From positions 73,268 through 137,267 of IMG/VR virus record IMGVR_UViG_3300023235_000012: 64,000 nucleotides of DNA. The stretch is one strand, 5' to 3'. The position numbers were made by a program, and so were the translations under genes. Below, piece after piece: positions 1 through 64,000 of the stretch. The notes beneath the pieces were generated by a model. That model saw only the letters and a list, made by a program, of their open reading frames with translations, made no database searches and had not been told where the DNA came from. How positions within the stretch are numbered: position 1 is the stretch's first letter; each line of letters opens with the position of its first letter. The DNA is from a virus.

Positions 1-1198
1 TCATCTTGAAATTTTTAAATCTTCCCATCATCTTTTCAAAGCTTTGCCAGAGCTCTTTTTCTCCAAAGGTACCAAACATAAATGAGTCATCATCTTGTTC
101 TAATTGGATATAAGCATAATATTGGACAAGAGGCATAATAGTTTCAGATAGTAACTCTTCACATTGAGCCGAATCGTTTATCCAGTTATCTCCATCCGAT
201 GCTTGAGCAAAATACAAATTCCAATCTGATGACGGGTAACGTTTTTGAATAATTTCATGAGCTAATTTCAATGCTGTACTGGCGACGGTACCGCCTGATT
301 CTTTCGAATGGAAAAACTCCTGTTCATCTACTTCTTTAGCACTATGAGTGTGGCGAATGAAGACAATTTCGATCTTTTCGTATTTTCGCTGTAAGAAAAG
401 GTATAGAAGAATAAAGAATCTCTTGGCGAGATCTTTTTCATATTCTCCCATTGAGGCACTGACGTCCATGATACAAAACATCGCAGCTTTTGTAGTTGGA
501 TCTGGTTTATTTTCAAAAGAATTGAAACGTAAATCAACATCATCTATGAACGGTACCTTTTCTCTTAGATCTTTGAGTTCTTCTAATTTCTTTTTAAGTT
601 CTTTAGAAGAAGGATCTTTTTTAATCAACAACTCGATTTTTTCAATTTCATCATCGAACGCTGCTTGTAAAGCGATCTTGCGAGCTAGCGCTTGCTTCAT
701 TGATCTCAAAACATTCAGATTAGATGGATTTCCTACTGGAGTAAAACCTGATCTCTTTAGTTTCTGGACTTCAATGTCTTTAAGTTGAGTTTTTATTAGA
801 TCGGGTAACTCAAGATCTTCGAAGAAGAATTCTAAGAATTCTTCTCTACTGATGTTGAAGACAAAATCATCTTCACCTTCTCCATCGGATGATCCTTCTC
901 TTCCACCTGCACCACCACATGGTGGACGTTGGATTTCATCTCCGACAATGTGTTTTTTGTTTCCGGGGAGGACGTGATCTTTCTTTCCTCCCTTACCGTT
1001 TTGGAAGCTAGGCTCTTTAATTCCTTTAGAAGGGATCTTGATTTTATCACCCGAACCGATATCTTTGATGCTTCGTTCAGAAACGATCTGATCGACTCTT
1101 TCTTTGATTACAGCTTTGGAACGTTTGATAAAGCGTTGTCGGTTGGAAGAACTTTTGTTCTTGCCGTTTTTACGTCGATCGATTATAATTGATGACAC
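1..1198 (-). CDS. yeaH: YeaH/YhbH family (DUF444, vWA-like) protein; 3' end runs off the window
   Basis: Missing from the ORF track. GTG at 1198 after SD AAGGAG translates MSSIIIDRRKNGKNKSSSNRQRFIKR, typical of the YeaH N-terminus. Still in frame at base 2 (…NFKM); lies directly downstream of prkA. Confidence 0.9.
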   Translation of the reverse strand, partial: MSSIIIDRRKNGKNKSSSNRQRFIKRSKAVIKERVDQIVSERSIKDIGSGDKIKIPSKGIKEPSFQNGKGGKKDHVLPGNKKHIVGDEIQRPPCGGAGGREGSSDGEGEDDFVFNISREEFLEFFFEDLELPDLIKTQLKDIEVQKLKRSGFTPVGNPSNLNVLRSMKQALARKIALQAAFDDEIEKIELLIKKDPSSKELKKKLEELKDLREKVPFIDDVDLRFNSFENKPDPTTKAAMFCIMDVSASMGEYEKDLAKRFFILLYLFLQRKYEKIEIVFIRHTHSAKEVDEQEFFHSKESGGTVASTALKLAHEIIQKRYPSSDWNLYFAQASDGDNWINDSAQCEELLSETIMPLVQYYAYIQLEQDDDSFMFGTFGEKELWQSFEKMMGRFKNFKM

Positions 1199-1207
1199 GT
1201 TAGCTCC

Positions 1208-3148
1208 TTATGTCGATTTTTTCACGCGCATATACCATTCGACTAAGAGACGAGTCTGTCTCTCTGTATAACCCTTTTCCTTCATTCGTTCAACAAAATC
1301 TTTGTGCTTCTTTTCATCGTCTTCGCTTGACTTCGAACCAAAGCTAATCACTGGAAGAATGTTTTCAGTTGAACTAAACATCTTCTTCTCAATTACTTCG
1401 CGAAGCTTTTCATATGACGTCCATTTTGGATTCTTGCCTTTGTTTTTGGCGCGGAACCGTAGAGCGAAATTAACCACTTCGCCACGAAAGTCTTTTGGAT
1501 TAGCGATTCCAGCAGATTTTTCAATTTTCTCTAGTTCGTCATTTAATGCAGAACGTTCAAACATTTCACCGGTATCATGATCCTTATAATCTTTATCATC
1601 AATCCAGTGATCAGCATAATCAATGTAACGATCAAACAAATTCTGTCCGTATTCTGAATAGCTTTCGAGATAAGCAATTTGAATTTCTTTACCGATATAT
1701 TCTGCATATTTGTCTTTGAGATATTCGTTAAGGAAGCCGATGTATTGTTCTTCGGTTTCCGTCGAGAATTGTTCCTTGATTATACTTTCTTCTAAAACTC
1801 GCAAAAGATGTACTGGATTAGCACCAATCTCTTCTGGATCATAATTGAACACCTTTGACAAAATTTTGAACGCAAAGCGAGTTGACAATCCTGACATACC
1901 TTCATCAACACCACCTACGTCTCGGTATTCTGAGATTGACTTAGCTCGAGGATCAACGTCTTTCAAATTTTCACCATCATAAATTCTCATCTTCGAAAAT
2001 AAACTGCTATTTTCTGGAATCTTGAGGCGGGATAAAATGGCCATCTGTGCCATCATCTCTAATGTCTTTGGCGTGCAGGGAGCGTTCGCCAGAGAAGAGC
2101 TTGCCAACAGCTTTTCGTAGATCTCCTGCTCTTCAGTTGTCCGCAAGCAATAGGGAACCTTGACGATGTAAATACGGTCGAGAAAGGCTTCATTGTTTTT
2201 GTTGTTTCTAAACGTCGTCCATTCTGATTCATTCGAGTGGGCCAGGATCACACCATGAAAAGGAATAGCACCAATGTTTTCAGTTCCGATATAATTCCCT
2301 TCTTGTGTCGCCGTGAGTAACGGATGCAATACCTTGATCGGGGCTTTGAACATTTCCACGAATTCCAATACCCCTTGGTTTGCCCGGCATAGCCCACCAT
2401 CATAAGAATAGCAATCCGGGTCATTCTGTGCGAATTTGTTCAATTTTCTGATATCAACCTTACCAACCAAGGCACTGATATCCTGGTTATTCTCATCACC
2501 TGGTTCAGTCTTTGAGATTGCAATCTGATTAAGCTTAGATGGATTCAAACGAACCACCTTGAACTTGCTGATATCACCATCAAAATCTTCACGAAGCCTC
2601 TTGTTCGCCCATGGACTCATTAGTCCATTTAGGTATCGACTTGGAATATTATATTCTTTCTCGAGTCGATCGGTCCATTGTTCAGGATCGAATAGCCCTA
2701 GCGGACTTTCGAAAATGGGACTAGTGGAGTCGTCTGTCGCCAGAGCATAAATTGGAAAACTTTCAGCCAAAGATTTGATTCTTTCTGCGAGGCTTGATTT
2801 TCCTCCACCGACTGGCCCTAGGAGATAGAGGATCTGCTTCTTTTCTTCGAGTCCTTGTGCTGCGTGCTTGAAATAACCGACGATCTGTTCAACAGTGTCT
2901 TCCATCCCGTAGAAATCTTTGAAGGAAGGATAAACCTTAATGGTCCGATTATTAAAGACGCGACTAAATCGAGCGTCGTCGCTGGTGTCTACCATTTCTG
3001 GTTCACCAATAGCTTTCAACATTCTTTCTGCTGCTGTTGCGTAGGTTGATGGGTCTTCTTTGCACAGCTTTAAATATTCCTGTATTGTAAGTTCTTCTTG
3101 CTTCTTAGTATCATAGTGACTCTTGAAATCTTGAAAGATATTGGTCAT
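1208..3148 (-). CDS. prkA: PrkA/YeaG family AAA+ ATPase / serine kinase
   Basis: 646 aa; Walker A GPVGGGKS; KTEPGDENNQDISALVGKVDIR; ANQGVLEFVEMFKAPIKVLHPLLTATQE. Confidence 0.95.
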   Translation of the reverse strand: MTNIFQDFKSHYDTKKQEELTIQEYLKLCKEDPSTYATAAERMLKAIGEPEMVDTSDDARFSRVFNNRTIKVYPSFKDFYGMEDTVEQIVGYFKHAAQGLEEKKQILYLLGPVGGGKSSLAERIKSLAESFPIYALATDDSTSPIFESPLGLFDPEQWTDRLEKEYNIPSRYLNGLMSPWANKRLREDFDGDISKFKVVRLNPSKLNQIAISKTEPGDENNQDISALVGKVDIRKLNKFAQNDPDCYSYDGGLCRANQGVLEFVEMFKAPIKVLHPLLTATQEGNYIGTENIGAIPFHGVILAHSNESEWTTFRNNKNNEAFLDRIYIVKVPYCLRTTEEQEIYEKLLASSSLANAPCTPKTLEMMAQMAILSRLKIPENSSLFSKMRIYDGENLKDVDPRAKSISEYRDVGGVDEGMSGLSTRFAFKILSKVFNYDPEEIGANPVHLLRVLEESIIKEQFSTETEEQYIGFLNEYLKDKYAEYIGKEIQIAYLESYSEYGQNLFDRYIDYADHWIDDKDYKDHDTGEMFERSALNDELEKIEKSAGIANPKDFRGEVVNFALRFRAKNKGKNPKWTSYEKLREVIEKKMFSSTENILPVISFGSKSSEDDEKKHKDFVERMKEKGYTERQTRLLVEWYMRVKKST

Positions 3149-3186
3149 CTTTTCTCCATTCGGTCTTTAAATTAATTCATTTCTAT

Positions 3187-3960
3187 TTAGTCGCCTAAGT
3201 CAGCGACCCGACGCTCAATTTCTTTTTCTATTGTAGAATAAAGATCCGGGTCGAATCTTTCATCTTTTGGATTTAATGAATCCATATTATCACACATCCA
3301 GACGAAATAACCGGTCGGAATGTCTTTCAACAGTTTTCCTTTATGTTTTCCAAAAGGAAATCGGGCGAATACATATCGCTGCCAACAGAGATCAATCAAT
3401 TCTTCATCAGATAAATCTTCGTAGTCATTCTTACGAAGTTGATTGAATAATCGCAAAGCCATCCATACATCAGCTTCTGCGCGGTGGACTGTATCTGCTT
3501 CTGGAACATCCAGATTGAAAAACTCAATAGCCGCTGGAAGATTCGTGTATTTTAGGCGAGGTTTGTGTCCGTGAGCCCGTCGCAACAGTCGATTGGTACA
3601 GAGCCAATTTTCTCTAGAAAGCCATTCGGTGTCTTTTTCGGTTAGGCCGGCGAAATCAAGGTTGTTTCGAATAACTGGCATGTCGTACGGTGCGTGATGA
3701 GCGACGTATATTGGGTTATCTCCTGGACGGAGAAGCTTAATCACATCTTCGATTTTTTCAAAGAAAGTAGGTTGATCTTTAACCATTTCCTCATCAATAC
3801 CTGTCAATTTCTGTACGTTTTCTGGAATACCTTCAACCGGGCGAAGAAGAAACGATTCCATTGTCTCTGTCTCTACATCACAAACGGCGATCTCAATAAT
3901 CTCAGCTGTCTTCACGTTAAGACCGGTCGTTTCGGTGTCTACTACCAGGATAGGTCGCAT
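3187..3960 (-). CDS. DEDDh 3'-5' exonuclease (DnaQ/ExoX-like)
   Basis: DTETTG, HHAPYD, HRAEADV motifs; C-terminal FPFGKHKG domain. Confidence 0.88.
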   Translation of the reverse strand: MRPILVVDTETTGLNVKTAEIIEIAVCDVETETMESFLLRPVEGIPENVQKLTGIDEEMVKDQPTFFEKIEDVIKLLRPGDNPIYVAHHAPYDMPVIRNNLDFAGLTEKDTEWLSRENWLCTNRLLRRAHGHKPRLKYTNLPAAIEFFNLDVPEADTVHRAEADVWMALRLFNQLRKNDYEDLSDEELIDLCWQRYVFARFPFGKHKGKLLKDIPTGYFVWMCDNMDSLNPKDERFDPDLYSTIEKEIERRVADLGD

Positions 3961-4184
3961 CGTCGACTCCTTATTTTATCACGTCTTTTTGTATATAATG
4001 TTTCAATATTTCTAAAAAACACAAGAGTCCAAAGATGTTCTTGAAAAGATACAGACCAGATTCCGCCTATTTCTTTTCTATTTATCATCGCTATTCTTTC
4101 TTTGTAAGTTTTTTCATTGCAATATAAAAACCAAATTAAAAACAATATTAGGCTAGAAAGAACGACCACCCAAAAGAAAAACAT
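3942..4184 (-). CDS. small membrane protein
   Basis: N-terminal hydrophobic helix; packed into the operon. Confidence 0.5.
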   Translation of the reverse strand: MFFFWVVVLSSLILFLIWFLYCNEKTYKERIAMINRKEIGGIWSVSFQEHLWTLVFFRNIETLYTKRRDKIRSRRCDLSW

Positions 4185-4352
4185 TCAACACTGCTCCTCG
4201 ATTTCAGTTTCAAAACCAAGCTCTTCAAGAAGAGCTTGCAACGCTAAGGTCCCATTGTCTTCTTCATTATGATTCCACGAAAATCTTTTCTCATTTGGAA
4301 GTATGATTTCCCATCCATCATATTGTAATCCAATCGTTATTTTTTCAGTCAT
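4185..4352 (-). CDS. hypothetical protein (55 aa)
   Basis: MTEKITIGLQYDGWEIILPNEKRFSW…; fills the gap between neighbours; below the track cutoff. Confidence 0.55.
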   Translation of the reverse strand: MTEKITIGLQYDGWEIILPNEKRFSWNHNEEDNGTLALQALLEELGFETEIEEQC

Positions 4353-4746
4353 TATTCAACACTCCTTTAATTATTTCTCTTGCTTGTTTTGGTTTGATAA
4401 GCTGACCATAAAGAGGAGCTGAAAGCTTCTTCGAAACAATCTTCAAGGCAGATTTTCGTTCGTGCCTGTTTCCATTTTCCATAAGCCATTTATATTCCGC
4501 TTGATGAGCTGGAATTTCTTCCTGGATTCTGAAGACCGGATCTTCGATGTATCGTGCCCACCAACCTTCTACGTCGGGTTTTTGTCGGGCACCATGAATT
4601 TCTTCATGGGAGATGAGCTCGGCGGGAATATGAATCCTATTCGGATTATAAATTTTGTCTCCCCATGCGAAGATAACAGTTTTAGTAATCGGAAAAACCT
4701 TTATCAATTCATCAAAATTTGGAGGATAGTCTTCAATTATTTTCAT
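4345..4746 (-). CDS. hypothetical protein with HExxH motif (possible zincin)
   Basis: HEEIH followed by a downstream E; ATGA overlap with clpS. Confidence 0.55.
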   Translation of the reverse strand: MKIIEDYPPNFDELIKVFPITKTVIFAWGDKIYNPNRIHIPAELISHEEIHGARQKPDVEGWWARYIEDPVFRIQEEIPAHQAEYKWLMENGNRHERKSALKIVSKKLSAPLYGQLIKPKQAREIIKGVLNND

Positions 4747-5048
4747 TCTTCTACAACTTGTGCCGTCAAAGGAAATTCACTTTGCCGAGCTAACATGATC
4801 GTTTCTGCTGCTTTTGTTTCGGCAATTTCCAGTGAAAAAGTTCCGGCAATGCCTTTACCTTTCTCGTGAATTTCTCGTGTGATGTTGAACGCCTCTGAAT
4901 CGGTTTTATGGAAAACAAATGATAACAGACCAATCACAAATGCCATAGTGGTATAGTCATCATTTAAAAGAATAACATGATAATTCTTTGGTTTTTGAAC
5001 CTTCGATTTTGTTTTAGTCTTCTTATCTATTACTGTTTCATCAGTCAT
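4743..5048 (-). CDS. clpS: Clp protease adaptor ClpS
   Basis: VILLNDDYTTMAFV, IHEKGKGIAG, AETK, FPL motifs. Confidence 0.93.
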   Translation of the reverse strand: MTDETVIDKKTKTKSKVQKPKNYHVILLNDDYTTMAFVIGLLSFVFHKTDSEAFNITREIHEKGKGIAGTFSLEIAETKAAETIMLARQSEFPLTAQVVEE

Positions 5049-5122
5049 ATTTTCTCACTTTCTCACTTTCTATAATAGATAGTAACACTTGATTAGAAGA
5101 AAATCAATTATTTTCGTTATAA

Positions 5123-5287
5123 TTAAAAATCATGCCAATCAGTTGGATTAAGACCTTGAGGTGCGCGGCGCTGTCTGTGTGCACAACTTCTACAAAATCT
5201 CCAACGATATCCGTTTGTATAATTATCATCTTCATCGTATGGATGAATACCAAAAAAACATTTGAGATCTTCCCATATTTTTTTCAT
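5123..5287 (-). CDS. small Cys/His (putative Zn-binding) protein
   Basis: MKKIWEDLKCFFGIH…FCRSC, 54 aa. Confidence 0.5.
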   Translation of the reverse strand: MKKIWEDLKCFFGIHPYDEDDNYTNGYRWRFCRSCAHRQRRAPQGLNPTDWHDF

Positions 5288-5320
5288 CTTGGGTGTTTCC
5301 TTTCTATAAGCTTCTTCGAA

Positions 5321-5356
5321 TCTAGTGTCTAGTGTCTAGTGTCTAGTGTCTAGTGT
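5321..5356. repeat. perfect heptamer tandem repeat (TCTAGTG)x5
   Basis: read directly. Confidence 0.95.
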
Positions 5357-5428
5357 ATCGCCCATATCACAAATCCTTCTCGATGTTTTATTGTAATAAC
5401 ACGAACATCTTAGAAATCAAGAAGAAAA

Positions 5429-5926
5429 TTAGTCGTCTTTTTTATATTCGGCTCTAAGATCTTCTTTGTACTCTCGAATTAATATTATCTCATTGTTAAA
5501 CTCTGGAAGATCGTCCACCTTAATGTCTCCGGCATCATAACTGAAAGTAAGATGAGGCTTGTAATCTGGAAAATCAGAAGTCGCTTCATGCTCAGTCATA
5601 AGTGTTTGATTTCTTTCTTTGATTTCTGGGCAATCAATTTTCAAAACAAGACAATTTGGATTTCCTTCGATATGAGTACTAGTCCAGATGTCAAACCTAT
5701 CGGATTTAGCAGTGATCGGATATATATCCCGTGCAGCTTTATAGTTTGGGCACGGCTTCTTAGAATAAAGAAGAGTGATGTGTAGCTTCTCTGAAGTTAG
5801 TGCATTCTGAATCTTATTTTTATCCATATATTCTTTGATATGATCCAATGTTTCTTCTGCAAGATGGATTCCGACGAAAGTTCCCGGTTGTTCTGTTTCC
5901 ATAATCAATAATTCCTTAATCTTCAT
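5429..5926 (-). CDS. acb1: 2H phosphoesterase, T4 gp57B / anti-CBASS Acb1-like
   Basis: HITLLYS and PHLTFSY (two HxT motifs); ATSDFPDYKPH and REYKEDL resemble T4 57B. Confidence 0.8.
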   Translation of the reverse strand: MKIKELLIMETEQPGTFVGIHLAEETLDHIKEYMDKNKIQNALTSEKLHITLLYSKKPCPNYKAARDIYPITAKSDRFDIWTSTHIEGNPNCLVLKIDCPEIKERNQTLMTEHEATSDFPDYKPHLTFSYDAGDIKVDDLPEFNNEIILIREYKEDLRAEYKKDD

Positions 5927-5938
5927 TATTTTTCCTCG

Positions 5939-6598
5939 TTAACTAACGATACCTAATTCTTCTATGGTCAAGCGATTTCCAAATACAGCACCAGTATCAA
6001 TAAATCTAGAATTACCAAGTTGTTTGGTTGACTGTAGCGGGGTATGTCCATGATACGTCATGAAGATATTCTTGATGATAAAGCTGTCATTGTGACTAAT
6101 TTTTGAACGCGACCATAGAACATCATGTTCATAGGCAAATGGTTCTTCATGCAATTTTGACCAATCATCTACTGCGGGATCTGCATGCGTAATTCCTATT
6201 AAACCAGATAAGGTCTCGACCTCAAAAACTAATGGCAAATTCTTAGCATATTCAAAACATCTTCGTATTTTTTCTTGATCAATATTAAGCATCCATTCTC
6301 CACCATTATGAACATGATGCTGGATTTTTTGTCCATATGCAGTCTCATCAATAATAGCGTCCATCATCATTAATTCATGATTCCCCATCACCGAATGAAA
6401 CCATTCATTTTCTAATAATAACAAACATTCAAAAGATTTTGGACCCCGATCGACTAAATCACCAACAGAAAACATTCTGTCGACGCTTGAATCAAACGAA
6501 ATCTCTTGTAATTTTTCGTTGAATAAATCAAGTTCACCATGGATATCCCCGACGACGAAATCTCGGCCGTCGATGTTTTGTCGAAAACGTTTTATCAT
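5939..6598 (-). CDS. Ser/Thr protein phosphatase (lambda NinI/PphA-like)
   Basis: GDIHG, GDLVDRG, GNHE, HGHTP, IDTGA. Confidence 0.92.
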   Translation of the reverse strand: MIKRFRQNIDGRDFVVGDIHGELDLFNEKLQEISFDSSVDRMFSVGDLVDRGPKSFECLLLLENEWFHSVMGNHELMMMDAIIDETAYGQKIQHHVHNGGEWMLNIDQEKIRRCFEYAKNLPLVFEVETLSGLIGITHADPAVDDWSKLHEEPFAYEHDVLWSRSKISHNDSFIIKNIFMTYHGHTPLQSTKQLGNSRFIDTGAVFGNRLTIEELGIVS

Positions 6599-6842
6599 AG
6601 AAGATTTTCCAAGATGAACTCTTTCAAATCTTCAATAGTGTGACAGTTCTCTAATCGATCGAGTAAAAGTTCGCACCTTACACAATACTTTTTCAGTCCA
6701 CTCTATCTGGGATTCGCATTGGATATATTTTTCATTCATGATTAATTCCAGTTAATACAACAATATAAAAATGACAGGCGAAACAGCGAGCATCAGCAAC
6801 ACACAGGTGATCTTCATATCAATATCCCACCACGGGTTGTAG

Positions 6843-7022
6843 TTACTTCTTTTCATTCTTTGCTGCTTGAATTTCTTTACGACGAACGTCTGCTAGCTTC
6901 TTAATTTCCATCAAAGCTTTTCGTGCACGTGTTCCAGCAGCGCTGTTCTTTTTGTCTTCAAATTTCTCGTTTTCTGCTAGAAAGAGTTCAACTTGTTCTG
7001 CTAGTTGTGTCGTGGTTGTCAT
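6843..7022 (-). CDS. small basic histone H1-like (Hc1-type) protein
   Basis: 59 aa; ENEKFEDKKNSAAGTRARKALMEIKK; SD AGGAG; absent from the track. Confidence 0.7.
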   Translation of the reverse strand: MTTTTQLAEQVELFLAENEKFEDKKNSAAGTRARKALMEIKKLADVRRKEIQAAKNEKK

Positions 7023-7023
7023 G

Positions 7024-7422
7024 TTATCTCCTTTTGATTATTTGGACCTCAACTGGGCCTCTTGGTTTTCGTGAGATTTGAGGTTTCTTTCTGTTTCTTC
7101 TATTGTATTCGTTCCTAATTTTTCTCTCGTCAATTTGACTTATCGGTAGAATAATCCCTATCGTTTTAAGATCATTCATCGCTTGTTCGTATGGTTGAAG
7201 TTTAAATAATGTTCTAACCCATCCTGTCACGTTCAAAAGATCTGTACGATTAACATTTAAAGTTAATGCATTATTCAATTTCTTTCTTTCGAAAAACTTA
7301 GCAATTATGATTATTTCACTTGTTAATAAACCTTCTCTGTTTTTCCTCTTTTCGATAGCTCCCAGATGATTTAGATACTTATTTTTCTTTTTTGCGTCTG
7401 GATCTAAAAATCTAATTTCCAT
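7024..7422 (-). CDS. hypothetical basic protein
   Basis: 132 aa; TATAAATA upstream at 7455-7462. Confidence 0.6.
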   Translation of the reverse strand: MEIRFLDPDAKKKNKYLNHLGAIEKRKNREGLLTSEIIIIAKFFERKKLNNALTLNVNRTDLLNVTGWVRTLFKLQPYEQAMNDLKTIGIILPISQIDERKIRNEYNRRNRKKPQISRKPRGPVEVQIIKRR

Positions 7423-7457
7423 TTTTCTTCCTATTTTTATTCCTATTTCTACTCTAT

Positions 7458-7919
7458 TTATATGGAAGCATCTTCGATCCCAGCCGAGCGAAGACGAATA
7501 ATATTATTCAATTGGAAACCTTTAGCTTCAAATCCTTTGGTAAGAGCCAAGAATTTATTTCGGATCAAAGCTACCTCATTTAGTAATATCTGAAGTTCGA
7601 CAATTTCTGCTTCGCCGTCGATATATTTGTCAATATCTCTAGACGTCAATTGTCTTTTATAATTCTCTAAATATTTCTTATAAAGAGAAGATCTTTCTCT
7701 TCTGAGATCAATGTTTAAGAATTCGAGAACAGCTTCGATCTCTTGTAATTGACGATAGCGGTATTCAAATTCACCTGGCAATCTAGCTGAATTATCTTCA
7801 ATACGTCCTTCAAGTTTTACTTCCTTGGTTGCATCTTGATATTCTTTTTCAAAATACTCCACAAAGGGAAGAATATTATTGTAAGACTCCTGAATTTTAT
7901 AAACCCAGCCTGACATCAA
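7458..7919 (-). CDS. uvsY: recombination mediator UvsY-like
   Basis: helical; LTSRDIDKYIDGE and KGFQLNNIIRLR; downstream of uvsX. Confidence 0.75.
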   Translation of the reverse strand: MMSGWVYKIQESYNNILPFVEYFEKEYQDATKEVKLEGRIEDNSARLPGEFEYRYRQLQEIEAVLEFLNIDLRRERSSLYKKYLENYKRQLTSRDIDKYIDGEAEIVELQILLNEVALIRNKFLALTKGFEAKGFQLNNIIRLRSAGIEDASI

Positions 7920-8143
7920 TAATCCACGTCATATTCGTCATCGGGATCTTCTTCTATCTTCGTTTTTTCTTCTATGGCTTCATCTAGAAAGCTACAGCGT
8001 CCATGAACTTCTTCAAAACGACTCACATCAATTCCACAATCCTCAAATATTTCAACAAATCGAAAAGCAGCTTCTTCAAGCTCTTTATCGGTAGTATGTG
8101 CCATAAAAAGCTGCCAAAGATCAATAAACAATTCTTCTTGCAT
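7916..8143 (-). CDS. hypothetical acidic protein
   Basis: 75 aa between uvsX and uvsY, overlapping both. Confidence 0.6.
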   Translation of the reverse strand: MQEELFIDLWQLFMAHTTDKELEEAAFRFVEIFEDCGIDVSRFEEVHGRCSFLDEAIEEKTKIEEDPDDEYDVDY

Positions 8144-9222
8144 TATTCCTCCAAAACTTCACCGGTTTCCGGATCGATTTCTTCTGTTTGTTTAACTTCT
8201 GGTTCATCATATCCAGCCATCATTTTGTCAAAAATTTCAGGTCCATAATTCTTGCGGAAATCTTTAAATTCAGTACCATCTGGACTATTGTACTTATACC
8301 GATTTCCTTCTTTGATAATCAGACCTTTCTTCTCAAACAAATCGAACAAACCCGAATATGGATCCATTCCTGTTTCCCAAGGAATTCTGATTTCAATCTT
8401 CTCAAAGGGTTTCGCATAACGAGACTTTCTAACTTGTGTCGATGCGCGGATACCAGTAACGTTTGTTACCTTGTTTCCATTTGCATCTTCCTTTAGCTTT
8501 AATTTTTCAAGTGCAACGATGATTGAACTTGCAAATTCAATAATCTTCCCACCAGTGATAACTGAATCAGGTCTGAACATGTCCTGTGAATCATATGTAT
8601 GATTTGTGACCACCAATCCAATGTTCTCCGAGCCGATAAGAGCAGTGACATTCTTTACCAATGATCCAAGCTGTTTAGCTTTTCGACCCATATCACCTTT
8701 CATATCACCTTTCTGAAATTGATCCTGATCGGTCGGTGTTAATAGCATCCCAATAGAATCAACGACGAAGAGTAGCATTGGTCGATCTTCAAGTGGAAGA
8801 TTGCCATATTCTCCCTTGTACTCTTTGATAAAATCATTGATGAACTTGGCGACATCATCGATAAAACTAGCATTAATCTTCATGATTTTATCAGGACTAG
8901 TATCGACTCCTAGTTTTGTAAGCCATTCTTCATCTAGAGCGTTTTCACTATCAATGATTACCGGGAAGATGCCTTTCTTTTGTGCATCTTTTACCAAATT
9001 TGCTGAGACGATATACGACTTTCCTGAACCCGATGATCCGGCAAACATTGTCATCTTTCCTTCAAGAGGAACACCCCCATCCCATCTTCCAGAAATCAGA
9101 AAATTAAGGGCATAACTTCCGGTATCTAGCCAGGTTTTTGGATCATTAAAACCTTCACTAATTCCACCGATCCCCTTAGTTACTGACTTGCGAAATTTTG
9201 AAATATCAACTGGTTTTGTGAT
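8143..9222 (-). CDS. uvsX: UvsX/RecA-like recombinase with non-canonical start (ATC 9222 or ATA 9225)
   Basis: Walker A GSSGSGKS, IDSENA, VVDSIGML, VTNHTY. Frame extends 56 codons upstream of the track start and includes WLDTGSYALNFLISG; AGGAGG precedes ATA-ATC. Confidence 0.9.
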   Translation of the reverse strand: MTKPVDISKFRKSVTKGIGGISEGFNDPKTWLDTGSYALNFLISGRWDGGVPLEGKMTMFAGSSGSGKSYIVSANLVKDAQKKGIFPVIIDSENALDEEWLTKLGVDTSPDKIMKINASFIDDVAKFINDFIKEYKGEYGNLPLEDRPMLLFVVDSIGMLLTPTDQDQFQKGDMKGDMGRKAKQLGSLVKNVTALIGSENIGLVVTNHTYDSQDMFRPDSVITGGKIIEFASSIIVALEKLKLKEDANGNKVTNVTGIRASTQVRKSRYAKPFEKIEIRIPWETGMDPYSGLFDLFEKKGLIIKEGNRYKYNSPDGTEFKDFRKNYGPEIFDKMMAGYDEPEVKQTEEIDPETGEVLEE

Positions 9223-9294
9223 TATAACCTCCTTCTGTCTATTGTCAGACAGGTATTACGATAAAGAAAAGATCATTGATCTTTTCTTTTGAAA

Positions 9295-9324
9295 AGATGA
9301 CAAGGGAATTAACCCCTGCCATCT
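9295..9324 (-). terminator. stem-loop plus U-tract after gene 32
   Basis: AGATGGCAGGGG/CCCTTGTCATCT followed by TTT on the minus strand. Confidence 0.65.
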
Positions 9325-9328
9325 GATT

Positions 9329-10450
9329 TTATTTAGATGATTGACGAGCCTTTAATTTCGCGATAAGATCTGCAGTGCTTGCCGATTGTTTTTCGGTCTT
9401 CACTTCTTCCTTTACCTCTTCCTTTACCTCTTCTTTAGGCTCTTCTTTAGGCTTTTCATCGACGTCGAATGGTGGTTCATCGTCGTCAGCTGCCTTTTCT
9501 TTTTTGAGCTTGCTTAGCAGATCCTTAGTCTTAGAATTTTCTGCTTCGGCCTCTGATTCCTGTTCCTTATCAGCGGATTTGTCGGCGCCGTTCGGCTGAC
9601 TCGATTCGCTGAGATTAACACCAGTTGGCTTAAAATATTCACCCCAACGATCAGGATCATAAGGTAGGCCAGCAACTGATGCCTGAAACAATTCAATCAT
9701 TGCTTCAACATGTGCATCATCTGGACGATTCGGAATAAAATCACTAAGATTAGACAAACCAAATTTCTCAATAGCTTCGAGCTCTTCGACTGTTAGAGCA
9801 TCTTCTTCGAACGACCACTGACTAGCATCGTAATTGTTATGCTCGCCTTTCTTACGCATATGGATTTCAAAGTCTCTACCATGCTCATAATCCGTAGGAG
9901 AGTATCTCATCTTTGGATTCATGATGATTGCTCTGATAGTTTCGTAAATACCAGGACTCATAATAAACCGACGAATTGGATTTTCTGGTGAAGTGGACTC
10001 TGCAATATTTCCTTTCTTATCAAGAAAACCTGGATGCTTTCTAACTAATCCTTGATAAATATAAGAAATTCTTTTCTTGTAAGTTCGGTATTCTTCGAAT
10101 CGGTTTTCTTCCCACCAAGGACCAATCTCTTTCTGGATCGGATCGATATTCTTATCAAAAACGTTCAAGTCAGGGACTACAACTTCAACTGTTGATCGAT
10201 TACCAATATCAAATCCTTTCACTGCCGTGAATGGAAGTTTACGAATTGATCGTTCTTGCCAAAAGAATGGGTTTGATTCGTTACCATCTGGTAAAAACCT
10301 TAGGATAGCTTTGGAATCAATTGGGATCGCCCAATGCGGATAAACTGGTCCATCACCCGGTAATTGGTTGTTAGAATTATTTCCACGATTTTGATTTTTT
10401 TCCTCTTCTTGAGCGAGAAGAGCGCGCATTTTTTCCATGTTTAGTGCCAT
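9329..10450 (-). CDS. ssDNA-binding protein (gp32-like)
   Basis: AILRFLPDG, PENPIRRFI, PTDYEHGRDF, NYDASQW; acidic C-terminal region; next to uvsX. Confidence 0.85.
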   Translation of the reverse strand: MALNMEKMRALLAQEEEKNQNRGNNSNNQLPGDGPVYPHWAIPIDSKAILRFLPDGNESNPFFWQERSIRKLPFTAVKGFDIGNRSTVEVVVPDLNVFDKNIDPIQKEIGPWWEENRFEEYRTYKKRISYIYQGLVRKHPGFLDKKGNIAESTSPENPIRRFIMSPGIYETIRAIIMNPKMRYSPTDYEHGRDFEIHMRKKGEHNNYDASQWSFEEDALTVEELEAIEKFGLSNLSDFIPNRPDDAHVEAMIELFQASVAGLPYDPDRWGEYFKPTGVNLSESSQPNGADKSADKEQESEAEAENSKTKDLLSKLKKEKAADDDEPPFDVDEKPKEEPKEEVKEEVKEEVKTEKQSASTADLIAKLKARQSSK

Positions 10451-10506
10451 AGTTACTCCTTTGTGCCTATAATTGCCTATAATTGCCTAATGTGCCTAAA
10501 TGCCAT
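10445..10506 (-). repeat. TAGGCA/ATGGCA repeats in the gene 32 leader
   Basis: TAGGCA at 10464, 10474, 10484 and 10493; ATGGCA at 10445 and 10501. Confidence 0.8.
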
Positions 10507-10585
10507 TGTGAAATTTAACTTCCACAATATTATTTAGTCTTTATTCTCATTAGTCTATTCATATTACAATAAAGAGGAGATTTTT

Positions 10586-10867
10586 TCAAATATATTTTAC
10601 TATATCTACCGAAATAAATTTAGTCTTTTGAAGGGGATCTGCATGTGCTATTTTGATTTCACTAATAGTCGCTTCGATGTTTTCTTTCCAAAAATCTAAG
10701 AATCTATATACTCTAGGAAAAGATGGAACATCATCCATTGTCTGCCATATAAATTCTTGTAAAACGCTTGAATGATCTGGCAGCCAATAAAGGATGTCCA
10801 ATAGGACTAAACGATGATTCGAACGTATCATCCGTTCAAAATCACTTTGCATTGCATTCATTATCAT
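10586..10867 (-). CDS. usg: Usg family protein
   Basis: ILYWLPDHSSVLQEFIWQTMD…FPRVYRFLDFWKENIEA…AH. Confidence 0.8.
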   Translation of the reverse strand: MIMNAMQSDFERMIRSNHRLVLLDILYWLPDHSSVLQEFIWQTMDDVPSFPRVYRFLDFWKENIEATISEIKIAHADPLQKTKFISVDIVKYI

Positions 10868-10881
10868 ACCCGGCCTCGCAT

Positions 10882-12927
10882 TTACCCTTCTGAGATGAAA
10901 GGCTTCATTGCTGTTTCAGTAATGTAAGTTTCTAATTCCAACAAAGAATCCTGTTCCATCGTCGTCTGTTCTTTGATGTTACCCAACACGCCATCTTTAA
11001 TCATATTAGCAATAGCTAATTCATGCTTTGCTACCTTATCATCGTGGACCAACTTATCGACGATTCTATTGAACAGTGTACTTAAGAAATCATCATTAAT
11101 TGACATTGCGATCCTATCGATCTGATCTGAGATCTTCCCTTGATGCTCTTTCCAAAGCTTACGAACACCGATACCGACCATATAAGCCATTTGTTTTTTA
11201 TCTTCATTGCTCAAACTATTAGCTACTTTTTTAAGGACCAAAGCTTTAGCAAGGTCTTCGATTCCGGTTTCCTTTCTTCCAGATTCTCTGTCACCCTTAA
11301 GATGCGAAAGCACGTGAGCCACGTTCTTGATCATAATAGCATTTTCTTGAACCATCATCTTTGCAAGATATTGAATTCCTTCATGCAAATCAGCGTCTTC
11401 ATTTAGTCCGAGATCAGCGGCGATGTAAAGTGACATTTCGTTGATTCTTTCTTTTCCTATTCTTTTCTGCTTGGTGAATGATTCTTTGAACGCATGATAT
11501 CCTTTAGGACCAGTCATCTTACCACATTCTTCTCGCAAAGAACGGACTCGACTTTTTGCCATTTCCAGAAGATTAGCGGGACCATTTGATCGATATTCTT
11601 TAATGAAAGAACGGAGAGAACCCGCTTCTCTGCATCTTTCCATAATTCTTTTTCCGGTTTTGTCCATAGCAGAGCCGCCTTCGTTGAGATGCCTACACAT
11701 CGCTTTACCGCCCATCAAATAATTTTCTGGGATACGGAACCTCTCTCCCCTAGCTTCAACGTACATTTCTTTGATATTGCGAGAACGAGCTCCTCGTTTT
11801 TCTTCGTCGATCATCTTCTCGTGGACAACCACCAGACGAGCTTCTTCCAAGCTGTAATACGATCTCTTAGAATTTCCCGACATCGATTCCATTATTCCAT
11901 CTTCCTCTTCGAAAAATTCAGGACCCCAAGCATGTGATCCGATGTCGTTCTCTTCAATATCATCAGTCAATAAACCCATTGAATCGAGTCGATGGAAGAT
12001 CCATTCTGCTGGGTCACCATCATCACCATTTGCGATACCATAAGGCATATCACCGCCGTGTACAAAATAAGCGTAGAGGTCTTGAAATACTTCAGTATCA
12101 CTTTCAAGGTCTTGATCGTGTATCGTCTGCATTTGATGCTTATCAAGAATAGCTTTCACTTGGTCGTCTTGAAACATTGAATCAGTGCTGTCTTCATGGA
12201 CATAATCTTCTCGACCGTATTCTTCATTATCGCTATTTTCTAACTCTTCATAATATTCTTTATCTGCCATACCATCCTCATCGACTTCAATATCACTGGC
12301 ATGAAAATTACCAGTTTGACCATTTGCGAAACGAACAAATACCTGTTCAACTTCTCCTTGTCTATTTTTATGGAACCCAGTTACTTCAGCTGGTCTTCCA
12401 CCATGAATCATTGCTTGAGAAATCCGAACAATTTCTCCTTCTTCTGGAACATAGTCTTCAGATTTTTCATCGTCCCAATTCTGGAAACCTTCTTCGTTAT
12501 TTTCTTCTATTCCAGAAAGTTTTGCTAATCTTTCAATTGATTCATCCATTTGATCTTCCTCTATTTCTCTGGCAGTCATATCACTAAATTTTTTTTGCAT
12601 TTCTGAACGAGCGAAATCCTTTACTGTAAGACCTACACCGAAAAGGTTGCAGACCTTTCTGATTCGTCCGATGATCTTAATCATCTTATCTTTATCGAGA
12701 TCTTGATTTTTCCAGAAGAAAATTTCTTCATTCCGTACGCCATTCTTTGCTTCGCCCCGAACCGACAATCGAATGATGATATCATCTGGTTCAACGTAAA
12801 TCCATTTGGCCCTTGTTGGAGTAGCTGTTGAATTTCCTTCTTGGTCATATATCTTCAAGGTATAATCGTAAGATGGGGCCGCCAATATTTCGTAAATTTC
12901 AGAAGCTAGGCGGTTATATGAAATCAT
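10882..12927 (-). CDS. large modular putative internal virion protein
   Basis: Likely start MISYNRL; divergent from terminase behind a late-promoter motif; many [ILVMF]xE-[SAND] sites. Confidence 0.65.
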   Translation of the reverse strand: MISYNRLASEIYEILAAPSYDYTLKIYDQEGNSTATPTRAKWIYVEPDDIIIRLSVRGEAKNGVRNEEIFFWKNQDLDKDKMIKIIGRIRKVCNLFGVGLTVKDFARSEMQKKFSDMTAREIEEDQMDESIERLAKLSGIEENNEEGFQNWDDEKSEDYVPEEGEIVRISQAMIHGGRPAEVTGFHKNRQGEVEQVFVRFANGQTGNFHASDIEVDEDGMADKEYYEELENSDNEEYGREDYVHEDSTDSMFQDDQVKAILDKHQMQTIHDQDLESDTEVFQDLYAYFVHGGDMPYGIANGDDGDPAEWIFHRLDSMGLLTDDIEENDIGSHAWGPEFFEEEDGIMESMSGNSKRSYYSLEEARLVVVHEKMIDEEKRGARSRNIKEMYVEARGERFRIPENYLMGGKAMCRHLNEGGSAMDKTGKRIMERCREAGSLRSFIKEYRSNGPANLLEMAKSRVRSLREECGKMTGPKGYHAFKESFTKQKRIGKERINEMSLYIAADLGLNEDADLHEGIQYLAKMMVQENAIMIKNVAHVLSHLKGDRESGRKETGIEDLAKALVLKKVANSLSNEDKKQMAYMVGIGVRKLWKEHQGKISDQIDRIAMSINDDFLSTLFNRIVDKLVHDDKVAKHELAIANMIKDGVLGNIKEQTTMEQDSLLELETYITETAMKPFISEG

Positions 12928-12956
12928 TTTTGAGCTCCAAGCATTGTTCTTTGTTT

Positions 12957-12972
12957 TATTTATTGATAAATA
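12957..12972. promoter_or_regulatory. back-to-back T4-type late promoters
   Basis: AATAAATA (-) at 12957-12964 and GATAAATA (+) at 12965-12972 between divergent genes. Confidence 0.6.
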
Positions 12973-12977
12973 AGAGT

Positions 12978-14615
12978 ATGACAATTAAGAAACCGGGAAT
13001 TCACTCAAAATATCTGAAGATACCTAATGGAGCGTATAAAAAATCGTCAATTAGGATTACATATAATGATGCGATGAAAATAGAACTCAAGAAATGCAAA
13101 AGCGATCCTGAGTATTTCCTTCGGAACTATTATTACATTCAGACCATGGTTGGAAAGCAAGGCAAATCTTCCCGTGAACTTTTCCAACCATTTTCATATC
13201 AGATTGAGATGATTGCGAATTTTCTCAATTTCAACGATAATATCGCCATGCTTGCTAGACAGATGGGAAAAACAACTGTTGTAGGTGGATTGATCCTCTG
13301 GTTTACTATGTTCCACAAAGATGAAACCGTCTTGATTTGTGCTAATAATCAATTGCAGGCTCTTGAAATTATGGAAAGAATTCAGTTTGGATATGAAAAT
13401 TGCCCGGACTTTATTCGAGCCGCCGTTAGAACCGACGGATATGCTAAAGGTCATGTCCTCTTTACTAATGGATCACGGGTTGTTTCTCGTGCAACCGGAC
13501 CTCATTCTGGTCGTGGTTTGTCTATTTCTCTTCTTTACGTTGATGAGTTCGCAGCCATCCACCCAAATATGCAAGCCGATTTCTGGGCGGCGATTTCACA
13601 GACATTGGCAACAGGTGGTCGATCGTTTATAACTTCGACACCGTACACAGAATATGATACTTTCGCTAGTCTTTGGCGGGGATCTACACGATATACTGAC
13701 GAGGACGGAAAACCGTTGGATCCAAAGGGACCTGGCTACAACGAATTCAAATCGATTAAGGCGACCTGGAAAGCTCATCCATTTAGAGATAAAGAATGGG
13801 AACGTCGACAACGTGCTAAAATGAATGATGACCAGAAATTCGAACGAGAGCAGCTATGTGAATTCGTTGGATATTCTGAAACCTTGATTGACGGGATGAT
13901 CCTGAAAACGATCATGGAAGAGGTTGATCAGGTTCGTCCTCTTGAAGCTATGGGCGAGGTCACTTGGTGGAAGAAACCCAAAGGAGGAAATACTTACATT
14001 ATTGGATATGATCCTTCTCTCGGGACTGGTGGTGATTTCGCCGCCATTCAGATTTTTGAGCTTCCCGGTATGGAACAAGTAGCTGAATGGCAGTCCAGAA
14101 TTTTGGGGATTCCTGACCAGGTGCGCGTCATGAGACAGATCCTAACGATCATTGATCAAGAAATGAGAAAAGACGGTGACACTAATCCTGAGATTTATTG
14201 GTCTGTAGAGAACAATACGATAGGCGAAGCTGCGTTGGTAATCATCGACGAAATCGGAGAGGATAATTTTGACGGTTCTTTTTTGACTGAACCAAGAAAG
14301 ACAAGAGGCAAGCGGATCCGGAAAGGTTTCAACACGACAAATAGAACAAAAGTCGGTGCTTGTTCTCGATTGAAGACGCTCTTAGAGAAAAGAGCAATGA
14401 AAATCAATTCAAAGGAATTAGCTCGTCAATTCAACTTCTTTGTTGCCGCAGGAACAGGATTCAAAGCTAAGCTTGGAGAACATGATGATTTGGTTATGGC
14501 AGTGATTCTGATAATTCGGATGCTTGATCAAGTCATGTGGTATGATGAATCGAAAAGTAGTGACTTACGGGAAGTTGCAGAAGAACAAAATATTCCACCG
14601 ATGGGGATTTTCTAA
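12978..14615 (+). CDS. terminase large subunit (gp17-like)
   Basis: ARQMGKTT, YVDEFA, ITSTP, GYDPSLGTGGDF, HDDLVMA; likely start MTIKK. Confidence 0.95.
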   Translation: MTIKKPGIHSKYLKIPNGAYKKSSIRITYNDAMKIELKKCKSDPEYFLRNYYYIQTMVGKQGKSSRELFQPFSYQIEMIANFLNFNDNIAMLARQMGKTTVVGGLILWFTMFHKDETVLICANNQLQALEIMERIQFGYENCPDFIRAAVRTDGYAKGHVLFTNGSRVVSRATGPHSGRGLSISLLYVDEFAAIHPNMQADFWAAISQTLATGGRSFITSTPYTEYDTFASLWRGSTRYTDEDGKPLDPKGPGYNEFKSIKATWKAHPFRDKEWERRQRAKMNDDQKFEREQLCEFVGYSETLIDGMILKTIMEEVDQVRPLEAMGEVTWWKKPKGGNTYIIGYDPSLGTGGDFAAIQIFELPGMEQVAEWQSRILGIPDQVRVMRQILTIIDQEMRKDGDTNPEIYWSVENNTIGEAALVIIDEIGEDNFDGSFLTEPRKTRGKRIRKGFNTTNRTKVGACSRLKTLLEKRAMKINSKELARQFNFFVAAGTGFKAKLGEHDDLVMAVILIIRMLDQVMWYDESKSSDLREVAEEQNIPPMGIF

Positions 14616-14620
14616 TCTAC

Positions 14621-14824
14621 TTAACTCTTCGTAAATGCTCCTCCATCTATTCGATTTGAAGGATCAACCTTTTCTACTTCGATAGTCTTTAGCACTATCA
14701 ACTTGCTGATTTCAATTGCGATAGACGTTGCTTCTTCGGTCGTTAATCTAAATTCCTTTGATTTAGTACCACGAGCTCTCTGAACCCTACTAATAAAATT
14801 TTCTAGAGATGGATAGGAACTCAT
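14621..14824 (-). CDS. hypothetical protein
   Basis: 67 aa ending IDGGAF. Confidence 0.55.
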   Translation of the reverse strand: MSSYPSLENFISRVQRARGTKSKEFRLTTEEATSIAIEISKLIVLKTIEVEKVDPSNRIDGGAFTKS

Positions 14825-14923
14825 GCTTTAGCTCTTTCAAACTCTTTAGTCAGAGTAGAAATTATTCTACCAAATTTCTCAAGTTCGTTTAAACAGTGGT
14901 CTAGATCAACAATTTTCTTTGTG

Positions 14924-15424
14924 TTAAATAGATTCATCATCATCCCTAATTTGTTGGTTTTTGATTTTTACTGATGCCTCTGCTTCCATCTTAGTCTTAA
15001 AAGGACCGACAAAATCGTTCCCTTCTAATGAACCCGGTTTGGGACAGAGGAAAGTAATAAATCCTCTAGTAAATCTGATTCCCCACCATCCTGCAATCCA
15101 CCTAACTGATGAATTGGGACTAGCTTTGTAAGTGATCAACTCACCTTTTTCAATGTCAAATATTTCAACATGACGGCAAGGATACCCATTAATATCGATA
15201 TCTGATTGACCTTTATTTTCTATGGGCTTAATAAAATGGATAGAACCGCCGAGAAGATCTTCCAGTGATTCTAAATTAGGAAATTCATTCTGTGTATCCG
15301 ATGTGATTAATTCTACGCCTAGATCTTTCTTCAATAACAACCCGAAACGATCTCCTGCATCGGTCATCAATATAAAAGAGGATTCAGTTAACGGTTTAGC
15401 TTGCATCAACACTCCTTTTCTCAT
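14924..15424 (-). CDS. hypothetical phage protein
   Basis: CPK…GPFKT C-terminal region; likely start MQAKP. Confidence 0.6.
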   Translation of the reverse strand: MRKGVLMQAKPLTESSFILMTDAGDRFGLLLKKDLGVELITSDTQNEFPNLESLEDLLGGSIHFIKPIENKGQSDIDINGYPCRHVEIFDIEKGELITYKASPNSSVRWIAGWWGIRFTRGFITFLCPKPGSLEGNDFVGPFKTKMEAEASVKIKNQQIRDDDESI

Positions 15425-15532
15425 TATTTACTCCATTAGAACTCTGATGTTTTATCTTCGACATTTTGGATTCTTGAAAATTAGAAAATAATTCAGTAAT
15501 CGATTCTCAATAGTCTAATGAAGAACTAATGT

Positions 15533-16045
15533 TCATCTATGTAAAGTCAATAGAATATTGTAATGTTCCCATGCTGTCTGTAGGCTAGGATTATCTTCTC
15601 TAATCTTTTTCTCTTTTTCTCTTTTGTCTTCTTCTTCTTTCAAATGGTTATATTCTTCAATTTGATTTTTAACATTTTCATCGTTATTTACTATATGATT
15701 GATTAGATCGACACCTCTTTTACTAAGGATAATAGCATATTCTTTTTGTTTTTTTATTTGTATTTCACATTCATCTTTGAATTCACTTTTTTTTCTGGTA
15801 GGTGTAAATATTGATTTCTGAAAATATTTTTCTCTGAAACCAATAAAAGAGAATTCAGCACAATCGAATCCCAATTCTTCTAATGGGCGTTGAATTGAAG
15901 TAAATCCATCTAAACAAACTCCTCGTCTTTTTTCAGCTAATCTAGTATTCACAAATGGCTCATCAATGTTTTTAATGTTGATCCATTCTTCTCTTTTATT
16001 AAGATATTCTTCGTAAGCTTGTTCTTTGCTATAAATTCCTAGCAT
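15533..16045 (-). CDS. hypothetical protein with C-terminal NPSLQTAWE motif
   Basis: 170 aa, overlaps the end of rnh. Confidence 0.6.
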   Translation of the reverse strand: MLGIYSKEQAYEEYLNKREEWINIKNIDEPFVNTRLAEKRRGVCLDGFTSIQRPLEELGFDCAEFSFIGFREKYFQKSIFTPTRKKSEFKDECEIQIKKQKEYAIILSKRGVDLINHIVNNDENVKNQIEEYNHLKEEEDKREKEKKIREDNPSLQTAWEHYNILLTLHR

Positions 16046-17060
16046 TCAGCATCTCCACAAAGTCATTTGGATTTTTTGTAATCTCAGCTAAATCATATTT
16101 TCCAGCAAAACGAAGGAAATGAAATCCAAGTTGCTTCACTGGTTCTTTCTCGTAATTCAATATATATTCATCAAATGCTTCCTTAACTTCGAAAGGCATT
16201 TTTTTAAGATCAATCAATGTCTCATTTGTCTCGAACAGATCACGGACGATGTGTTCTGTTCCGTTGTGATCTGTCCACCGCTGATTCATAAAATTGAACC
16301 ACTCAAATCCTTGATCTTTCCTGTCTTCAAAACATTCGATAATTCCAGCTTTTTTAGATGAACCTTTCTGTCGTGTTCCGGGCTCACACGCCGTGAAAAC
16401 ATTATCGCCTTTGTCACCTCGAATGATCTTCGTGAATAAAGCATATTCGATCCAATCTGCGCGCTCTGGAAACGAATCGGTTTCTTTGATAATCTGCTTC
16501 CCTACTCTAACCTTTCCATCATTCTTCACGGAAAAATCCAAAGAACGGCCCTTATCATCAAAGACACCTGCTGGAGTGAAAGTCACATCACGAATTCCAT
16601 TGTAGAGCGTGACCTTTTCATTTATTAGCTGAACAAAATCACTGTCACTAGAACAGATGATATGATTGTCATCTGGATGTACTGCGATCCACCGAGCGAT
16701 CATATCATCTGCTTCTGCTAATGAATGACGAAGAACAGTTACGTTTGTATGTTCTTCGAACATTTCTTTCATGTGAGTAAAGGCGCCGTACATTGCTTCC
16801 TGTTCTGCCTGTTCCTTCGGGTCCGTTATTTCTTCATGGACTCGATTGGCTTTGTACGCGGGATATACTTCTTTTCTCCACGAGTGGCCTTCTAAACACA
16901 CGACGAGATGGCTAGCATTGAATTTTTTCCAAACCTTGCGCAAACTCATCAAATTTATATGCAAGCACATTCCCGCTTTTTCTTCTGGGGTGTCGCCTCG
17001 AACGACATGTTTCGCCCGGAAATAAAGGTTTGCTAGATCTATTAAGATGAATGTTTTCAT
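16029..17060 (-). CDS. rnh: RNase H / 5'-3' exonuclease (T4 rnh-like)
   Basis: ILIDLAN, YPAYKANR, EADD, SSDSDFVQL, RGDKGDNV. Confidence 0.92.
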   Translation of the reverse strand: MKTFILIDLANLYFRAKHVVRGDTPEEKAGMCLHINLMSLRKVWKKFNASHLVVCLEGHSWRKEVYPAYKANRVHEEITDPKEQAEQEAMYGAFTHMKEMFEEHTNVTVLRHSLAEADDMIARWIAVHPDDNHIICSSDSDFVQLINEKVTLYNGIRDVTFTPAGVFDDKGRSLDFSVKNDGKVRVGKQIIKETDSFPERADWIEYALFTKIIRGDKGDNVFTACEPGTRQKGSSKKAGIIECFEDRKDQGFEWFNFMNQRWTDHNGTEHIVRDLFETNETLIDLKKMPFEVKEAFDEYILNYEKEPVKQLGFHFLRFAGKYDLAEITKNPNDFVEMLNARNL

Positions 17061-17099
17061 ATTTTTATTATAATACTTTTTCTCAGAATTTCAAAAATA

Positions 17100-17588
17100 T
17101 TATTGAGGCGCAGAATACAATCCTTCAATATTGGGATCAGGAATTAACATTGCATTGGTGATATGAATCGCTTCATCCAGCGTCGGGACGATAAAGCCAA
17201 CGGACTCACGCACCATTGCATGCCAGTGTGGATTTCCTTCTTGCATGACTGCAACGCATGGAACGTTGAAAGCCTTTGCCCATGCTATCTCTATTACGGT
17301 TCCAATACTGACTGCACGTGCACCGGCGAAATTAGCGATCACCATATCGGCACGTCGACAATCATTAAAGTCCCTTGCGGTAATACCTTTCGCACAAGAA
17401 AGAGCAATATCTTCATAGGTGTCCTGAATATTTTCAACCTGGCTCAAATATGTTTTCCCACGTAGAGGACTCATTCCAGCGATGCTCGGATCCAATTTCT
17501 CTTTTGCATATTCTCTCCAATCAGTAGCTGTTCCATATGACAGTCCGGTAATTGGTCCTGCTAAATACGCGATATATCGATAACTCAT
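17100..17588 (-). CDS. nucleoside 2-deoxyribosyltransferase-like
   Basis: YLAGPI, RDFNDCRRAD, SIGTVIEIAWA. Confidence 0.8.
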   Translation of the reverse strand: MSYRYIAYLAGPITGLSYGTATDWREYAKEKLDPSIAGMSPLRGKTYLSQVENIQDTYEDIALSCAKGITARDFNDCRRADMVIANFAGARAVSIGTVIEIAWAKAFNVPCVAVMQEGNPHWHAMVRESVGFIVPTLDEAIHITNAMLIPDPNIEGLYSAPQ

Positions 17589-17603
17589 CTCTTCTCCTTA
17601 TTT

Positions 17604-17849
17604 TCAATCAATCTCTTCATAATTTTTTAATGTGGCGTTAGTTAGATCCGGGTTTCGGAGGATAAAGACTACTTCTTTATCCTCATCATCCCACGCTATT
17701 CCTATAATTGGCTCATGGTAACGGTATTCGAATGGCCCATCTTCTAATTCTCCAGTTCCATCATCCAAGAAACATAGCATGGTTTGAAGCTGTACATCGT
17801 AATCATCAGGTACATCAGTGAGTCTTTCTTTTAGAGATTTGACGTTCAT
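17604..17849 (-). CDS. hypothetical protein
   Basis: 81 aa; ATGA-coupled to the deaminase. Confidence 0.55.
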   Translation of the reverse strand: MNVKSLKERLTDVPDDYDVQLQTMLCFLDDGTGELEDGPFEYRYHEPIIGIAWDDEDKEVVFILRNPDLTNATLKNYEEID

Positions 17850-18433
17850 AGATTGAATTCCTTACCTCTAAAAAATCCGATAGGTTTCCAAAGATCACCA
17901 CTCCACCAACGCAGAATCGAAAGCCTTTGATCTGGAAAAGGAACCGTTGTACCAGACTTTCCTTTCAATGATCTCGCGTAAGGCGTTTTGAATAAATTTA
18001 AAGCCGCTGCATGACTGCTATCCCATTCTCCACCAGTTATTCCTGACGCTTCATCGAATGCTGCTTGCCCTTCTTTGTGAACGATGACCTCAGTAATCCC
18101 CGTCTGTACAATAGCTCTAGCACCGTCTGAACAGGGTAGAAAATTAACATAAAGTCTACACCCATCCAACCCTCCTTCGTTTTTGGCGGCGGCGAAGATT
18201 GCATTCCGTTCAGAGTGTTCCATATAGAAATATTTTTCTGGTCTAGTCTTTGGTATTTCTTCAATCTCCATACCTCGGATTGGACTATTATATCCTGAAC
18301 TTACGATCGTGTTATCTGGTCTCACAATAATAGAGCCGGCATGAGTCGATTCATCTTTGCTTCGACTTGCGGCCAGATAAGCCATTGTCATAAAATATCT
18401 CGTCCAGTCGGGACGTTTTTCATCATTTACCAT
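17846..18433 (-). CDS. dCMP deaminase
   Basis: RSKD, GYN, HSERNAI, PCSDG (second Zn cysteine replaced by G). Confidence 0.8.
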   Translation of the reverse strand: MVNDEKRPDWTRYFMTMAYLAASRSKDESTHAGSIIVRPDNTIVSSGYNSPIRGMEIEEIPKTRPEKYFYMEHSERNAIFAAAKNEGGLDGCRLYVNFLPCSDGARAIVQTGITEVIVHKEGQAAFDEASGITGGEWDSSHAAALNLFKTPYARSLKGKSGTTVPFPDQRLSILRWWSGDLWKPIGFFRGKEFNL

Positions 18434-18702
18434 GTGATCTCCTTTTTTTGATTACTTGCTACTGGTGGTTTTGGTCGGCTGATTAACAAATCCCAATCAC
18501 TTCCTAGTCTTCGATATAGCATCCGATATTGACCATTGCTTGCTGGCTCTTTTCGATACTCTAATCGTGAGAAACTTCTACTAAAATTAATTAGCTCATC
18601 TGATAACCAAGGTGCAGATGCATGTATTGTTTCAAGCGGTTTGGAAAAAATGAAGAACCCTTCTTTCTATTCTGTTCTTCTTCTATAATCAATGATTGTC
18701 AT
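18427..18702 (-). pseudogene. 92-codon frame interrupted by one TAG at codon 12
   Basis: MTIIDYRRRTE*KEGFFIFSKPLE…; overlaps both neighbours; TAG at 18667-18669. Confidence 0.5.
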
Positions 18703-18932
18703 CGGGCTTCCTCTATTTCAATTTCTAATGTACCGAGTCCATTGACATACGGATCAGATGTAGCTTTGAATTCATATTTTCCCTTATAACGGACAGGAGT
18801 GACTCGTCCATCAAAAAGTCTGAATGTATCTTCCTTCTTAAGATCTCTGAAATGGATTTCCTTCCATTTTCCGTCAACGCAAATTTCTGTCTTTCTATCT
18901 TTAATCGATTTAGTCATTCTCAACCTTTTCAA
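18699..18932 (-). CDS. hypothetical protein
   Basis: 77 aa ORF in the operon. Confidence 0.55.
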   Translation of the reverse strand: MKRLRMTKSIKDRKTEICVDGKWKEIHFRDLKKEDTFRLFDGRVTPVRYKGKYEFKATSDPYVNGLGTLEIEIEEAR

Positions 18933-19189
18933 TACTAAGTACGGTATGATTCCTATCCAGTGCTACACTAGACATCGCACATGGAGTATTTCTATTGGTA
19001 ACATACGTGATAATACAAAGCTGCTCTCTGCCAGTATATTGGCCGACAGTCTGATCAAACTCTTGTAGCAAAAGATGATCACCTGCTTTGTAATCACGCT
19101 CGTTCATATTTCAAAAGTCATGCTTTTTTTCTGTCATCCAGAACAGCTTGAAAAAGATACGGCCATGATTTTACTTTATGAATTGTCAT
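18910..19189 (-). pseudogene. DUF3850/ASCH-like gene broken by a frameshift and a stop
   Basis: MTIHKVKSWPYLFQAVLD, extra A in an A7 run, then KHDF*NMNERDYKAGDHLLLQEF…YTGR. Confidence 0.65.
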
Positions 19190-19322
19190 TTGTTGGGTCC
19201 CTTTAAGGTTTAAATTCTTCAACTGATCCATTACGGACAAATCTATTTCCATCTATACTGCCTCTTCGCTATAATCTAAAATATATCACCACATGATTCA
19301 CGTGCAGAACATTCTATCTTCT

Positions 19323-19871
19323 TCATAGATATTCTATCTTTCCATCTTCTCTGGGTTTTGCTCTGATTTGTAATTCTTCAGGTTCCGGGGCTTGATCTTC
19401 GCCAGACAATTCATTCTCAAGGATCTGAGATCGATATATATCAGCTAACCAGGAATCAAATATTTGCGGGTCGCCCGCTCCTTCATATCCCTGATCTTTT
19501 AAAAATTCAATAAATTCATAATTCCAATCGAATTCCATCCAGAACCCACCTGGCCCTTGTTCCCAGTCAAACCCAGATTCTATCACTCTGACAAAAGGAT
19601 TACCTTCAATCGTTGCTATCGCATTTTGATAAAAAGAATTGCTTATCTTATCGAAAGACAAATCAAGTTCCAATAATCCTCTTTGAAATTGAAGAGGAAT
19701 TTCTTCTATTGACCCTTCTTCTTGTTCTTTGGTGACATCATAATCAATGCGAAGAAGAGTTCGGGCCAATTCATATGACCCCGCTGCCATTTCATATTCT
19801 GCTTTTGCTCTGGCTTTTGTCTTTCCTTTAAGACCCCATGATCCAGGCATCCATTCGAATGGTATTCGCAT
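19323..19871 (-). CDS. hypothetical phage protein
   Basis: PFVRV…FWMEFDWNYEFI…GYEG; SD AGGAG. Confidence 0.65.
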   Translation of the reverse strand: MRIPFEWMPGSWGLKGKTKARAKAEYEMAAGSYELARTLLRIDYDVTKEQEEGSIEEIPLQFQRGLLELDLSFDKISNSFYQNAIATIEGNPFVRVIESGFDWEQGPGGFWMEFDWNYEFIEFLKDQGYEGAGDPQIFDSWLADIYRSQILENELSGEDQAPEPEELQIRAKPREDGKIEYL

Positions 19872-19903
19872 TTTTCTCCTTGTTAATCTTACAGAAATAA
19901 TCT

Positions 19904-20680
19904 TTAAAGATTGAACTCTTGTCCCCTAATCACCCATCCTAAAAAACCATCTTTTTTACAATCCACTTTTTTACCTGGATGATAGTGATAGAGCCACATC
20001 TTAGCTTTAGTTTCTTCTGGAAGAGTTTTGAGTTCTTCATAGTGAGCATGAACACCAGAAGCAAAAGGACTCGTCTCACAATCATGAAAAATTACATCAG
20101 ATTGATCGTAAAATTTTTTGATTTGGTTTGGATTGAATTGTGTATCGGTAGTTAGAAATGCTTTGGTTCCATTAGGACCTGTCCACATCAAACCATAACT
20201 TGGAACGATGCTAAAGCCATCCATAAAATGAACCACCTGAACGAGTTGGAAATCAATCTCTTCCCATTTAGCTACACCGTTCTCTGGAATTGAGACTACT
20301 TCAAAATAATCGTCAAGTTTCACTTTTTGCCCTTCGATGCTTCCGAGTCCACCACACAATGAGTCATCCCAGAGATCTTCAAGCAATCGATGATTTCCGA
20401 ACATAAAAGGTTTCTTCATAGTCGGATTAAAAAACGTCGAAAAGGCTAGATATTCCAGACCTCCAATATGATCAGCATGTTGATGACTAATGTAGATACC
20501 ATCAATATCACCTATTGTTAAACCCGCTTTCGTCAATGAAAATCGTATGTCAGACCCACAATCTATCAAGAGGTTTTTTCCATTGAGTCTAACAATCATG
20601 TTCGACTGAAAATCACATTGATTCAAATCTCCTGATTCTGGCACAGTGAACGCGGATCCAGTTCCTAAAAATTTCAACAT
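19904..20680 (-). CDS. MBL-fold hydrolase, anti-Pycsar Apyc1-like
   Basis: FLGTGSAF, LIDCG, SHQHADHIGGLE, FHDC, GVHA, WLYHY. Confidence 0.8.
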   Translation of the reverse strand: MLKFLGTGSAFTVPESGDLNQCDFQSNMIVRLNGKNLLIDCGSDIRFSLTKAGLTIGDIDGIYISHQHADHIGGLEYLAFSTFFNPTMKKPFMFGNHRLLEDLWDDSLCGGLGSIEGQKVKLDDYFEVVSIPENGVAKWEEIDFQLVQVVHFMDGFSIVPSYGLMWTGPNGTKAFLTTDTQFNPNQIKKFYDQSDVIFHDCETSPFASGVHAHYEELKTLPEETKAKMWLYHYHPGKKVDCKKDGFLGWVIRGQEFNL

Positions 20681-21646
20681 TTATTTTCCTATAGCGTTAT
20701 TGAAGATCCATGAGTGAATGCGAGCACTGAAGTTGTATCCTCGTCGAACAGTTTCTTCACAAATTCTAGCTTGAATTTCTTCCTGTTGTTCTCCGGATGA
20801 ACCTACCGGCATGATCCACACTGGCCATTCAATACCAACATCACGATACGTGTTAGTGGCTCTTTCTACTTCGTCCCATGATCTCTCTGAACCATCTACA
20901 ACGTATTTCAATTGTCCATTGTCGGACGCATCAGCGTATGATCGTAACACGGCTGCTTTTATTGCCTTTTCCCAAGATTCACCTGATGCGTATAGCTTCG
21001 GTGAAACTGACCAAAACCATTCAACCGGTCCTTGCTCATCAGGAACCAATCCACCACATTCGCTTGCTGTTTTGAACGCATTAATCAACTCTTCTGCGTT
21101 TGGACGCAGTCGTTGTGTTCCATTTGTCTCTACGGTCACAAATGATGGAACATTCGATCTCTTCACAAATTCACGAAAAATTTCACAGATAGCAGTTTGG
21201 TTCATCATCGGCTCTCCACCAGTGAACGCCATATGAATCGATTGTTTAGAGCGTGGATGAATAAACTTCCCATCTGGGTTGGTTTCGTGTATCATTAATT
21301 TTTCAAGTTTATCCACCATTTCTCTGGGGGTTTCTTGGTGTACCAAGTGCTGGAATTTTTTCGCCCAGCTATAAGCCGAATCGCACCCAAATTTTAAGAT
21401 TGGAACATCTTCCATACTTTTGATGTCAGTTAGATCGAGATTTTCATACTCTGTTTCCCAGGTACTCGGATCTCCTGGATTTTTTTGCCCGAAGCCTTGG
21501 CAAGAAAAATTGCAACCCCAAAATCTAACCCAAATAGTAGGAACTCCGGTATACTGTCCTTCTCCTTGGATGGTTTCACCGAAGATTTCAGAATAACGAA
21601 ATTTCTTTTCTTTCATATTTTTTCCGCATTTAGAACAAATTTCCAT
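20681..21646 (-). CDS. queE: 7-carboxy-7-deazaguanine synthase (radical SAM)
   Basis: TIQGEG, VRFWGCNFSC…GCDS, FTGGEP, VETNGT, VSPKL. Confidence 0.88.
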   Translation of the reverse strand: MEICSKCGKNMKEKKFRYSEIFGETIQGEGQYTGVPTIWVRFWGCNFSCQGFGQKNPGDPSTWETEYENLDLTDIKSMEDVPILKFGCDSAYSWAKKFQHLVHQETPREMVDKLEKLMIHETNPDGKFIHPRSKQSIHMAFTGGEPMMNQTAICEIFREFVKRSNVPSFVTVETNGTQRLRPNAEELINAFKTASECGGLVPDEQGPVEWFWSVSPKLYASGESWEKAIKAAVLRSYADASDNGQLKYVVDGSERSWDEVERATNTYRDVGIEWPVWIMPVGSSGEQQEEIQARICEETVRRGYNFSARIHSWIFNNAIGK

Positions 21647-21683
21647 TGTTTAATATACACTCAAATGATAGGCATGGTCAATA

Positions 21684-22097
21684 TTATTCTACCATATTTA
21701 ACACTACCTGATAATTATCCCATGCTGCTTGAAGTGATGGATCCTTCTTCCGAAGATTAGCCTCTTTTTCAAGGCGATTAGTAATTTCCAGAAGTTCGTC
21801 GTTTTGAGCCTCTATTTCACTAACTCGTTCATTTTGAATCCTGCCAAATTTTTCGGCGGTCAGCGCCTTCGCTTTCATCCTGCGAGCGTATTTTCCATTT
21901 TTTTCTAGAGAATCATCCCAGAACCAACTTTCATAATCTTCTTTAATCCAATTAAGAGATTTTGATACGTTTATCAATTCTCTGTAATAGACGACCTCTT
22001 GTTCCGAAAGATAATCTTTGTTACACATCTCGTCTATCAATTTTTATAGGTTATTGATTTCAACCCTAATTTTGTCAACACCGAATTCTTTTTCCAT
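21684..22097 (-). pseudogene. gene with C-terminal DPSLQAAWD motif and an in-frame TAA near its 5' end
   Basis: MEKEFGVDKIRVEINNL*KL is in frame with the track ORF (TTG at 22040); a shorter product is possible. Confidence 0.45.
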
Positions 22098-22124
22098 CAA
22101 TTGACTTCTCCAGAATCATTTAAT

Positions 22125-22466
22125 CTAGTCTTTCAGAACTGGTCCAAATGGCAGAGTCCGCAACAATTCGATCCGACGATTTGTGCACGTTCGAATAGCA
22201 GCCGAAGACCCCTTTCCTGCCAAACGATGGATTTCGAAGGCTCTTGCAAATTCTTCGTCTTGCATGCAATACTCTCTGATATCTTTCTTTGAAGGAATTA
22301 CCTTCTTAGAATTGATTGGAGTCCTACTGTTCTTTGCTTTGGTGATATTTGCTTGTATTATAGATGATGCTGTTTTTCTTCGAGGAGCAGGTTGCTGATT
22401 AATAGCGTATTTCCCCGAGTTGCCAAGATAAGGAGCCTTTATCGAAGTCAATCCAAAACCTTGCAT
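22125..22466 (-). CDS. hypothetical basic protein
   Basis: likely start MQGFG just after the upstream stop. Confidence 0.5.
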   Translation of the reverse strand: MQGFGLTSIKAPYLGNSGKYAINQQPAPRRKTASSIIQANITKAKNSRTPINSKKVIPSKKDIREYCMQDEEFARAFEIHRLAGKGSSAAIRTCTNRRIELLRTLPFGPVLKD

Positions 22467-22467
22467 A

Positions 22468-22782
22468 TTATGCGCTCCAATACCGTTCCGTGCTAGGATC
22501 ACAAATACCACCGATCAGTTCAGCCCGAATCTGCACCGACTTATCATTCATCAAATTTTTGACCGTTACGAGCTTTTGAGATTCTTCGAACAAATGATCC
22601 ATAATCTGCTTCTTCAAGCTAGTCATTGTTTCCGCTACGAACGAAGTACCGTCATGCATTAATGCACATAAAAGGCCGCCCTCGATTTTATCGACCATCC
22701 CAACTTCTTTACGACCACGATATCCTTTGTCTTCAAAAACATAACCAGTTTCATTTTTCCATTTTACCAGAATCTTCGTCAT
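22468..22782 (-). CDS. hypothetical protein
   Basis: 104 aa ending CDPSTERYWSA; has its own promoter. Confidence 0.65.
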   Translation of the reverse strand: MTKILVKWKNETGYVFEDKGYRGRKEVGMVDKIEGGLLCALMHDGTSFVAETMTSLKKQIMDHLFEESQKLVTVKNLMNDKSVQIRAELIGGICDPSTERYWSA

Positions 22783-22812
22783 GTGGTAGTCCCTTTCTCA
22801 ATATGTAATTAT

Positions 22813-22840
22813 ATTATAACACATCACGAGAAAAAGTCAA
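22813..22840 (-). promoter_or_regulatory. sigma70-type early promoter
   Basis: TTGACT-16-TATAAT with extended TG. Confidence 0.7.
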
Positions 22841-23355
22841 GTGATTAATGCTTTCACTAACTCTAGTTCTTTTCGTCCGCCTGATTCCCAGGCTATTTTC
22901 AACGTTGGATTCTCTTCACCCATAGCAGTTGAATAGATGAGTTCATTGTATTCCCACCATTCTTCAGCTCCATTTACATATTCAATAGCAGGACCATCTT
23001 CACGATGCCGTTCTCCATCTAACCACCATTCTTTGGACCCATTTACATAATATTCAACAGCCGGACCCTGTTCACGATGACGTTTTCCATTCACATACCA
23101 ATATTTATTTCCATATTTGGAATAAGCCGCAGGGCCATCTTCACGATGGAGTTGTCCATTCAGATACCATGCGTTGAATCCATCTGGTGAAATAACAGCC
23201 GGACCCTGTTCACGATGCCGTTCTCCATCTAACCACCATTCTTCATATCCATCTGGGCAAATAACAGCCGGGGCTTGTTCTCGATGGAGTTGTCCATTCA
23301 GACGCCATTCTTTAGATCCATCTTCGCATTCACTCATTCTTGATTCATCGATCAT
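22837..23355 (-). CDS. 23-aa repeat protein (5 units), array copy 5
   Basis: GxKEWxLNGxLHRExGPA units; MORN-variant/YwqK-like appearance. Confidence 0.85.
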   Translation of the reverse strand: MIDESRMSECEDGSKEWRLNGQLHREQAPAVICPDGYEEWWLDGERHREQGPAVISPDGFNAWYLNGQLHREDGPAAYSKYGNKYWYVNGKRHREQGPAVEYYVNGSKEWWLDGERHREDGPAIEYVNGAEEWWEYNELIYSTAMGEENPTLKIAWESGGRKELELVKALIT

Positions 23356-23867
23356 GATATCAAAGCTTTCACCAAATTGAATTCTTCTCGATTATCTGAT
23401 TCCCAAGCTTTTTTCAACGTGAGATTCTCTTCACCCATTTCAGTTGAATAGATGAGTTTATTGTATTCCCACCATTCTTTGGATCCATCTGAGTGTTCAA
23501 TTGCGGGTCCTTGTTCACGATGCCGTTCTCCATTCAGATACCATTCTTCAGCTCCATCTGGCCATATAACAGCCGGACCTTGTTCACGATGGAGTTGTCC
23601 ATCTAACCACCATGTTTTATATCCATCTGGCCATATAACAGCCGGACCTTGTTCACGATGGAGTTTTCCATTCAGATACCATGCTTTATATCCATCTGAG
23701 TCTATAATTGCCGGACCATCTTCATTATGGCGTTCTCCATCTTTCCACCATTCTTTAGTTCCATCTGGTGATATAACAGCAGGGCCTTGTTCACGATGGA
23801 GTTTTCCATTCAGATGCCATTCTTTAGATCCATCTTCAAGTTCACTCATTCTTGATTCATCGATCAT
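23352..23867 (-). CDS. 23-aa repeat protein (5 units), array copy 4
   Basis: true start MIDESR via ATGA overlap. Confidence 0.85.
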   Translation of the reverse strand: MIDESRMSELEDGSKEWHLNGKLHREQGPAVISPDGTKEWWKDGERHNEDGPAIIDSDGYKAWYLNGKLHREQGPAVIWPDGYKTWWLDGQLHREQGPAVIWPDGAEEWYLNGERHREQGPAIEHSDGSKEWWEYNKLIYSTEMGEENLTLKKAWESDNREEFNLVKALIS

Positions 23868-24706
23868 GATATCAAAGCTTTCACTATATTGAATTCTTCT
23901 CTTGAACCAGATTCCCAAGCTTTCTTCAAAATTGGATTCTCTTCACCCATTTCAGTTGAATAGATGAGTTCATTGTATTCCCACCATTCTTTGGATCCAT
24001 CTGAGTGTTCAATTGCGGGTCCTTGTTCACGGTGGAGTTGTCCATTTAACCACCATTCATTGGATCCATTTGATCGTATAACAGCTGGGCCTTGTTCACG
24101 ATGCCGTTCTCCATTCAGATACCATGCTTTATATCCATCTGGTGATATAACAGCAGGGCCTTGTTCACGATGGAGTTTTCCATTTAAGAACCATTCTTTG
24201 GATCCATTTGATCGTAAAATTGCCGGACCTTGTTCACGATGGAGTTGTCCATCTAACCACCATGTTTTATATCCATCTGGCCATATAACAGCAGGGCCAT
24301 CTTCACGATGCCGTTCTCCATCTAACCACCATGCTTTATATCCATCTGGCCATATAACAGCAGGGCCATCTTCACGATGCCGTTCTCCATCTAACCACCA
24401 TGCTTCAGCTCCATCTGGTGATATAACAGCAGGGCCTTGTTCACGATGGAGTTTTCCATTTAAGAACCATTCTTTGGATCCATTTGATCGTAAAATTGCC
24501 GGACCTTGTTCACGATGCCGTTCTCCATCTAACCACCATTCTTCATATCCATCTGGGCAAATAACAGCCGGGGCTTGTTCTCGATGGAGTTGTCCATTCA
24601 GACGCCATTCTTTAGATCCATCTGGGCAAATAACAGCCGGGGCTTGTTCTCGATGGAGTTTTCCATTCAGACGCCATTCTTTAGATCCATCTTCAAGTTC
24701 ACTCAT
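23864..24706 (-). CDS. 23-aa repeat protein (10 units), array copy 3
   Basis: 280 aa; first 6 codons split off by a 1-nt deletion. Confidence 0.85.
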   Translation of the reverse strand: MSELEDGSKEWRLNGKLHREQAPAVICPDGSKEWRLNGQLHREQAPAVICPDGYEEWWLDGERHREQGPAILRSNGSKEWFLNGKLHREQGPAVISPDGAEAWWLDGERHREDGPAVIWPDGYKAWWLDGERHREDGPAVIWPDGYKTWWLDGQLHREQGPAILRSNGSKEWFLNGKLHREQGPAVISPDGYKAWYLNGERHREQGPAVIRSNGSNEWWLNGQLHREQGPAIEHSDGSKEWWEYNELIYSTEMGEENPILKKAWESGSREEFNIVKALIS

Positions 24707-24719
24707 CTTGGTTCATTTG

Positions 24720-25304
24720 TCATGAGATCAAAGCTTTCACCATATTGAATTCTTCTCGATTACCTGATTCCCAAGCTTTTTTTAATATTGGATTCTCGTC
24801 ACCTATATCAGTTGAATAGATGAGTTCATTGTGTTCCCACCATTCTTTAGTTCCATCTGAATCTATAACAGCCGGACCTTGTTCACGATGCCGTTCTCCA
24901 TCTAACCACCATTCTTTGGATCCATTTGATCGTAAAATTGCCGGACCTTGTTCACGATGGAGTTTTCCATTTAAGAACCATTCTTTAGTTCCACCTGGTG
25001 ATATAACAGCCGGACCTTGTTCACGATGGAGTTTTCCATTTAAGAACCATGCTTCAGTTCCATCGGGCCAAATAATAGCCGGACCATCTTCACGATGGAG
25101 TTTTCCATTTAAGAACCATTCTTTGGATCCATCGGGCCAAATAATAGCCGGACCATCTTCACGATGGAGTTCTCCATTCAGACACCATTTTTTGGTTCCA
25201 TTTGGCCTTTCAACAGCTGGGCCTTGTTCACGATGCCGTTCTCCATTCAGACACCATTCTTTAGATCCATCTTCAAGTTCACTCATTCTTGGTTCATTTG
25301 TCAT
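24720..25304 (-). CDS. 23-aa repeat protein (6 units), array copy 2
   Basis: same N- and C-caps; ATGA overlap. Confidence 0.85.
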   Translation of the reverse strand: MTNEPRMSELEDGSKEWCLNGERHREQGPAVERPNGTKKWCLNGELHREDGPAIIWPDGSKEWFLNGKLHREDGPAIIWPDGTEAWFLNGKLHREQGPAVISPGGTKEWFLNGKLHREQGPAILRSNGSKEWWLDGERHREQGPAVIDSDGTKEWWEHNELIYSTDIGDENPILKKAWESGNREEFNMVKALIS

Positions 25305-25747
25305 GAGATCAAAGCTTTCACCATATTGAATTCTTCTCGATCACCTGATTCCCAGGCATTCTTCAATATTGGATTCTCTTCGCCTATATCAGTTGAATAG
25401 ATGAGTTCATTGTATTCATACCAATATTTATTTCCATATTTGGAATAAATCGCAGGACCATCTACTCTATGACGTTTTCCATTTAAGAACCATGCTTCAT
25501 ATCCATCGGGCCAAATAATAGCCGGACCTTGTTCACGATGCCGTTCTCCATTCAGATACCACTCTTTGGACCCAACTTGACCTTCATATGCAGGGTAATA
25601 TACTCTATGACGTTTTCCATTCAGATACCATTCTTTAGTTCCATTTGACCGTATAATTGCCGGACCATCTTCACGATGGCGTTCTCCATTCAGACGCCAT
25701 TTTTTGGTTCCATCTAGATATTCAGTCATTGTTGGTTCATCGGTCAT
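25301..25747 (-). CDS. 23-aa repeat protein (4 units), array copy 1
   Basis: same caps; first gene behind the promoter. Confidence 0.85.
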   Translation of the reverse strand: MTDEPTMTEYLDGTKKWRLNGERHREDGPAIIRSNGTKEWYLNGKRHRVYYPAYEGQVGSKEWYLNGERHREQGPAIIWPDGYEAWFLNGKRHRVDGPAIYSKYGNKYWYEYNELIYSTDIGEENPILKNAWESGDREEFNMVKALIS

Positions 25748-25753
25748 GTTATT

Positions 25754-25782
25754 AACATAACATGATAATTAAGGTGAGTCAA
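25754..25782 (-). promoter_or_regulatory. sigma70-type promoter of the repeat array
   Basis: TTGACT-17-TATGTT, 6 nt from ATG, no SD. Confidence 0.65.
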
Positions 25783-25789
25783 GCAGAAA

Positions 25790-26257
25790 TTATGATTTTA
25801 CCCAGAAATTTTCCCACGGAAAACATATCCATCGGTCTTCATCTTTTCGATTAATTTCTCTAGCATAGAAATCAGGATTTATTTTCTGTGCGGTATTGTA
25901 CCAAAGACTAGCAACTCTATAATTCATCGACTCTCTAATCATAGTTCCTTTTTCTTTTTTGAACTGACTTTCGATTTTTTCAAATGTGGAACCAGAATCT
26001 ATAATATCATCGAAGACTAGCACGTAGTCTTCTTTTGTCATGTCTAATAATGAATCTATTTTCAGTTTTTTGTGATCTCGCAAAGAACAATGAATGATGT
26101 CTACTGGACAATCAAACCATTGCGCAAGAAAAACAGCTGGAATAAGACCACCGCGACTTATTCCAAAGATATGATTCGGATGGAATTTTTTGAAAGTCAT
26201 CTGTCGAGCAATTTCAATCATATCACCTTCGAATTGTTCTTGTGAATAATGAATCAT
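25790..26257 (-). CDS. purine phosphoribosyltransferase (Gpt-like)
   Basis: GISRGGLIPA, VFDDIIDSGST, WICFPWE. Confidence 0.88.
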   Translation of the reverse strand: MIHYSQEQFEGDMIEIARQMTFKKFHPNHIFGISRGGLIPAVFLAQWFDCPVDIIHCSLRDHKKLKIDSLLDMTKEDYVLVFDDIIDSGSTFEKIESQFKKEKGTMIRESMNYRVASLWYNTAQKINPDFYAREINRKDEDRWICFPWENFWVKS

Positions 26258-26305
26258 GCGTTTTCCATCTCAAATAAAGGTCTCATTTCATCTATCATTC
26301 CTTTC

Positions 26306-27103
26306 TCACTCTGAAAAACTTTTACTTGATTGGATTAGACTATAGAACTCGGCACGAATAGCATCAATCTCTTTGAATTTACCACCTAGATAGGTAGTAC
26401 ACATATCACTGCTATGCTCCCGTACACCTCTTGAAGTCATGCAATGATGCTCTGCTTTCACGATCACCGCGATATCTTCTGTTTGTGCGAATTCTTTCAA
26501 TGCACTGGCGATCTGGGTAGTCATCTCTTCTTGGATTTGTGGACGATAAGCGATGTGATGAACTATCCTATTGAACTTTGATAAGCCGATCACACAATCA
26601 CCGGGGACTACGCCGACCCAAGCCTTCCCGACGATGTTTTGAAAGTGGTGGGCACAGGTGCTGTGGATTGAAATCGGCCCGGCGGTATAGAGACCATCAT
26701 ACCCCATGTTTGGAAAAGCTGTTATTTCCGGAGGAGGTGAGTAACGCCCTCCGAAAATTTCTAGCACCATCATCTTGGCTACACGATTTGCCGTGTCTAT
26801 GGTGTTGTGATCATTAGCGGTGTCAATTATCAATGATTCAAGCACGCCTTGCATTTTCTCAGCAACTTCATCGATCAGAGCATCAATTTCACCTTCATTG
26901 ATAAATTCACTTATATTATCATTGCATCTAAAAGTAACTTTATCAGAACCATTCTTATTATTATCAATAATCCTTTCTTTGATCACATTTGATATTTTGA
27001 GATTTTCTATTATGTCAATGGCATAAGACATCTGATTTTTTATCTCTTTCAATTCATCTGCATCTGATTCGCTGATGAGTTTCTTTATGTTTTCAACAGT
27101 CAT
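26306..27103 (-). CDS. folE: GTP cyclohydrolase I
   Basis: TANRVAKM, STCAHH, GLSK, RPQIQE, HHCMTSRGV. Confidence 0.95.
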   Translation of the reverse strand: MTVENIKKLISESDADELKEIKNQMSYAIDIIENLKISNVIKERIIDNNKNGSDKVTFRCNDNISEFINEGEIDALIDEVAEKMQGVLESLIIDTANDHNTIDTANRVAKMMVLEIFGGRYSPPPEITAFPNMGYDGLYTAGPISIHSTCAHHFQNIVGKAWVGVVPGDCVIGLSKFNRIVHHIAYRPQIQEEMTTQIASALKEFAQTEDIAVIVKAEHHCMTSRGVREHSSDMCTTYLGGKFKEIDAIRAEFYSLIQSSKSFSE

Positions 27104-27140
27104 TTTTTCTCCTTGTTTAATTTTTAATTATAAGACTTTT

Positions 27141-27977
27141 CTATTGATTGTTCAATTTGTTTCTTGCTTGATCAATTAAAATACCAAATTGCTCTGAGAA
27201 CGGATCATTATCCTTAAAGAAACGAATCATCATATCTACCATATTCAATTCATCTCTATTGGATGCGTCTTCTGAATAAAGAAAGTCAATAAGATAATTG
27301 ATCATATTTTTCTGTTGGATCTCTGAATCTGTTGGATGAATCACATAATCTTCTGTAAAGCCATTCAATCCAAATGACAAAAATCTCTTAGTGCACTGTT
27401 TACATTCACCGCAAGGTTTTCCATCTTTTGGATGCCAGCAACTTATGCTCGAATCACGAATTTCTTTGGCTGTTAATCCATTAGTAAGAGCCCATTTCAC
27501 ACATTTTTCCTTTGTCCACTCTTCTTCGACAAAAGGAAATACTAATTTACAATCATCTAGGAATGGACTTAAAACATACGACAAGAGTTCACTTGTCATA
27601 TTTCGAAACTTTTCATTTTTGTCGGTTCCTTTTGGATTGTCTTCATCCCACACCGTTCCCATCCAAACTTCATTGGCTAATTCTTGCGATGCTGCTAAAA
27701 CACCAAAGACAAGATTCCGGCCAGGAATATAAATTGCTCCGGCATACGGATCATCTTTCTTTGCAATTGGTTTGATTGTATCATTCAACCAATCCACCTT
27801 TCGAACAATGACGAATTCTGGTAAACTATCTAGCTCTTCTTTTTCAGCTGCCTGACCGTGTGCAAAGAACAGGCATTTCACTTCTGCTTCGGGGTATTTG
27901 ATTTTAGCATAATGGTACATCAAGAAGGAATCAAGTCCTCCACTGTAAAGAATAACTATCTTCTTTGCTTTATTCAT
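27141..27977 (-). CDS. queC: QueC-like 7-cyano-7-deazaguanine synthase
   Basis: YSGGLDS, YIPGRN, SCW…PCGECKQC. Confidence 0.85.
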   Translation of the reverse strand: MNKAKKIVILYSGGLDSFLMYHYAKIKYPEAEVKCLFFAHGQAAEKEELDSLPEFVIVRKVDWLNDTIKPIAKKDDPYAGAIYIPGRNLVFGVLAASQELANEVWMGTVWDEDNPKGTDKNEKFRNMTSELLSYVLSPFLDDCKLVFPFVEEEWTKEKCVKWALTNGLTAKEIRDSSISCWHPKDGKPCGECKQCTKRFLSFGLNGFTEDYVIHPTDSEIQQKNMINYLIDFLYSEDASNRDELNMVDMMIRFFKDNDPFSEQFGILIDQARNKLNNQ

Positions 27978-28014
27978 TTTATTTCCTCTTTTCTTGGATT
28001 AAATCCTTTGTTTC

Positions 28015-28218
28015 TTAATGTTTCTTTATGAAAATCTTCTGCACTATAATATTTCCATCCTTGTTTTTGAAAGAGCCACATTCAAATGGAGAAGGAGGAG
28101 AATTAAATCCACAAAAAGAAGCTGCATTGTTCCAAATAACAACTCCTCTTTTGGATTTTTGACAGGGCCCAAGGTTAGCAGTTTTTACAGCTAAATCTAT
28201 GATTTGATTTGGAATCAT
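28015..28218 (-). pseudogene. N-terminal fragment of a dCMP-deaminase-like gene
   Basis: GPCQKSKRGVVI…GFNSPP but no HxE/PCxxC; 67 aa. Confidence 0.45.
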
Positions 28219-28667
28219 TATTTCTCTTGCTTTGAAATCACGTAGATCAGTTCCACATCAGTTTCATGTTCAATGATTTCTGCTTGGATAGGATCATCTT
28301 CAAAGAATTTTTTTATCTTCGGAATAGATTTGATCATTTTTGCTTTCCATTTCCCACTGGAAGCTCTAGTGTTATCTTTACGCAATTCTGGATTGAAATA
28401 TACAGGATTATTAATTTTCTTTTTTCTGAGCATTTCGTTAGTTTCATTAGCCATTTGAAAACTTCGTCCAGTGATTATAACATCTTTCGGACCAGGAAAA
28501 ATTCCTGCAGTGATCACTCCATCAATATCAAACCCACTGATTTCTAATGGATTATCTGAATTTTGTGCTAACCTTTTCTGCCTGCGATTATTAATTTCTT
28601 TTTTCGATTGTGGAACGCTCTGTTCCTTAACTAGTCGTCGTAATCGTACAGTCATCCAAGCTCCCAT
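28218..28667 (-). CDS. HAD-superfamily phosphatase
   Basis: FDIDGV, IITGR, conserved K, FFEDD. Confidence 0.8.
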   Translation of the reverse strand: MGAWMTVRLRRLVKEQSVPQSKKEINNRRQKRLAQNSDNPLEISGFDIDGVITAGIFPGPKDVIITGRSFQMANETNEMLRKKKINNPVYFNPELRKDNTRASSGKWKAKMIKSIPKIKKFFEDDPIQAEIIEHETDVELIYVISKQEK

Positions 28668-29071
28668 GAACCATTAAACATTTTCAAAAAAGGATCTTCA
28701 TTAATTACTTCTTTTGCAATCTTTTCAATATCTACTATGCTACCTATCCACCATTCCCCATGACCGGTTTGAGTTGTTTCTTGATGAAGATTCTGAAACC
28801 CTTTCTGCTTTAATTTCTCAGAGATCCGATCCTCTAATCTCTTCGTTATGGATTTTTCATAGAAAGGTGACAACTGTTCGAATTTTAATCCAGCTGGATT
28901 CCCTTGATTCAGCGCACGATTTCTTTGGTAGAATATATCATCTTTTTTCGATTTGCACGCAATGCCAATTTTTGCCACGTTCAACCTAGCGTCAAAAAAC
29001 TTATTTCCACGCTCGGTAGCAATATAGACACATTTATGCTCATCACTAACCATTGCTATTGTTTCGGCCAT
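28652..29071 (-). CDS. T5orf172/GIY-YIG-like protein
   Basis: VYI…KIG…R…LNQGNP…LE…GEWW. Confidence 0.65.
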   Translation of the reverse strand: MAETIAMVSDEHKCVYIATERGNKFFDARLNVAKIGIACKSKKDDIFYQRNRALNQGNPAGLKFEQLSPFYEKSITKRLEDRISEKLKQKGFQNLHQETTQTGHGEWWIGSIVDIEKIAKEVINEDPFLKMFNGSWELG

Positions 29072-30402
29072 TATTCGTAATCATTCCTATCTGTCTGGAA
29101 GGTGTACTGTAGGTCTTTAGCTTTTGGAAAATTTTCAATCAGTTGTGGTTTGGTAAGATTCGTTATTTCTCGACGAGACAACGCGTCACATTCAAATTTG
29201 GCGTCTTCTGTTCTAAGCTGCAGTGGAGGCGTCTTTTGTGTCCATGCCGATGGTCCTCTTAGAAAACCAACGACTCCCATTTCTGCCGCTACTTTACAGA
29301 AGCGAATGGCACTGATGACGACCCCGCCACTGTTTGGTGAATCCTGGACCGAAAGCCTTGCAGACAGTTCGTATCTAGCCCCGCCAAATCCATAAGCTAT
29401 GATATCGAAGTTAGCTATCTTGTTGTCGCTTCCAACATACTCACCACCTGGCTTCTGAACAACAGTCAACGATGGACCTGCGTAAAAAGTGTGACCGGCG
29501 ATACTTTGATCTCGGACGACGTTCTGTCCGTTAAGAACATTCTCTTTGCTTATGTGTTTACCTTTAAGACGACTTGGTTCGGCCATATTTAGGAAGTCGG
29601 TGTTCGCTGTTCGACCGCTTCTGATCGTTTCTTGCCCCTGCGTAGAACCTGCCGCCATGTTCATTTGGATATGTTGAGTAACCATTAAGCCTGAATCAAG
29701 CATGGCGCCTTGAAGCACTTCGCTCATACGAGATGCTCCCCAGGCGGACCTCATATCCGACCCAACGATCGTCAATTTTTTATCAATAAATCGTTGTTCT
29801 ACTTCCTGAGTGTCTTTAGTGCTGATCAAGGTCGGGATGCAATTTACAAAGTGAACATTTGCTTCCAAGGCAATGTCGATATAAAATCGACTTGCTTTCT
29901 CAGATCCGACCGGTAGGTAATTAATCAAGACGTCTACTCTAGTTTTCTTAATGATATCAACGATGTCTTCGAAAGATTCTGCTCGTTTAGCTCCAGTTCG
30001 GAAACTAACTTCTTCCGGAAAATCTAGCATATATGGAGCAACCCCGTCGAGCTCTGGTCCAGAATAAACCATTGCTCCAGCTTCTACACATCCTGGACTA
30101 TTATGATTGATTTCTAGAATTTCTTCGACGTGATTCATCGCACAATTTGGCCGTGACCGCAATGCTTCTACAAGTGGCCGATTAACTTTGCGTCGATCAA
30201 CATCAAAACCAACGACGAACTCAATTTCATCTACAGTGTATCCACCAATGTCATGATACATCAATCCGACTTTATCTTCTGGATTTGTTCGATAATATTG
30301 AACACCTTCAACAAGGGATTTTGCACAATTACCAACACCGATAATTCCTACGCGGATTTTCTCTTTTTTCATTCTAAACTCCTTCAGTTTTGTTATTAAC
30401 AC
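29071..30402 (-). CDS. ino1: myo-inositol-1-phosphate synthase
   Basis: IIGVGNCAKSLVEG, INYLPVGS, FVNCIP, NTDFLNM, VQDSPNSGGV. Confidence 0.92.
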   Translation of the reverse strand: MLITKLKEFRMKKEKIRVGIIGVGNCAKSLVEGVQYYRTNPEDKVGLMYHDIGGYTVDEIEFVVGFDVDRRKVNRPLVEALRSRPNCAMNHVEEILEINHNSPGCVEAGAMVYSGPELDGVAPYMLDFPEEVSFRTGAKRAESFEDIVDIIKKTRVDVLINYLPVGSEKASRFYIDIALEANVHFVNCIPTLISTKDTQEVEQRFIDKKLTIVGSDMRSAWGASRMSEVLQGAMLDSGLMVTQHIQMNMAAGSTQGQETIRSGRTANTDFLNMAEPSRLKGKHISKENVLNGQNVVRDQSIAGHTFYAGPSLTVVQKPGGEYVGSDNKIANFDIIAYGFGGARYELSARLSVQDSPNSGGVVISAIRFCKVAAEMGVVGFLRGPSAWTQKTPPLQLRTEDAKFECDALSRREITNLTKPQLIENFPKAKDLQYTFQTDRNDYE

Positions 30403-30537
30403 TTGACTTTCTTTCGAAAACTTGAATTATTAGAAACAAGTCCATCAAATGGTTGGTGGTAAGGTTATCACCCTTTGTCCGGTAGTAATGAACCATATGG
30501 TCTGTTGTTTACCGTACCATTTATTTATGTGCTATTG

Positions 30538-32160
30538 TCAAAAATCAAATAAATTATGTCTTGCTTTTGGTTTCTCTTTTGGTTTCTTAATTTTGATTTT
30601 TTCCGGTGGCATAAATTCTTTCAATCCTTCCAAAGATGGATTATCATAATTAACTGTATCAGTTACAAACCTCGGGGTGTTAAATTCTTTTAGCTGCTTC
30701 TTATATAATTCTATCTTATCCATTGGATTTTCACTTTCGAAGATCTCTGGAATAATTTGGTTAAGCATCTGAAATAATTCCAACGGACATTCTCCACCCT
30801 CTTCATGCCATTCTAATCCGTGCTTGTACGTTCCGTCGCAGATTTTATTGGCTTCTTGAATTCCTCGGATCATTATTTCAGTGTTATGATTCATAAGAAA
30901 CATATAGGTAATGGTATCCCAGGATGAGTTAGAATCAATATCAAATCCCTTAACACAAAAATCACCTAAAGTTAGCTTTGTGCTAATCCCTGATAAATCT
31001 TTATCTTTTACTCCATGTTCTTCTTTGAGCCAATCTCCTAAAAGAGTAGATGAACCAACGAACTTTTTATCATCGGGACCAGCAACTGCACTAGTGCTAA
31101 ATCGTTTGGCTGTCATCTTAGTCTGTGCATAAATCAACGCCTTAGAGGCAGAAAGGAACGGCGAGCTTGAGTCAAAACTTATCGTTACACTTGGGTCAAT
31201 CTGCTGTCTAAGGATTCGTTGAATTTTTGTTAGAATCGGAGCATTGGAAACTCTTGATAAACCAAGTAAATGAATCCAAGCCTGATCTTTATTGATCTTC
31301 TGCTCGTCCCTCATCTTAATTAGCAACTGAAGTGAGGAACTATAATCCAAAGTGATGTTACCTGCTAGAGCCCAGCCTTCTAAAGGAAGATCCTTAACTC
31401 GATCATACCAATAATCTGCTTGCTCTGGATTCGCACCTTGAACAACATTCAGAAATTTTGTTGCTCCTGGTGTTCTATGCTTTAGAAAATAGTCGATATT
31501 TTCTAACGTAAACTCTAGACACGCATTGAATTTGTCAACTGTTGGATGCGTTTTCAAGACCATATTGTAGAAGGAATCAAAATCTGGATTTAAAACTATT
31601 CCATTTGCTGGAAAATCCAAAACCATGCTATAATCAGCTGTGAGTTCAAGCCATTTCAAGACCGTAGCACGAACTTTATCAATGCCATTCAGATCAGTCC
31701 AATCTGTTTTCCATGTCCCAGTTGCCCACTGAAATCCACCCGAGTCACCAATCAAGGTTACATCTGGATCTCGTTCATGAACAAAAAATTCTCGGTCTAA
31801 TGTTTTTATTGGATCCAACGTGGCATGACCAGAAGAATAGAGGCCTGCGCCATAATAGAAACCGCCGCAATCTTTTTGATAATAATTCAGTTCATCGCCT
31901 TGTTCTCGAAAACCAGATGGAATCCTCTGTCCTGGTTGATAACCATTTGTTTTCAAACCAAATTCACTAATTCTGTTTCGTGAATTATAAGATACATAAT
32001 TGGAACTTGTTGCTGGCAGATACACTGCATATTGACCCTGTGGATCATCGAATGGTAATTCTTGGTCTCGATGAGTAACCCAGTAATCACGAGTATCTTC
32101 AATTAAAGATTCGTTAAGGGGTCGTCGCTGTCTGTAATTCGATTTTGTGTCTGTAGGCAT
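30538..32160 (-). CDS. TGT-fold transglycosylase (DpdA-like)
   Basis: GDSGGFQ, VLDFP, LNVVQG, WIHLLG, SFDSSSP; clustered with folE/queC/queE. Confidence 0.75.
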   Translation of the reverse strand: MPTDTKSNYRQRRPLNESLIEDTRDYWVTHRDQELPFDDPQGQYAVYLPATSSNYVSYNSRNRISEFGLKTNGYQPGQRIPSGFREQGDELNYYQKDCGGFYYGAGLYSSGHATLDPIKTLDREFFVHERDPDVTLIGDSGGFQWATGTWKTDWTDLNGIDKVRATVLKWLELTADYSMVLDFPANGIVLNPDFDSFYNMVLKTHPTVDKFNACLEFTLENIDYFLKHRTPGATKFLNVVQGANPEQADYWYDRVKDLPLEGWALAGNITLDYSSSLQLLIKMRDEQKINKDQAWIHLLGLSRVSNAPILTKIQRILRQQIDPSVTISFDSSSPFLSASKALIYAQTKMTAKRFSTSAVAGPDDKKFVGSSTLLGDWLKEEHGVKDKDLSGISTKLTLGDFCVKGFDIDSNSSWDTITYMFLMNHNTEIMIRGIQEANKICDGTYKHGLEWHEEGGECPLELFQMLNQIIPEIFESENPMDKIELYKKQLKEFNTPRFVTDTVNYDNPSLEGLKEFMPPEKIKIKKPKEKPKARHNLFDF

Positions 32161-32245
32161 AGTACTCCATGAATTTCTTCAGTAAACTATTGAAATTCCA
32201 GTAAAAAAGTCTGATAAAGACAACGAAAAGGCACTAGGGCCAGTC

Positions 32246-32980
32246 TTAGGTATGACCAGGGAACAAGAATTCATAATTAGCGATGCCAGTGTCGATGTCG
32301 ATCTTCAAAATGCCATCGTTAGACAAAGCTATATTAGTTTTTCCCGAGTCAGCTAGCTTTAAGACAGTCAATACTTGATCAATTGGCCAAGCAAAACCAC
32401 CGTCATAACCTTTACCCACGTCCTTTGAGAAAAGAACAGAAGCTGAATGGCTTGCACTGTTTTCTTCACCGATTGCAAAAATCAAATGATTATCAATAAC
32501 TTTTGGCGTAAACTTCGTTTCTTGTGCTGAATACAAACCGGCCATTTCACTAAACTCGTTGATCTTCTGACGGGGTGGCTCATCTATCTCAATAACATAG
32601 GTCGTCCCAGCGAATTTTGGTTGAGCTGGAATAGCTGTCTCTGACATCAATCGATAAGTCGCGTGCATTCCCGCGTCGTTGTCAAACACAATAGAGATTG
32701 GAACTTCTTTATTGTCTCTTTTTTCGCGCTTCATTGTTACAGTTCCATCATCGCCTTTGAATGATTTCGATCCAGCGAGACCAGACAACAGACCAAGATT
32801 TGAAAGACCAAAAATTCCTTTAAAATCTTCAACCGGATCACTGGTTGTGGCGTTCATGATAACTGTTCGGTCATCACTGGTCGACTGGTATTTCGTTTCT
32901 TTATCTGTGCCTTCGACACGCACCACACTAAACTCGATTCCTGAAGTGCTGCGCACAATGTCTTGTAAATTCTTTTTCAT
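32246..32980 (-). CDS. sliding clamp (gp45-like)
   Basis: 244 aa; GIFGLSNL, YRLMS, IDTGIANYEF; next to the polymerase. Confidence 0.7.
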   Translation of the reverse strand: MKKNLQDIVRSTSGIEFSVVRVEGTDKETKYQSTSDDRTVIMNATTSDPVEDFKGIFGLSNLGLLSGLAGSKSFKGDDGTVTMKREKRDNKEVPISIVFDNDAGMHATYRLMSETAIPAQPKFAGTTYVIEIDEPPRQKINEFSEMAGLYSAQETKFTPKVIDNHLIFAIGEENSASHSASVLFSKDVGKGYDGGFAWPIDQVLTVLKLADSGKTNIALSNDGILKIDIDTGIANYEFLFPGHT

Positions 32981-33037
32981 AGATACTCCTTTTCGTGATT
33001 TTTATAATATTAAACGATTATTGGGATTCTGTCAATA

Positions 33038-33352
33038 TTAGTTTGACTGTTCGAATGTCTTCATATATTTTGAAAGCTGGAGATTTTTATTTTTCATTCC
33101 TTGTTCGATGTGATCTTCTGAAATCAATCCTGCGTTTTTTGCGTGCCTGATCATTTCTAATAGATCACCTATTTCCAAAGAAAGTCGTTGGACGTTGTTC
33201 AGATCTTGCTCGGGTTGGCTTTCTTCCGGACCAAAACGCAAGGTCTTCGTTGCTATCTGTTGAACTTCCGCAGCTTCCTCTAGTAGTATGATGAGTATCT
33301 CAGTTTGATTTTCATTAGTCGGGTCGTGAACAAATTTAAATTTATCTACCAT
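33038..33352 (-). CDS. MazG-like NTP pyrophosphohydrolase
   Basis: EEAAEV…KTLRFG…EIGDL. Confidence 0.7.
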   Translation of the reverse strand: MVDKFKFVHDPTNENQTEILIILLEEAAEVQQIATKTLRFGPEESQPEQDLNNVQRLSLEIGDLLEMIRHAKNAGLISEDHIEQGMKNKNLQLSKYMKTFEQSN

Positions 33353-33361
33353 CTTTCTCTC

Positions 33362-36172
33362 CTAAAACGAAAACATTGAATTGACTACTTCTGAATGGGC
33401 GGCTTCGCCTATATGAAGGTCCCAGTCTAAAATCTCAAAAATATTATTCAGTTTCTGCTCAACCATTCCTGTTTCCATTGCATCATCGTCGAATGGAAGT
33501 TTTTTGAACCATGAAGGAAGATTTAGTTCATCTGCTGGAAAGGCGACGCTGGTCATATTCATTGGATTTTGTGGTTTCAATTTACAGACCACAATCCGTC
33601 CACCATCCGTAACTCTAAGAGATTGCCTGTCGCCATATGCAGCACATAATTTATTCCAATTAATACTAGCAGTGATATGGCCTGGAACTCGGACATTCTT
33701 CGATCCTTTCTTTTCTACTTCTTCTGTATATTCGGTGATTTTGTTGGCTGATTTAGGTGAACCTTTCTCCCAAGAATTAAGAGATTTGAAGATTACTCGG
33801 AAGTTTCGGATTTTTTCTTTAAGTCCATCTTCGTTTCCTCCATCTAACACATACATCGCACAATCTTGTAGAAATTCCTGAATCACTTTAGAACTATCGG
33901 CTCGTTTAATGTCCATTCCCATAACCTTTAGCTTACCAGACTTACCGTCTCGATCTCGTCTAATCCCCTTATCATCGTAAATCAGAATGGCATATCTTTT
34001 CTTTGCGACAAATAGCCCTCTAGTTCCAATTAGTTCTCTACCGGCCTGAATTATTCCACCACGTTCAACACCCGAATGAAATAAATCATGCATTTTTTCT
34101 GGAAAGGTTTCATTAGTCATAGCTGCAATCTGATCATAGAGTTCAGTTACATCATCTTTTTCCCAAGTGAATTCGATGTTTTCTTTTTGGAAATAATTCC
34201 ACACGCTGAAATACGCAGAGTCGGTATCACCATAAATTATCGCGTCTCCAGTATAATCATATTCACCTGTGATTATCTCGTTGATTTTTGATGTCATATG
34301 TCGCGTGATACAACGGCCAGTCAATGTCACTGATTGTCCCATTCTTCTGTCATGGAATTTTGATGATGCATTCAACAAACATCCATATAAACTATTAAGC
34401 TGAATTTTACGAACCTGTTGGCGCATATTCCAGAAGATGAAGTTCTCTTTTGCTTGTTTAATATCAACAGGAAACCATGTTCCTGCTCTGTTCTGACGAG
34501 TTTCTTCTGGAATTTCTTTCAGCATAGAATCATATAAGTGATTATCTTCTGAAATTCCACTCTCGGTCAATGTTTCCCATATTGAAGCAGTCTTCTGCAT
34601 AATCTTTCGTTCAGTATACCATCTTTTCAAAAGACTAGGAATGAGACCATCAATATCAGTTCTAAATAAAGTTCCGTTGGCGCTGATATTTAAATTCGAA
34701 TCTTCTTGGAAAATAATTTCATATAATTCTGCGCCTGTCAGTTGTTGAATTGTGTCATCATTAAAATCAACGGTGATTTCATTGTCTGTTTTATCAATGA
34801 CATAATTGTATTCTAGGGTTCCAAAATGACCGGCCCAAGCTGCTGCCCAATCTGGAACCCTAACACCTTTGACAGATTTTATCAAGTTTTCTTTTTCAAT
34901 TCGTTCTTCAAGTGCAGTCATCGTATCATCTGGTCGAATCTGACCAACGATCGTTTCCGGGCTCATATTTAATAACCGGATACATGATGGATAAAGTGAA
35001 TTGATGTCAACTGCACCTACCCAATCCTGGAGTCCTTGCTTTGGATCGGCGACCCATGCACCTGCGGCTTTAGCATCGAATTCTTCTTCTTTTTCTTTAG
35101 TGGGAACCACCATTCCACGATTATGAGCTTCATTGATGATTGATTGATCAACCCACGCAACCGTTCCCATTGTAGATGACATCAAAACATAATTCGCCGT
35201 GGCGATCTGATTGGCTAAATCTAGATAGCGTAGCTTCTTGTCAAGTTTATCCAGGAGAACCGTGTCTTGTCTGTTGTACTCAATGAAAAGTTTAAAATCT
35301 TTTCTATATAGATTATATAATGTTCCTTCGTATTGAACTTTTCGTTCACCTATTTCAACCTCACCCACATAATCCAATTTATACGTTGGCATCTGTTTTG
35401 GAGTATGCTTCTTGTACAGATCCAGATAATCAATGTGAAGTCGACCTTTGATTGTAAAGCTAAGGTTTTCTCGTCCAAAGTTATCTTTACTGATTCCTCT
35501 GATCGGTTGAAAACCCCATAGACACCAACCAGATGTCGCTTGTTTATTCAAAACTTTAATGGTTCTATTGACCATATATGGAACATCGTATGTTTCACTG
35601 TTCCAACCTGAGATGACATCCGCATCTTCGATCAGATCTTGAAACATCATCAAGAGTTCTTTCTCAGAACAAAGAACAGTGTTCGGGAAATCATCTACTA
35701 TTTTTTGTGCTTCATCGTCTGTCAGTGTTTCGGGGCGGACGACCAGCGTAAATAATTCATCGAGCCAGTTGCAATAAACCGAGACGGCTGTCACCGGATT
35801 GAAAGGATCTTCAGGGGTGGAATAACCTTTGATGGGATCGAAATCCACTTCGATATCAAAAAATGCTACGTGTAGGTTTGCTGGATTTGGAGTGGGGAAA
35901 TTCTGTTTGAGCGTCTTGAATAAAACGTTATGATCTGCTTCGAATGTTTTACGGCCTTGCATCGATCGAAGGTCTCGTTTAAAATCTCGATACCTTCGAC
36001 TAGTTACTTCTCGGACTCTCGCACCGGTGGTGGCCTTATGAGAGCCATTTTCATCTTCATAGTAAAATTGATAGATAGGAGGGAGTTCTCTAACTATTCT
36101 TCTTCCATTAATTCTTTCAGTTACCAGGACGACGTCGGTATTCCTGTCCCAGTGTGCATCGATATATGTCAT
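33362..36172 (-). CDS. family B DNA polymerase (gp43-like)
   Basis: FDIE, DINSLYPS, KIQLNSLYG, YGDTDS, KKRY; no intein visible. Confidence 0.97.
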   Translation of the reverse strand: MTYIDAHWDRNTDVVLVTERINGRRIVRELPPIYQFYYEDENGSHKATTGARVREVTSRRYRDFKRDLRSMQGRKTFEADHNVLFKTLKQNFPTPNPANLHVAFFDIEVDFDPIKGYSTPEDPFNPVTAVSVYCNWLDELFTLVVRPETLTDDEAQKIVDDFPNTVLCSEKELLMMFQDLIEDADVISGWNSETYDVPYMVNRTIKVLNKQATSGWCLWGFQPIRGISKDNFGRENLSFTIKGRLHIDYLDLYKKHTPKQMPTYKLDYVGEVEIGERKVQYEGTLYNLYRKDFKLFIEYNRQDTVLLDKLDKKLRYLDLANQIATANYVLMSSTMGTVAWVDQSIINEAHNRGMVVPTKEKEEEFDAKAAGAWVADPKQGLQDWVGAVDINSLYPSCIRLLNMSPETIVGQIRPDDTMTALEERIEKENLIKSVKGVRVPDWAAAWAGHFGTLEYNYVIDKTDNEITVDFNDDTIQQLTGAELYEIIFQEDSNLNISANGTLFRTDIDGLIPSLLKRWYTERKIMQKTASIWETLTESGISEDNHLYDSMLKEIPEETRQNRAGTWFPVDIKQAKENFIFWNMRQQVRKIQLNSLYGCLLNASSKFHDRRMGQSVTLTGRCITRHMTSKINEIITGEYDYTGDAIIYGDTDSAYFSVWNYFQKENIEFTWEKDDVTELYDQIAAMTNETFPEKMHDLFHSGVERGGIIQAGRELIGTRGLFVAKKRYAILIYDDKGIRRDRDGKSGKLKVMGMDIKRADSSKVIQEFLQDCAMYVLDGGNEDGLKEKIRNFRVIFKSLNSWEKGSPKSANKITEYTEEVEKKGSKNVRVPGHITASINWNKLCAAYGDRQSLRVTDGGRIVVCKLKPQNPMNMTSVAFPADELNLPSWFKKLPFDDDAMETGMVEQKLNNIFEILDWDLHIGEAAHSEVVNSMFSF

Positions 36173-36459
36173 CTTACTCCTATGATTCCAACTAGTCCAA
36201 TTATGTTAATTAATGTAAAGCCGATATTTAAAAAAATTAATGGAGATGAGTTCCTCAAGTATCCGGCGAGTATCAGCAGAATGTTTGCTAATAAAAAAAT
36301 AGAAAATACAAGCAAAAATGGTGCATCCTGATTCATCAAAGCTATCAAGCTAGCTGAGATCAAAGACAAAAGAGTCCCTGTGTTTTCAAGAAAGAAAAGT
36401 AGGCGATTGTTCTTCCAATCGCCAACATAGAAATTTTTACAATCACGCAGAAGCTTCAC
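36169..36459 (-). CDS. small membrane protein
   Basis: three hydrophobic segments. Confidence 0.6.
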   Translation of the reverse strand: MKLLRDCKNFYVGDWKNNRLLFFLENTGTLLSLISASLIALMNQDAPFLLVFSIFLLANILLILAGYLRNSSPLIFLNIGFTLINIIGLVGIIGVR

Positions 36460-36758
36460 TAAATACTTTTTCCAATTGCAGCCAATCCATCTTCCACTTC
36501 TGCAACCCTATCTTTGTCATCTTGAAGATTTCTTTTGTGAACTGCTCTCATCATCTTATTGACGATGCTTGATTTAATCTTCTGATCCGGATCGTCAATG
36601 GAGTCATTGAGTTTTTGAACAGCACTTTCTACCACATCCTTCAAGGACTCTCGCTCAAGATGGATCGTTTCAAGGTATTTCACTCCATCTTCAATTGTCT
36701 GTTTCAAAAGTGCCTGTTCGACAGCAGTTAGAACTCGGTGACTAAAAACATTGGTCAT
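36459..36758 (-). CDS. T4 DsbA-like dsDNA-binding protein
   Basis: 99 aa helical; ESLKDVV…VNKMMRAVHK pattern. Confidence 0.55.
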   Translation of the reverse strand: MTNVFSHRVLTAVEQALLKQTIEDGVKYLETIHLERESLKDVVESAVQKLNDSIDDPDQKIKSSIVNKMMRAVHKRNLQDDKDRVAEVEDGLAAIGKSI

Positions 36759-36807
36759 TTATTTTCCTTTCATTTGATTTAATTTAATTTAATTTAATTG
36801 AAGTTTT

Positions 36808-36836
36808 AGTATAACGAGATTTCGAGACAATGTCAA
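36808..36836 (-). promoter_or_regulatory. sigma70-type promoter for the polymerase operon
   Basis: TTGACA-17-TATACT. Confidence 0.75.
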
Positions 36837-36904
36837 ATTTGATGTAATCTAAATTCTGTTTGTCAATTTGAATAGAAACCCTATCCTATTTGTTTTTGAT
36901 CTGC

Positions 36905-37345
36905 TCATTTAAAAAGATAAACAGTTACTGGTTGAGAACAAGTTTCTTCGATAATAGTTTCAATTTTCTTCCAATCTCCGCCTCCGAGCCCGGCACCAAT
37001 CTGAGGCATAGCTATTTCGTAATTCAAAGCCTTTGCCATATCATCGACTTCTTTTAATGCAACTTTAATAGCTTCGTAATCAACAAAGCGTTTTCCAGTG
37101 CTACCAAAATCTTTCTGTGTGATCGCATTAACAATGATTTTGTTTTCTTTGGTAAGATAGAATATGGTTTCACCAAGTTCCAGGCCTTTTTCTTCAAATT
37201 GTTTTCGATAAGCTTCATAAGCACCGGGCCATCTTTCTCTAATAGCTTTTGCTACTCCTGAGCCCATAACTCCTTTTGCATTACATCCATGAACGATGAT
37301 TTTTTCTTTCGCATCGAGTACATTTCCGTCTTGATAAGTTATCAT
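36905..37345 (-). CDS. macrodomain (ADP-ribose hydrolase) protein
   Basis: HGCNAKGVMGSGVA, NAITQ, MPQIGAGLGGGDW. Confidence 0.9.
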   Translation of the reverse strand: MITYQDGNVLDAKEKIIVHGCNAKGVMGSGVAKAIRERWPGAYEAYRKQFEEKGLELGETIFYLTKENKIIVNAITQKDFGSTGKRFVDYEAIKVALKEVDDMAKALNYEIAMPQIGAGLGGGDWKKIETIIEETCSQPVTVYLFK

Positions 37346-37350
37346 TGGTA

Positions 37351-38724
37351 TTACCTTTCTACTTCAAATTTGATCTTCTTAAGACCGAGTACTTCTTGTT
37401 TGAAAATTTCTCTAATTTCAGTATGATTACCTAGGAGTCGTTTGTATCGTTTGATAGCAAGCTCCAACTCTTTGATTTTTTCCTGGACAATTTTGTAACG
37501 ATCCTTCGCCCAATTAAACGTAGGAAGGCTTGCAATACGATTAAGTTGCGAATCGTCCAGCTTATAGACCTTAGTAAGGCTTTGAATCCTTTTAATAACC
37601 GCAGCTTTATCTTTAGCTTTAAGTATATCAGATGGAAGTCCATTATCGAAACAAATCTTAAGAGCTTTCCAATAACGAAGCTCGTATTCATCTTCTTCCA
37701 ATAATTTCTCAAAACGTCTAACATAAAAACCAAACCTTTCCTCGACGAATTCTTTAATCAGCTGTTCAGCCGAATCAAATTGTCTGATAGATTTATTATC
37801 CCAGTCTACCGTTACTATACGTTCTGTTTTTCGACTTGTCAATTTTAAAATCTTTATTATATCATCTACAGTCTTCTTCTGGAGATCACCTCTCCGAAAT
37901 TTAACCTCTAGATCGATATGATCAGTGCTGTTGTCAGTAAAAGATTGGATAATCTTTTGGTCTTCAAGTTGTATGAGCTTGTCTTTGAATCTCTCTAGTG
38001 ATAGGTCAGGTGGTAATTCTTTGACAGTAACCGTAGTGGAATTGTCTATCTTTACTTTACCTTTGAATTCCCAGACATTAGAATCAATCTTAGTCACATC
38101 ACAATCTATATATTCATAATTAGGTGCTAAGAAATTGAATCTTTTTCCTTCAATCGCAGCCGAGGTGGCTCTGATAAGATCATCCAATGCTCTAGGAAGA
38201 ATTTCTGTTGACCAGCCAACCGCAATTCCGGATACCCCATTAAGTAAGACAGTAGGAATGATAGGAAGAAAATGAAGAGGCTCTTCCGTACTTCCATCAT
38301 AATTTTCTTGCATTGGTATGATATCTCTATCCGCATATAAAATCTCCTCTGCCGCTTTTGAGCGCTTAACATAAGTATATCTTGGGGCAGCAAAAGCTTT
38401 TGGATTTACTTTCGTACCAAAGGTTCCAATTCCGTGTAACCAAGGAAGGTTGTTCGAATAAGGTGCCGCCAGAAGACTTATTGTATCAGACATTGATCCA
38501 TCTCCGTGAACATAAAGTCCCTTAGAGATTGTTTCACCTGACAACGAAACCGTCTTGATTTCGTTTGATTTCGTCTGCATTAGGAACAAAGCTTTTCGCT
38601 GAGCCGACTTCAATCCATCCATTGCTTTTGGTATGGCCCTTTGCTCGCCAACGTAGAGGCTGTATTCTTTGCTGGAGTCGTTAATGTGATCAGTTGAATT
38701 TATTGGTATTAAAATTTCACTCAT
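37351..38724 (-). CDS. topoisomerase II medium subunit (gp52-like)
   Basis: DGLKSAQRK, YVHGD, AAPRY, NGVSGIAVG. Confidence 0.93.
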   Translation of the reverse strand: MSEILIPINSTDHINDSSKEYSLYVGEQRAIPKAMDGLKSAQRKALFLMQTKSNEIKTVSLSGETISKGLYVHGDGSMSDTISLLAAPYSNNLPWLHGIGTFGTKVNPKAFAAPRYTYVKRSKAAEEILYADRDIIPMQENYDGSTEEPLHFLPIIPTVLLNGVSGIAVGWSTEILPRALDDLIRATSAAIEGKRFNFLAPNYEYIDCDVTKIDSNVWEFKGKVKIDNSTTVTVKELPPDLSLERFKDKLIQLEDQKIIQSFTDNSTDHIDLEVKFRRGDLQKKTVDDIIKILKLTSRKTERIVTVDWDNKSIRQFDSAEQLIKEFVEERFGFYVRRFEKLLEEDEYELRYWKALKICFDNGLPSDILKAKDKAAVIKRIQSLTKVYKLDDSQLNRIASLPTFNWAKDRYKIVQEKIKELELAIKRYKRLLGNHTEIREIFKQEVLGLKKIKFEVER

Positions 38725-38754
38725 GAAAATTCCTAAGATTGATTGTTGCTTTTG

Positions 38755-40629
38755 TCATATGGCCATCCAAGCTTTTCTATCATCTGCTCTCTTACCGTCG
38801 AAAATCAAGTTTAGCGTTTCCTCTAGCTTGCCATCATCTGTTAATAAAATCAAGCGGGGATTATCAATCGCGTGCTTCCAATTTTCCTTTCTCAACGTCC
38901 CTAATCCTTTTGCACGTCTAACCGTGGCTCCTTTCCAATCACTAGACTTGAACTGTTCATAATCGTTGCTATACCAATAATGTCTTTCTTTTCCTTTTTC
39001 AACGATGATAAATGGTGTCAAGAAAATATAAAAGAATGGATTTTTTTCATCAAAAAGTTCAGGCCAAAATCGATAGAAGAAGTTGGTCAAAAGAGCAGTG
39101 ATGTTTGCACCATCTTGATCCATGTCACATGCGATGTAGACCTTACCGTATCGTAGACCTTGTCTATTTGCTGGTTGTCCAATGACAAGTCCCAAGCTAT
39201 TCATTATATCTGCTAGGGCCTTGGACTCGAGGACTTTCTTGGGATTTTCTCCGTGAACGTTCATGACCTTTCCTCTAAGAGGAAGTCCACCGTGAAGTTT
39301 AGGGTTTCGAACGTTTGAAAAACCTGAGATAGCTGAATCGCCTTCTGCTAGCATCAAGATGCAATCAGTTCTGATACGACTCGTGGCATCCATAAGACTA
39401 GGTATCTTATTTCTAAGGTTTCTCTTCGCTTCTCTCGTTACATCCGCTTGATCTTTCTTTTGTGTACGAACCGCGGTACGTTCAAGGATTTCTTCCACCC
39501 ATTTTTTGTTCTGTGAAATTACCTGCTTAAACAATTCCTCTTGATCAAGTTGAGCTCTGATTGGTTTCTTCACTTCTTCATTGATCAATTTCGTTTTCGC
39601 CTGATTCCCAAAATAAGGAGCCTTCATCTGCGTTACACTAAAAATCAAAAGACCCTCGAGTAAATCAGAACGATTTGGGACCAGTTTTTGTCTCCGAGCA
39701 GGTTTCTCCAAGGCTTTAAGCATCTGATAGGTAAAAATTCGCTTGAACTCATCAACGTGCTCGCCACCATCAAAGGTTGGCACGTTGTTTACCAAGCTAT
39801 GAACATGATCGCCTTGTTCCGTCACGTTCGGAAGAACATAAAAAACAGATTTGAAATCTTCTTGCTCGATAGTAAAGATGATCGGCTTCTGTGTTCCAAA
39901 AAGTGTCTTCTCTAAGCTTGCTTTTGCTTGTACCTTCTTTCCATTAAAATAAATCTTCAGCTTCGGGTTTGCTGCTGCAATTTCAAGGAGACGGGATTCT
40001 AAAAACTCGATTGGCAAGGTGAGGTTTTTGAACACTTCTTCCGATGGTCGGAAGTGGATGAACGTCCCTGTTCTTGGACTACTGTTCTTTGAAATTTTTG
40101 GTTTGAAAATCTGAAGGGCATCATCTACCGCGTTTCCCTGTGTGAAACGCTGTGTGAATTTTTTTCCATCTCTGATAATTTCGACCTCAAAAAACTCTGA
40201 GCAATAATTTGCAATAGAAGCACCCACACCATTCATTCCGGCGCCGACTCTCATGCTATCATCAAAGTTTCTGCCTGCCCTCGCTTCAGAAAGGACCATC
40301 GTCGCGAGGTACTCTTTATGGGTCTTATCTTTTTCGATTGGTATACCACGACCGTTGTCTCGAACACTGAAGTCCATTTTTTCTTGATCGTAGGTTACGT
40401 CAAGGCGATCACCGTGTTTTTTTCCAATCAATTCATCCAATGCATTATCGATGATTTCTCTGACTGCTGTCAAAAGAGCAGGTACCCAAATCATCTCTTT
40501 TACCACTGCCTTTCCACCTTCGAACATTAAAACAGTCTGTGCGTGGTTTGATCTGGACCCAAAATAAGTTTCTGTTCTCAACCTTGCGTGCTGATAGTCA
40601 GATAACTTCTTGATATCATCGTCTTTCAT
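38755..40629 (-). CDS. topoisomerase II large subunit (gp39+60-like)
   Basis: EIIDNALD, DNGRGIP, GMNGVG, EGDSA, PLRGK, DMDQDG, KGLG. Confidence 0.95.
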   Translation of the reverse strand: MKDDDIKKLSDYQHARLRTETYFGSRSNHAQTVLMFEGGKAVVKEMIWVPALLTAVREIIDNALDELIGKKHGDRLDVTYDQEKMDFSVRDNGRGIPIEKDKTHKEYLATMVLSEARAGRNFDDSMRVGAGMNGVGASIANYCSEFFEVEIIRDGKKFTQRFTQGNAVDDALQIFKPKISKNSSPRTGTFIHFRPSEEVFKNLTLPIEFLESRLLEIAAANPKLKIYFNGKKVQAKASLEKTLFGTQKPIIFTIEQEDFKSVFYVLPNVTEQGDHVHSLVNNVPTFDGGEHVDEFKRIFTYQMLKALEKPARRQKLVPNRSDLLEGLLIFSVTQMKAPYFGNQAKTKLINEEVKKPIRAQLDQEELFKQVISQNKKWVEEILERTAVRTQKKDQADVTREAKRNLRNKIPSLMDATSRIRTDCILMLAEGDSAISGFSNVRNPKLHGGLPLRGKVMNVHGENPKKVLESKALADIMNSLGLVIGQPANRQGLRYGKVYIACDMDQDGANITALLTNFFYRFWPELFDEKNPFFYIFLTPFIIVEKGKERHYWYSNDYEQFKSSDWKGATVRRAKGLGTLRKENWKHAIDNPRLILLTDDGKLEETLNLIFDGKRADDRKAWMAI

Positions 40630-40666
40630 GTTTGGTCTCTTTATAGTTGCCTATTATTTACACATA

Positions 40667-40700
40667 GAAATTCCGTGTTATTTTCATAACACGGAATTTC
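40667..40700. terminator. 14-bp perfect inverted repeat
   Basis: GAAATTCCGTGTTA-ttttca-TAACACGGAATTTC. Confidence 0.7.
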
Positions 40701-40715
40701 ATTTAAGTCAATAAC

Positions 40716-41519
40716 TTACTTCGGACGTGTACAGTAATCACTTGGGAACGCTTCCGCACCCTGTATTGATCTCCGCTGTTTTTTGAGAAAAACATCAACA
40801 CCGCGGGCCTTCAGACCTTTCAAGGTGTCGTAGTATATTACAACGTCTTCGACATGATCTCCCTTTTCAAACTCTTCTCGAACCGTGGAAAAGTTAGTGT
40901 CCTTTCCCCAACCAGTTCCGAGCTCTTTTGGTTGTTGTCGTGTATCGGCCATTGAAAAATTATCCGCTGGAGTAAGTACAAAGCTCGAAAAAGTTCCACT
41001 ATCCGAACCACTTTCCCAATGAAATGGACTTTTCCTCCACAACGGCACATCATCAAATGGCAATGGAGGAAAATTCCAAGGTACTGGGTAATCAGGAACC
41101 TTTGGGATCTTTGGGATTATGATCGGTTGCTTTTCATCAAAGATTCTAACCCCAATCACACCGTTATTTTTATCACCATGACCCATCTTCTGTGCATAGC
41201 TTTCCTCTTTCTTCGAAAGACTGAAGTAGAATTTCGCAGCAGTCTGCTCATTCTGAAGCCAACCAGGAATAGAGATCGATTCAAACGCATCGATAATAAA
41301 ACCTTTGGAGCTATCGCCTGCAAGCTCACCGTCGATGGTTGAAAGGCCATCCACCGAAGTAATACATAGCCTTCGTTTATTTGATCTATTCTTGATGGAG
41401 ATCTCAAAATTAGAACCGTGTCTTCCTTCAATGAAGGTAAGGCCTTCGTGCTTAAATTCTTGGATACTATTTCCACGAACAAGGATTGTGATTTCTGAAT
41501 TAACTGTCTTCATTATCAT
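40716..41519 (-). CDS. hypothetical protein coupled to the vWA gene
   Basis: SVDG, IPGW, GVIGVRIFDE, LGTGWG motifs. Confidence 0.65.
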   Translation of the reverse strand: MIMKTVNSEITILVRGNSIQEFKHEGLTFIEGRHGSNFEISIKNRSNKRRLCITSVDGLSTIDGELAGDSSKGFIIDAFESISIPGWLQNEQTAAKFYFSLSKKEESYAQKMGHGDKNNGVIGVRIFDEKQPIIIPKIPKVPDYPVPWNFPPLPFDDVPLWRKSPFHWESGSDSGTFSSFVLTPADNFSMADTRQQPKELGTGWGKDTNFSTVREEFEKGDHVEDVVIYYDTLKGLKARGVDVFLKKQRRSIQGAEAFPSDYCTRPK

Positions 41520-42246
41520 CTTCTTTGAAAAAAACTTCTGAGGAAGTATCGGCGAATGCTCTGGTTACATCTTCGACCGTTGCGTTGTAGTCCATGGTAT
41601 CTAAGGTTTTAGTATATGCTGTTCGACGTTGAACAGTGGAACCAGCCAACCTACTGAAAGCTGCGGCCATATTACCGGTGTCGTATGTTCTCATTTTTCC
41701 GACCTTAAATCCAAGACTGCCACCAATTGCTTCAGCGTTTTGATTTGCACCCATATAGGTTACAGTCCAACCATCGGCTTCGCATTCATCAATCATCTTT
41801 TTGATTGTTTCGGCGCGGTACTCCTTACTTGCATTTTCACCACCATCGGTCATAATGACTACGACTGCAGTGTTGGTTCCTTTCTTCGCCGAAAGGCGTC
41901 GCTTGCTTTCGTTCAAGCTAATGCCGGTTGCATCGTGCAGAGGAGTCATTCCACTCGGTTCAAAATCTTTCTGGGTGAGCGTTGGTACCTTTTCCAATTG
42001 AATATCAGTGAAGGTGTCTTCGAGGCGTGGCCCTTTTATATCGGTGTCGAATTGTGTCAAGGTGACAAAATACTTACCGTCTGTATCTGATCGGAGCGTA
42101 TTGATGTATTCATTGAACCCATCAATGGTAGATTGTCTGCAAGTTGTCATCGATCCAGATCGATCTAAAACGATATGAACATGAGTCTTGAGATTTTTCT
42201 TGGATTTTGTTGAATCAGATTGATTCACTTTGAAGTGTTTAGTCAT
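41500..42246 (-). CDS. vWA domain protein
   Basis: MIDAS motif DRSGSM, TPLHDA, MTDGGENAS. Confidence 0.9.
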   Translation of the reverse strand: MTKHFKVNQSDSTKSKKNLKTHVHIVLDRSGSMTTCRQSTIDGFNEYINTLRSDTDGKYFVTLTQFDTDIKGPRLEDTFTDIQLEKVPTLTQKDFEPSGMTPLHDATGISLNESKRRLSAKKGTNTAVVVIMTDGGENASKEYRAETIKKMIDECEADGWTVTYMGANQNAEAIGGSLGFKVGKMRTYDTGNMAAAFSRLAGSTVQRRTAYTKTLDTMDYNATVEDVTRAFADTSSEVFFKEDDNEDS

Positions 42247-42334
42247 TTTTCTCCTTTGATGGTCTTGTCTGCCTTGACGTCTTTCAAGGTCTTATCTGCC
42301 ATCGAGTTTAGACAGAAAAATTACTGTCTATCCT

Positions 42335-42365
42335 TATTTATACAGAGTTTTTAGAAGAAAGTCAA
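42335..42365 (-). promoter_or_regulatory. overlapping sigma70 and late promoter
   Basis: TTGACT-17-TATAAA, where the -10 box extends to TATAAATA. Confidence 0.6.
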
Positions 42366-42367
42366 AA

Positions 42368-42673
42368 TTATTCTGGAATCCATCCTATCTGAAGCATGGC
42401 TTCAATCAGATCCTCTAAGCAACGAGCTGAAAAAATTTCTTCTTCTAGTTTCGTGATTATCGTTTCAATCAATTCTTCTGAGAACGGATTAATTAATTCT
42501 TCGACTTTTTCTTTTGATAGAAAAAAGGATACTACCTTTAAAGTAAGCCATAATTCTAAATTCAATTTTCGTGTGAAGTTTCCAGTGATTAAAAGAAAGC
42601 AGAGTTCGTTACGTTTATATAAAGGCACGCTTTTCAGATCTTTAATAATTTTTTTTAAGGTGACTTCGGTCAT
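42368..42673 (-). CDS. hypothetical protein
   Basis: 101 aa behind TTGACA-17-TATATT (42694-42722). Confidence 0.6.
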   Translation of the reverse strand: MTEVTLKKIIKDLKSVPLYKRNELCFLLITGNFTRKLNLELWLTLKVVSFFLSKEKVEELINPFSEELIETIITKLEEEIFSARCLEDLIEAMLQIGWIPE

Positions 42674-42728
42674 ATATTATTCCTTTCGAACATAATATAA
42701 CACGATTTTGACGGGTTGTCAAGCGTTT

Positions 42729-43052
42729 TTAATAATTTTCTGCTCTTGCGATTTTTTCACGTGATCGACCATGTGCTGCGAAACCTAAGATAGCACCAAA
42801 CGAAAGATGGAATATGGCATTTCCTTCAGTTGTAAGTGGCTTCCATGCTTGATGATTAGCAAAACTGCTTAATGCGGCAATCTGAACAGAAGTGTCGTCA
42901 AGCTTCATCACTTGTTCGATAACTTCAGCTGGTGAGCTCTTCTCTGCAAAAATAATAGGCATGATGACAAAATCGGCTAGGCAGATTGTAAGATATATCG
43001 CCGCAGAAGCTGGTCTCCAAGCTCCTTTCCAAATTGGTTCTTTCTCTGTCAT
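42729..43052 (-). CDS. putative holin-like membrane protein
   Basis: WRP motif, hydrophobic helices, GAILG, basic tail; late promoter. Confidence 0.55.
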   Translation of the reverse strand: MTEKEPIWKGAWRPASAAIYLTICLADFVIMPIIFAEKSSPAEVIEQVMKLDDTSVQIAALSSFANHQAWKPLTTEGNAIFHLSFGAILGFAAHGRSREKIARAENY

Positions 43053-43057
43053 ACCGT

Positions 43058-43069
43058 TATTTATAAATA
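43058..43069. promoter_or_regulatory. palindromic bidirectional late promoter
   Basis: TATTTATAAATA gives TATAAATA on both strands between divergent genes. Confidence 0.75.
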
Positions 43070-43094
43070 AAAGAAAACAGGAAGGAATTACTTT

Positions 43095-44144
43095 ATGAGA
43101 ATTAAGGAAATTATTTCAGAAGAAACGGCGGCGAGCTTGAAAAGCAAGCTCGCCAAAGCAATCAAGGCTCTGCCTGATGATAACTCTTCTGTCAAGGCTC
43201 TACAGGAGATCGAGGATATTCTGCAGCACGTCAACGCTGGTGGAAAGATTGGGATCATCAAAGGACACCTTCGTACGCTCGATGATCCTGAAGTTCAGAA
43301 GGCTCAGAAAGAATTGGCTAGGTACCTTCTTTCAATTGAAATGACCCAAACAGATCGGAAAGAACTTTTCACCGAATGGAAGAACGATAACATCGTGAGA
43401 AGAGAGATTTTGCTGAAACCTGGCAAAACCTCTAACTTCAGTGATATTTTTAATCTTTATGATACCAACCCTGCTGCTAGAGAATTTATCGAAGATGTGA
43501 TGAACGTCTCGGCTTTGGGACAAGGGAAAGGTGAGTTTGGTCTCAGTGTCCTTAGTTCAAAAATCAACAAACAAGCAGGAAAAGGTGACCTCAATATTGA
43601 TGGAAAGGGAATTGAGGTTAAAACTGAGGATGGCGGAGCCGGGAGATTTACTGATCAAGAAGTTCGTCCTGGGCCAGGATTTGAACAAGCCGCTCGAGAT
43701 CTTGAAACTTTTGTTAGAGAAAATGGATTTAAATTTTCACCGTCTGGATTGAACCTAAATGATTCAATACGACTTGGTCAATCTTTGGAAGGTGAAATAG
43801 AAAAAGAATATTTTGAACATATTGAAAAAGTGATTTCCTTAATTTTTCATGGAACCGACATCAATCCTATTGTTCAAGCTATTCGTTCAGGTGATTCGGG
43901 TAGGGCAAAGCAAGCGTATGCACAATCTTCATTCAATTATTACTTTAATCAAAAGAAAGATGATTATGGAATTCTTTATATCAATTTACGAAAAAGCCCG
44001 ATGGAATTCACGTTCTTTAGAAACACTGTTGACTTAACTAAGGGTGGATTAAGACTGCACGCGAAGACAATCTATCTATCAAACGTGAAAGATCCAAGAC
44101 TCAATTATCCTCAGATTAGTATCACTCCAACATCTAGGAATTAA
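43095..44144 (+). CDS. putative PD-(D/E)xK nuclease-fold protein
   Basis: GKGEF…GDLNIDGKGIEVK; N-terminus MRIKEIISEE. Confidence 0.6.
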   Translation: MRIKEIISEETAASLKSKLAKAIKALPDDNSSVKALQEIEDILQHVNAGGKIGIIKGHLRTLDDPEVQKAQKELARYLLSIEMTQTDRKELFTEWKNDNIVRREILLKPGKTSNFSDIFNLYDTNPAAREFIEDVMNVSALGQGKGEFGLSVLSSKINKQAGKGDLNIDGKGIEVKTEDGGAGRFTDQEVRPGPGFEQAARDLETFVRENGFKFSPSGLNLNDSIRLGQSLEGEIEKEYFEHIEKVISLIFHGTDINPIVQAIRSGDSGRAKQAYAQSSFNYYFNQKKDDYGILYINLRKSPMEFTFFRNTVDLTKGGLRLHAKTIYLSNVKDPRLNYPQISITPTSRN

Positions 44145-44685
44145 CTTTTACGTTAGTTTTCTTGATGGCGTTCATATACTCGACGATTTCATCAAACTCC
44201 CATGGAGTAAAATTATGAGTGTCAACCCCTACATCTAAACGGAGTTTTCTGTTTCCGTTGTCCCATGTTTCTTCAGTATATTTTCCATGTGAATGGCCGT
44301 GTAGATGAAACGAATTATGGAAACTTTTATTCCACGAACCTATCGGATAATGAAAAAGAATCAAATCATATCCTTGGTGCTTTAACTCAAAATATTGATG
44401 AACTTGGTTCCATTCGGACAATGAGCGAACGTTATTGCGATCATGGTTTCCTGCAATTAAAATCTTTCTTCCATTAAGGGCTCGAAGGATTTCTTTCGTT
44501 ACATTTATATCACGGTAGAATGCAAAGTCACCGATATGATAAATCGTATCTTTGGGACTCACCACCTTGTTCCAATTTTCTATCATTGCCATATCCATGT
44601 CCGTGACAGAATCAAAAGGACGGGTGCAGAATCGTATAATCGATCGATGACCGAAATGATTGTCTGAGGTAAAATGTATTTTCAT
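44134..44685 (-). CDS. calcineurin-like metallophosphoesterase
   Basis: SDNHFGH, GDF, GNHD, HYP, HGHSH, DVGVD. Confidence 0.9.
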   Translation of the reverse strand: MKIHFTSDNHFGHRSIIRFCTRPFDSVTDMDMAMIENWNKVVSPKDTIYHIGDFAFYRDINVTKEILRALNGRKILIAGNHDRNNVRSLSEWNQVHQYFELKHQGYDLILFHYPIGSWNKSFHNSFHLHGHSHGKYTEETWDNGNRKLRLDVGVDTHNFTPWEFDEIVEYMNAIKKTNVKVNS

Positions 44686-44699
44686 AATAAATTATAACA

Positions 44700-46076
44700 T
44701 CAACTCCAATGATGGTCAAATTCTTTCTGAATAAATGGATACATCTCTAATCCATTTCTTTTGACGATTTTGTAAAACTCTTTAATGATGAATTTCGCCC
44801 TTGGATGTTTCTTTACCAATTCCCAGATCTTATCGAAGTGCTTGAGATCATCTGGGTTTGTTCCTTTACCGAACATTAATTCAGCCGCTTGTTTGGGATC
44901 TTGAATGGTTTCATATTCTTGATCATTAAGGTCTGGATGTTCCCATTTTTCCATATCTCTGACACCAGTGAGGTTTCCAGTGTATGGAACTTTCTTTCCT
45001 TTCTTTTTCTGCTGGAATTGCTTGATCATCCCCCGGCCCCTACCATACTCGTAACCTACTCTTGCTACGATATCACCGTTATCATCGAGTTTCAGATTTC
45101 CTGTGTTTTGGATGATAGCTTGTATCAAATTTCCTCTATGGGCACCAGAAACCTTGGAAGGAACTCCGCCCATCGCCCATTTCAACCATTTAGCATCTCC
45201 AGTGATGAAATCGACCTGTACTCTATTAGGTTCTTCACCAACGATAGGGATAGCTGCTTTTGCTAACTTCTTTACGTGCTGGAACTGAACGTTATCTTCG
45301 CCTAGAGATTTCATCAGATTATTGTAGAGATCGTCTAGATTGGTGTCTGGAGGGACAATGACATCAATATCACCCGAAACTGGTTTTAATCCTGCAGATC
45401 CAAGCATGTGATTCTTTAACCATTCAAACGGGATCCCGCTGAATTTTGCCACATTCTTCAACGTAGGTACAATATTTTCTTTCTTGATTCCAGTCGTTCC
45501 AGGGAAGGCCATGCCACCTTCGTTGAGGTCTCTTTTGTTTTCAAAATAGATAAAATAATCTACTGTTGCGTCATCTTTGATCTGATTTACTGTTTCTTTT
45601 GATTTTTCTACTGTTCTTTCTATTTTGTATTCTTGTTCAGGTGGAATTCCTCTCCCACCCGAAGAAATTCGATCTGCATTTTGTTTTAGAGCTTGTTCTA
45701 ATGAGACATCAACATAAAAAAGAACAGTGGTAAATCCACGTTTCTTTGCTGCTTCAAATCCTTTCAGGATAGGTCCTGGATTCTGTCCCACTTGATGTCG
45801 GACAAATGATTGACCTCTCAGAATAAATTCTGCTTGTCTTCGTTCTGCTTCTGCACGAGATTTTCCAGTCAATTTAGAATCAAATTCACCTAGTGATAAT
45901 TCTTGATTGATTAGATCAGTATCAATTGATTTTAATTTCCCAAGAAATTGATCTTGTACCCATGATTTACCGGCTCCTATTGGTCCCGCCATCATAATAA
46001 AAACAGGCCCTTCAATCTTTTTTATTTCATGTGGAGAAATTTTCTTTGATTCTACAAGCAACTCTTTAATCAACAT
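44700..46076 (-). CDS. zeta/AAA_33-like P-loop kinase fused to a Pol-beta nucleotidyltransferase
   Basis: GPIGAGKS…YVDVSLEQALKQNADR; LGSAG…SGDIDV…VQVDF; likely start MLIKELLVES. Confidence 0.75.
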   Translation of the reverse strand: MLIKELLVESKKISPHEIKKIEGPVFIMMAGPIGAGKSWVQDQFLGKLKSIDTDLINQELSLGEFDSKLTGKSRAEAERRQAEFILRGQSFVRHQVGQNPGPILKGFEAAKKRGFTTVLFYVDVSLEQALKQNADRISSGGRGIPPEQEYKIERTVEKSKETVNQIKDDATVDYFIYFENKRDLNEGGMAFPGTTGIKKENIVPTLKNVAKFSGIPFEWLKNHMLGSAGLKPVSGDIDVIVPPDTNLDDLYNNLMKSLGEDNVQFQHVKKLAKAAIPIVGEEPNRVQVDFITGDAKWLKWAMGGVPSKVSGAHRGNLIQAIIQNTGNLKLDDNGDIVARVGYEYGRGRGMIKQFQQKKKGKKVPYTGNLTGVRDMEKWEHPDLNDQEYETIQDPKQAAELMFGKGTNPDDLKHFDKIWELVKKHPRAKFIIKEFYKIVKRNGLEMYPFIQKEFDHHWS

Positions 46077-47643
46077 ATTTCTGAAGCTCCTTGAAGAATT
46101 TATGAACACCCGGCGGGGTCAATTTCTTAAACTCCTCTTCATTTTCAGATTCTATTGCTTGGAATGTCCTAGTGGCAGAAACATTTTCTGCCGAATCCAT
46201 ATCTCGCTTAACTTCGATGACCTCTACGTTCGGTGATCTCTTCAATTGATCCTTATAAGCATCTACTCGATCAGATCCAGCAATGACTGCGTTGATCATT
46301 CTTTTTGATTTGTTAAGAGCTGTCAAAATATTTCCAGTGCTGACTTCCATAACATCAACTCCAGGAAAAACTGATTGTACCATCTTTTTTCTCAATTCAA
46401 ATGGTACTTTAGTATCTTTTCCAGTGACCAATGCTACCACAACATTATTTGCTACATCTAATCCTTGTTGAATGGCACCAGCGTGTGCTGTTGTCAATAC
46501 TCTCATTTTTCCAATAAACAGAGCATTCTTATTTTCCGGCATCGATCTGACCACCAATTCTCGACCAGTCAAATAAACATCGTCTTGGATTTGATGTTGA
46601 TCTTTTTTTGGATGGTCAGGAAGAATGTCCTCATCAGCTTTATAAACTACCGCACTAAATTGTTTAAGTTTTTGGTTTATTGATCCATCTTTAAGTTTTC
46701 CAGCTATTTTCTTAGCGAGAGAATTTACTTCTGCCCAATATTGATTTTCTTGTTCTTCATCATCCGCTTTCCACTTCATCTTCTTCTGCATGCGAACTTC
46801 TTTATCATGCTGATCAGTCTGTAGGATCTTGAAGAAGTTTCCATCATCGCTTAATAAGACTACTCCTTCTTCTTTACCGCCGAATGGGGATTGAACAGAT
46901 CGGAACATTTCTTTGATAGCCTCAAATGTTTGAAGCCAATCCTGGAAGTCCATTTGATCCTTATGTTGTTCATAAGCATTTAATAGTTCTTCTGATTCAA
47001 TTCCTTTTCTAATCTCAGAATGACTATTAAGCTTTCCTTTGAATATTTGAGGTGGTGTCATCATAGATAGCGCTGCTGCGTATTCATCAACCCGGTCTTG
47101 ATTGAATCCTTGTGGAGCGGTTCGGATCATCCCACCTTCTATCACTGCTTTCGAAGGAGCGTAAGCCAGAAGGACCATTGCATGATATTTTTCATAGTCT
47201 CTAGTGGTCGTCGGCTTGTTCATAATAAACTCAACGAACATCTCTGTCTCTTCTGGAATCATCTTGAGATTTTTATGATTTTCTTCCAGATGATCATGAA
47301 CCAAAGCGTATTGGCTAACAGAAGTCGATTTTGTCTTGATCTTTTCTCGATCAATGGTTTCAAAATCCTCTGGGAACATGATCCGGTTCTTATAAGCTAC
47401 TACCCAGTTTTTACTGTAGTCATTTGGATCATAAGGTTGATTGTTTCTCCAAAGTGTTAATTTTACGCCATCGAATTTTTGTGTGACGGTGACGTCTAAT
47501 GACAATAATTTTTGGATTTTTGCAGGAACAGGATTTTTCTTAGAGTCAGCAACTGCCTTGTCGACATTGGTGATACTTATGTCCAACATGTCGCCGCCGG
47601 CTTCTCTAAGCTGCAGGCTCTCTGTTAATTCTCTAATCTTCAT
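46066..47643 (-). CDS. RNA-ligase-like domain fused to a cytidylyltransferase-like (HUP) domain
   Basis: QKFDG, FVEF, EGVVL, FFKI; GKMRVLTTAH, AGSDRV, VSAT. Confidence 0.7.
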   Translation of the reverse strand: MKIRELTESLQLREAGGDMLDISITNVDKAVADSKKNPVPAKIQKLLSLDVTVTQKFDGVKLTLWRNNQPYDPNDYSKNWVVAYKNRIMFPEDFETIDREKIKTKSTSVSQYALVHDHLEENHKNLKMIPEETEMFVEFIMNKPTTTRDYEKYHAMVLLAYAPSKAVIEGGMIRTAPQGFNQDRVDEYAAALSMMTPPQIFKGKLNSHSEIRKGIESEELLNAYEQHKDQMDFQDWLQTFEAIKEMFRSVQSPFGGKEEGVVLLSDDGNFFKILQTDQHDKEVRMQKKMKWKADDEEQENQYWAEVNSLAKKIAGKLKDGSINQKLKQFSAVVYKADEDILPDHPKKDQHQIQDDVYLTGRELVVRSMPENKNALFIGKMRVLTTAHAGAIQQGLDVANNVVVALVTGKDTKVPFELRKKMVQSVFPGVDVMEVSTGNILTALNKSKRMINAVIAGSDRVDAYKDQLKRSPNVEVIEVKRDMDSAENVSATRTFQAIESENEEEFKKLTPPGVHKFFKELQKYVD

Positions 47644-47645
47644 TC

Positions 47646-49172
47646 TTATCCCTTAATTTCGTCTGAATCGGTTCCGGCAGAACGCAGGCGTTGATATGCT
47701 TCACCTTCTTTACCATAATAGATAAAGAGGATTTTTTGAAGAACTTTTTCTGGAAGTTTCGTCTCTGGAAACTTCTGACTGAATCTGTCTAGCGCGGCGA
47801 CTTTGATGTCTTTGTCAATTTCCCAACGATCTCTTTCTAGAGCTTGTGCTACTTTATATTTGTTTATTTCATCTGGACTTGAAAGCTGCAAAGCTTCTTC
47901 TGGTCGGAATCCCCAGAGTCTGCGAATAAATTCATCTCTTAAATCTTTAACAGACTGAGGATCGTCTCGATATTCTTCAACCAAATCCAACAGACCAACA
48001 AAAGATCTGAATTGTTTTATCTCCTGAGTAGATGGTTGGGATCCAAATAATTTTTCGAACATTTCTACTGGACGATTGATATATCCAGAAGTAGCAGGAT
48101 CCATTGCTTTGTAGGTCTTTTTGCCACCTACTGTAAAATGTGACCCATCAGGAAGTTTTTGTGCTTGCATTTTGTTACGTAAGCCATAAAGAACAGAGAA
48201 GGTTAATTCGCTGACGTCTTTCCCTTCTGCTGCTTTTGGAATTTTTGGAATTGATTTTTTGATTTCTTTCTCTAACTCGGTCTTTTTCTTTTTAAGATCC
48301 TTCAATTCTTTGCTTATCTCTTTTACCTTACCTTTAATTTCTGGTTCGGGTTTTATCTTGTTATCAATAACAAATTTCTCTTTTTCTTCAAAGTCAGTCG
48401 AAATTTCTTCAAGCTCTTTGGCTAATGCTTCTACTTTCTTTGGATCGACAACGGTTGAAGCTGGAGTTAATTCTACCGAGTCTTTCACCTTTCCTAGAAC
48501 ATTAGCAACCGACTGTAATAGGAATTTATGAAATACTCCTTTAATACCTGATTCAATATCTGCCCAATCACTTGAGTGACTAAATTTTGCCCATTCACTC
48601 GGTTTATTGTCTTCGAATTCACTTGCCTCAAAATCAACCTGTCCAAGGACAGTTCCTCTTTCGTCAGTGTAATCAAATACTGCATTGATTTGTTCACCAA
48701 TAGCAGAGGCTGCTTTCTTATTGTTACCTACATAGATCACTTTATCAGTTATGTTTTTTCCTTCAATTCCTTTTAGAAAATCCCAAAGATCGTTAATAAC
48801 ATCTTTTGGTACAGAAACATCAATGTCGCCTACCTTAGGCTTGTGTTTAACATAAAGTTTATCTTCTATGTCAGGATCAAAGAAGCTTTCAGATGAGCCG
48901 TTGAAAGCATGTCCAGAAGTGATAACTCTGAAGTCCGCCCAAATTGGTGTACCTGTCTGCTTTTCAAAGGCTTTGTTTAAATTATCAAACGCCGCTACGA
49001 AAGCGTCACGGACGTTAGAGCGGCCATGCTTCGTCAAGTCCATTTTTTGCGCGTATGCTGGCTCACCTTTCCAGAGCATAATATTTCCATCACTATCAAT
49101 TGCTCTGGAGTTGCCACCTTCAAACATCTTTTCTTTTTTCGGTTCAATTTTGAAGAGTTCATATAATCGCAT
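47646..49172 (-). CDS. Pol-beta superfamily nucleotidyltransferase
   Basis: NGSS…VGDIDV…QVDFE…IKGVFHK. Confidence 0.7.
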   Translation of the reverse strand: MRLYELFKIEPKKEKMFEGGNSRAIDSDGNIMLWKGEPAYAQKMDLTKHGRSNVRDAFVAAFDNLNKAFEKQTGTPIWADFRVITSGHAFNGSSESFFDPDIEDKLYVKHKPKVGDIDVSVPKDVINDLWDFLKGIEGKNITDKVIYVGNNKKAASAIGEQINAVFDYTDERGTVLGQVDFEASEFEDNKPSEWAKFSHSSDWADIESGIKGVFHKFLLQSVANVLGKVKDSVELTPASTVVDPKKVEALAKELEEISTDFEEKEKFVIDNKIKPEPEIKGKVKEISKELKDLKKKKTELEKEIKKSIPKIPKAAEGKDVSELTFSVLYGLRNKMQAQKLPDGSHFTVGGKKTYKAMDPATSGYINRPVEMFEKLFGSQPSTQEIKQFRSFVGLLDLVEEYRDDPQSVKDLRDEFIRRLWGFRPEEALQLSSPDEINKYKVAQALERDRWEIDKDIKVAALDRFSQKFPETKLPEKVLQKILFIYYGKEGEAYQRLRSAGTDSDEIKG

Positions 49173-49200
49173 TTCAATCCCCCATCCTTTCTTTTATTTA

Positions 49201-49971
49201 TTAGGAATTAAATCCTTCTGTAAAAGAAAGGGCCGATTTCAATTCTTGTGGTGCCACAATATTAATCACTTGTTTCAGACAAGGATCTTGAAAAAGATTT
49301 GGGAGTGCGAGAGTTTGTGCGAATTTCAAAGTTTCTGCTACGATTTTAGAAAGTTCAGATAATTCTCTGGCTATCGTCTCAGTTATTTCATTAACCGCGT
49401 TAGCGATAGCGGCGACCGCTGGTCCGATGACTGAAGCAATCGCAGCAACAACAGCAGTGATTCCTTCTCCTATTTTTTCAATGATAAGTGCCACTGCATC
49501 GAAAACTGTTGTCACTATTGGCTCTAATGCACCAGTCACTGAACCAAATAATCCACTTATCGCATCACATGGATTTGTCGGCGCTATACCTAAAGTCTCT
49601 TGCCTTGTCTTTTCCATTGATGAAAAGCTCATGTTCTTCACTAAATTGGCGGAACCCATCGATCCTGCTTTTCCAGAATCTGCGCCTTGGATACCAACCA
49701 TATGAGTCTGTAACGATAACAAACCACCTTGAGCGTCATCTAATTGTTGAGCAGTGTCACTAAAAAATTCTGGATCTACACCTACGTCAATCAATTCCTG
49801 TGGATCATGTAACACGTCATCGGGATTATTCCAACTGGCAAAGTAATCTTTTGCTAAAGTTAAGCTCGACATCGAGTCTGCCAACGTTTTCATTCCTATA
49901 GGTTGGAAACCTTGAGAATGAAGAACATTGTGAATATCAGGAATGTTACTCGGTGATGTAATTGCAACCAT
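49201..49971 (-). CDS. hypothetical late (baseplate-associated) protein
   Basis: 256 aa in the PAAR operon. Confidence 0.6.
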   Translation of the reverse strand: MVAITSPSNIPDIHNVLHSQGFQPIGMKTLADSMSSLTLAKDYFASWNNPDDVLHDPQELIDVGVDPEFFSDTAQQLDDAQGGLLSLQTHMVGIQGADSGKAGSMGSANLVKNMSFSSMEKTRQETLGIAPTNPCDAISGLFGSVTGALEPIVTTVFDAVALIIEKIGEGITAVVAAIASVIGPAVAAIANAVNEITETIARELSELSKIVAETLKFAQTLALPNLFQDPCLKQVINIVAPQELKSALSFTEGFNS

Positions 49972-49979
49972 TTTCTACC

Positions 49980-50702
49980 TCAGGCATAATGTAATGTAAG
50001 ACCGCCACTATAATCGTTATTGATCATCGTCAAGACTTGTCTTCGTTGTGATCCGCTAGCTCCGTTGAAACTGACATGAAGCCAGATGTTATTTCCGTGT
50101 TCAAGAATAAACTGATCAAACAGGAGGTTATCTCGACAAAAATTTGCTCTTCTCAAATATTCTTGATTTGAGATCCCAGGCCATTGAACGTCCGCTGCCA
50201 TTCCTCTTTCATGTTGACTTTTACCACCTGTTCCAGTTCTGAATCCAGAGTTAATCCTGAATCCTGGAAAAGCAGACCACAATGGCTCTAAGCAATTTTC
50301 ACATAAAGACTTTAGATTACATATCATTTCAAGATCGGTGAAACCATGCTGTGCTTGAATTGAATGAGAGAAGAATGCCCCAAGTGATAGATCTCTGACA
50401 GTGAAATTTCGAGATAACGAAAAACTATAATCAACTTCCGTAAAATCACCACAAGAAGTAATCTCTGGTGAGATTGAAGATGTAGGCTCAGTTAGATCCG
50501 TCGGGCCAGAACTCGTAGTTGGTGGGTTATTCAATGGATACGATTCAGGAATCTGGTCTTTGGTAACCTCTTCATCAAATGGTGCTTCTCTTCCTGCGAC
50601 GGAAATCAGCTTTGCTGCTGCTTGTGGAGAGTAACTATTGATAACTCCTACTGGAATATTTCCAGTATATGATGTCGATGAACAAGATGGATTGATTGAC
50701 AT
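49980..50702 (-). CDS. peptidase M15A-domain protein
   Basis: INSGFR, SQHERGMAAD, WLHVS; likely start MSINP. Confidence 0.8.
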   Translation of the reverse strand: MSINPSCSSTSYTGNIPVGVINSYSPQAAAKLISVAGREAPFDEEVTKDQIPESYPLNNPPTTSSGPTDLTEPTSSISPEITSCGDFTEVDYSFSLSRNFTVRDLSLGAFFSHSIQAQHGFTDLEMICNLKSLCENCLEPLWSAFPGFRINSGFRTGTGGKSQHERGMAADVQWPGISNQEYLRRANFCRDNLLFDQFILEHGNNIWLHVSFNGASGSQRRQVLTMINNDYSGGLTLHYA

Positions 50703-50703
50703 T

Positions 50704-50988
50704 TTACCCCGCGAAGACGTTTCCTGATCCTGTTGCGCAGAATGACCCGCATGCAATAGGATCGCCTATTCTAGCTAATTGAAGACCGTTTACCATAACG
50801 ATAGGCGATCCTGCCGCCAGATTTGAGTCATGACACGGAGGTGGACAGCAATGGGTCACCCAGTGATCTCCTAGTCGGTGTGCTGGGATTCCATTGACAA
50901 AAACATTCGAAGATCCTTGGTCGTTTGGGCGTGGTGGCCAACAATCGTGGCCGCTGCAAATATCTCCTAGTCTGACTACTGCTGGAAT
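50704..50988 (-). CDS. PAAR spike-tip protein (gp5.4-like) with ATT start
   Basis: Absent from the track; 94 aa (I)PAVVRLGDICSGH…VFVNGIPAHRLGD…ARIGDPIACGS…VFAG; SD AGGAGG. Confidence 0.9.
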   Translation of the reverse strand: MPAVVRLGDICSGHDCWPPRPNDQGSSNVFVNGIPAHRLGDHWVTHCCPPPCHDSNLAAGSPIVMVNGLQLARIGDPIACGSFCATGSGNVFAG

Positions 50989-51035
50989 GATACACCTCCT
51001 TAATAGATATATTTATTATTCCAGCATAGAGGATA

Positions 51036-51593
51036 TTAGTAGAAAAGAGCTTTTGGCTTTGCTCTGCCCCAGAACTCATCTTCTGTTTTTTCAAATTCCC
51101 ACCAATTTGGAAGCCTCTTCATTTTTAATGGAATTCGCCTTGGAGTGCCGTCAATATTGAATGGGATTTCGATATTTGAAGTCAAGGCGACTTTCTGGTG
51201 TTCCTTTTCAGGAATATAAAAGAAATAGTTTTCTCTAGTCATTGGCTCTAATACCAAAGATACAATATCACCTTCTTTTCGGTGACTTCCGGCTTTACTT
51301 CGCGGTTCGATGTTTACACCGTAAGACTTCCCATAAGAATTAAATCTTGGTGTTCTAAGTTTTGCTTCTATTTTTCTACCAGTCTTCCGACAGATCAGAT
51401 CATGTGTTGGTGCTTTGACCATTTCCAGATCATGAATTTTGGAATAGATGTATTCAAATAATGTTGACGTGTCAACTAATCCGCGCGACGTAAACTTTTT
51501 GAGAGATTCCACCTCATACGGAGAAAATATTTCTGATAGGTAAGAGATAAGGTACGCTACTTGATTAATTTCGATTGTTGTGTGTTGTCCCAT
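51036..51593 (-). CDS. hypothetical protein, possible restriction-endonuclease fold
   Basis: E…HDL…IEAK; likely start MGQHTT. Confidence 0.5.
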   Translation of the reverse strand: MGQHTTIEINQVAYLISYLSEIFSPYEVESLKKFTSRGLVDTSTLFEYIYSKIHDLEMVKAPTHDLICRKTGRKIEAKLRTPRFNSYGKSYGVNIEPRSKAGSHRKEGDIVSLVLEPMTRENYFFYIPEKEHQKVALTSNIEIPFNIDGTPRRIPLKMKRLPNWWEFEKTEDEFWGRAKPKALFY

Positions 51594-51682
51594 TTTTACA
51601 TTTCTTTCTTTGTTTCTTTGTTTCTTTGTTTGTCTGTTGAATTTAATATACAACAACCAGAAAAGAAATCAAAAAGAAAATT

Positions 51683-51939
51683 AAAAGAATTTTGAAAGAT
51701 CAACCACATAGAGACCAACCACATCAGCCTTTTCAATTCTTCAACAGCTAGTTCTTTGGATGGGGAGGATCTCCATCAATATTGATATGACAGTCAGAAG
51801 TTGCTACTAATCGAAAAACACCAGAGCTATCAACTCCAGCACTAGCTGTAGTAGTTGCACCAATTGCTACGATCATTGTTGTTCCTGGTGTTAGAACACT
51901 GATTGGGACTAATCTATCATCTCTTGGAAATTCAGCCAT
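51683..51939 (-). pseudogene. truncated late gene joined to a remnant paralog of 52008-52277
   Basis: After GDPP, another frame reads PSKELAVEELK/ADVVGLYVVDLSKFF*. Confidence 0.5.
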
Positions 51940-52007
51940 AATAACTCCTTTTGTCTTTGTTCATACTATTTATGGATTTCACCATAGACTCAAAGACTCG
52001 AAGATCG

Positions 52008-52277
52008 TCAGATAAATTTCAAAAGGTCTTTCACATACAAACCAATGACACCAATTTTTTTAAGCTGATTTACTGATAATTCTTTAGATGGCATTGGTTC
52101 ACCAACTATAAACCGACGACGCCATTTAATGTGTTTGTTAAGAGCTTGTTCAGGGGATTCACCTGCATTAGGTTGTACCATTTCCAGGGTTGGATCTGAT
52201 ACATCATTACAAACCCAACGTAGGTTCTTATCGGTCTTGTTTATTCTAGCTTGAGCTCTGCGCTGTTGTCTGTTCAT
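52008..52277 (-). CDS. hypothetical protein
   Basis: 89 aa starting MNRQQRR. Confidence 0.6.
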   Translation of the reverse strand: MNRQQRRAQARINKTDKNLRWVCNDVSDPTLEMVQPNAGESPEQALNKHIKWRRRFIVGEPMPSKELSVNQLKKIGVIGLYVKDLLKFI

Positions 52278-52474
52278 TATTTCTATCCATTTTCGCTTGA
52301 CATTTTATCTTTTTATGTTATACTACACTTAACAGTAAGGAGTAAGTAAATGTTTGTTTTGATCGGTGAAGGTTACAATGTTGTTCAAAAAAGAATTGGT
52401 GATTCTTTTGAAAACGTATCTTTTCTTCTGTGCGGCGGATATTTTAGCAATCACTTCTAGAGTGTTCTTCTTGT

Positions 52475-54358
52475 TTACTGTTTCCAGAGCCATTTTTTCT
52501 TTCCACAATCATATATCCTATGATAACCTAATTTAACCATCATCTCTTTCTCAGTTCCCTCATCAATTCCAAACTTTTTCTTGATCTCTTTTTTCGAAAA
52601 GCGCATTGGATGAAACCGATCTAGGAAATTAGGAGAAACATAATAATGTCCAAAATCACTTTCAGACTGTAATTTAAATCCTAATTTTTCATACATTTCA
52701 CCAGAGAACCATCGATTATCTGAATATGAAACTATTTGTTCTGGACAATGGGATCTAATAAAAAATTTGAACATCTTATCGGCAAGTCCTGGAAAATTTC
52801 TACCATCAGTACAGAATCTCTTCAATTCACATTTTGCACCATTCTGTCTAATTGACTTACCAAAAATCATCACTCCTATTAATTCATTATTAAGATAAGC
52901 TCCAATATTAGTTCCTCCAAAAGGGGAACTTCCCTGGATATGATAATTATTCAGGAAATTTCTAACAGTCTCGAACGGAATCTCATTTAATATTGTTTTT
53001 CTTGCACCGATTGTTTCTGTAGATAATCTTAAAAAATTTCCAATTATCCCAAAAACGATATCAGGATTTTTTGTAAATTCATCTTCAAAAATAGTAAGTA
53101 ATCGAATTCCTTTGTTTTTACAAAGATCATATTTCTTTCGATGATAATCTTTTGCTTGTATTCGAGCATCAGAATGCCAATATAAACCACAGAATTCAAT
53201 TGCTAGATTATATTCGGGCATAAAGATATCTATTTCTAACGGAGGGATAATATTTCTCTTATTGAATAATGCTTGAATTTGATTTTCTTCAAGGAATCTA
53301 GAAATTAAAATTTCTGGTACTGATCTAAAACCGGGCATATATTGTGAATCATAGTCAATCGCATATCTTCTTACTGTTTCATGATGAATATTTAGATCAA
53401 GCGCTGCTTCTCCTAATGTCTTTTTTAACAAAAAATTATTGAATAGATCTTTATCTCTTAAAATCAATCTAGTTTTTTTTTCAATCACTAATTCATTAGC
53501 ACTTCTAACCTCATTTTCTTTTAAAAATTCTTTAAACTCTTCTGATTGAAAATAAGATTCTACTCCATATTTTTTAAAAATAGCCTTCTTGGCTTTGATT
53601 AATATTTCTTTAGATTGAAACGGATATCTAACTCCAGTTGATTCTTCTAATGAATCTCTCGTGCTTTTTCGAATATCTTCATTCTGTAAAGCAAAATCTA
53701 CTCCATATTTTTCATTCATAGCTTTTTTGTGAGCTAGTCTTGCTTTTTCAGTATTAAACCCCAATATTCCATCATGATTTTTTCGATTTGTGTGTAACAT
53801 CTTTTCAAGTATATCATCATTCTGTGAAGGAAAATCTACTCCATATTTCTTTTGATTAGTCTGTTTTCTCTTTTTCACGACGACTGGATTATTTGATGGA
53901 TTTTTAAAACCTGTCCTTTTTTCGTATGTTTTAGAGCGTTGAATGATTGATTCTTCAGAATGTCCGGCCGACTGAGCTTTTCTTAATTCATCTTTTTCAG
54001 CCTCGGACATTTTTTCAAATCTAGCACGAGTTCCTTCAGATATTTTCTCCCGTAAAACTGGATCTTTGTTTCTTTCACTACGAAGAATCGACTGTCTTTG
54101 CATGTTACATTCACATATCTTCCCTTTACCACAAGAATTAGAAAATCCTTTAGACCAAGATATAAATCTCTTCTTACGATTCGATATTTCACATATTGGA
54201 TCGAATGTGTTAAGATGGCACCAAAATGCTTCGGTTATTGATTTAGCGTGTGGGAAATGTTCGTGAAGAAACAATAACAATTCTGCATTTTCTGGTTTCT
54301 TTAATCTCTGTCCAATAAGCTTCTCTGGACCGATCAAAATTTTCTCGAAATTTCTCAT
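52475..54358 (-). CDS. Hef-like homing endonuclease (KYGV repeats, Vsr/DUF559 nuclease, GNAT/Mom-like C-terminus)
   Basis: repeated KKYGVDFPSQ; EIDIFMPEYNLAIEFCGLYWHS; LKRFC…VSYSDNRW…YEKLGF. Confidence 0.75.
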   Translation of the reverse strand: MRNFEKILIGPEKLIGQRLKKPENAELLLFLHEHFPHAKSITEAFWCHLNTFDPICEISNRKKRFISWSKGFSNSCGKGKICECNMQRQSILRSERNKDPVLREKISEGTRARFEKMSEAEKDELRKAQSAGHSEESIIQRSKTYEKRTGFKNPSNNPVVVKKRKQTNQKKYGVDFPSQNDDILEKMLHTNRKNHDGILGFNTEKARLAHKKAMNEKYGVDFALQNEDIRKSTRDSLEESTGVRYPFQSKEILIKAKKAIFKKYGVESYFQSEEFKEFLKENEVRSANELVIEKKTRLILRDKDLFNNFLLKKTLGEAALDLNIHHETVRRYAIDYDSQYMPGFRSVPEILISRFLEENQIQALFNKRNIIPPLEIDIFMPEYNLAIEFCGLYWHSDARIQAKDYHRKKYDLCKNKGIRLLTIFEDEFTKNPDIVFGIIGNFLRLSTETIGARKTILNEIPFETVRNFLNNYHIQGSSPFGGTNIGAYLNNELIGVMIFGKSIRQNGAKCELKRFCTDGRNFPGLADKMFKFFIRSHCPEQIVSYSDNRWFSGEMYEKLGFKLQSESDFGHYYVSPNFLDRFHPMRFSKKEIKKKFGIDEGTEKEMMVKLGYHRIYDCGKKKWLWKQ

Positions 54359-54406
54359 TAATAATGATACTATTAATCCAGTGTTTATATCAATATTATT
54401 AATAAA

Positions 54407-54435
54407 GAAAAACCGGGGACAAGCCCCGGTTTTTC
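54407..54435. terminator. intrinsic terminator after the major capsid gene
   Basis: GAAAAACCGGGG-acaag-CCCCGGTTTTTC. Confidence 0.9.
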
Positions 54436-54458
54436 AAATTGTTTCCTTCTGTTTCTTC

Positions 54459-55637
54459 TTAGAAGAAGCGTAGATTAGAAACCGCAACCTTACCTAGGTA
54501 GTCAGCCGCATTACCAAGCGATGAAGCCTGATCCTTTAGTTCCAAATAACCGTAACGTGTTAAGAAGGTCGTAACCATCTCACCAGTATTCGGATCCATA
54601 ACTGAACCTGAACTCATTAGAGGGATATAAGGACAGTAGAATGCAGCTGCATCTGACTCTGATGGTCCTTTGTAACCAATAAGAACGTCAACGTTGTCAC
54701 CAGCATAAGTGTCGGTGTAAACGCGCATGGTACCATTAAGAGTACCAATGAACTTGGTGTTGGTTGGAGCTTCAAACGTGCCTTCTGTTGTACGTGCGAA
54801 AGCGGAAGCACCTGCGGACTGTAGAACAGTAACGACTAGTGGATTGACAACGCACCAGTTACCTGCGCCACGACGTGTACGCTGGGAGATACGGTTAGCC
54901 TGTTGGTTGATCTGGACAGCTAATGCTGCGTGTTCATCAACCACTGAAGTAGCAACACCTGAGACAGCGGACTGGTCAAATGTAACCGTTGCTGTACCAG
55001 CTAGCGTACGTAGATTGTCAAGGATCTCTTGATCGATCTCTGCAGTGATTTCCTGTGCCAGAACGGCCATCAATTCTGCTTCGATGTCGATACCATGCTG
55101 TGCCTGTGCGTCTTGCATTGCTTCGACGGTCCAGGTAGCTGATAGTCTACGGGATTCTGCCTCAACAGTTTCCTTTAGAACACGAATGTTCATCTTGTTA
55201 CCCATACGACCTTCAAGAGCAGATGTATTTGCAGAACTGGCCGCTGCTGGATTTTCATTACCGGAATAATGACGTTCGATGTTGAATGGGCTTAGTGCTT
55301 CATCACCAGCAACCGCGCCGGTTCCTGCTGCTGGAACAGTATCAGAATATTGCATACGAATAGTATGAATCTGACCAACTGGTCCAGTCATTGGTTGAAC
55401 ACCAATAATTTCGTTAGCGATAACTGTTGGCATCACACGACGGATAACAGGCAAGATAACCTTATTAAGCGCTGCAACATTACCCGCAGTAGTTGCACCA
55501 GCGGATGCAGCTTCTGCAAGCCATTTGCGTTGGTTTTCAAGAACAAGTCCAAGAGAATCTTTACGCTGGCCAGTTAGACCCTCGGTTAGCTTTTCTTTGA
55601 CTACGCTCCACTTCTTATTTTCTAGTAGCATACTCAT
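54459..55637 (-). CDS. major capsid protein (gp23-like)
   Basis: GVQPMTGP, SRRLSATWT, EITAEIDQE, TRRGAGN, FYCPYIPL, TRYG. Confidence 0.97.
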   Translation of the reverse strand: MSMLLENKKWSVVKEKLTEGLTGQRKDSLGLVLENQRKWLAEAASAGATTAGNVAALNKVILPVIRRVMPTVIANEIIGVQPMTGPVGQIHTIRMQYSDTVPAAGTGAVAGDEALSPFNIERHYSGNENPAAASSANTSALEGRMGNKMNIRVLKETVEAESRRLSATWTVEAMQDAQAQHGIDIEAELMAVLAQEITAEIDQEILDNLRTLAGTATVTFDQSAVSGVATSVVDEHAALAVQINQQANRISQRTRRGAGNWCVVNPLVVTVLQSAGASAFARTTEGTFEAPTNTKFIGTLNGTMRVYTDTYAGDNVDVLIGYKGPSESDAAAFYCPYIPLMSSGSVMDPNTGEMVTTFLTRYGYLELKDQASSLGNAADYLGKVAVSNLRFF

Positions 55638-55655
55638 TTTTTTTCTCCTTTTAGC

Positions 55656-56771
55656 TTAGGAACGAGTTCCCAATAATACAATGCGATCAATTTCATCATC
55701 AGCTTCTGCAACGTCATTTGATGTGTTTTCACTAATAATTTTCTCGGTTCGGTCGCCAGTGACAACCTTTCGTGCTGCCTTCGATTTTGATTCGTTAATA
55801 GTCTTCTTCTGTCTAGTAACGTTATCTTCTTTCAAAACCATTGGCAAATATTTCTTGATTGATTCATCTAACTTTTCAGTTTGGACGTCCTCAAGAAGTT
55901 CTATCATAACGCTTCTTTTTTCACGCGGTAGATGACCGAGAGAAGAATTGATCTTGCTCTCTCGGATGACACGGTCACGAGCAATCTTTGTTGCCTTTTT
56001 AGCAACAGTGATTTCCGTTTCCTTTTTCTCAAGAGCTGCCTGGGCTTCCTCGAGTCTTTGCTCGCGCTCAGCAATTGCCTCGTGTAATTGCTTCATGTTT
56101 GCATCTTCGTTATAGTGATAGGCGCGGAACTCTTCAGCCATTGCTTCGAACAGCTTCTGACCGAACCTAATCTGTCGTGCTTCATTAATTTCCTTGTGGA
56201 ACTCTCTGAATTCACGTTTGGTTGCTTCACCGATCCAATTTGCAGCCTTAATGGATGCCATTTTAACGAAATCGGTTTTTGCTTCTGCAATTTTCTTACG
56301 ACCTTCGGATAGGATTTTAACACGTGCTTCAGCAAGTGCTTTGGTCTCATCTCGAAACTCTGTAAGTTCTTTGTCTGTCTGACGTAAGAAAAACTCTTTG
56401 AAAAGTTTCATGTTCTTTTCAAGAGCCTTACGATCTTCATTCAATTCAGTCATTTCTGTGCCTAGTTTTCTTAGAGCAAATTCAGTAAACTTCTGAACGG
56501 TCTCTTTCATCTTTACTCGGTCTTTAGCAAGAGCTTTACGCTCTACCTGAAGTGACTCAACTTCTTCAGCAATGACGTCATTCATCATTTCGTTCATTGC
56601 AGTTACGGTTTGATCGCGGTCATTTTCGTATTTGGCCGCAAGTTCTTCGCGAAGATCGGCAGCAATTTCTTCACGGGCTTCACTAAGTTGTGACTCCCAT
56701 GTTTCAAGGATGGTTTCTTGTACTTCTTTTGGAAGTCCACCCTCTTTTAGTTTTTGTTTTAGATCTGCCAT
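55656..56771 (-). CDS. prohead scaffold (gp22-like)
   Basis: coiled coil between the protease and capsid genes. Confidence 0.8.
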   Translation of the reverse strand: MADLKQKLKEGGLPKEVQETILETWESQLSEAREEIAADLREELAAKYENDRDQTVTAMNEMMNDVIAEEVESLQVERKALAKDRVKMKETVQKFTEFALRKLGTEMTELNEDRKALEKNMKLFKEFFLRQTDKELTEFRDETKALAEARVKILSEGRKKIAEAKTDFVKMASIKAANWIGEATKREFREFHKEINEARQIRFGQKLFEAMAEEFRAYHYNEDANMKQLHEAIAEREQRLEEAQAALEKKETEITVAKKATKIARDRVIRESKINSSLGHLPREKRSVMIELLEDVQTEKLDESIKKYLPMVLKEDNVTRQKKTINESKSKAARKVVTGDRTEKIISENTSNDVAEADDEIDRIVLLGTRS

Positions 56772-56781
56772 TTAAGGTCTC

Positions 56782-57423
56782 CTACCATTTGAGTGATTTA
56801 ATAAATTCAGTCATGGTTGACTCGATGTATTTTTCAGCTTTGACGTCTCCGTCGTGTCTAGCTGAAAAGACATCTAAGGTATTCTGCCCCGTGAGACTTC
56901 CAAAAATACTTTCGTAAATTGGTGTCGGGTAGGCGTCCGGAGCAGATGGTTGCATTACTAGATCAACTGTGATAATTTCAAACTCAGATACATCACCCGT
57001 TGCTTCGTTAACATTTCCTGATCCCCTGGAACTGACACCCAATTTAACACCACTCTTCAATAATGCTGTTGCAATATTTCCACATGGCGTTGGTAGAATA
57101 GTCAAACGACCCATACCGTTTGGTCCATTCATCCACATCTTATCAATTATATGGCTTATGCGTTCAAGATTAATGGTGAGCGAATCCGGATGATCCAACT
57201 CACCAGTAACCGAAAAACCACCATCAATCTTAGATTGGATGTCTTTAACCGCCGAACCAATTTCTTGTCCTGGATAAACTCTACCATTATGGTTTTGTTT
57301 TTCTCCCTGAATAAAAATTCCCTCCATTCGATATTTCTTTCCATCAGTGGAACTATCGTCTTCTTCAACGATAATACCTGCCTGTACTGAGGAGAGAACT
57401 TCTTGGAGTAGCGGCTTCGTCAT
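56782..57423 (-). CDS. prohead protease (gp21-like)
   Basis: NHNGRVY, GELDHP, GVSSRGSG, DLVMQPSAP. Confidence 0.95.
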   Translation of the reverse strand: MTKPLLQEVLSSVQAGIIVEEDDSSTDGKKYRMEGIFIQGEKQNHNGRVYPGQEIGSAVKDIQSKIDGGFSVTGELDHPDSLTINLERISHIIDKMWMNGPNGMGRLTILPTPCGNIATALLKSGVKLGVSSRGSGNVNEATGDVSEFEIITVDLVMQPSAPDAYPTPIYESIFGSLTGQNTLDVFSARHDGDVKAEKYIESTMTEFIKSLKW

Positions 57424-57428
57424 AGTAA

Positions 57429-58244
57429 TTAAACCTTATTAGCCGGGGATTTAGCACCATCGCCGGATCGACCTGAATCAGCCTTTTGAGAGACTTTCTT
57501 CTGGCGTTCTTTTCCAGAACCTTGGTTTCCGTCTTTGGATAATTGTTCGTCTTTTACTGAAGGAGATGTACGGCCGCTTTCTTCTTTTTGTGACTTGCCC
57601 ATTTTTCCTTCTGCTTTACCACCTTGATTTTGCTTTGGATGAGGAGACTTTTCGCTGTCACTTTTCTTATCGGCACCTTTGATGTTTTCTTTCCAATTGA
57701 CGGCTTCTTCAATAGCGTCGTCTTCATCGTCTTCATCATCTTCATCGTCTTCATCGTCTTCATCGTCTTCATCATCAAATTCTAAATCTTCATCATCGAG
57801 ATCTTCATCATCGAGATCTTCATCATCGAGATCTTCATCATCGAGATCTTCATCATCGAGATCAGATTCATCAGAAAATTCTGCGACTAGTTGATCGATT
57901 TTGTCTTCAAGGTCTTCGAAGTCTTGTTTGGTAGCTGGCTCATCTTCGTCCATGCCGTCATCATAATCAACGTCCATATCGTCGTCGACGTCCATTTCAT
58001 CTTCAAGATCTTCGTCTGGATCAACGACGTCAGATTCGAAGTCATCTCCCATATCACCACCGACTTCGTCAGCGTAATAATCGTCTTCTGGTCCGTCTTC
58101 AGAAAATTGATCCCATGATTCTTTCAATTGTTCTTTTGCATTCGTAACAAAGAATTCATGCAGAAAGCTATCAGCAAGATCGAAATCTTTATTAGTGAAG
58201 GCATCAAAAGCTTCGTATAGCTTTGCGATGTTCTTTGTTGACAT
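57429..58244 (-). CDS. highly acidic prohead core protein
   Basis: D/E-rich; between the portal and protease genes. Confidence 0.7.
   Translation of the reverse strand: MSTKNIAKLYEAFDAFTNKDFDLADSFLHEFFVTNAKEQLKESWDQFSEDGPEDDYYADEVGGDMGDDFESDVVDPDEDLEDEMDVDDDMDVDYDDGMDEDEPATKQDFEDLEDKIDQLVAEFSDESDLDDEDLDDEDLDDEDLDDEDLDDEDLEFDDEDDEDDEDDEDDEDDEDDAIEEAVNWKENIKGADKKSDSEKSPHPKQNQGGKAEGKMGKSQKEESGRTSPSVKDEQLSKDGNQGSGKERQKKVSQKADSGRSGDGAKSPANKV
57720..57860. repeat. coding tandem repeats: 9-bp DED units and (ATCTTCATCATCGAG)x5
   Basis: read directly; encodes LDDED x5. Confidence 0.9.
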
Positions 58245-58360
58245 TGTGTTTTTCTCCTACGTAAGATTGATAAAACAGAAGTTTTTCAATGTTATTTAGA
58301 AGAAATAGGTACTTTACCTCTTCAAACAATGTCAGAATTGATATTTTTTAATTTTTGGAA

Positions 58361-58570
58361 TTATTCGTCGTCAGATCCGCCATCGCCATACATTATTTCT
58401 AATGTCACTGACTGTTTAGCTTGTTCAGCTTTTTTGACTTCTCTCATCTTCCGTAATCTATTTAGATTGCGCAGAGTGATCTTCGGCTTGCGGGTATCAG
58501 TCATTTTCTTATATGACTGATCTAATTCTGGCTCATAAATTTCAGCTTCTAAAATTTCAATATGCTTCAT
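58361..58570 (-). CDS. small head protein
   Basis: DTRKPKITLRNLNRLRKMRE; ATGA overlap with the portal gene. Confidence 0.7.
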   Translation of the reverse strand: MKHIEILEAEIYEPELDQSYKKMTDTRKPKITLRNLNRLRKMREVKKAEQAKQSVTLEIMYGDGGSDDE

Positions 58571-60321
58571 AGTTCGTCGGCTCCTCCGAGTGGGCTATCT
58601 AAACCTTCCTCGTTTCCAAAATCATCTCCACCTTCGGAGTTTTCTGTATCTTCTTCAGGGCCAAAGTCGTCTTCAGGTAAACCTACGCCTACAGATTGCA
58701 GGCCAGGTGCTCCGGTCGCCAATTCCTCATCAGCCATCAAAGCCGATAGACCACTTAATTTCGATGGATTTTCTTCGCGCCACATTCTAGCATTCCGCGC
58801 TATTTTCTCTTCATCCCACTGTAAAAATTCTTCCATTGCTATTCTCTTCGAGATGAATGGAACATCATTCATCTGAGTGAATAAGCTAATGCTACTATTA
58901 AGCATTTCAATTTTGGTCCACTCGGCGAAATTCATTGGTGGATTGAATCTCAGATCAAAATCAGAAACGTTAATGTTGTATCCTTTATAATCCAAATACC
59001 GCTTAAATTCTGCGTCAAACGTTGTGCAGAAATTATTTTGTAATCTTTGACAATATTTAGCAAAACGGATTTCCTGAACAAGAACCTGTCCCATTCTTCC
59101 ATCATTGTGAGTTTGTGTCCCATCATCTGGACCAAATGGTAAGTAAGAAGATGGAATTTTCAGCCCTCTAATCAGTTTATTATTCCAAAATCGTAAATCA
59201 TCAATTTGTCCGAGGGACTCACCTCCAGGCAAGGTGGTAATATCAGATCCTCTACCATCTGCTGTGACCGGTAGGTAGAAATCTTCCAAGATGGACATTG
59301 GATTGTAAGCAGTGTCCATCAAGGAGAAACTTTCTGATCCTGATCCATCTCTGGTTGGAATTCTTCGTTGATGCATTTCGTTCTTCATACGCTCAACAAA
59401 TTGCATTGCTTTATGATGAGGAAGATTTCCAACATCGATCTTAAAAACTCTACGTTCTGGAGCTCTTTGGATTCTATAGATAATGATCGCATCTTCTAAT
59501 AATTCTTTTTGTTTGTATGTCTTATATATAGATTCTAGAACAGAAGTTCCAAAAGGCCAATTCGGATCGTCTCCCGAATTCATACTCATATGTATTACAT
59601 TTTCAGCATTCACTGCAAATGACTGTGCACTGTTTATAAATCGACTACTTTGGGATCCACCCATCTGAGAGTTCGTCTGTGTTCCCGGCATTCCTTGTGA
59701 GCCTGAAATATTTGAGATAGCTGCGGTGCCGGGAATAGAATAGTTATTAGTAGTCTCAACGGATGCGGTAGCAACCTGAGCCTGAAGATTTAACTCTAAG
59801 TCTTTAATAAAATATTGTTCAATTTCTTTACCTTTGGACTCATCGACTATTACCTTTTCAATTTTGAATGGATTAGCTGGATAGAGTTCAAATGTTTCAG
59901 GATCCCTAACGAAGAAATAGTCACCGTATTTTAAAGACGCTCGCACTACATCAAAGATCCGCCTATCCAAATTATTCAATTTGATCCAGTCTTTTAATAA
60001 GGATTGAATAGTTTCTATGATTGTGTCAGGAGTTTCATCACTAAAGTTAATCGTGAATGGATTACCGTCGTTGTCTTCGTTATTTTGAGTGCAAAAATCA
60101 GCCAGAATATCAAGTGCCGCATGAATCTCTGGATCGTTTTCCATCATGTCATATTGTCGAAAACGATCTAATCTGTTCGGAAAACCAGCATATACCTCAG
60201 GAAGAAATGACCGATAATTTTTTGATGATCCTGCAGGCTCATAACTATCTTCTTTCCCTCTGTAAAGGTTCATCCGAGCTGTCTTGTTTGCCAGCCGATA
60301 ATGTCTTTTCCAAACTGCCAT
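58567..60321 (-). CDS. portal protein (gp20-like)
   Basis: LEDAIIIYRIQRAPERRVFKIDVGNLP, EDFYLP, ITTLPGG. Confidence 0.96.
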   Translation of the reverse strand: MAVWKRHYRLANKTARMNLYRGKEDSYEPAGSSKNYRSFLPEVYAGFPNRLDRFRQYDMMENDPEIHAALDILADFCTQNNEDNDGNPFTINFSDETPDTIIETIQSLLKDWIKLNNLDRRIFDVVRASLKYGDYFFVRDPETFELYPANPFKIEKVIVDESKGKEIEQYFIKDLELNLQAQVATASVETTNNYSIPGTAAISNISGSQGMPGTQTNSQMGGSQSSRFINSAQSFAVNAENVIHMSMNSGDDPNWPFGTSVLESIYKTYKQKELLEDAIIIYRIQRAPERRVFKIDVGNLPHHKAMQFVERMKNEMHQRRIPTRDGSGSESFSLMDTAYNPMSILEDFYLPVTADGRGSDITTLPGGESLGQIDDLRFWNNKLIRGLKIPSSYLPFGPDDGTQTHNDGRMGQVLVQEIRFAKYCQRLQNNFCTTFDAEFKRYLDYKGYNINVSDFDLRFNPPMNFAEWTKIEMLNSSISLFTQMNDVPFISKRIAMEEFLQWDEEKIARNARMWREENPSKLSGLSALMADEELATGAPGLQSVGVGLPEDDFGPEEDTENSEGGDDFGNEEGLDSPLGGADEL

Positions 60322-60350
60322 TTTAATCCTTAATTTTGGTTTCTATTTAT

Positions 60351-62477
60351 TTATGCTGCAAAAGAACCCTCTAATCCCTGAAGGCCAGATCTTATCTGAT
60401 TTCCGAGGTCTTTCGAGTTTCTTCCGGTTTCATTTATCTGGTGTTTACCTACTTCAATCAATTCTTTCGCTAGATTATTTGATTCTTTCAGAAGAACAGC
60501 CAACTGTTCACTTGAATTTCCTGTCCCAGATTGAAATTCTTTATTGAATTTGATTGGATCATGTTTAACCGTTACATCAACTGGCACTTTCTTCCCAACA
60601 GTTGGGATGATAGCTTCGTGCCCATGAAGCATCGTCGGAGTCCCTGAACCGAAATCACCCATTCCTCCAGAAGCAAATCCAAGCATATCTTTAACTCCAT
60701 CCATCATACCATCAAATGGATTAATTGCTTCAAGTATACTAAAGAAATTAGTAAAGAAATTGGAAAGTCTGTCAACAAGACCACTTATAAAATCACCAAA
60801 ATCACCAAGTTTTTCTGTGATAAAATCAAAATTATCCCATAATAGGTACAAACCAGTGCCGACCGCAGTTAATCCAAGTGCTACAGCGGCAATTGGTATT
60901 AGGACTGGAGCTAGTGCCGCTCCAATTCCAGCTAAACCCGCTCCAACCGCTAATCCTGATCCAGTTATTAATGAAAATGCTGCTGAAATACCAACAATAG
61001 CGGTTTTCATTGCAGTAAGAACCGTCAAAATTCCAAGGAAAGAACCTAGAGTTACTGCAATAGGTGCTAATATTTCATTGTTCTTTTTTAGCCAATCAGC
61101 AAAACCCTTCATCATTATGATTAGAGGATCTCTAATAAATTCGGTTAATGACGATAATGCTGATTGCAAGCCATCTGATCCTAGAAGAGCAGCAGCGATT
61201 GAACTAAAAGATCCCATCAAATCTTTTCCTGCTTCCCCTAAATCATGCAATACTGCTTGAAACGGATCCATTGGTTTTCCAACCAGACTAGCAGATCGTT
61301 CAAGTCCAAGCAACGATGAAATTAAAGAAGAAAACGCCGGATCTGTATCTCCAAGCTGAGCAACCAATTTAGATAATTGATCAGCTACAGGCCCTACATT
61401 AGATTTCATCTCATTAATTTCATTAGAGAATTCTGCATTCGTAACCGTACCAGTTCTCATCTTGTTAACGAGTTCCAATATTTGTCCACTTAGTGGACCA
61501 GATGCTGCAATAAATCTTTTCCCGAATTCAGACATTGGTCGACCACCAGTTGCAACCATCTCTTCTAACATCTGTCCAAATTCTGGTCCAAGCGCGTTAA
61601 ATGCCGGACCCGCTCGCTTCAGATTATCCATTACAGTCTGTCGAATATCTTCCGGCATGGATCTTAATGCGGCTTGGACCTGCGTACTGTCCACCATTGA
61701 CTTTGATGATTCTTCTAATTCTTTTCTTGACTTACCTAATGCAACTGACCACATATCTAAACTCTTCATATATTCTGTGGCTGCGCTTGCTTGTTGACTT
61801 CTAGATAACGTATCGAGTGTCTGTGCTAATCTCTGTTGTTCTAAATATTCACCAAGATAATCGTTCAATTCTTCTGTCTTCATCCCTAATTGACCAAGAC
61901 CTTGTAGACTATTTCTTACTTGCATGCTCATATTGCCAAAATCACGAACACCTCTGGATCCCATTTTTGTAAAAACTGCAGAACGATCAACCATAATTTT
62001 AGCGAATTCATCCATTGAAATCGAAGCAAGTGCAGCAGACATTCGCATATCAGCCATTCCACCAGCAAAAGTTATACCAGTATTATAGAAATCATTCATG
62101 ACACTAACGGAAGTTGATAGATATTCAGTAAATTGATCAACGATGATTGCGGCTGCTGTAAATGATATAGCTAATGCTGCTATTGATCCAGTTTCAAGAC
62201 TCGAAAAAGCTGTTTTGACATTTCCTGCTTTTTCTGAGACATTTTCGAACATATTGATAGTCTTGGATCCTTTTCCACCAAGCGCATTTGCGGATTTTTT
62301 CAAATCTTTAAACGCAGAATCTCTTTCTTTCCTGACTTTTTCTTCTTGTTTTTCTGACGTAGCATTGTTCTTGGATCTATTATCCAACGCATTAAGAATA
62401 TCTTTGGCCGTCCTTTCGGTTGCCCAACCTTTATCTTGTGCTGTCATTTGATTTAGAAGATCTTCAACTTCGGACAT
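60351..62477 (-). CDS. tape-measure-like tail protein
   Basis: helical, hydrophobic stretch, LHGHEAIIP motif; likely start MSEVE. Confidence 0.65.
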   Translation of the reverse strand: MSEVEDLLNQMTAQDKGWATERTAKDILNALDNRSKNNATSEKQEEKVRKERDSAFKDLKKSANALGGKGSKTINMFENVSEKAGNVKTAFSSLETGSIAALAISFTAAAIIVDQFTEYLSTSVSVMNDFYNTGITFAGGMADMRMSAALASISMDEFAKIMVDRSAVFTKMGSRGVRDFGNMSMQVRNSLQGLGQLGMKTEELNDYLGEYLEQQRLAQTLDTLSRSQQASAATEYMKSLDMWSVALGKSRKELEESSKSMVDSTQVQAALRSMPEDIRQTVMDNLKRAGPAFNALGPEFGQMLEEMVATGGRPMSEFGKRFIAASGPLSGQILELVNKMRTGTVTNAEFSNEINEMKSNVGPVADQLSKLVAQLGDTDPAFSSLISSLLGLERSASLVGKPMDPFQAVLHDLGEAGKDLMGSFSSIAAALLGSDGLQSALSSLTEFIRDPLIIMMKGFADWLKKNNEILAPIAVTLGSFLGILTVLTAMKTAIVGISAAFSLITGSGLAVGAGLAGIGAALAPVLIPIAAVALGLTAVGTGLYLLWDNFDFITEKLGDFGDFISGLVDRLSNFFTNFFSILEAINPFDGMMDGVKDMLGFASGGMGDFGSGTPTMLHGHEAIIPTVGKKVPVDVTVKHDPIKFNKEFQSGTGNSSEQLAVLLKESNNLAKELIEVGKHQINETGRNSKDLGNQIRSGLQGLEGSFAA

Positions 62478-62533
62478 ATTCCACCGCATAAATAATATTG
62501 ACTTACGAGTATTTACAAGAATTGGAGAACCCC

Positions 62534-63382
62534 ATGTCACAGAATCAAAATCCACTGTCCGGTTTTTTTCGTCAGACTAAAATTTCAATCAAAATACCAT
62601 CTGAAGGAAAATTCTATCCTGATGGATTTTTAGAACTGAATAATGGAGATGAATTAGATATCAAGGCTATGACATCAGAAGATGAACTCCGTCTTAAAAA
62701 TCCAGATGCTCTTCTAAATGGACAAGCTATGGTTGACATTATGAAAAGCTGTGTCCCAGGAATTAAAGGAAAACCAGAACAACTCTTAATTCCTGACGTT
62801 TCGGTTATCATGCTAGCTATCCGAAATGCCACTTATGGTGATGAACTAACCTTTAAGGCTACTTGCCCAGAATGCACAAAAGAAACCGAATTTTCACGAT
62901 CTATCCGTTCTTCTCTTGATTTCACTACCTTTCTAGAAGATGAATATATCGTAGAAATTGAAGGGTTAAAGATTTATCTACATCCACATAATTTCAAGAC
63001 TTATACTAAGAATAATCTGGTTCAATTCGAACAATCAAAAATTATGCAATTAGTTGAAAAAGAAGACGTAGCCGATGATGAAAAACTTCGTTCGTTTGGT
63101 AATTCATTCAAAATGATGGTGAAAATTAATTTCGAATTAGTTAGTGATTCCATCACAAAGATAGTCACTCCAGATGGAAAAGAAGTAAATGATAAGAAAT
63201 TCATCAGCGAATTCTTACGAGAAATGGGTTCAAAAGAAATAGAAATAATCAAGAAAAAAATCCAAAAAATGAATGAAACCGGTGTTCCAACTCATCATGA
63301 TTGTAAATGTTCAGAAGAAGATTGTGCACATGAATGGAGAGAAGAAGGTATTCAATTTGATCCTTCCCATTTTTTCGAATGA
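62534..63382 (+). CDS. baseplate hub subunit (gp26-like)
   Basis: IPSEGKFY, KNPDALLNG, AIRNATYG, CPEC. Reads on the + strand (track label '-' is wrong). Confidence 0.75.
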   Translation: MSQNQNPLSGFFRQTKISIKIPSEGKFYPDGFLELNNGDELDIKAMTSEDELRLKNPDALLNGQAMVDIMKSCVPGIKGKPEQLLIPDVSVIMLAIRNATYGDELTFKATCPECTKETEFSRSIRSSLDFTTFLEDEYIVEIEGLKIYLHPHNFKTYTKNNLVQFEQSKIMQLVEKEDVADDEKLRSFGNSFKMMVKINFELVSDSITKIVTPDGKEVNDKKFISEFLREMGSKEIEIIKKKIQKMNETGVPTHHDCKCSEEDCAHEWREEGIQFDPSHFFE

Positions 63383-63600
63383 GGCTTTTGGTCCTAGATG
63401 ATGAGGGGATCGCCGGTCATCTCATGCAACTCGAAGACGGTTCAAAAGCCATCCGGAAAGAAATATCTGATATGATAATGACATTAGATGGTTGTGTATC
63501 TTGGACAGAATGTTGGAATATGAGCCGTGAAGACAGACTGAATATATTAGAATCATTCAGTGATCATCAAAGAAAAATGAAGAAGGTGATGAACTCTTAA
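63379..63600 (+). CDS. baseplate hub assembly protein (gp51-like)
   Basis: ATGA-coupled to the gp26-like gene; VSWTECWNMSREDR. Confidence 0.55.
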   Translation: MRLLVLDDEGIAGHLMQLEDGSKAIRKEISDMIMTLDGCVSWTECWNMSREDRLNILESFSDHQRKMKKVMNS

Positions 63601-63750
63601 CAATAATGAATGTTATAATGAATGTAATATTCAAAGGTAAACATTTGAATGTAAACATTTGAAGATTCAGTGATCATCAAAGAAAAATGAAGAAGGTGAT
63701 GAACTCTTAACAATAATGAATGTTATAATGAATATAATATTCAAAAGTAA
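63555..63750 (+). repeat. 86-bp direct repeat, period 110, in an AT-rich repeat region
   Basis: 63555-63640 vs 63665-63750, 2 mismatches. Confidence 0.9.
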
Positions 63751-64000
63751 TAAATGAACGTAATATTCAAAAGTAATAATGAATGTAAACATTTGAAGAT
63801 CTAGAGATCTAATGTTAAGCCTAAAGGCTTATCATTGGTTTAACTCTTTTTTAAATGTTCTAATAACACCAATCTCGAAACCAGCATGTTTCCGTTGGTT
63901 GAAGAGCTCCCTTTTGCCCTAGCTTCCAAGTATGGAAAATGAACAAAAGGGGCGAAGCTTCCGTATAGCTATCATCGCTTTGGATTCGGGTTATCTACAG

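Follow-up and report, generated by a model that had tools for sequence, protein, structure and literature searches.

A phage gene cluster encoding a kinase, a phosphoesterase, family X-like nucleotidyltransferases and a ligase-HUP fusion: a candidate polynucleotide break-repair module

What could a phage achieve with four consecutive genes that bring together nucleotidyltransferases (NTases), a ligase, a HUP (HIGH-class) enzyme, a kinase and a phosphoesterase? This question is raised by a cluster, referred to here as genes A to D (Table 1), located in a window of 64,000 nucleotides (the whole stretch of DNA that was analysed), which is part of a viral record consisting of a 137-kb fragment that is only 37% complete. 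A check of the open reading frames (ORFs) confirmed the order proposed in the initial annotation, that is, consecutive NTase, ligase-cytidylyltransferase and kinase-NTase genes with an adjoining phosphoesterase. All four genes are co-directional on the minus strand: A and B abut (2 nt), B and C overlap by 11 nt, and C and D are separated by 14 nt. The designation of the cluster as a late operon is unproven: the T4 late-promoter word TATAAATA appears four times in the window (3.3 expected), never upstream of A-D. A sigma-70-like site precedes gene D at 44719-44691, matching 11 of 12 positions and including a TG, as a consensus match only.

Table 1. Coordinates, in the window, of genes A-D, their domains and two head genes
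Feature	Coordinates	Strand	Remarks
Gene A	47646-49172	-	508 aa, Pol-beta-fold NTase
Gene B	46066-47643	-	525 aa, Rnl2-like ligase with a C-terminal PPAT/NMNAT-like HUP domain
Gene B leader, residues 1-18	47590-47643	-	contains LRE
Gene B ligase-type adenylyltransferase domain, residues about 19-295	46759..47589	-	motif I is K56-F-D-G
Gene B helical linker domain, residues 296-367	46543..46758	-	between the ligase and HUP domains
Gene B HUP (HIGH-class) NTase domain, residues 370-525 and stop codon	46066..46536	-	
Gene C	44700-46109 (ORF)	-	P-loop kinase followed by a paralogue of A in one protein
Gene C P-loop kinase, residues 1-186	45519..46076	-	Walker A, Asp general-base equivalent, lid Arg
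Gene C second GGN-type NTase, residues 187-458 and stop codon	44700..45518	-	paralogue of A
Gene D	44134-44685	-	183 aa, metallophosphoesterase
Gp23, T4-type major capsid protein	54459-55637		has an LAE-A site
Peptidase_S77, T4-type prohead protease	56782-57423		8 kb from A-D

The protein encoded by gene B holds the ligase domain. In an alignment of 38 relatives, K56, D58 and G59 are kept in at least 90% of the sequences, while E134, E138, E259, G260 and K272 are invariant, and our own reading of these residues suggests that they correspond to ligase motifs III, IV and V. A Foldseek search matched gene B to T4 Rnl2 (2hvr and 2hvq) with E values of 1.4e-5 and 3e-5 over 367-384 columns, with a different relative orientation of the domains (rmsd 16-23). 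These data uphold the KxDG ligase domain that had been recognized at first. Gene B itself gives no match to Pfam RNA_ligase (PF09414) at E values up to 0.1, and 10 of the 38 relatives match this profile with E values no higher than 0.01 (2.5e-8 for the best). In the region of motif IV, an hhalign comparison with the phage's own small RNA ligase yielded a probability of 72%. No OB fold is predicted after the adenylyltransferase domain, which is followed instead by a linker with helices at residues 296-315, 322-334 and 349-367 according to DSSP (pLDDT above 90). This linker may be the equivalent of the helical C-domain of Rnl2; the Foldseek alignment to full-length T4 Rnl2 spans 367 columns.

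The C-terminal part of the same protein superposes on PPAT and NMNAT, HUP nucleotidyltransferases with a Rossmann-like fold (PF01467), at a Z of 16-17 and an rmsd of 2.6 over 145 residues, in agreement with the HUP cytidylyltransferase-like domain of the initial annotation. Its profile matches PPAT chains with an E value of 2.5e-6, the domain itself reaches 23.5 bits for Pfam Citrate_ly_lig (cut-off 20.9), and CTP_transf_like is matched by 28 of the 38 relatives. The first motif, T-T-A-H, is a variant of (T/H)xGH in which Gly is replaced by Ala, and the second (ISxT-type) reads V-S-A-T-R; residues H387, G456, D458, R459, R480 and S489 are invariant among the 38 relatives. The classic heal-and-seal scheme makes no provision for a HUP domain, and this speaks against a repair role of the cluster.

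Two Pol-beta NTase domains had been proposed for the cluster, and both stand: A and the C-terminal half of C each contain the motifs GS, GDID and QVDF, with catalytic residues that are invariant or nearly so. Gene A starts with a leader of 19 residues ending in MFE, followed by GGN, taken as the mature N-terminus of its phage NTase family. The catalytic residues are G92-S93, D116, D118 and D180, and the alignment of 31 relatives shows G92, S93, G115, D116, D118, Q178, D180 and E182 to be invariant. A helical hairpin inserted at residues 242-310 is found only in A and its relative L004. The predicted structure (pLDDT 91.5) has Pol lambda, mu and beta as its best Foldseek matches (E 3e-3), and giant-virus family X polymerases come next in BFVD. 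Superposition on family X polymerases in VIA gave a Z of 7.5-8, a range which the tool calls middling, over about 180 residues (rmsd 3.9). Structure comparison indicates a resemblance to the palm and thumb of Pol X; no match to a Pfam Pol X domain was obtained for gene A, and no fingers or 8-kDa domain was identified. These nearest solved folds are DNA polymerases, an observation that speaks against an RNA substrate. The gene is assigned to phrog_19290, and its family would represent a new family of minimal Pol X-like NTases.

The second domain of C belongs to a homologous family (hhalign probability 99%, E 5e-18, 265 columns). It counts 262 representative relatives at E values up to 1e-3, mostly stand-alone proteins of around 280 aa. 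Among 40 relatives of this domain, G/S, D41, D43 and D94 are invariant or nearly so. The junction between the two domains of C reads LNE followed by GGMAFPG, so that a leader-type cleavage site is kept inside the fusion; the stand-alone protein P0108, 77% identical to this domain, likewise opens with a leader whose last residue is E, and GGMAFPG comes next. Neither A nor C matches PF10127 (RlaP) at E values up to 0.1, nor the head-domain profile of CCA-adding enzymes and poly(A) polymerases (PF01743). No CD-NTase, cGAS-like or CCA-type protein is among the matches listed in profile and fold searches, and such a family may still apply.

The N-terminal half of C, numbered from the ATG at 46076 that is used as its start in the database (458 aa), begins with a leader holding an LVE site and continues as a kinase in which G31, G36, K37, D52, D54 and R136 are invariant in 12 sequences and T96 is kept in at least 90%. 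Its profile matches the CthPnk chains 4gp7, 4jst and 4mde with E values of 2.6e-8 to 1.4e-6, and more weakly T4 Pnk (0.0095) and PezT (0.0064). Residues K37, D54, T96 and R136 align with the Lys, the Asp of S-S-D, the Thr and the R-x-x-R of CthPnk, the roles of which are taken from PMC3902929 with an assumed numbering offset of one residue. In CthPnk (4MDE), K21, D38 and R41 are essential (PMC3902929). The Arg that binds the acceptor strand, three residues past the general base (R41 in CthPnk, R38 in T4 Pnk; PMC3902929), is replaced by Thr or Asn in all 12 kinase sequences of the family. Pfam Zeta_toxin (PF06414) is matched above its cut-off (31.1 bits against 22.3), only over residues 98-193. 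The absence of the acceptor Arg and this Pfam placement both count against a repair role. The original label of zeta-like kinase thus retains its Pfam support, but polynucleotide kinase describes the domain better in view of the E values for CthPnk (best 2.6e-8) and PezT.

Gene D, already noticed as a metallophosphoesterase from its sequence, is a binuclear enzyme of the aq_1665 type: it matches phrog_547 (E 4.6e-53) and, as a profile, PDB 1xm7 (E 1.8e-32), and its metal-binding motifs (D8, H10, D53, N80, H81, H112, H131 and H133) are all invariant. It carries no leader, because the DxH motif is already found at residues 8-10.

Some of these features could be taken to indicate that the cluster acts on small molecules, synthesizing NAD-, CoA- or FAD-like cofactors or decoy nucleotides that counteract cyclic-nucleotide defences. 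The closeness of the HUP domain to PPAT and NMNAT fits this explanation, as do the assignment of the kinase to Zeta_toxin, a small-molecule kinase family, and the presence in the phage of an Acb1-like protein with the same leader as A-C. Nevertheless, NAD synthesis by the HUP domain of B is less likely because the record encodes another HUP NTase, in a gene of its own some 5 kb ahead of the window. The fusions to RNA or DNA ligase domains described below, like the ligase and Pol X-like folds, point to polynucleotides, and the production of decoy signals by CD-NTases loses ground to the resemblance of A and C to family X polymerases. We consider a small-molecule function most improbable.

The set formed by A-D is common among related phages, and no description of it was found. 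Linkage was studied in 48 IMG/VR viral loci containing a relative of B, where the genes do co-occur: the N-domain of A is found within 10 kb in 33 of them, the kinase in 12, and the phosphoesterase D in 17. Fifteen loci are without A; nine of them lie on a contig that stops less than 700 nt upstream of B, and when whole records were searched A appeared elsewhere in two out of five. Relatives of B form at least 106 sequence clusters and are present in 21 isolate phage records; A and B relatives occur together in 15 Campylobacter and 6 Vibrio phage records. The second NTase of C is absent from all 50 related loci, which counts against the repair reading. Natural fusions join the kinase to B (L032, of 656 aa, and P0065), RNA_ligase to kinase and NTase (P0128), RNA_ligase to NTase (P0140), NTase to DNA_ligase_A_M, an ATP-dependent DNA ligase domain (P0162), and NTase to DUF6267 and CTP_transf_like, a HUP domain (P0188). 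This synteny and these fusions, together with the profile and fold matches, sustain the analogy with heal-and-seal systems based on a kinase, a phosphoesterase and a ligase.

Whether the polynucleotide is RNA or DNA is a different matter. In the DNA alternative, A-D would be an injected or early kit for end processing and for nick and gap repair of the phage genome, with the logic of LigD or of the trio PNKP, Pol X and ligase, and it would act on nicks, gaps and ends broken by host nucleases or join the genome ends. The solved and BFVD matches of gene A agree with this possibility, and so do the fusion P0162 and the crystallization of CthPnk with DNA oligonucleotides (PMC3902929). Moreover, a search of the 137-kb fragment for a PF01068 DNA ligase gave no match, though the record is only 37% complete, and the phage already has canonical RNA repair genes. 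The record encodes, besides A-D, two PF09414 RNA ligases, an RlaP NTase (PF10127, at G000:C1:38278-38823, distinct from A and C) and a CCA-adding enzyme in a separate gene (E 1.1e-31 to PF01743). A second RNA repair set looks redundant next to them, which also weighs against the RNA repair reading. On the other hand, the ligase domain of B matches the RNA-ligase family and T4 Rnl2, without a predicted OB domain; two of the fusions involve RNA_ligase-type domains; and a separate ATP-dependent DNA ligase lies nearby in 8 of the 48 related loci. DNA repair is for us rather unlikely, though still a serious alternative, and the more probable substrate is RNA, especially tRNA, that ribonucleases of the host defence have cleaved. 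As anticipated in the initial annotation, the substrate cannot be read from the sequence, and the present evidence does not separate RNA from DNA.

A further property of the cluster concerns its delivery. At least seven enzymes of the phage share a leader ending in a hydrophobic-x-Glu site, which resembles the sites processed by T4-type prohead proteases: an ART-PolyVal protein, the CCA-adding enzyme, the Acb1-like 2H protein, the neighbouring 349-aa gene, A, B and C. A strict leader pattern, chosen after seeing the data, is present at 6 of the 181 ORF starts of the 137-kb record, compared with 0.011 expected from composition, and the CCA-adding enzyme was added separately as the seventh bearer. 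The relatives fall into two groups: some open directly on the conserved block (M-GGN or M-LDISI), and others first carry a leader that ends in Glu a few residues ahead of it. Among 32 relatives of A with a readable start, 20 begin with M-GGN, including L004, the closest one, and nine have a leader ending in Glu right before GGN. Of 38 readable relatives of B, 33 have a leader of at least 8 aa, and by hand count 32 of these place the hydrophobic-x-Glu site 2-7 residues before the conserved block.

It has been reported that in T4 a 10-residue leader suffices for capsid targeting, and that processing is set by residues 8 and 10 (PMC9026906). The accessible parts of the literature describe T4-type packaging for internal proteins, ARTs and Macro, NADAR, Nudix and 2H domains, and no description of ligases, kinases or NTases as packaged cargo was found in them. 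The virion delivery that was initially suggested is probable for A, B and C, with support short of proof from the protease-type leader sites, the nearby prohead protease gene and a PA5oct relative of the gene C NTase annotated as a structural protein detected by ESI-MS/MS. Packaging would not be a fixed property of the module, because D has no leader, A lacks it in 20 of 32 relatives, and Campylobacter relatives of B have just 5 residues before the domain.

The ADP-ribosyltransferase with the same leader is a typical host-takeover enzyme, and it lends some credit to an offensive or marking role, in which the module would attach tails, caps or adenylyl groups to the ends of host or phage RNAs: the HUP domain would add a nucleotide-linked cap to the 5'-phosphate and the NTases would add tails, so that the RNAs would be redirected or inactivated. 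The joining of an NMP to a phosphate monoester is established PPAT and NMNAT chemistry, and the HUP domain is not accounted for by repair. Against this role, the constant partners (5'-kinase, phosphoesterase and ligase with the motif I Lys) are the signature of end healing and sealing, and there is no evidence for any cap. RNA marking therefore seems quite improbable.

From the homologies and models described above, we lean slightly towards a polynucleotide break-repair module that would heal, fill and seal, with RNA as the likeliest substrate and A-C packaged. What the domains are, that their catalytic residues and their linkage are conserved, that fusions exist and that leaders are shared are direct observations; every activity, substrate, cleavage and packaging of A-D is what we infer. 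In the repair pathway, A, B and C would be made with a short capsid-targeting leader, loaded into the prohead and trimmed by the T4-type prohead protease, which would also cut C into kinase and NTase. Injected with the DNA, they would make repair available from the first minute, with D probably produced within the cell. C would phosphorylate 5'-OH ends through its kinase half, D would strip 2',3'-cyclic or 3'-phosphates, the two NTases that resemble family X (A and the C-terminal domain of C) would restore one or a few lost nucleotides at the 3'-OH, and the Rnl2-like domain of B would self-adenylylate on K56 and then seal the break. The HUP domain may carry out a further nucleotidyl transfer onto a phosphate; its candidate roles include supplying or regenerating the nucleotide donor of the ligase and marking the end once it is repaired.

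Bacterial Pnkp/Hen1, represented by Clostridium thermocellum Pnkp (kinase, metallophosphoesterase and ligase), has the same three types of activity as A-D, and its kinase chains are the closest to the phage profile; the ligase neighbouring one relative also gives a weak Pfam PNKP_ligase match. In contrast, the phage distributes the activities among several genes, has an aq_1665-type phosphoesterase rather than a Pnkp phosphatase, uses an Rnl2-like ligase that bears a HUP domain, adds one or two Pol X-like NTases, and has a kinase that lacks the acceptor Arg of CthPnk. T4 Pnkp with Rnl1/Rnl2, which repairs PrrC-cut tRNA, is likewise a phage-encoded set of kinase, phosphatase and ligase, and T4 Rnl2 is the nearest fold to the ligase domain of B, but T4 has neither a fused HUP domain nor a Pol X-like partner. 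The T4 phosphatase is of the HAD type, and the T4 repair enzymes are early proteins that, to our knowledge, are not packaged. Bacterial LigD, in DNA end joining, likewise unites polymerase (fill-in), 3'-end phosphoesterase and ligase functions, and NTase-ligase fusions occur in the phage family too. Its polymerase is primase-like (AEP), not of the Pol-beta fold, and its DNA ligase has an OB domain; we know of no kinase or HUP domain in LigD. RlaP (PF10127) is another Pol-beta-fold NTase genomically tied to an RNA ligase, whereas the family of gene A is marked by a conserved N-terminus of its own, GGN, and by a thumb like that of Pol X. RlaP is reported to extend the 3'-OH ends of RNA by one or two NMPs, with preference for damaged RNA (PMC12776372), and is predicted to restore lost nucleotides ahead of ligation (PMC7824862). 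With regard to delivery, T4 internal proteins and Alt (gp21-cut capsid-targeting sequence) similarly show a short N-terminal leader with a Glu-ending site on unrelated proteins, and an ADP-ribosyltransferase is among the bearers here as well; the cargo would here consist of enzymes for nucleic-acid repair together with a CCA-adding enzyme and an Acb1-like phosphodiesterase.

A bolder proposal, possible although doubtful, is that the phage loads a set of mutually unrelated counter-defence enzymes into its head by means of one leader and adds a new HUP end chemistry. The set would comprise the ADP-ribosyltransferase, the CCA-adding enzyme, the Acb1-like phosphodiesterase, the polynucleotide kinase, the two Pol X-like NTases and the ligase-HUP protein, all injected with the DNA, and broken tRNA or the incoming genome would be mended before any phage gene expression. 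The ligase-fused HUP domain could, for example, nucleotidylate a terminal or junction phosphate, and this modification would feed the ligase or shield the junction from recutting, as methylation by Hen1 does alongside bacterial Pnkp.

Defences that cut RNA are widespread and include anticodon nucleases as well as many abortive-infection toxins, and the known phage answer to them is the T4 kinase-phosphatase and ligase pair. If the repair reading is true, the A-D module would be a second, common phage answer, with a ligase joined to a PPAT-like enzyme, a minimal Pol X-like NTase family and probable in-virion delivery as new features. If packaging is real, repair enzymes would be added to the injected anti-defence cargo, and the leader would be a handle for finding further cargo of this type. 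The presence of A and B in cultured Campylobacter and Vibrio phages makes their biochemistry directly testable.

The module consists of four tightly packed open reading frames (ORFs), all on the window's minus strand, which encode a Pol-beta-fold nucleotidyltransferase (NTase; protein A), an Rnl2-like ligase fused to a HUP domain (B), a P-loop kinase fused to a second NTase (C), and a metallophosphoesterase (D). Such a combination of 5'-kinase, phosphoesterase, fill-in NTase, and ligase is what the healing and sealing of polynucleotide ends calls for, and T4 Pnkp with Rnl is a known example. Others are bacterial Pnkp/Hen1 (PMC1920235, PMC3902929) and RlaP with RNA ligases (PMC12776372, PMC7824862).

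The window makes up the 3' part of an IMG/VR virus record of 137 kb, and since this record is estimated to be only 37% complete, the phage must be large. T4-type head genes are located 5-10 kb upstream of the module on the same strand. A DNA similarity search revealed no nucleotide-level relative of the window among 50,697 phage records. The window is present, whole or in part, in six DNA sequencing runs labelled as salt lake metagenome, and no RNA sequencing run containing it is listed. It harbors no tRNA genes. The designation of the module as a "late" operon in the initial annotation is not supported, as the T4 late promoter word is not enriched. Scans for sigma-70 promoters and terminators gave background levels only. 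Directly 3' of the major capsid protein gene, a hairpin of 12 pairs (7 GC) resembles a strong bidirectional terminator. Between this gene and the module, a 627-aa ORF with a DUF7487 domain and weak Mom-like and restriction-endonuclease-like matches occupies a region (52001-54000) where the GC content falls to 0.316; this ORF is possibly an insertion of mobile or homing type. Directly upstream of A are the genes for a DUF7217 protein with weak tape-measure-like matches and for a protein of 258 aa whose C-terminal domain is of the peptidase M15 or endolysin-like type. Both proteins look virion-associated, and their genes also adjoin the module in the closest relative, locus L004.

Features of the module, its surroundings and the rest of the record (positions with C1 refer to the whole record, the others to the window)
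Feature	Position	Strand	Remarks
A, Pol-beta-fold NTase	47646-49172	minus	ORF, 508 aa
Helical hairpin insert of A	48447-48243	minus	residues 242-310
B, ligase-HUP fusion	46066-47643	minus	ORF, 525 aa
C, kinase-NTase fusion	44700-46076 (from ATG)	minus	458 aa as called in protein database
D, metallophosphoesterase	44134-44685	minus	ORF, 183 aa
349-aa gene	43095-44144	plus	leader
TATAAATA word	43062-43069		~26 nt upstream of 349-aa gene
Gene divergent from 349-aa gene	42729-43052
DUF7217 and 258-aa protein genes	49201-50756	minus
627-aa ORF	52475-54358	minus
Terminator-like hairpin	54407-54435		bidirectional
Major capsid protein Gp23	54459-55637	minus	T4-type head gene
Peptidase_S77 prohead protease	56782-57423	minus	T4-type head gene
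Acb1-like 2H phosphodiesterase	5429-5926		165 aa, leader
DUF5661 protein, protein without family, ART-PolyVal ADP-ribosyltransferase	G000:C1:18118-22786		three adjacent genes outside window; 665, 240 and 582 aa; leaders
CCA-adding enzyme	G000:C1:27215-28372		385 aa, leader; outside window
RlaP NTase	G000:C1:38278-38823		PF10127, E 8e-18
RNA ligase	C1:33071-33634		PF09414
RNA ligase	C1:4377-4874		PF09414

The model of A (pLDDT 91.5) has Pol lambda, mu, and beta as its closest solved folds (Foldseek E 3e-3), which VIA superposes with Z 7.5-8 over ~180 residues at an rmsd of 3.9, and giant-virus family X polymerases appear as weak matches in BFVD. Given these middling scores, the term "family X-like palm and thumb" refers to a resemblance and not to membership. 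All 31 sequences compared share the catalytic residues G92-S93, D116, D118, and D180. The family of A is homologous to that of C residues 187-458 (hhalign probability 99%, E 5e-18, 265 columns), which comprises 262 representatives at E ≤1e-3, mostly stand-alone proteins of ~280 aa. Neither A nor C matches the Pfam models for RlaP, CCA-adding enzymes, or Pol X, and a sequence-only PDB search with the NTase family gave no match. In the ESM Atlas, only unnamed viral NTase clusters were found for A, together with DUF6267 clusters and DNA_pol_B_thumb clusters as leads; C yielded neither a usable match nor a model. Residues 242-310 of A form a 69-residue Lys/Glu-rich helical hairpin, inserted between the NTase core and the C-terminal part, which is found only here and in L004. 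A wide VIA search with the A model was swamped by this hairpin and is uninformative on the catalytic core. For the predicted A-B complex, run without controls, the score was 0.00 (mark 0.32), which weighs neither way.

The structure of B was modelled by AlphaFold on 38 relatives (mean pLDDT 90.7). VIA superposes residues 370-525 with adenylyltransferases for phosphopantetheine and NMN (Z 16-17, rmsd ~2.6, 145 residues), the family profile retrieves PPAT chains from the PDB at E 2.5e-6, and 28 of the 38 relatives match CTP_transf_like in Pfam. Both HUP motifs, T-T-A-H (H387) and V-S-A-T-R (S489), hold residues invariant in all 38. The N-terminal part resembles T4 RNA ligase 2 (Foldseek E 1.4e-5); this ligase fold is read from the Foldseek match only, because a second VIA search of B was filled by matches to the HUP domain. 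Pfam RNA_ligase (PF09414) is matched by 10/38 relatives (best E 2.5e-8) and not by B itself, and the best sequence-only PDB match of the ligase domain was at E 0.29. K56 of the K-F-D-G motif is kept in at least 90% of the relatives, among which E259, G260, and K272 are invariant. Residues 296-367, between both domains, are modelled as three long helices with no OB fold, which we read as the Rnl2 arrangement. With hhalign, the B family gave no match to the Rnl5-like ligase of this phage (probability 2%), and only a motif IV-like stretch could be aligned with P0113. The HUP domain, whose catalytic motifs are conserved, is the unexplained part of the repair reading. Plain NAD synthesis by B is less likely, as a separate HUP NTase gene is present ~5 kb before the window, and it is possible that the domain acts on a nucleic-acid end or on the ligase cofactor.

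With a profile built from 12 kinase sequences, four sets of 171-residue chains were retrieved from the PDB, 4gp7, 4jst, 4gp6, and 4mde (E 2.6e-8 to 1.4e-6), the first three of which we take to be the same protein as 4MDE; T4 Pnk and PezT were retrieved at E 0.0095 and 0.0064. In 4MDE, the protein is polynucleotide kinase from Clostridium thermocellum, described as having an Asp general base, a phosphodiester-anchoring Thr, and an essential acceptor Arg, R41 (PMC3902929). In the kinase of C, the invariant D54 aligns with this general base and T96 with the anchoring Thr, and the lid arginines are retained in the family. C is thus likely to hold a polynucleotide kinase, a label that is not secure because the acceptor Arg is replaced by Thr or Asn in the 12 sequences and Pfam assigns the domain to Zeta_toxin. 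As for D, all its metallophosphoesterase metal ligands are invariant, and it is closely related to aq_1665, a protein of Aquifex that is uncharacterised (1xm7, E 1.8e-32).

Convergent with D, and overlapping its 3' end by 11 nt, is the 349-aa gene. The word upstream of it is paired with a mirror copy serving the divergent gene. Its family is very large and unusually conserved (371 clusters at E ≤1e-3; those listed are 49-56% identical and mostly ~410-420 aa), with no Pfam domain and no PDB sequence match. According to hhalign, it is not related to the NTase family.

The grouping of these genes, which the initial annotation had proposed to check in related phages, recurs. Among 48 viral contigs encoding a B relative, searched with the proteins of the window, the N-domain of A was found within 10 kb of B in 33, nearly always upstream and on the same strand. 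Twelve contigs encode the kinase and 17 encode D; the second NTase of C was absent from all 50 loci searched. In nine of the 15 loci without A, the contig ends <700 nt upstream of B, and searches of five whole records located A elsewhere in two (20 and 65 kb away) and did not find it in three. Terminase, gp15, DnaB, topoisomerase, endonuclease VII, and a DNA ligase, all of them ordinary T4-like genes, are the other recurrent neighbors. B relatives are encoded in 21 isolate phage records (15 Campylobacter, 6 Vibrio), and A relatives in these same phages and in two Xanthomonas phages. In Campylobacter phage CP220 (L002, record 12570-26015), the B relative gp026 follows QueE-like and other radical SAM genes at a distance of a few kb and adjoins a gene whose product is annotated as structural in the virion, with the A relative 65 kb away. 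The partnership of the module parts is confirmed by gene fusions: kinase with B (L032, 656 aa, and P0065), RNA_ligase with kinase and NTase (P0128), RNA_ligase with NTase (P0140), NTase with an ATP-dependent DNA ligase domain (P0162), NTase with DUF6267 and a HUP domain (P0188), and DUF2608 with NTase and DUF6267 (P0237).

RNA is favoured as the substrate, based on the RNA-ligase-type domain with no OB fold, the two RNA_ligase fusions, and the CCA-adding enzyme bearing the same leader as the module enzymes. DNA is a serious rival, since A most resembles DNA polymerases, the fusion partner of the NTase in P0162 is a DNA ligase domain, and a CCA enzyme, a true RlaP NTase, and two PF09414 RNA ligases (one of 393 aa with an N-terminal extension, the other a minimal 229-aa form) are already present in the record.

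These leaders are short N-terminal stretches ending in a hydrophobic-x-Glu site. A strict pattern chosen after seeing the data (Met, K/R/L, I/L, K/R/Y, Glu, L/I) starts six of the 181 non-overlapping ORFs of the whole record, where 0.011 are expected from composition; beyond these six, there are a seventh bearer and two looser ones. The seven are A, B, C, the 349-aa gene, the ART-PolyVal ADP-ribosyltransferase, the CCA-adding enzyme, and the Acb1-like 2H phosphodiesterase. Among 32 relatives of A with a readable start, 20 begin with M-GGN, and nine hold a leader whose final Glu directly precedes GGN, as in A of the window (M-F-E, then GGN). B relatives start either at a conserved M-LDISI block or with a leader before it; by manual count, leaders of at least eight residues occur in 33 of 38 readable starts, and the hydrophobic-x-Glu site lies 2-7 residues before the block in 32 of these 33. 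The stand-alone NTase P0108, 77% identical to the second half of C, has a leader ending in Glu followed by G-G-M-A-F-P-G, and the kinase-NTase junction of C reads L-N-E and then the same residues; a similar leader-like stretch is found at the kinase-B junction of L032. Compared across relatives, the leaders are add-ons with a fixed end point.

In T4, capsid targeting is reported to require no more than the first 10 residues of internal protein III, with processing dependent on residues 8 and 10 and a cut after Glu; packaging of the ADP-ribosyltransferase Alt follows the same route (PMC9026906, PMC3012670). The capsid protein of the window holds an L-A-E-A site at residue 42, and a PA5oct relative of the NTase of C is annotated as a structural protein by ESI-MS/MS. 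From the leaders, the T4 precedent, this capsid site, and the PA5oct annotation, we infer on good grounds that the leader-bearing enzymes are packaged in the virion. Packaging would not be universal, because D and the A protein of L004 have no leader and Campylobacter B relatives hold only five residues before the domain.

The module was not found described in the literature on packaged or ejected RNA ligases, RNA repair, Firehammervirus virion proteomics, and RlaP, where an earlier mention is possible, and no mention of DUF6267 was found in the literature searched. Every domain comes from a known superfamily and the repair logic is known. Three features appear to be undescribed in the literature searched: the fusion of ligase and HUP domains, the family of GGN NTases, and the leader-mediated loading of repair enzymes.
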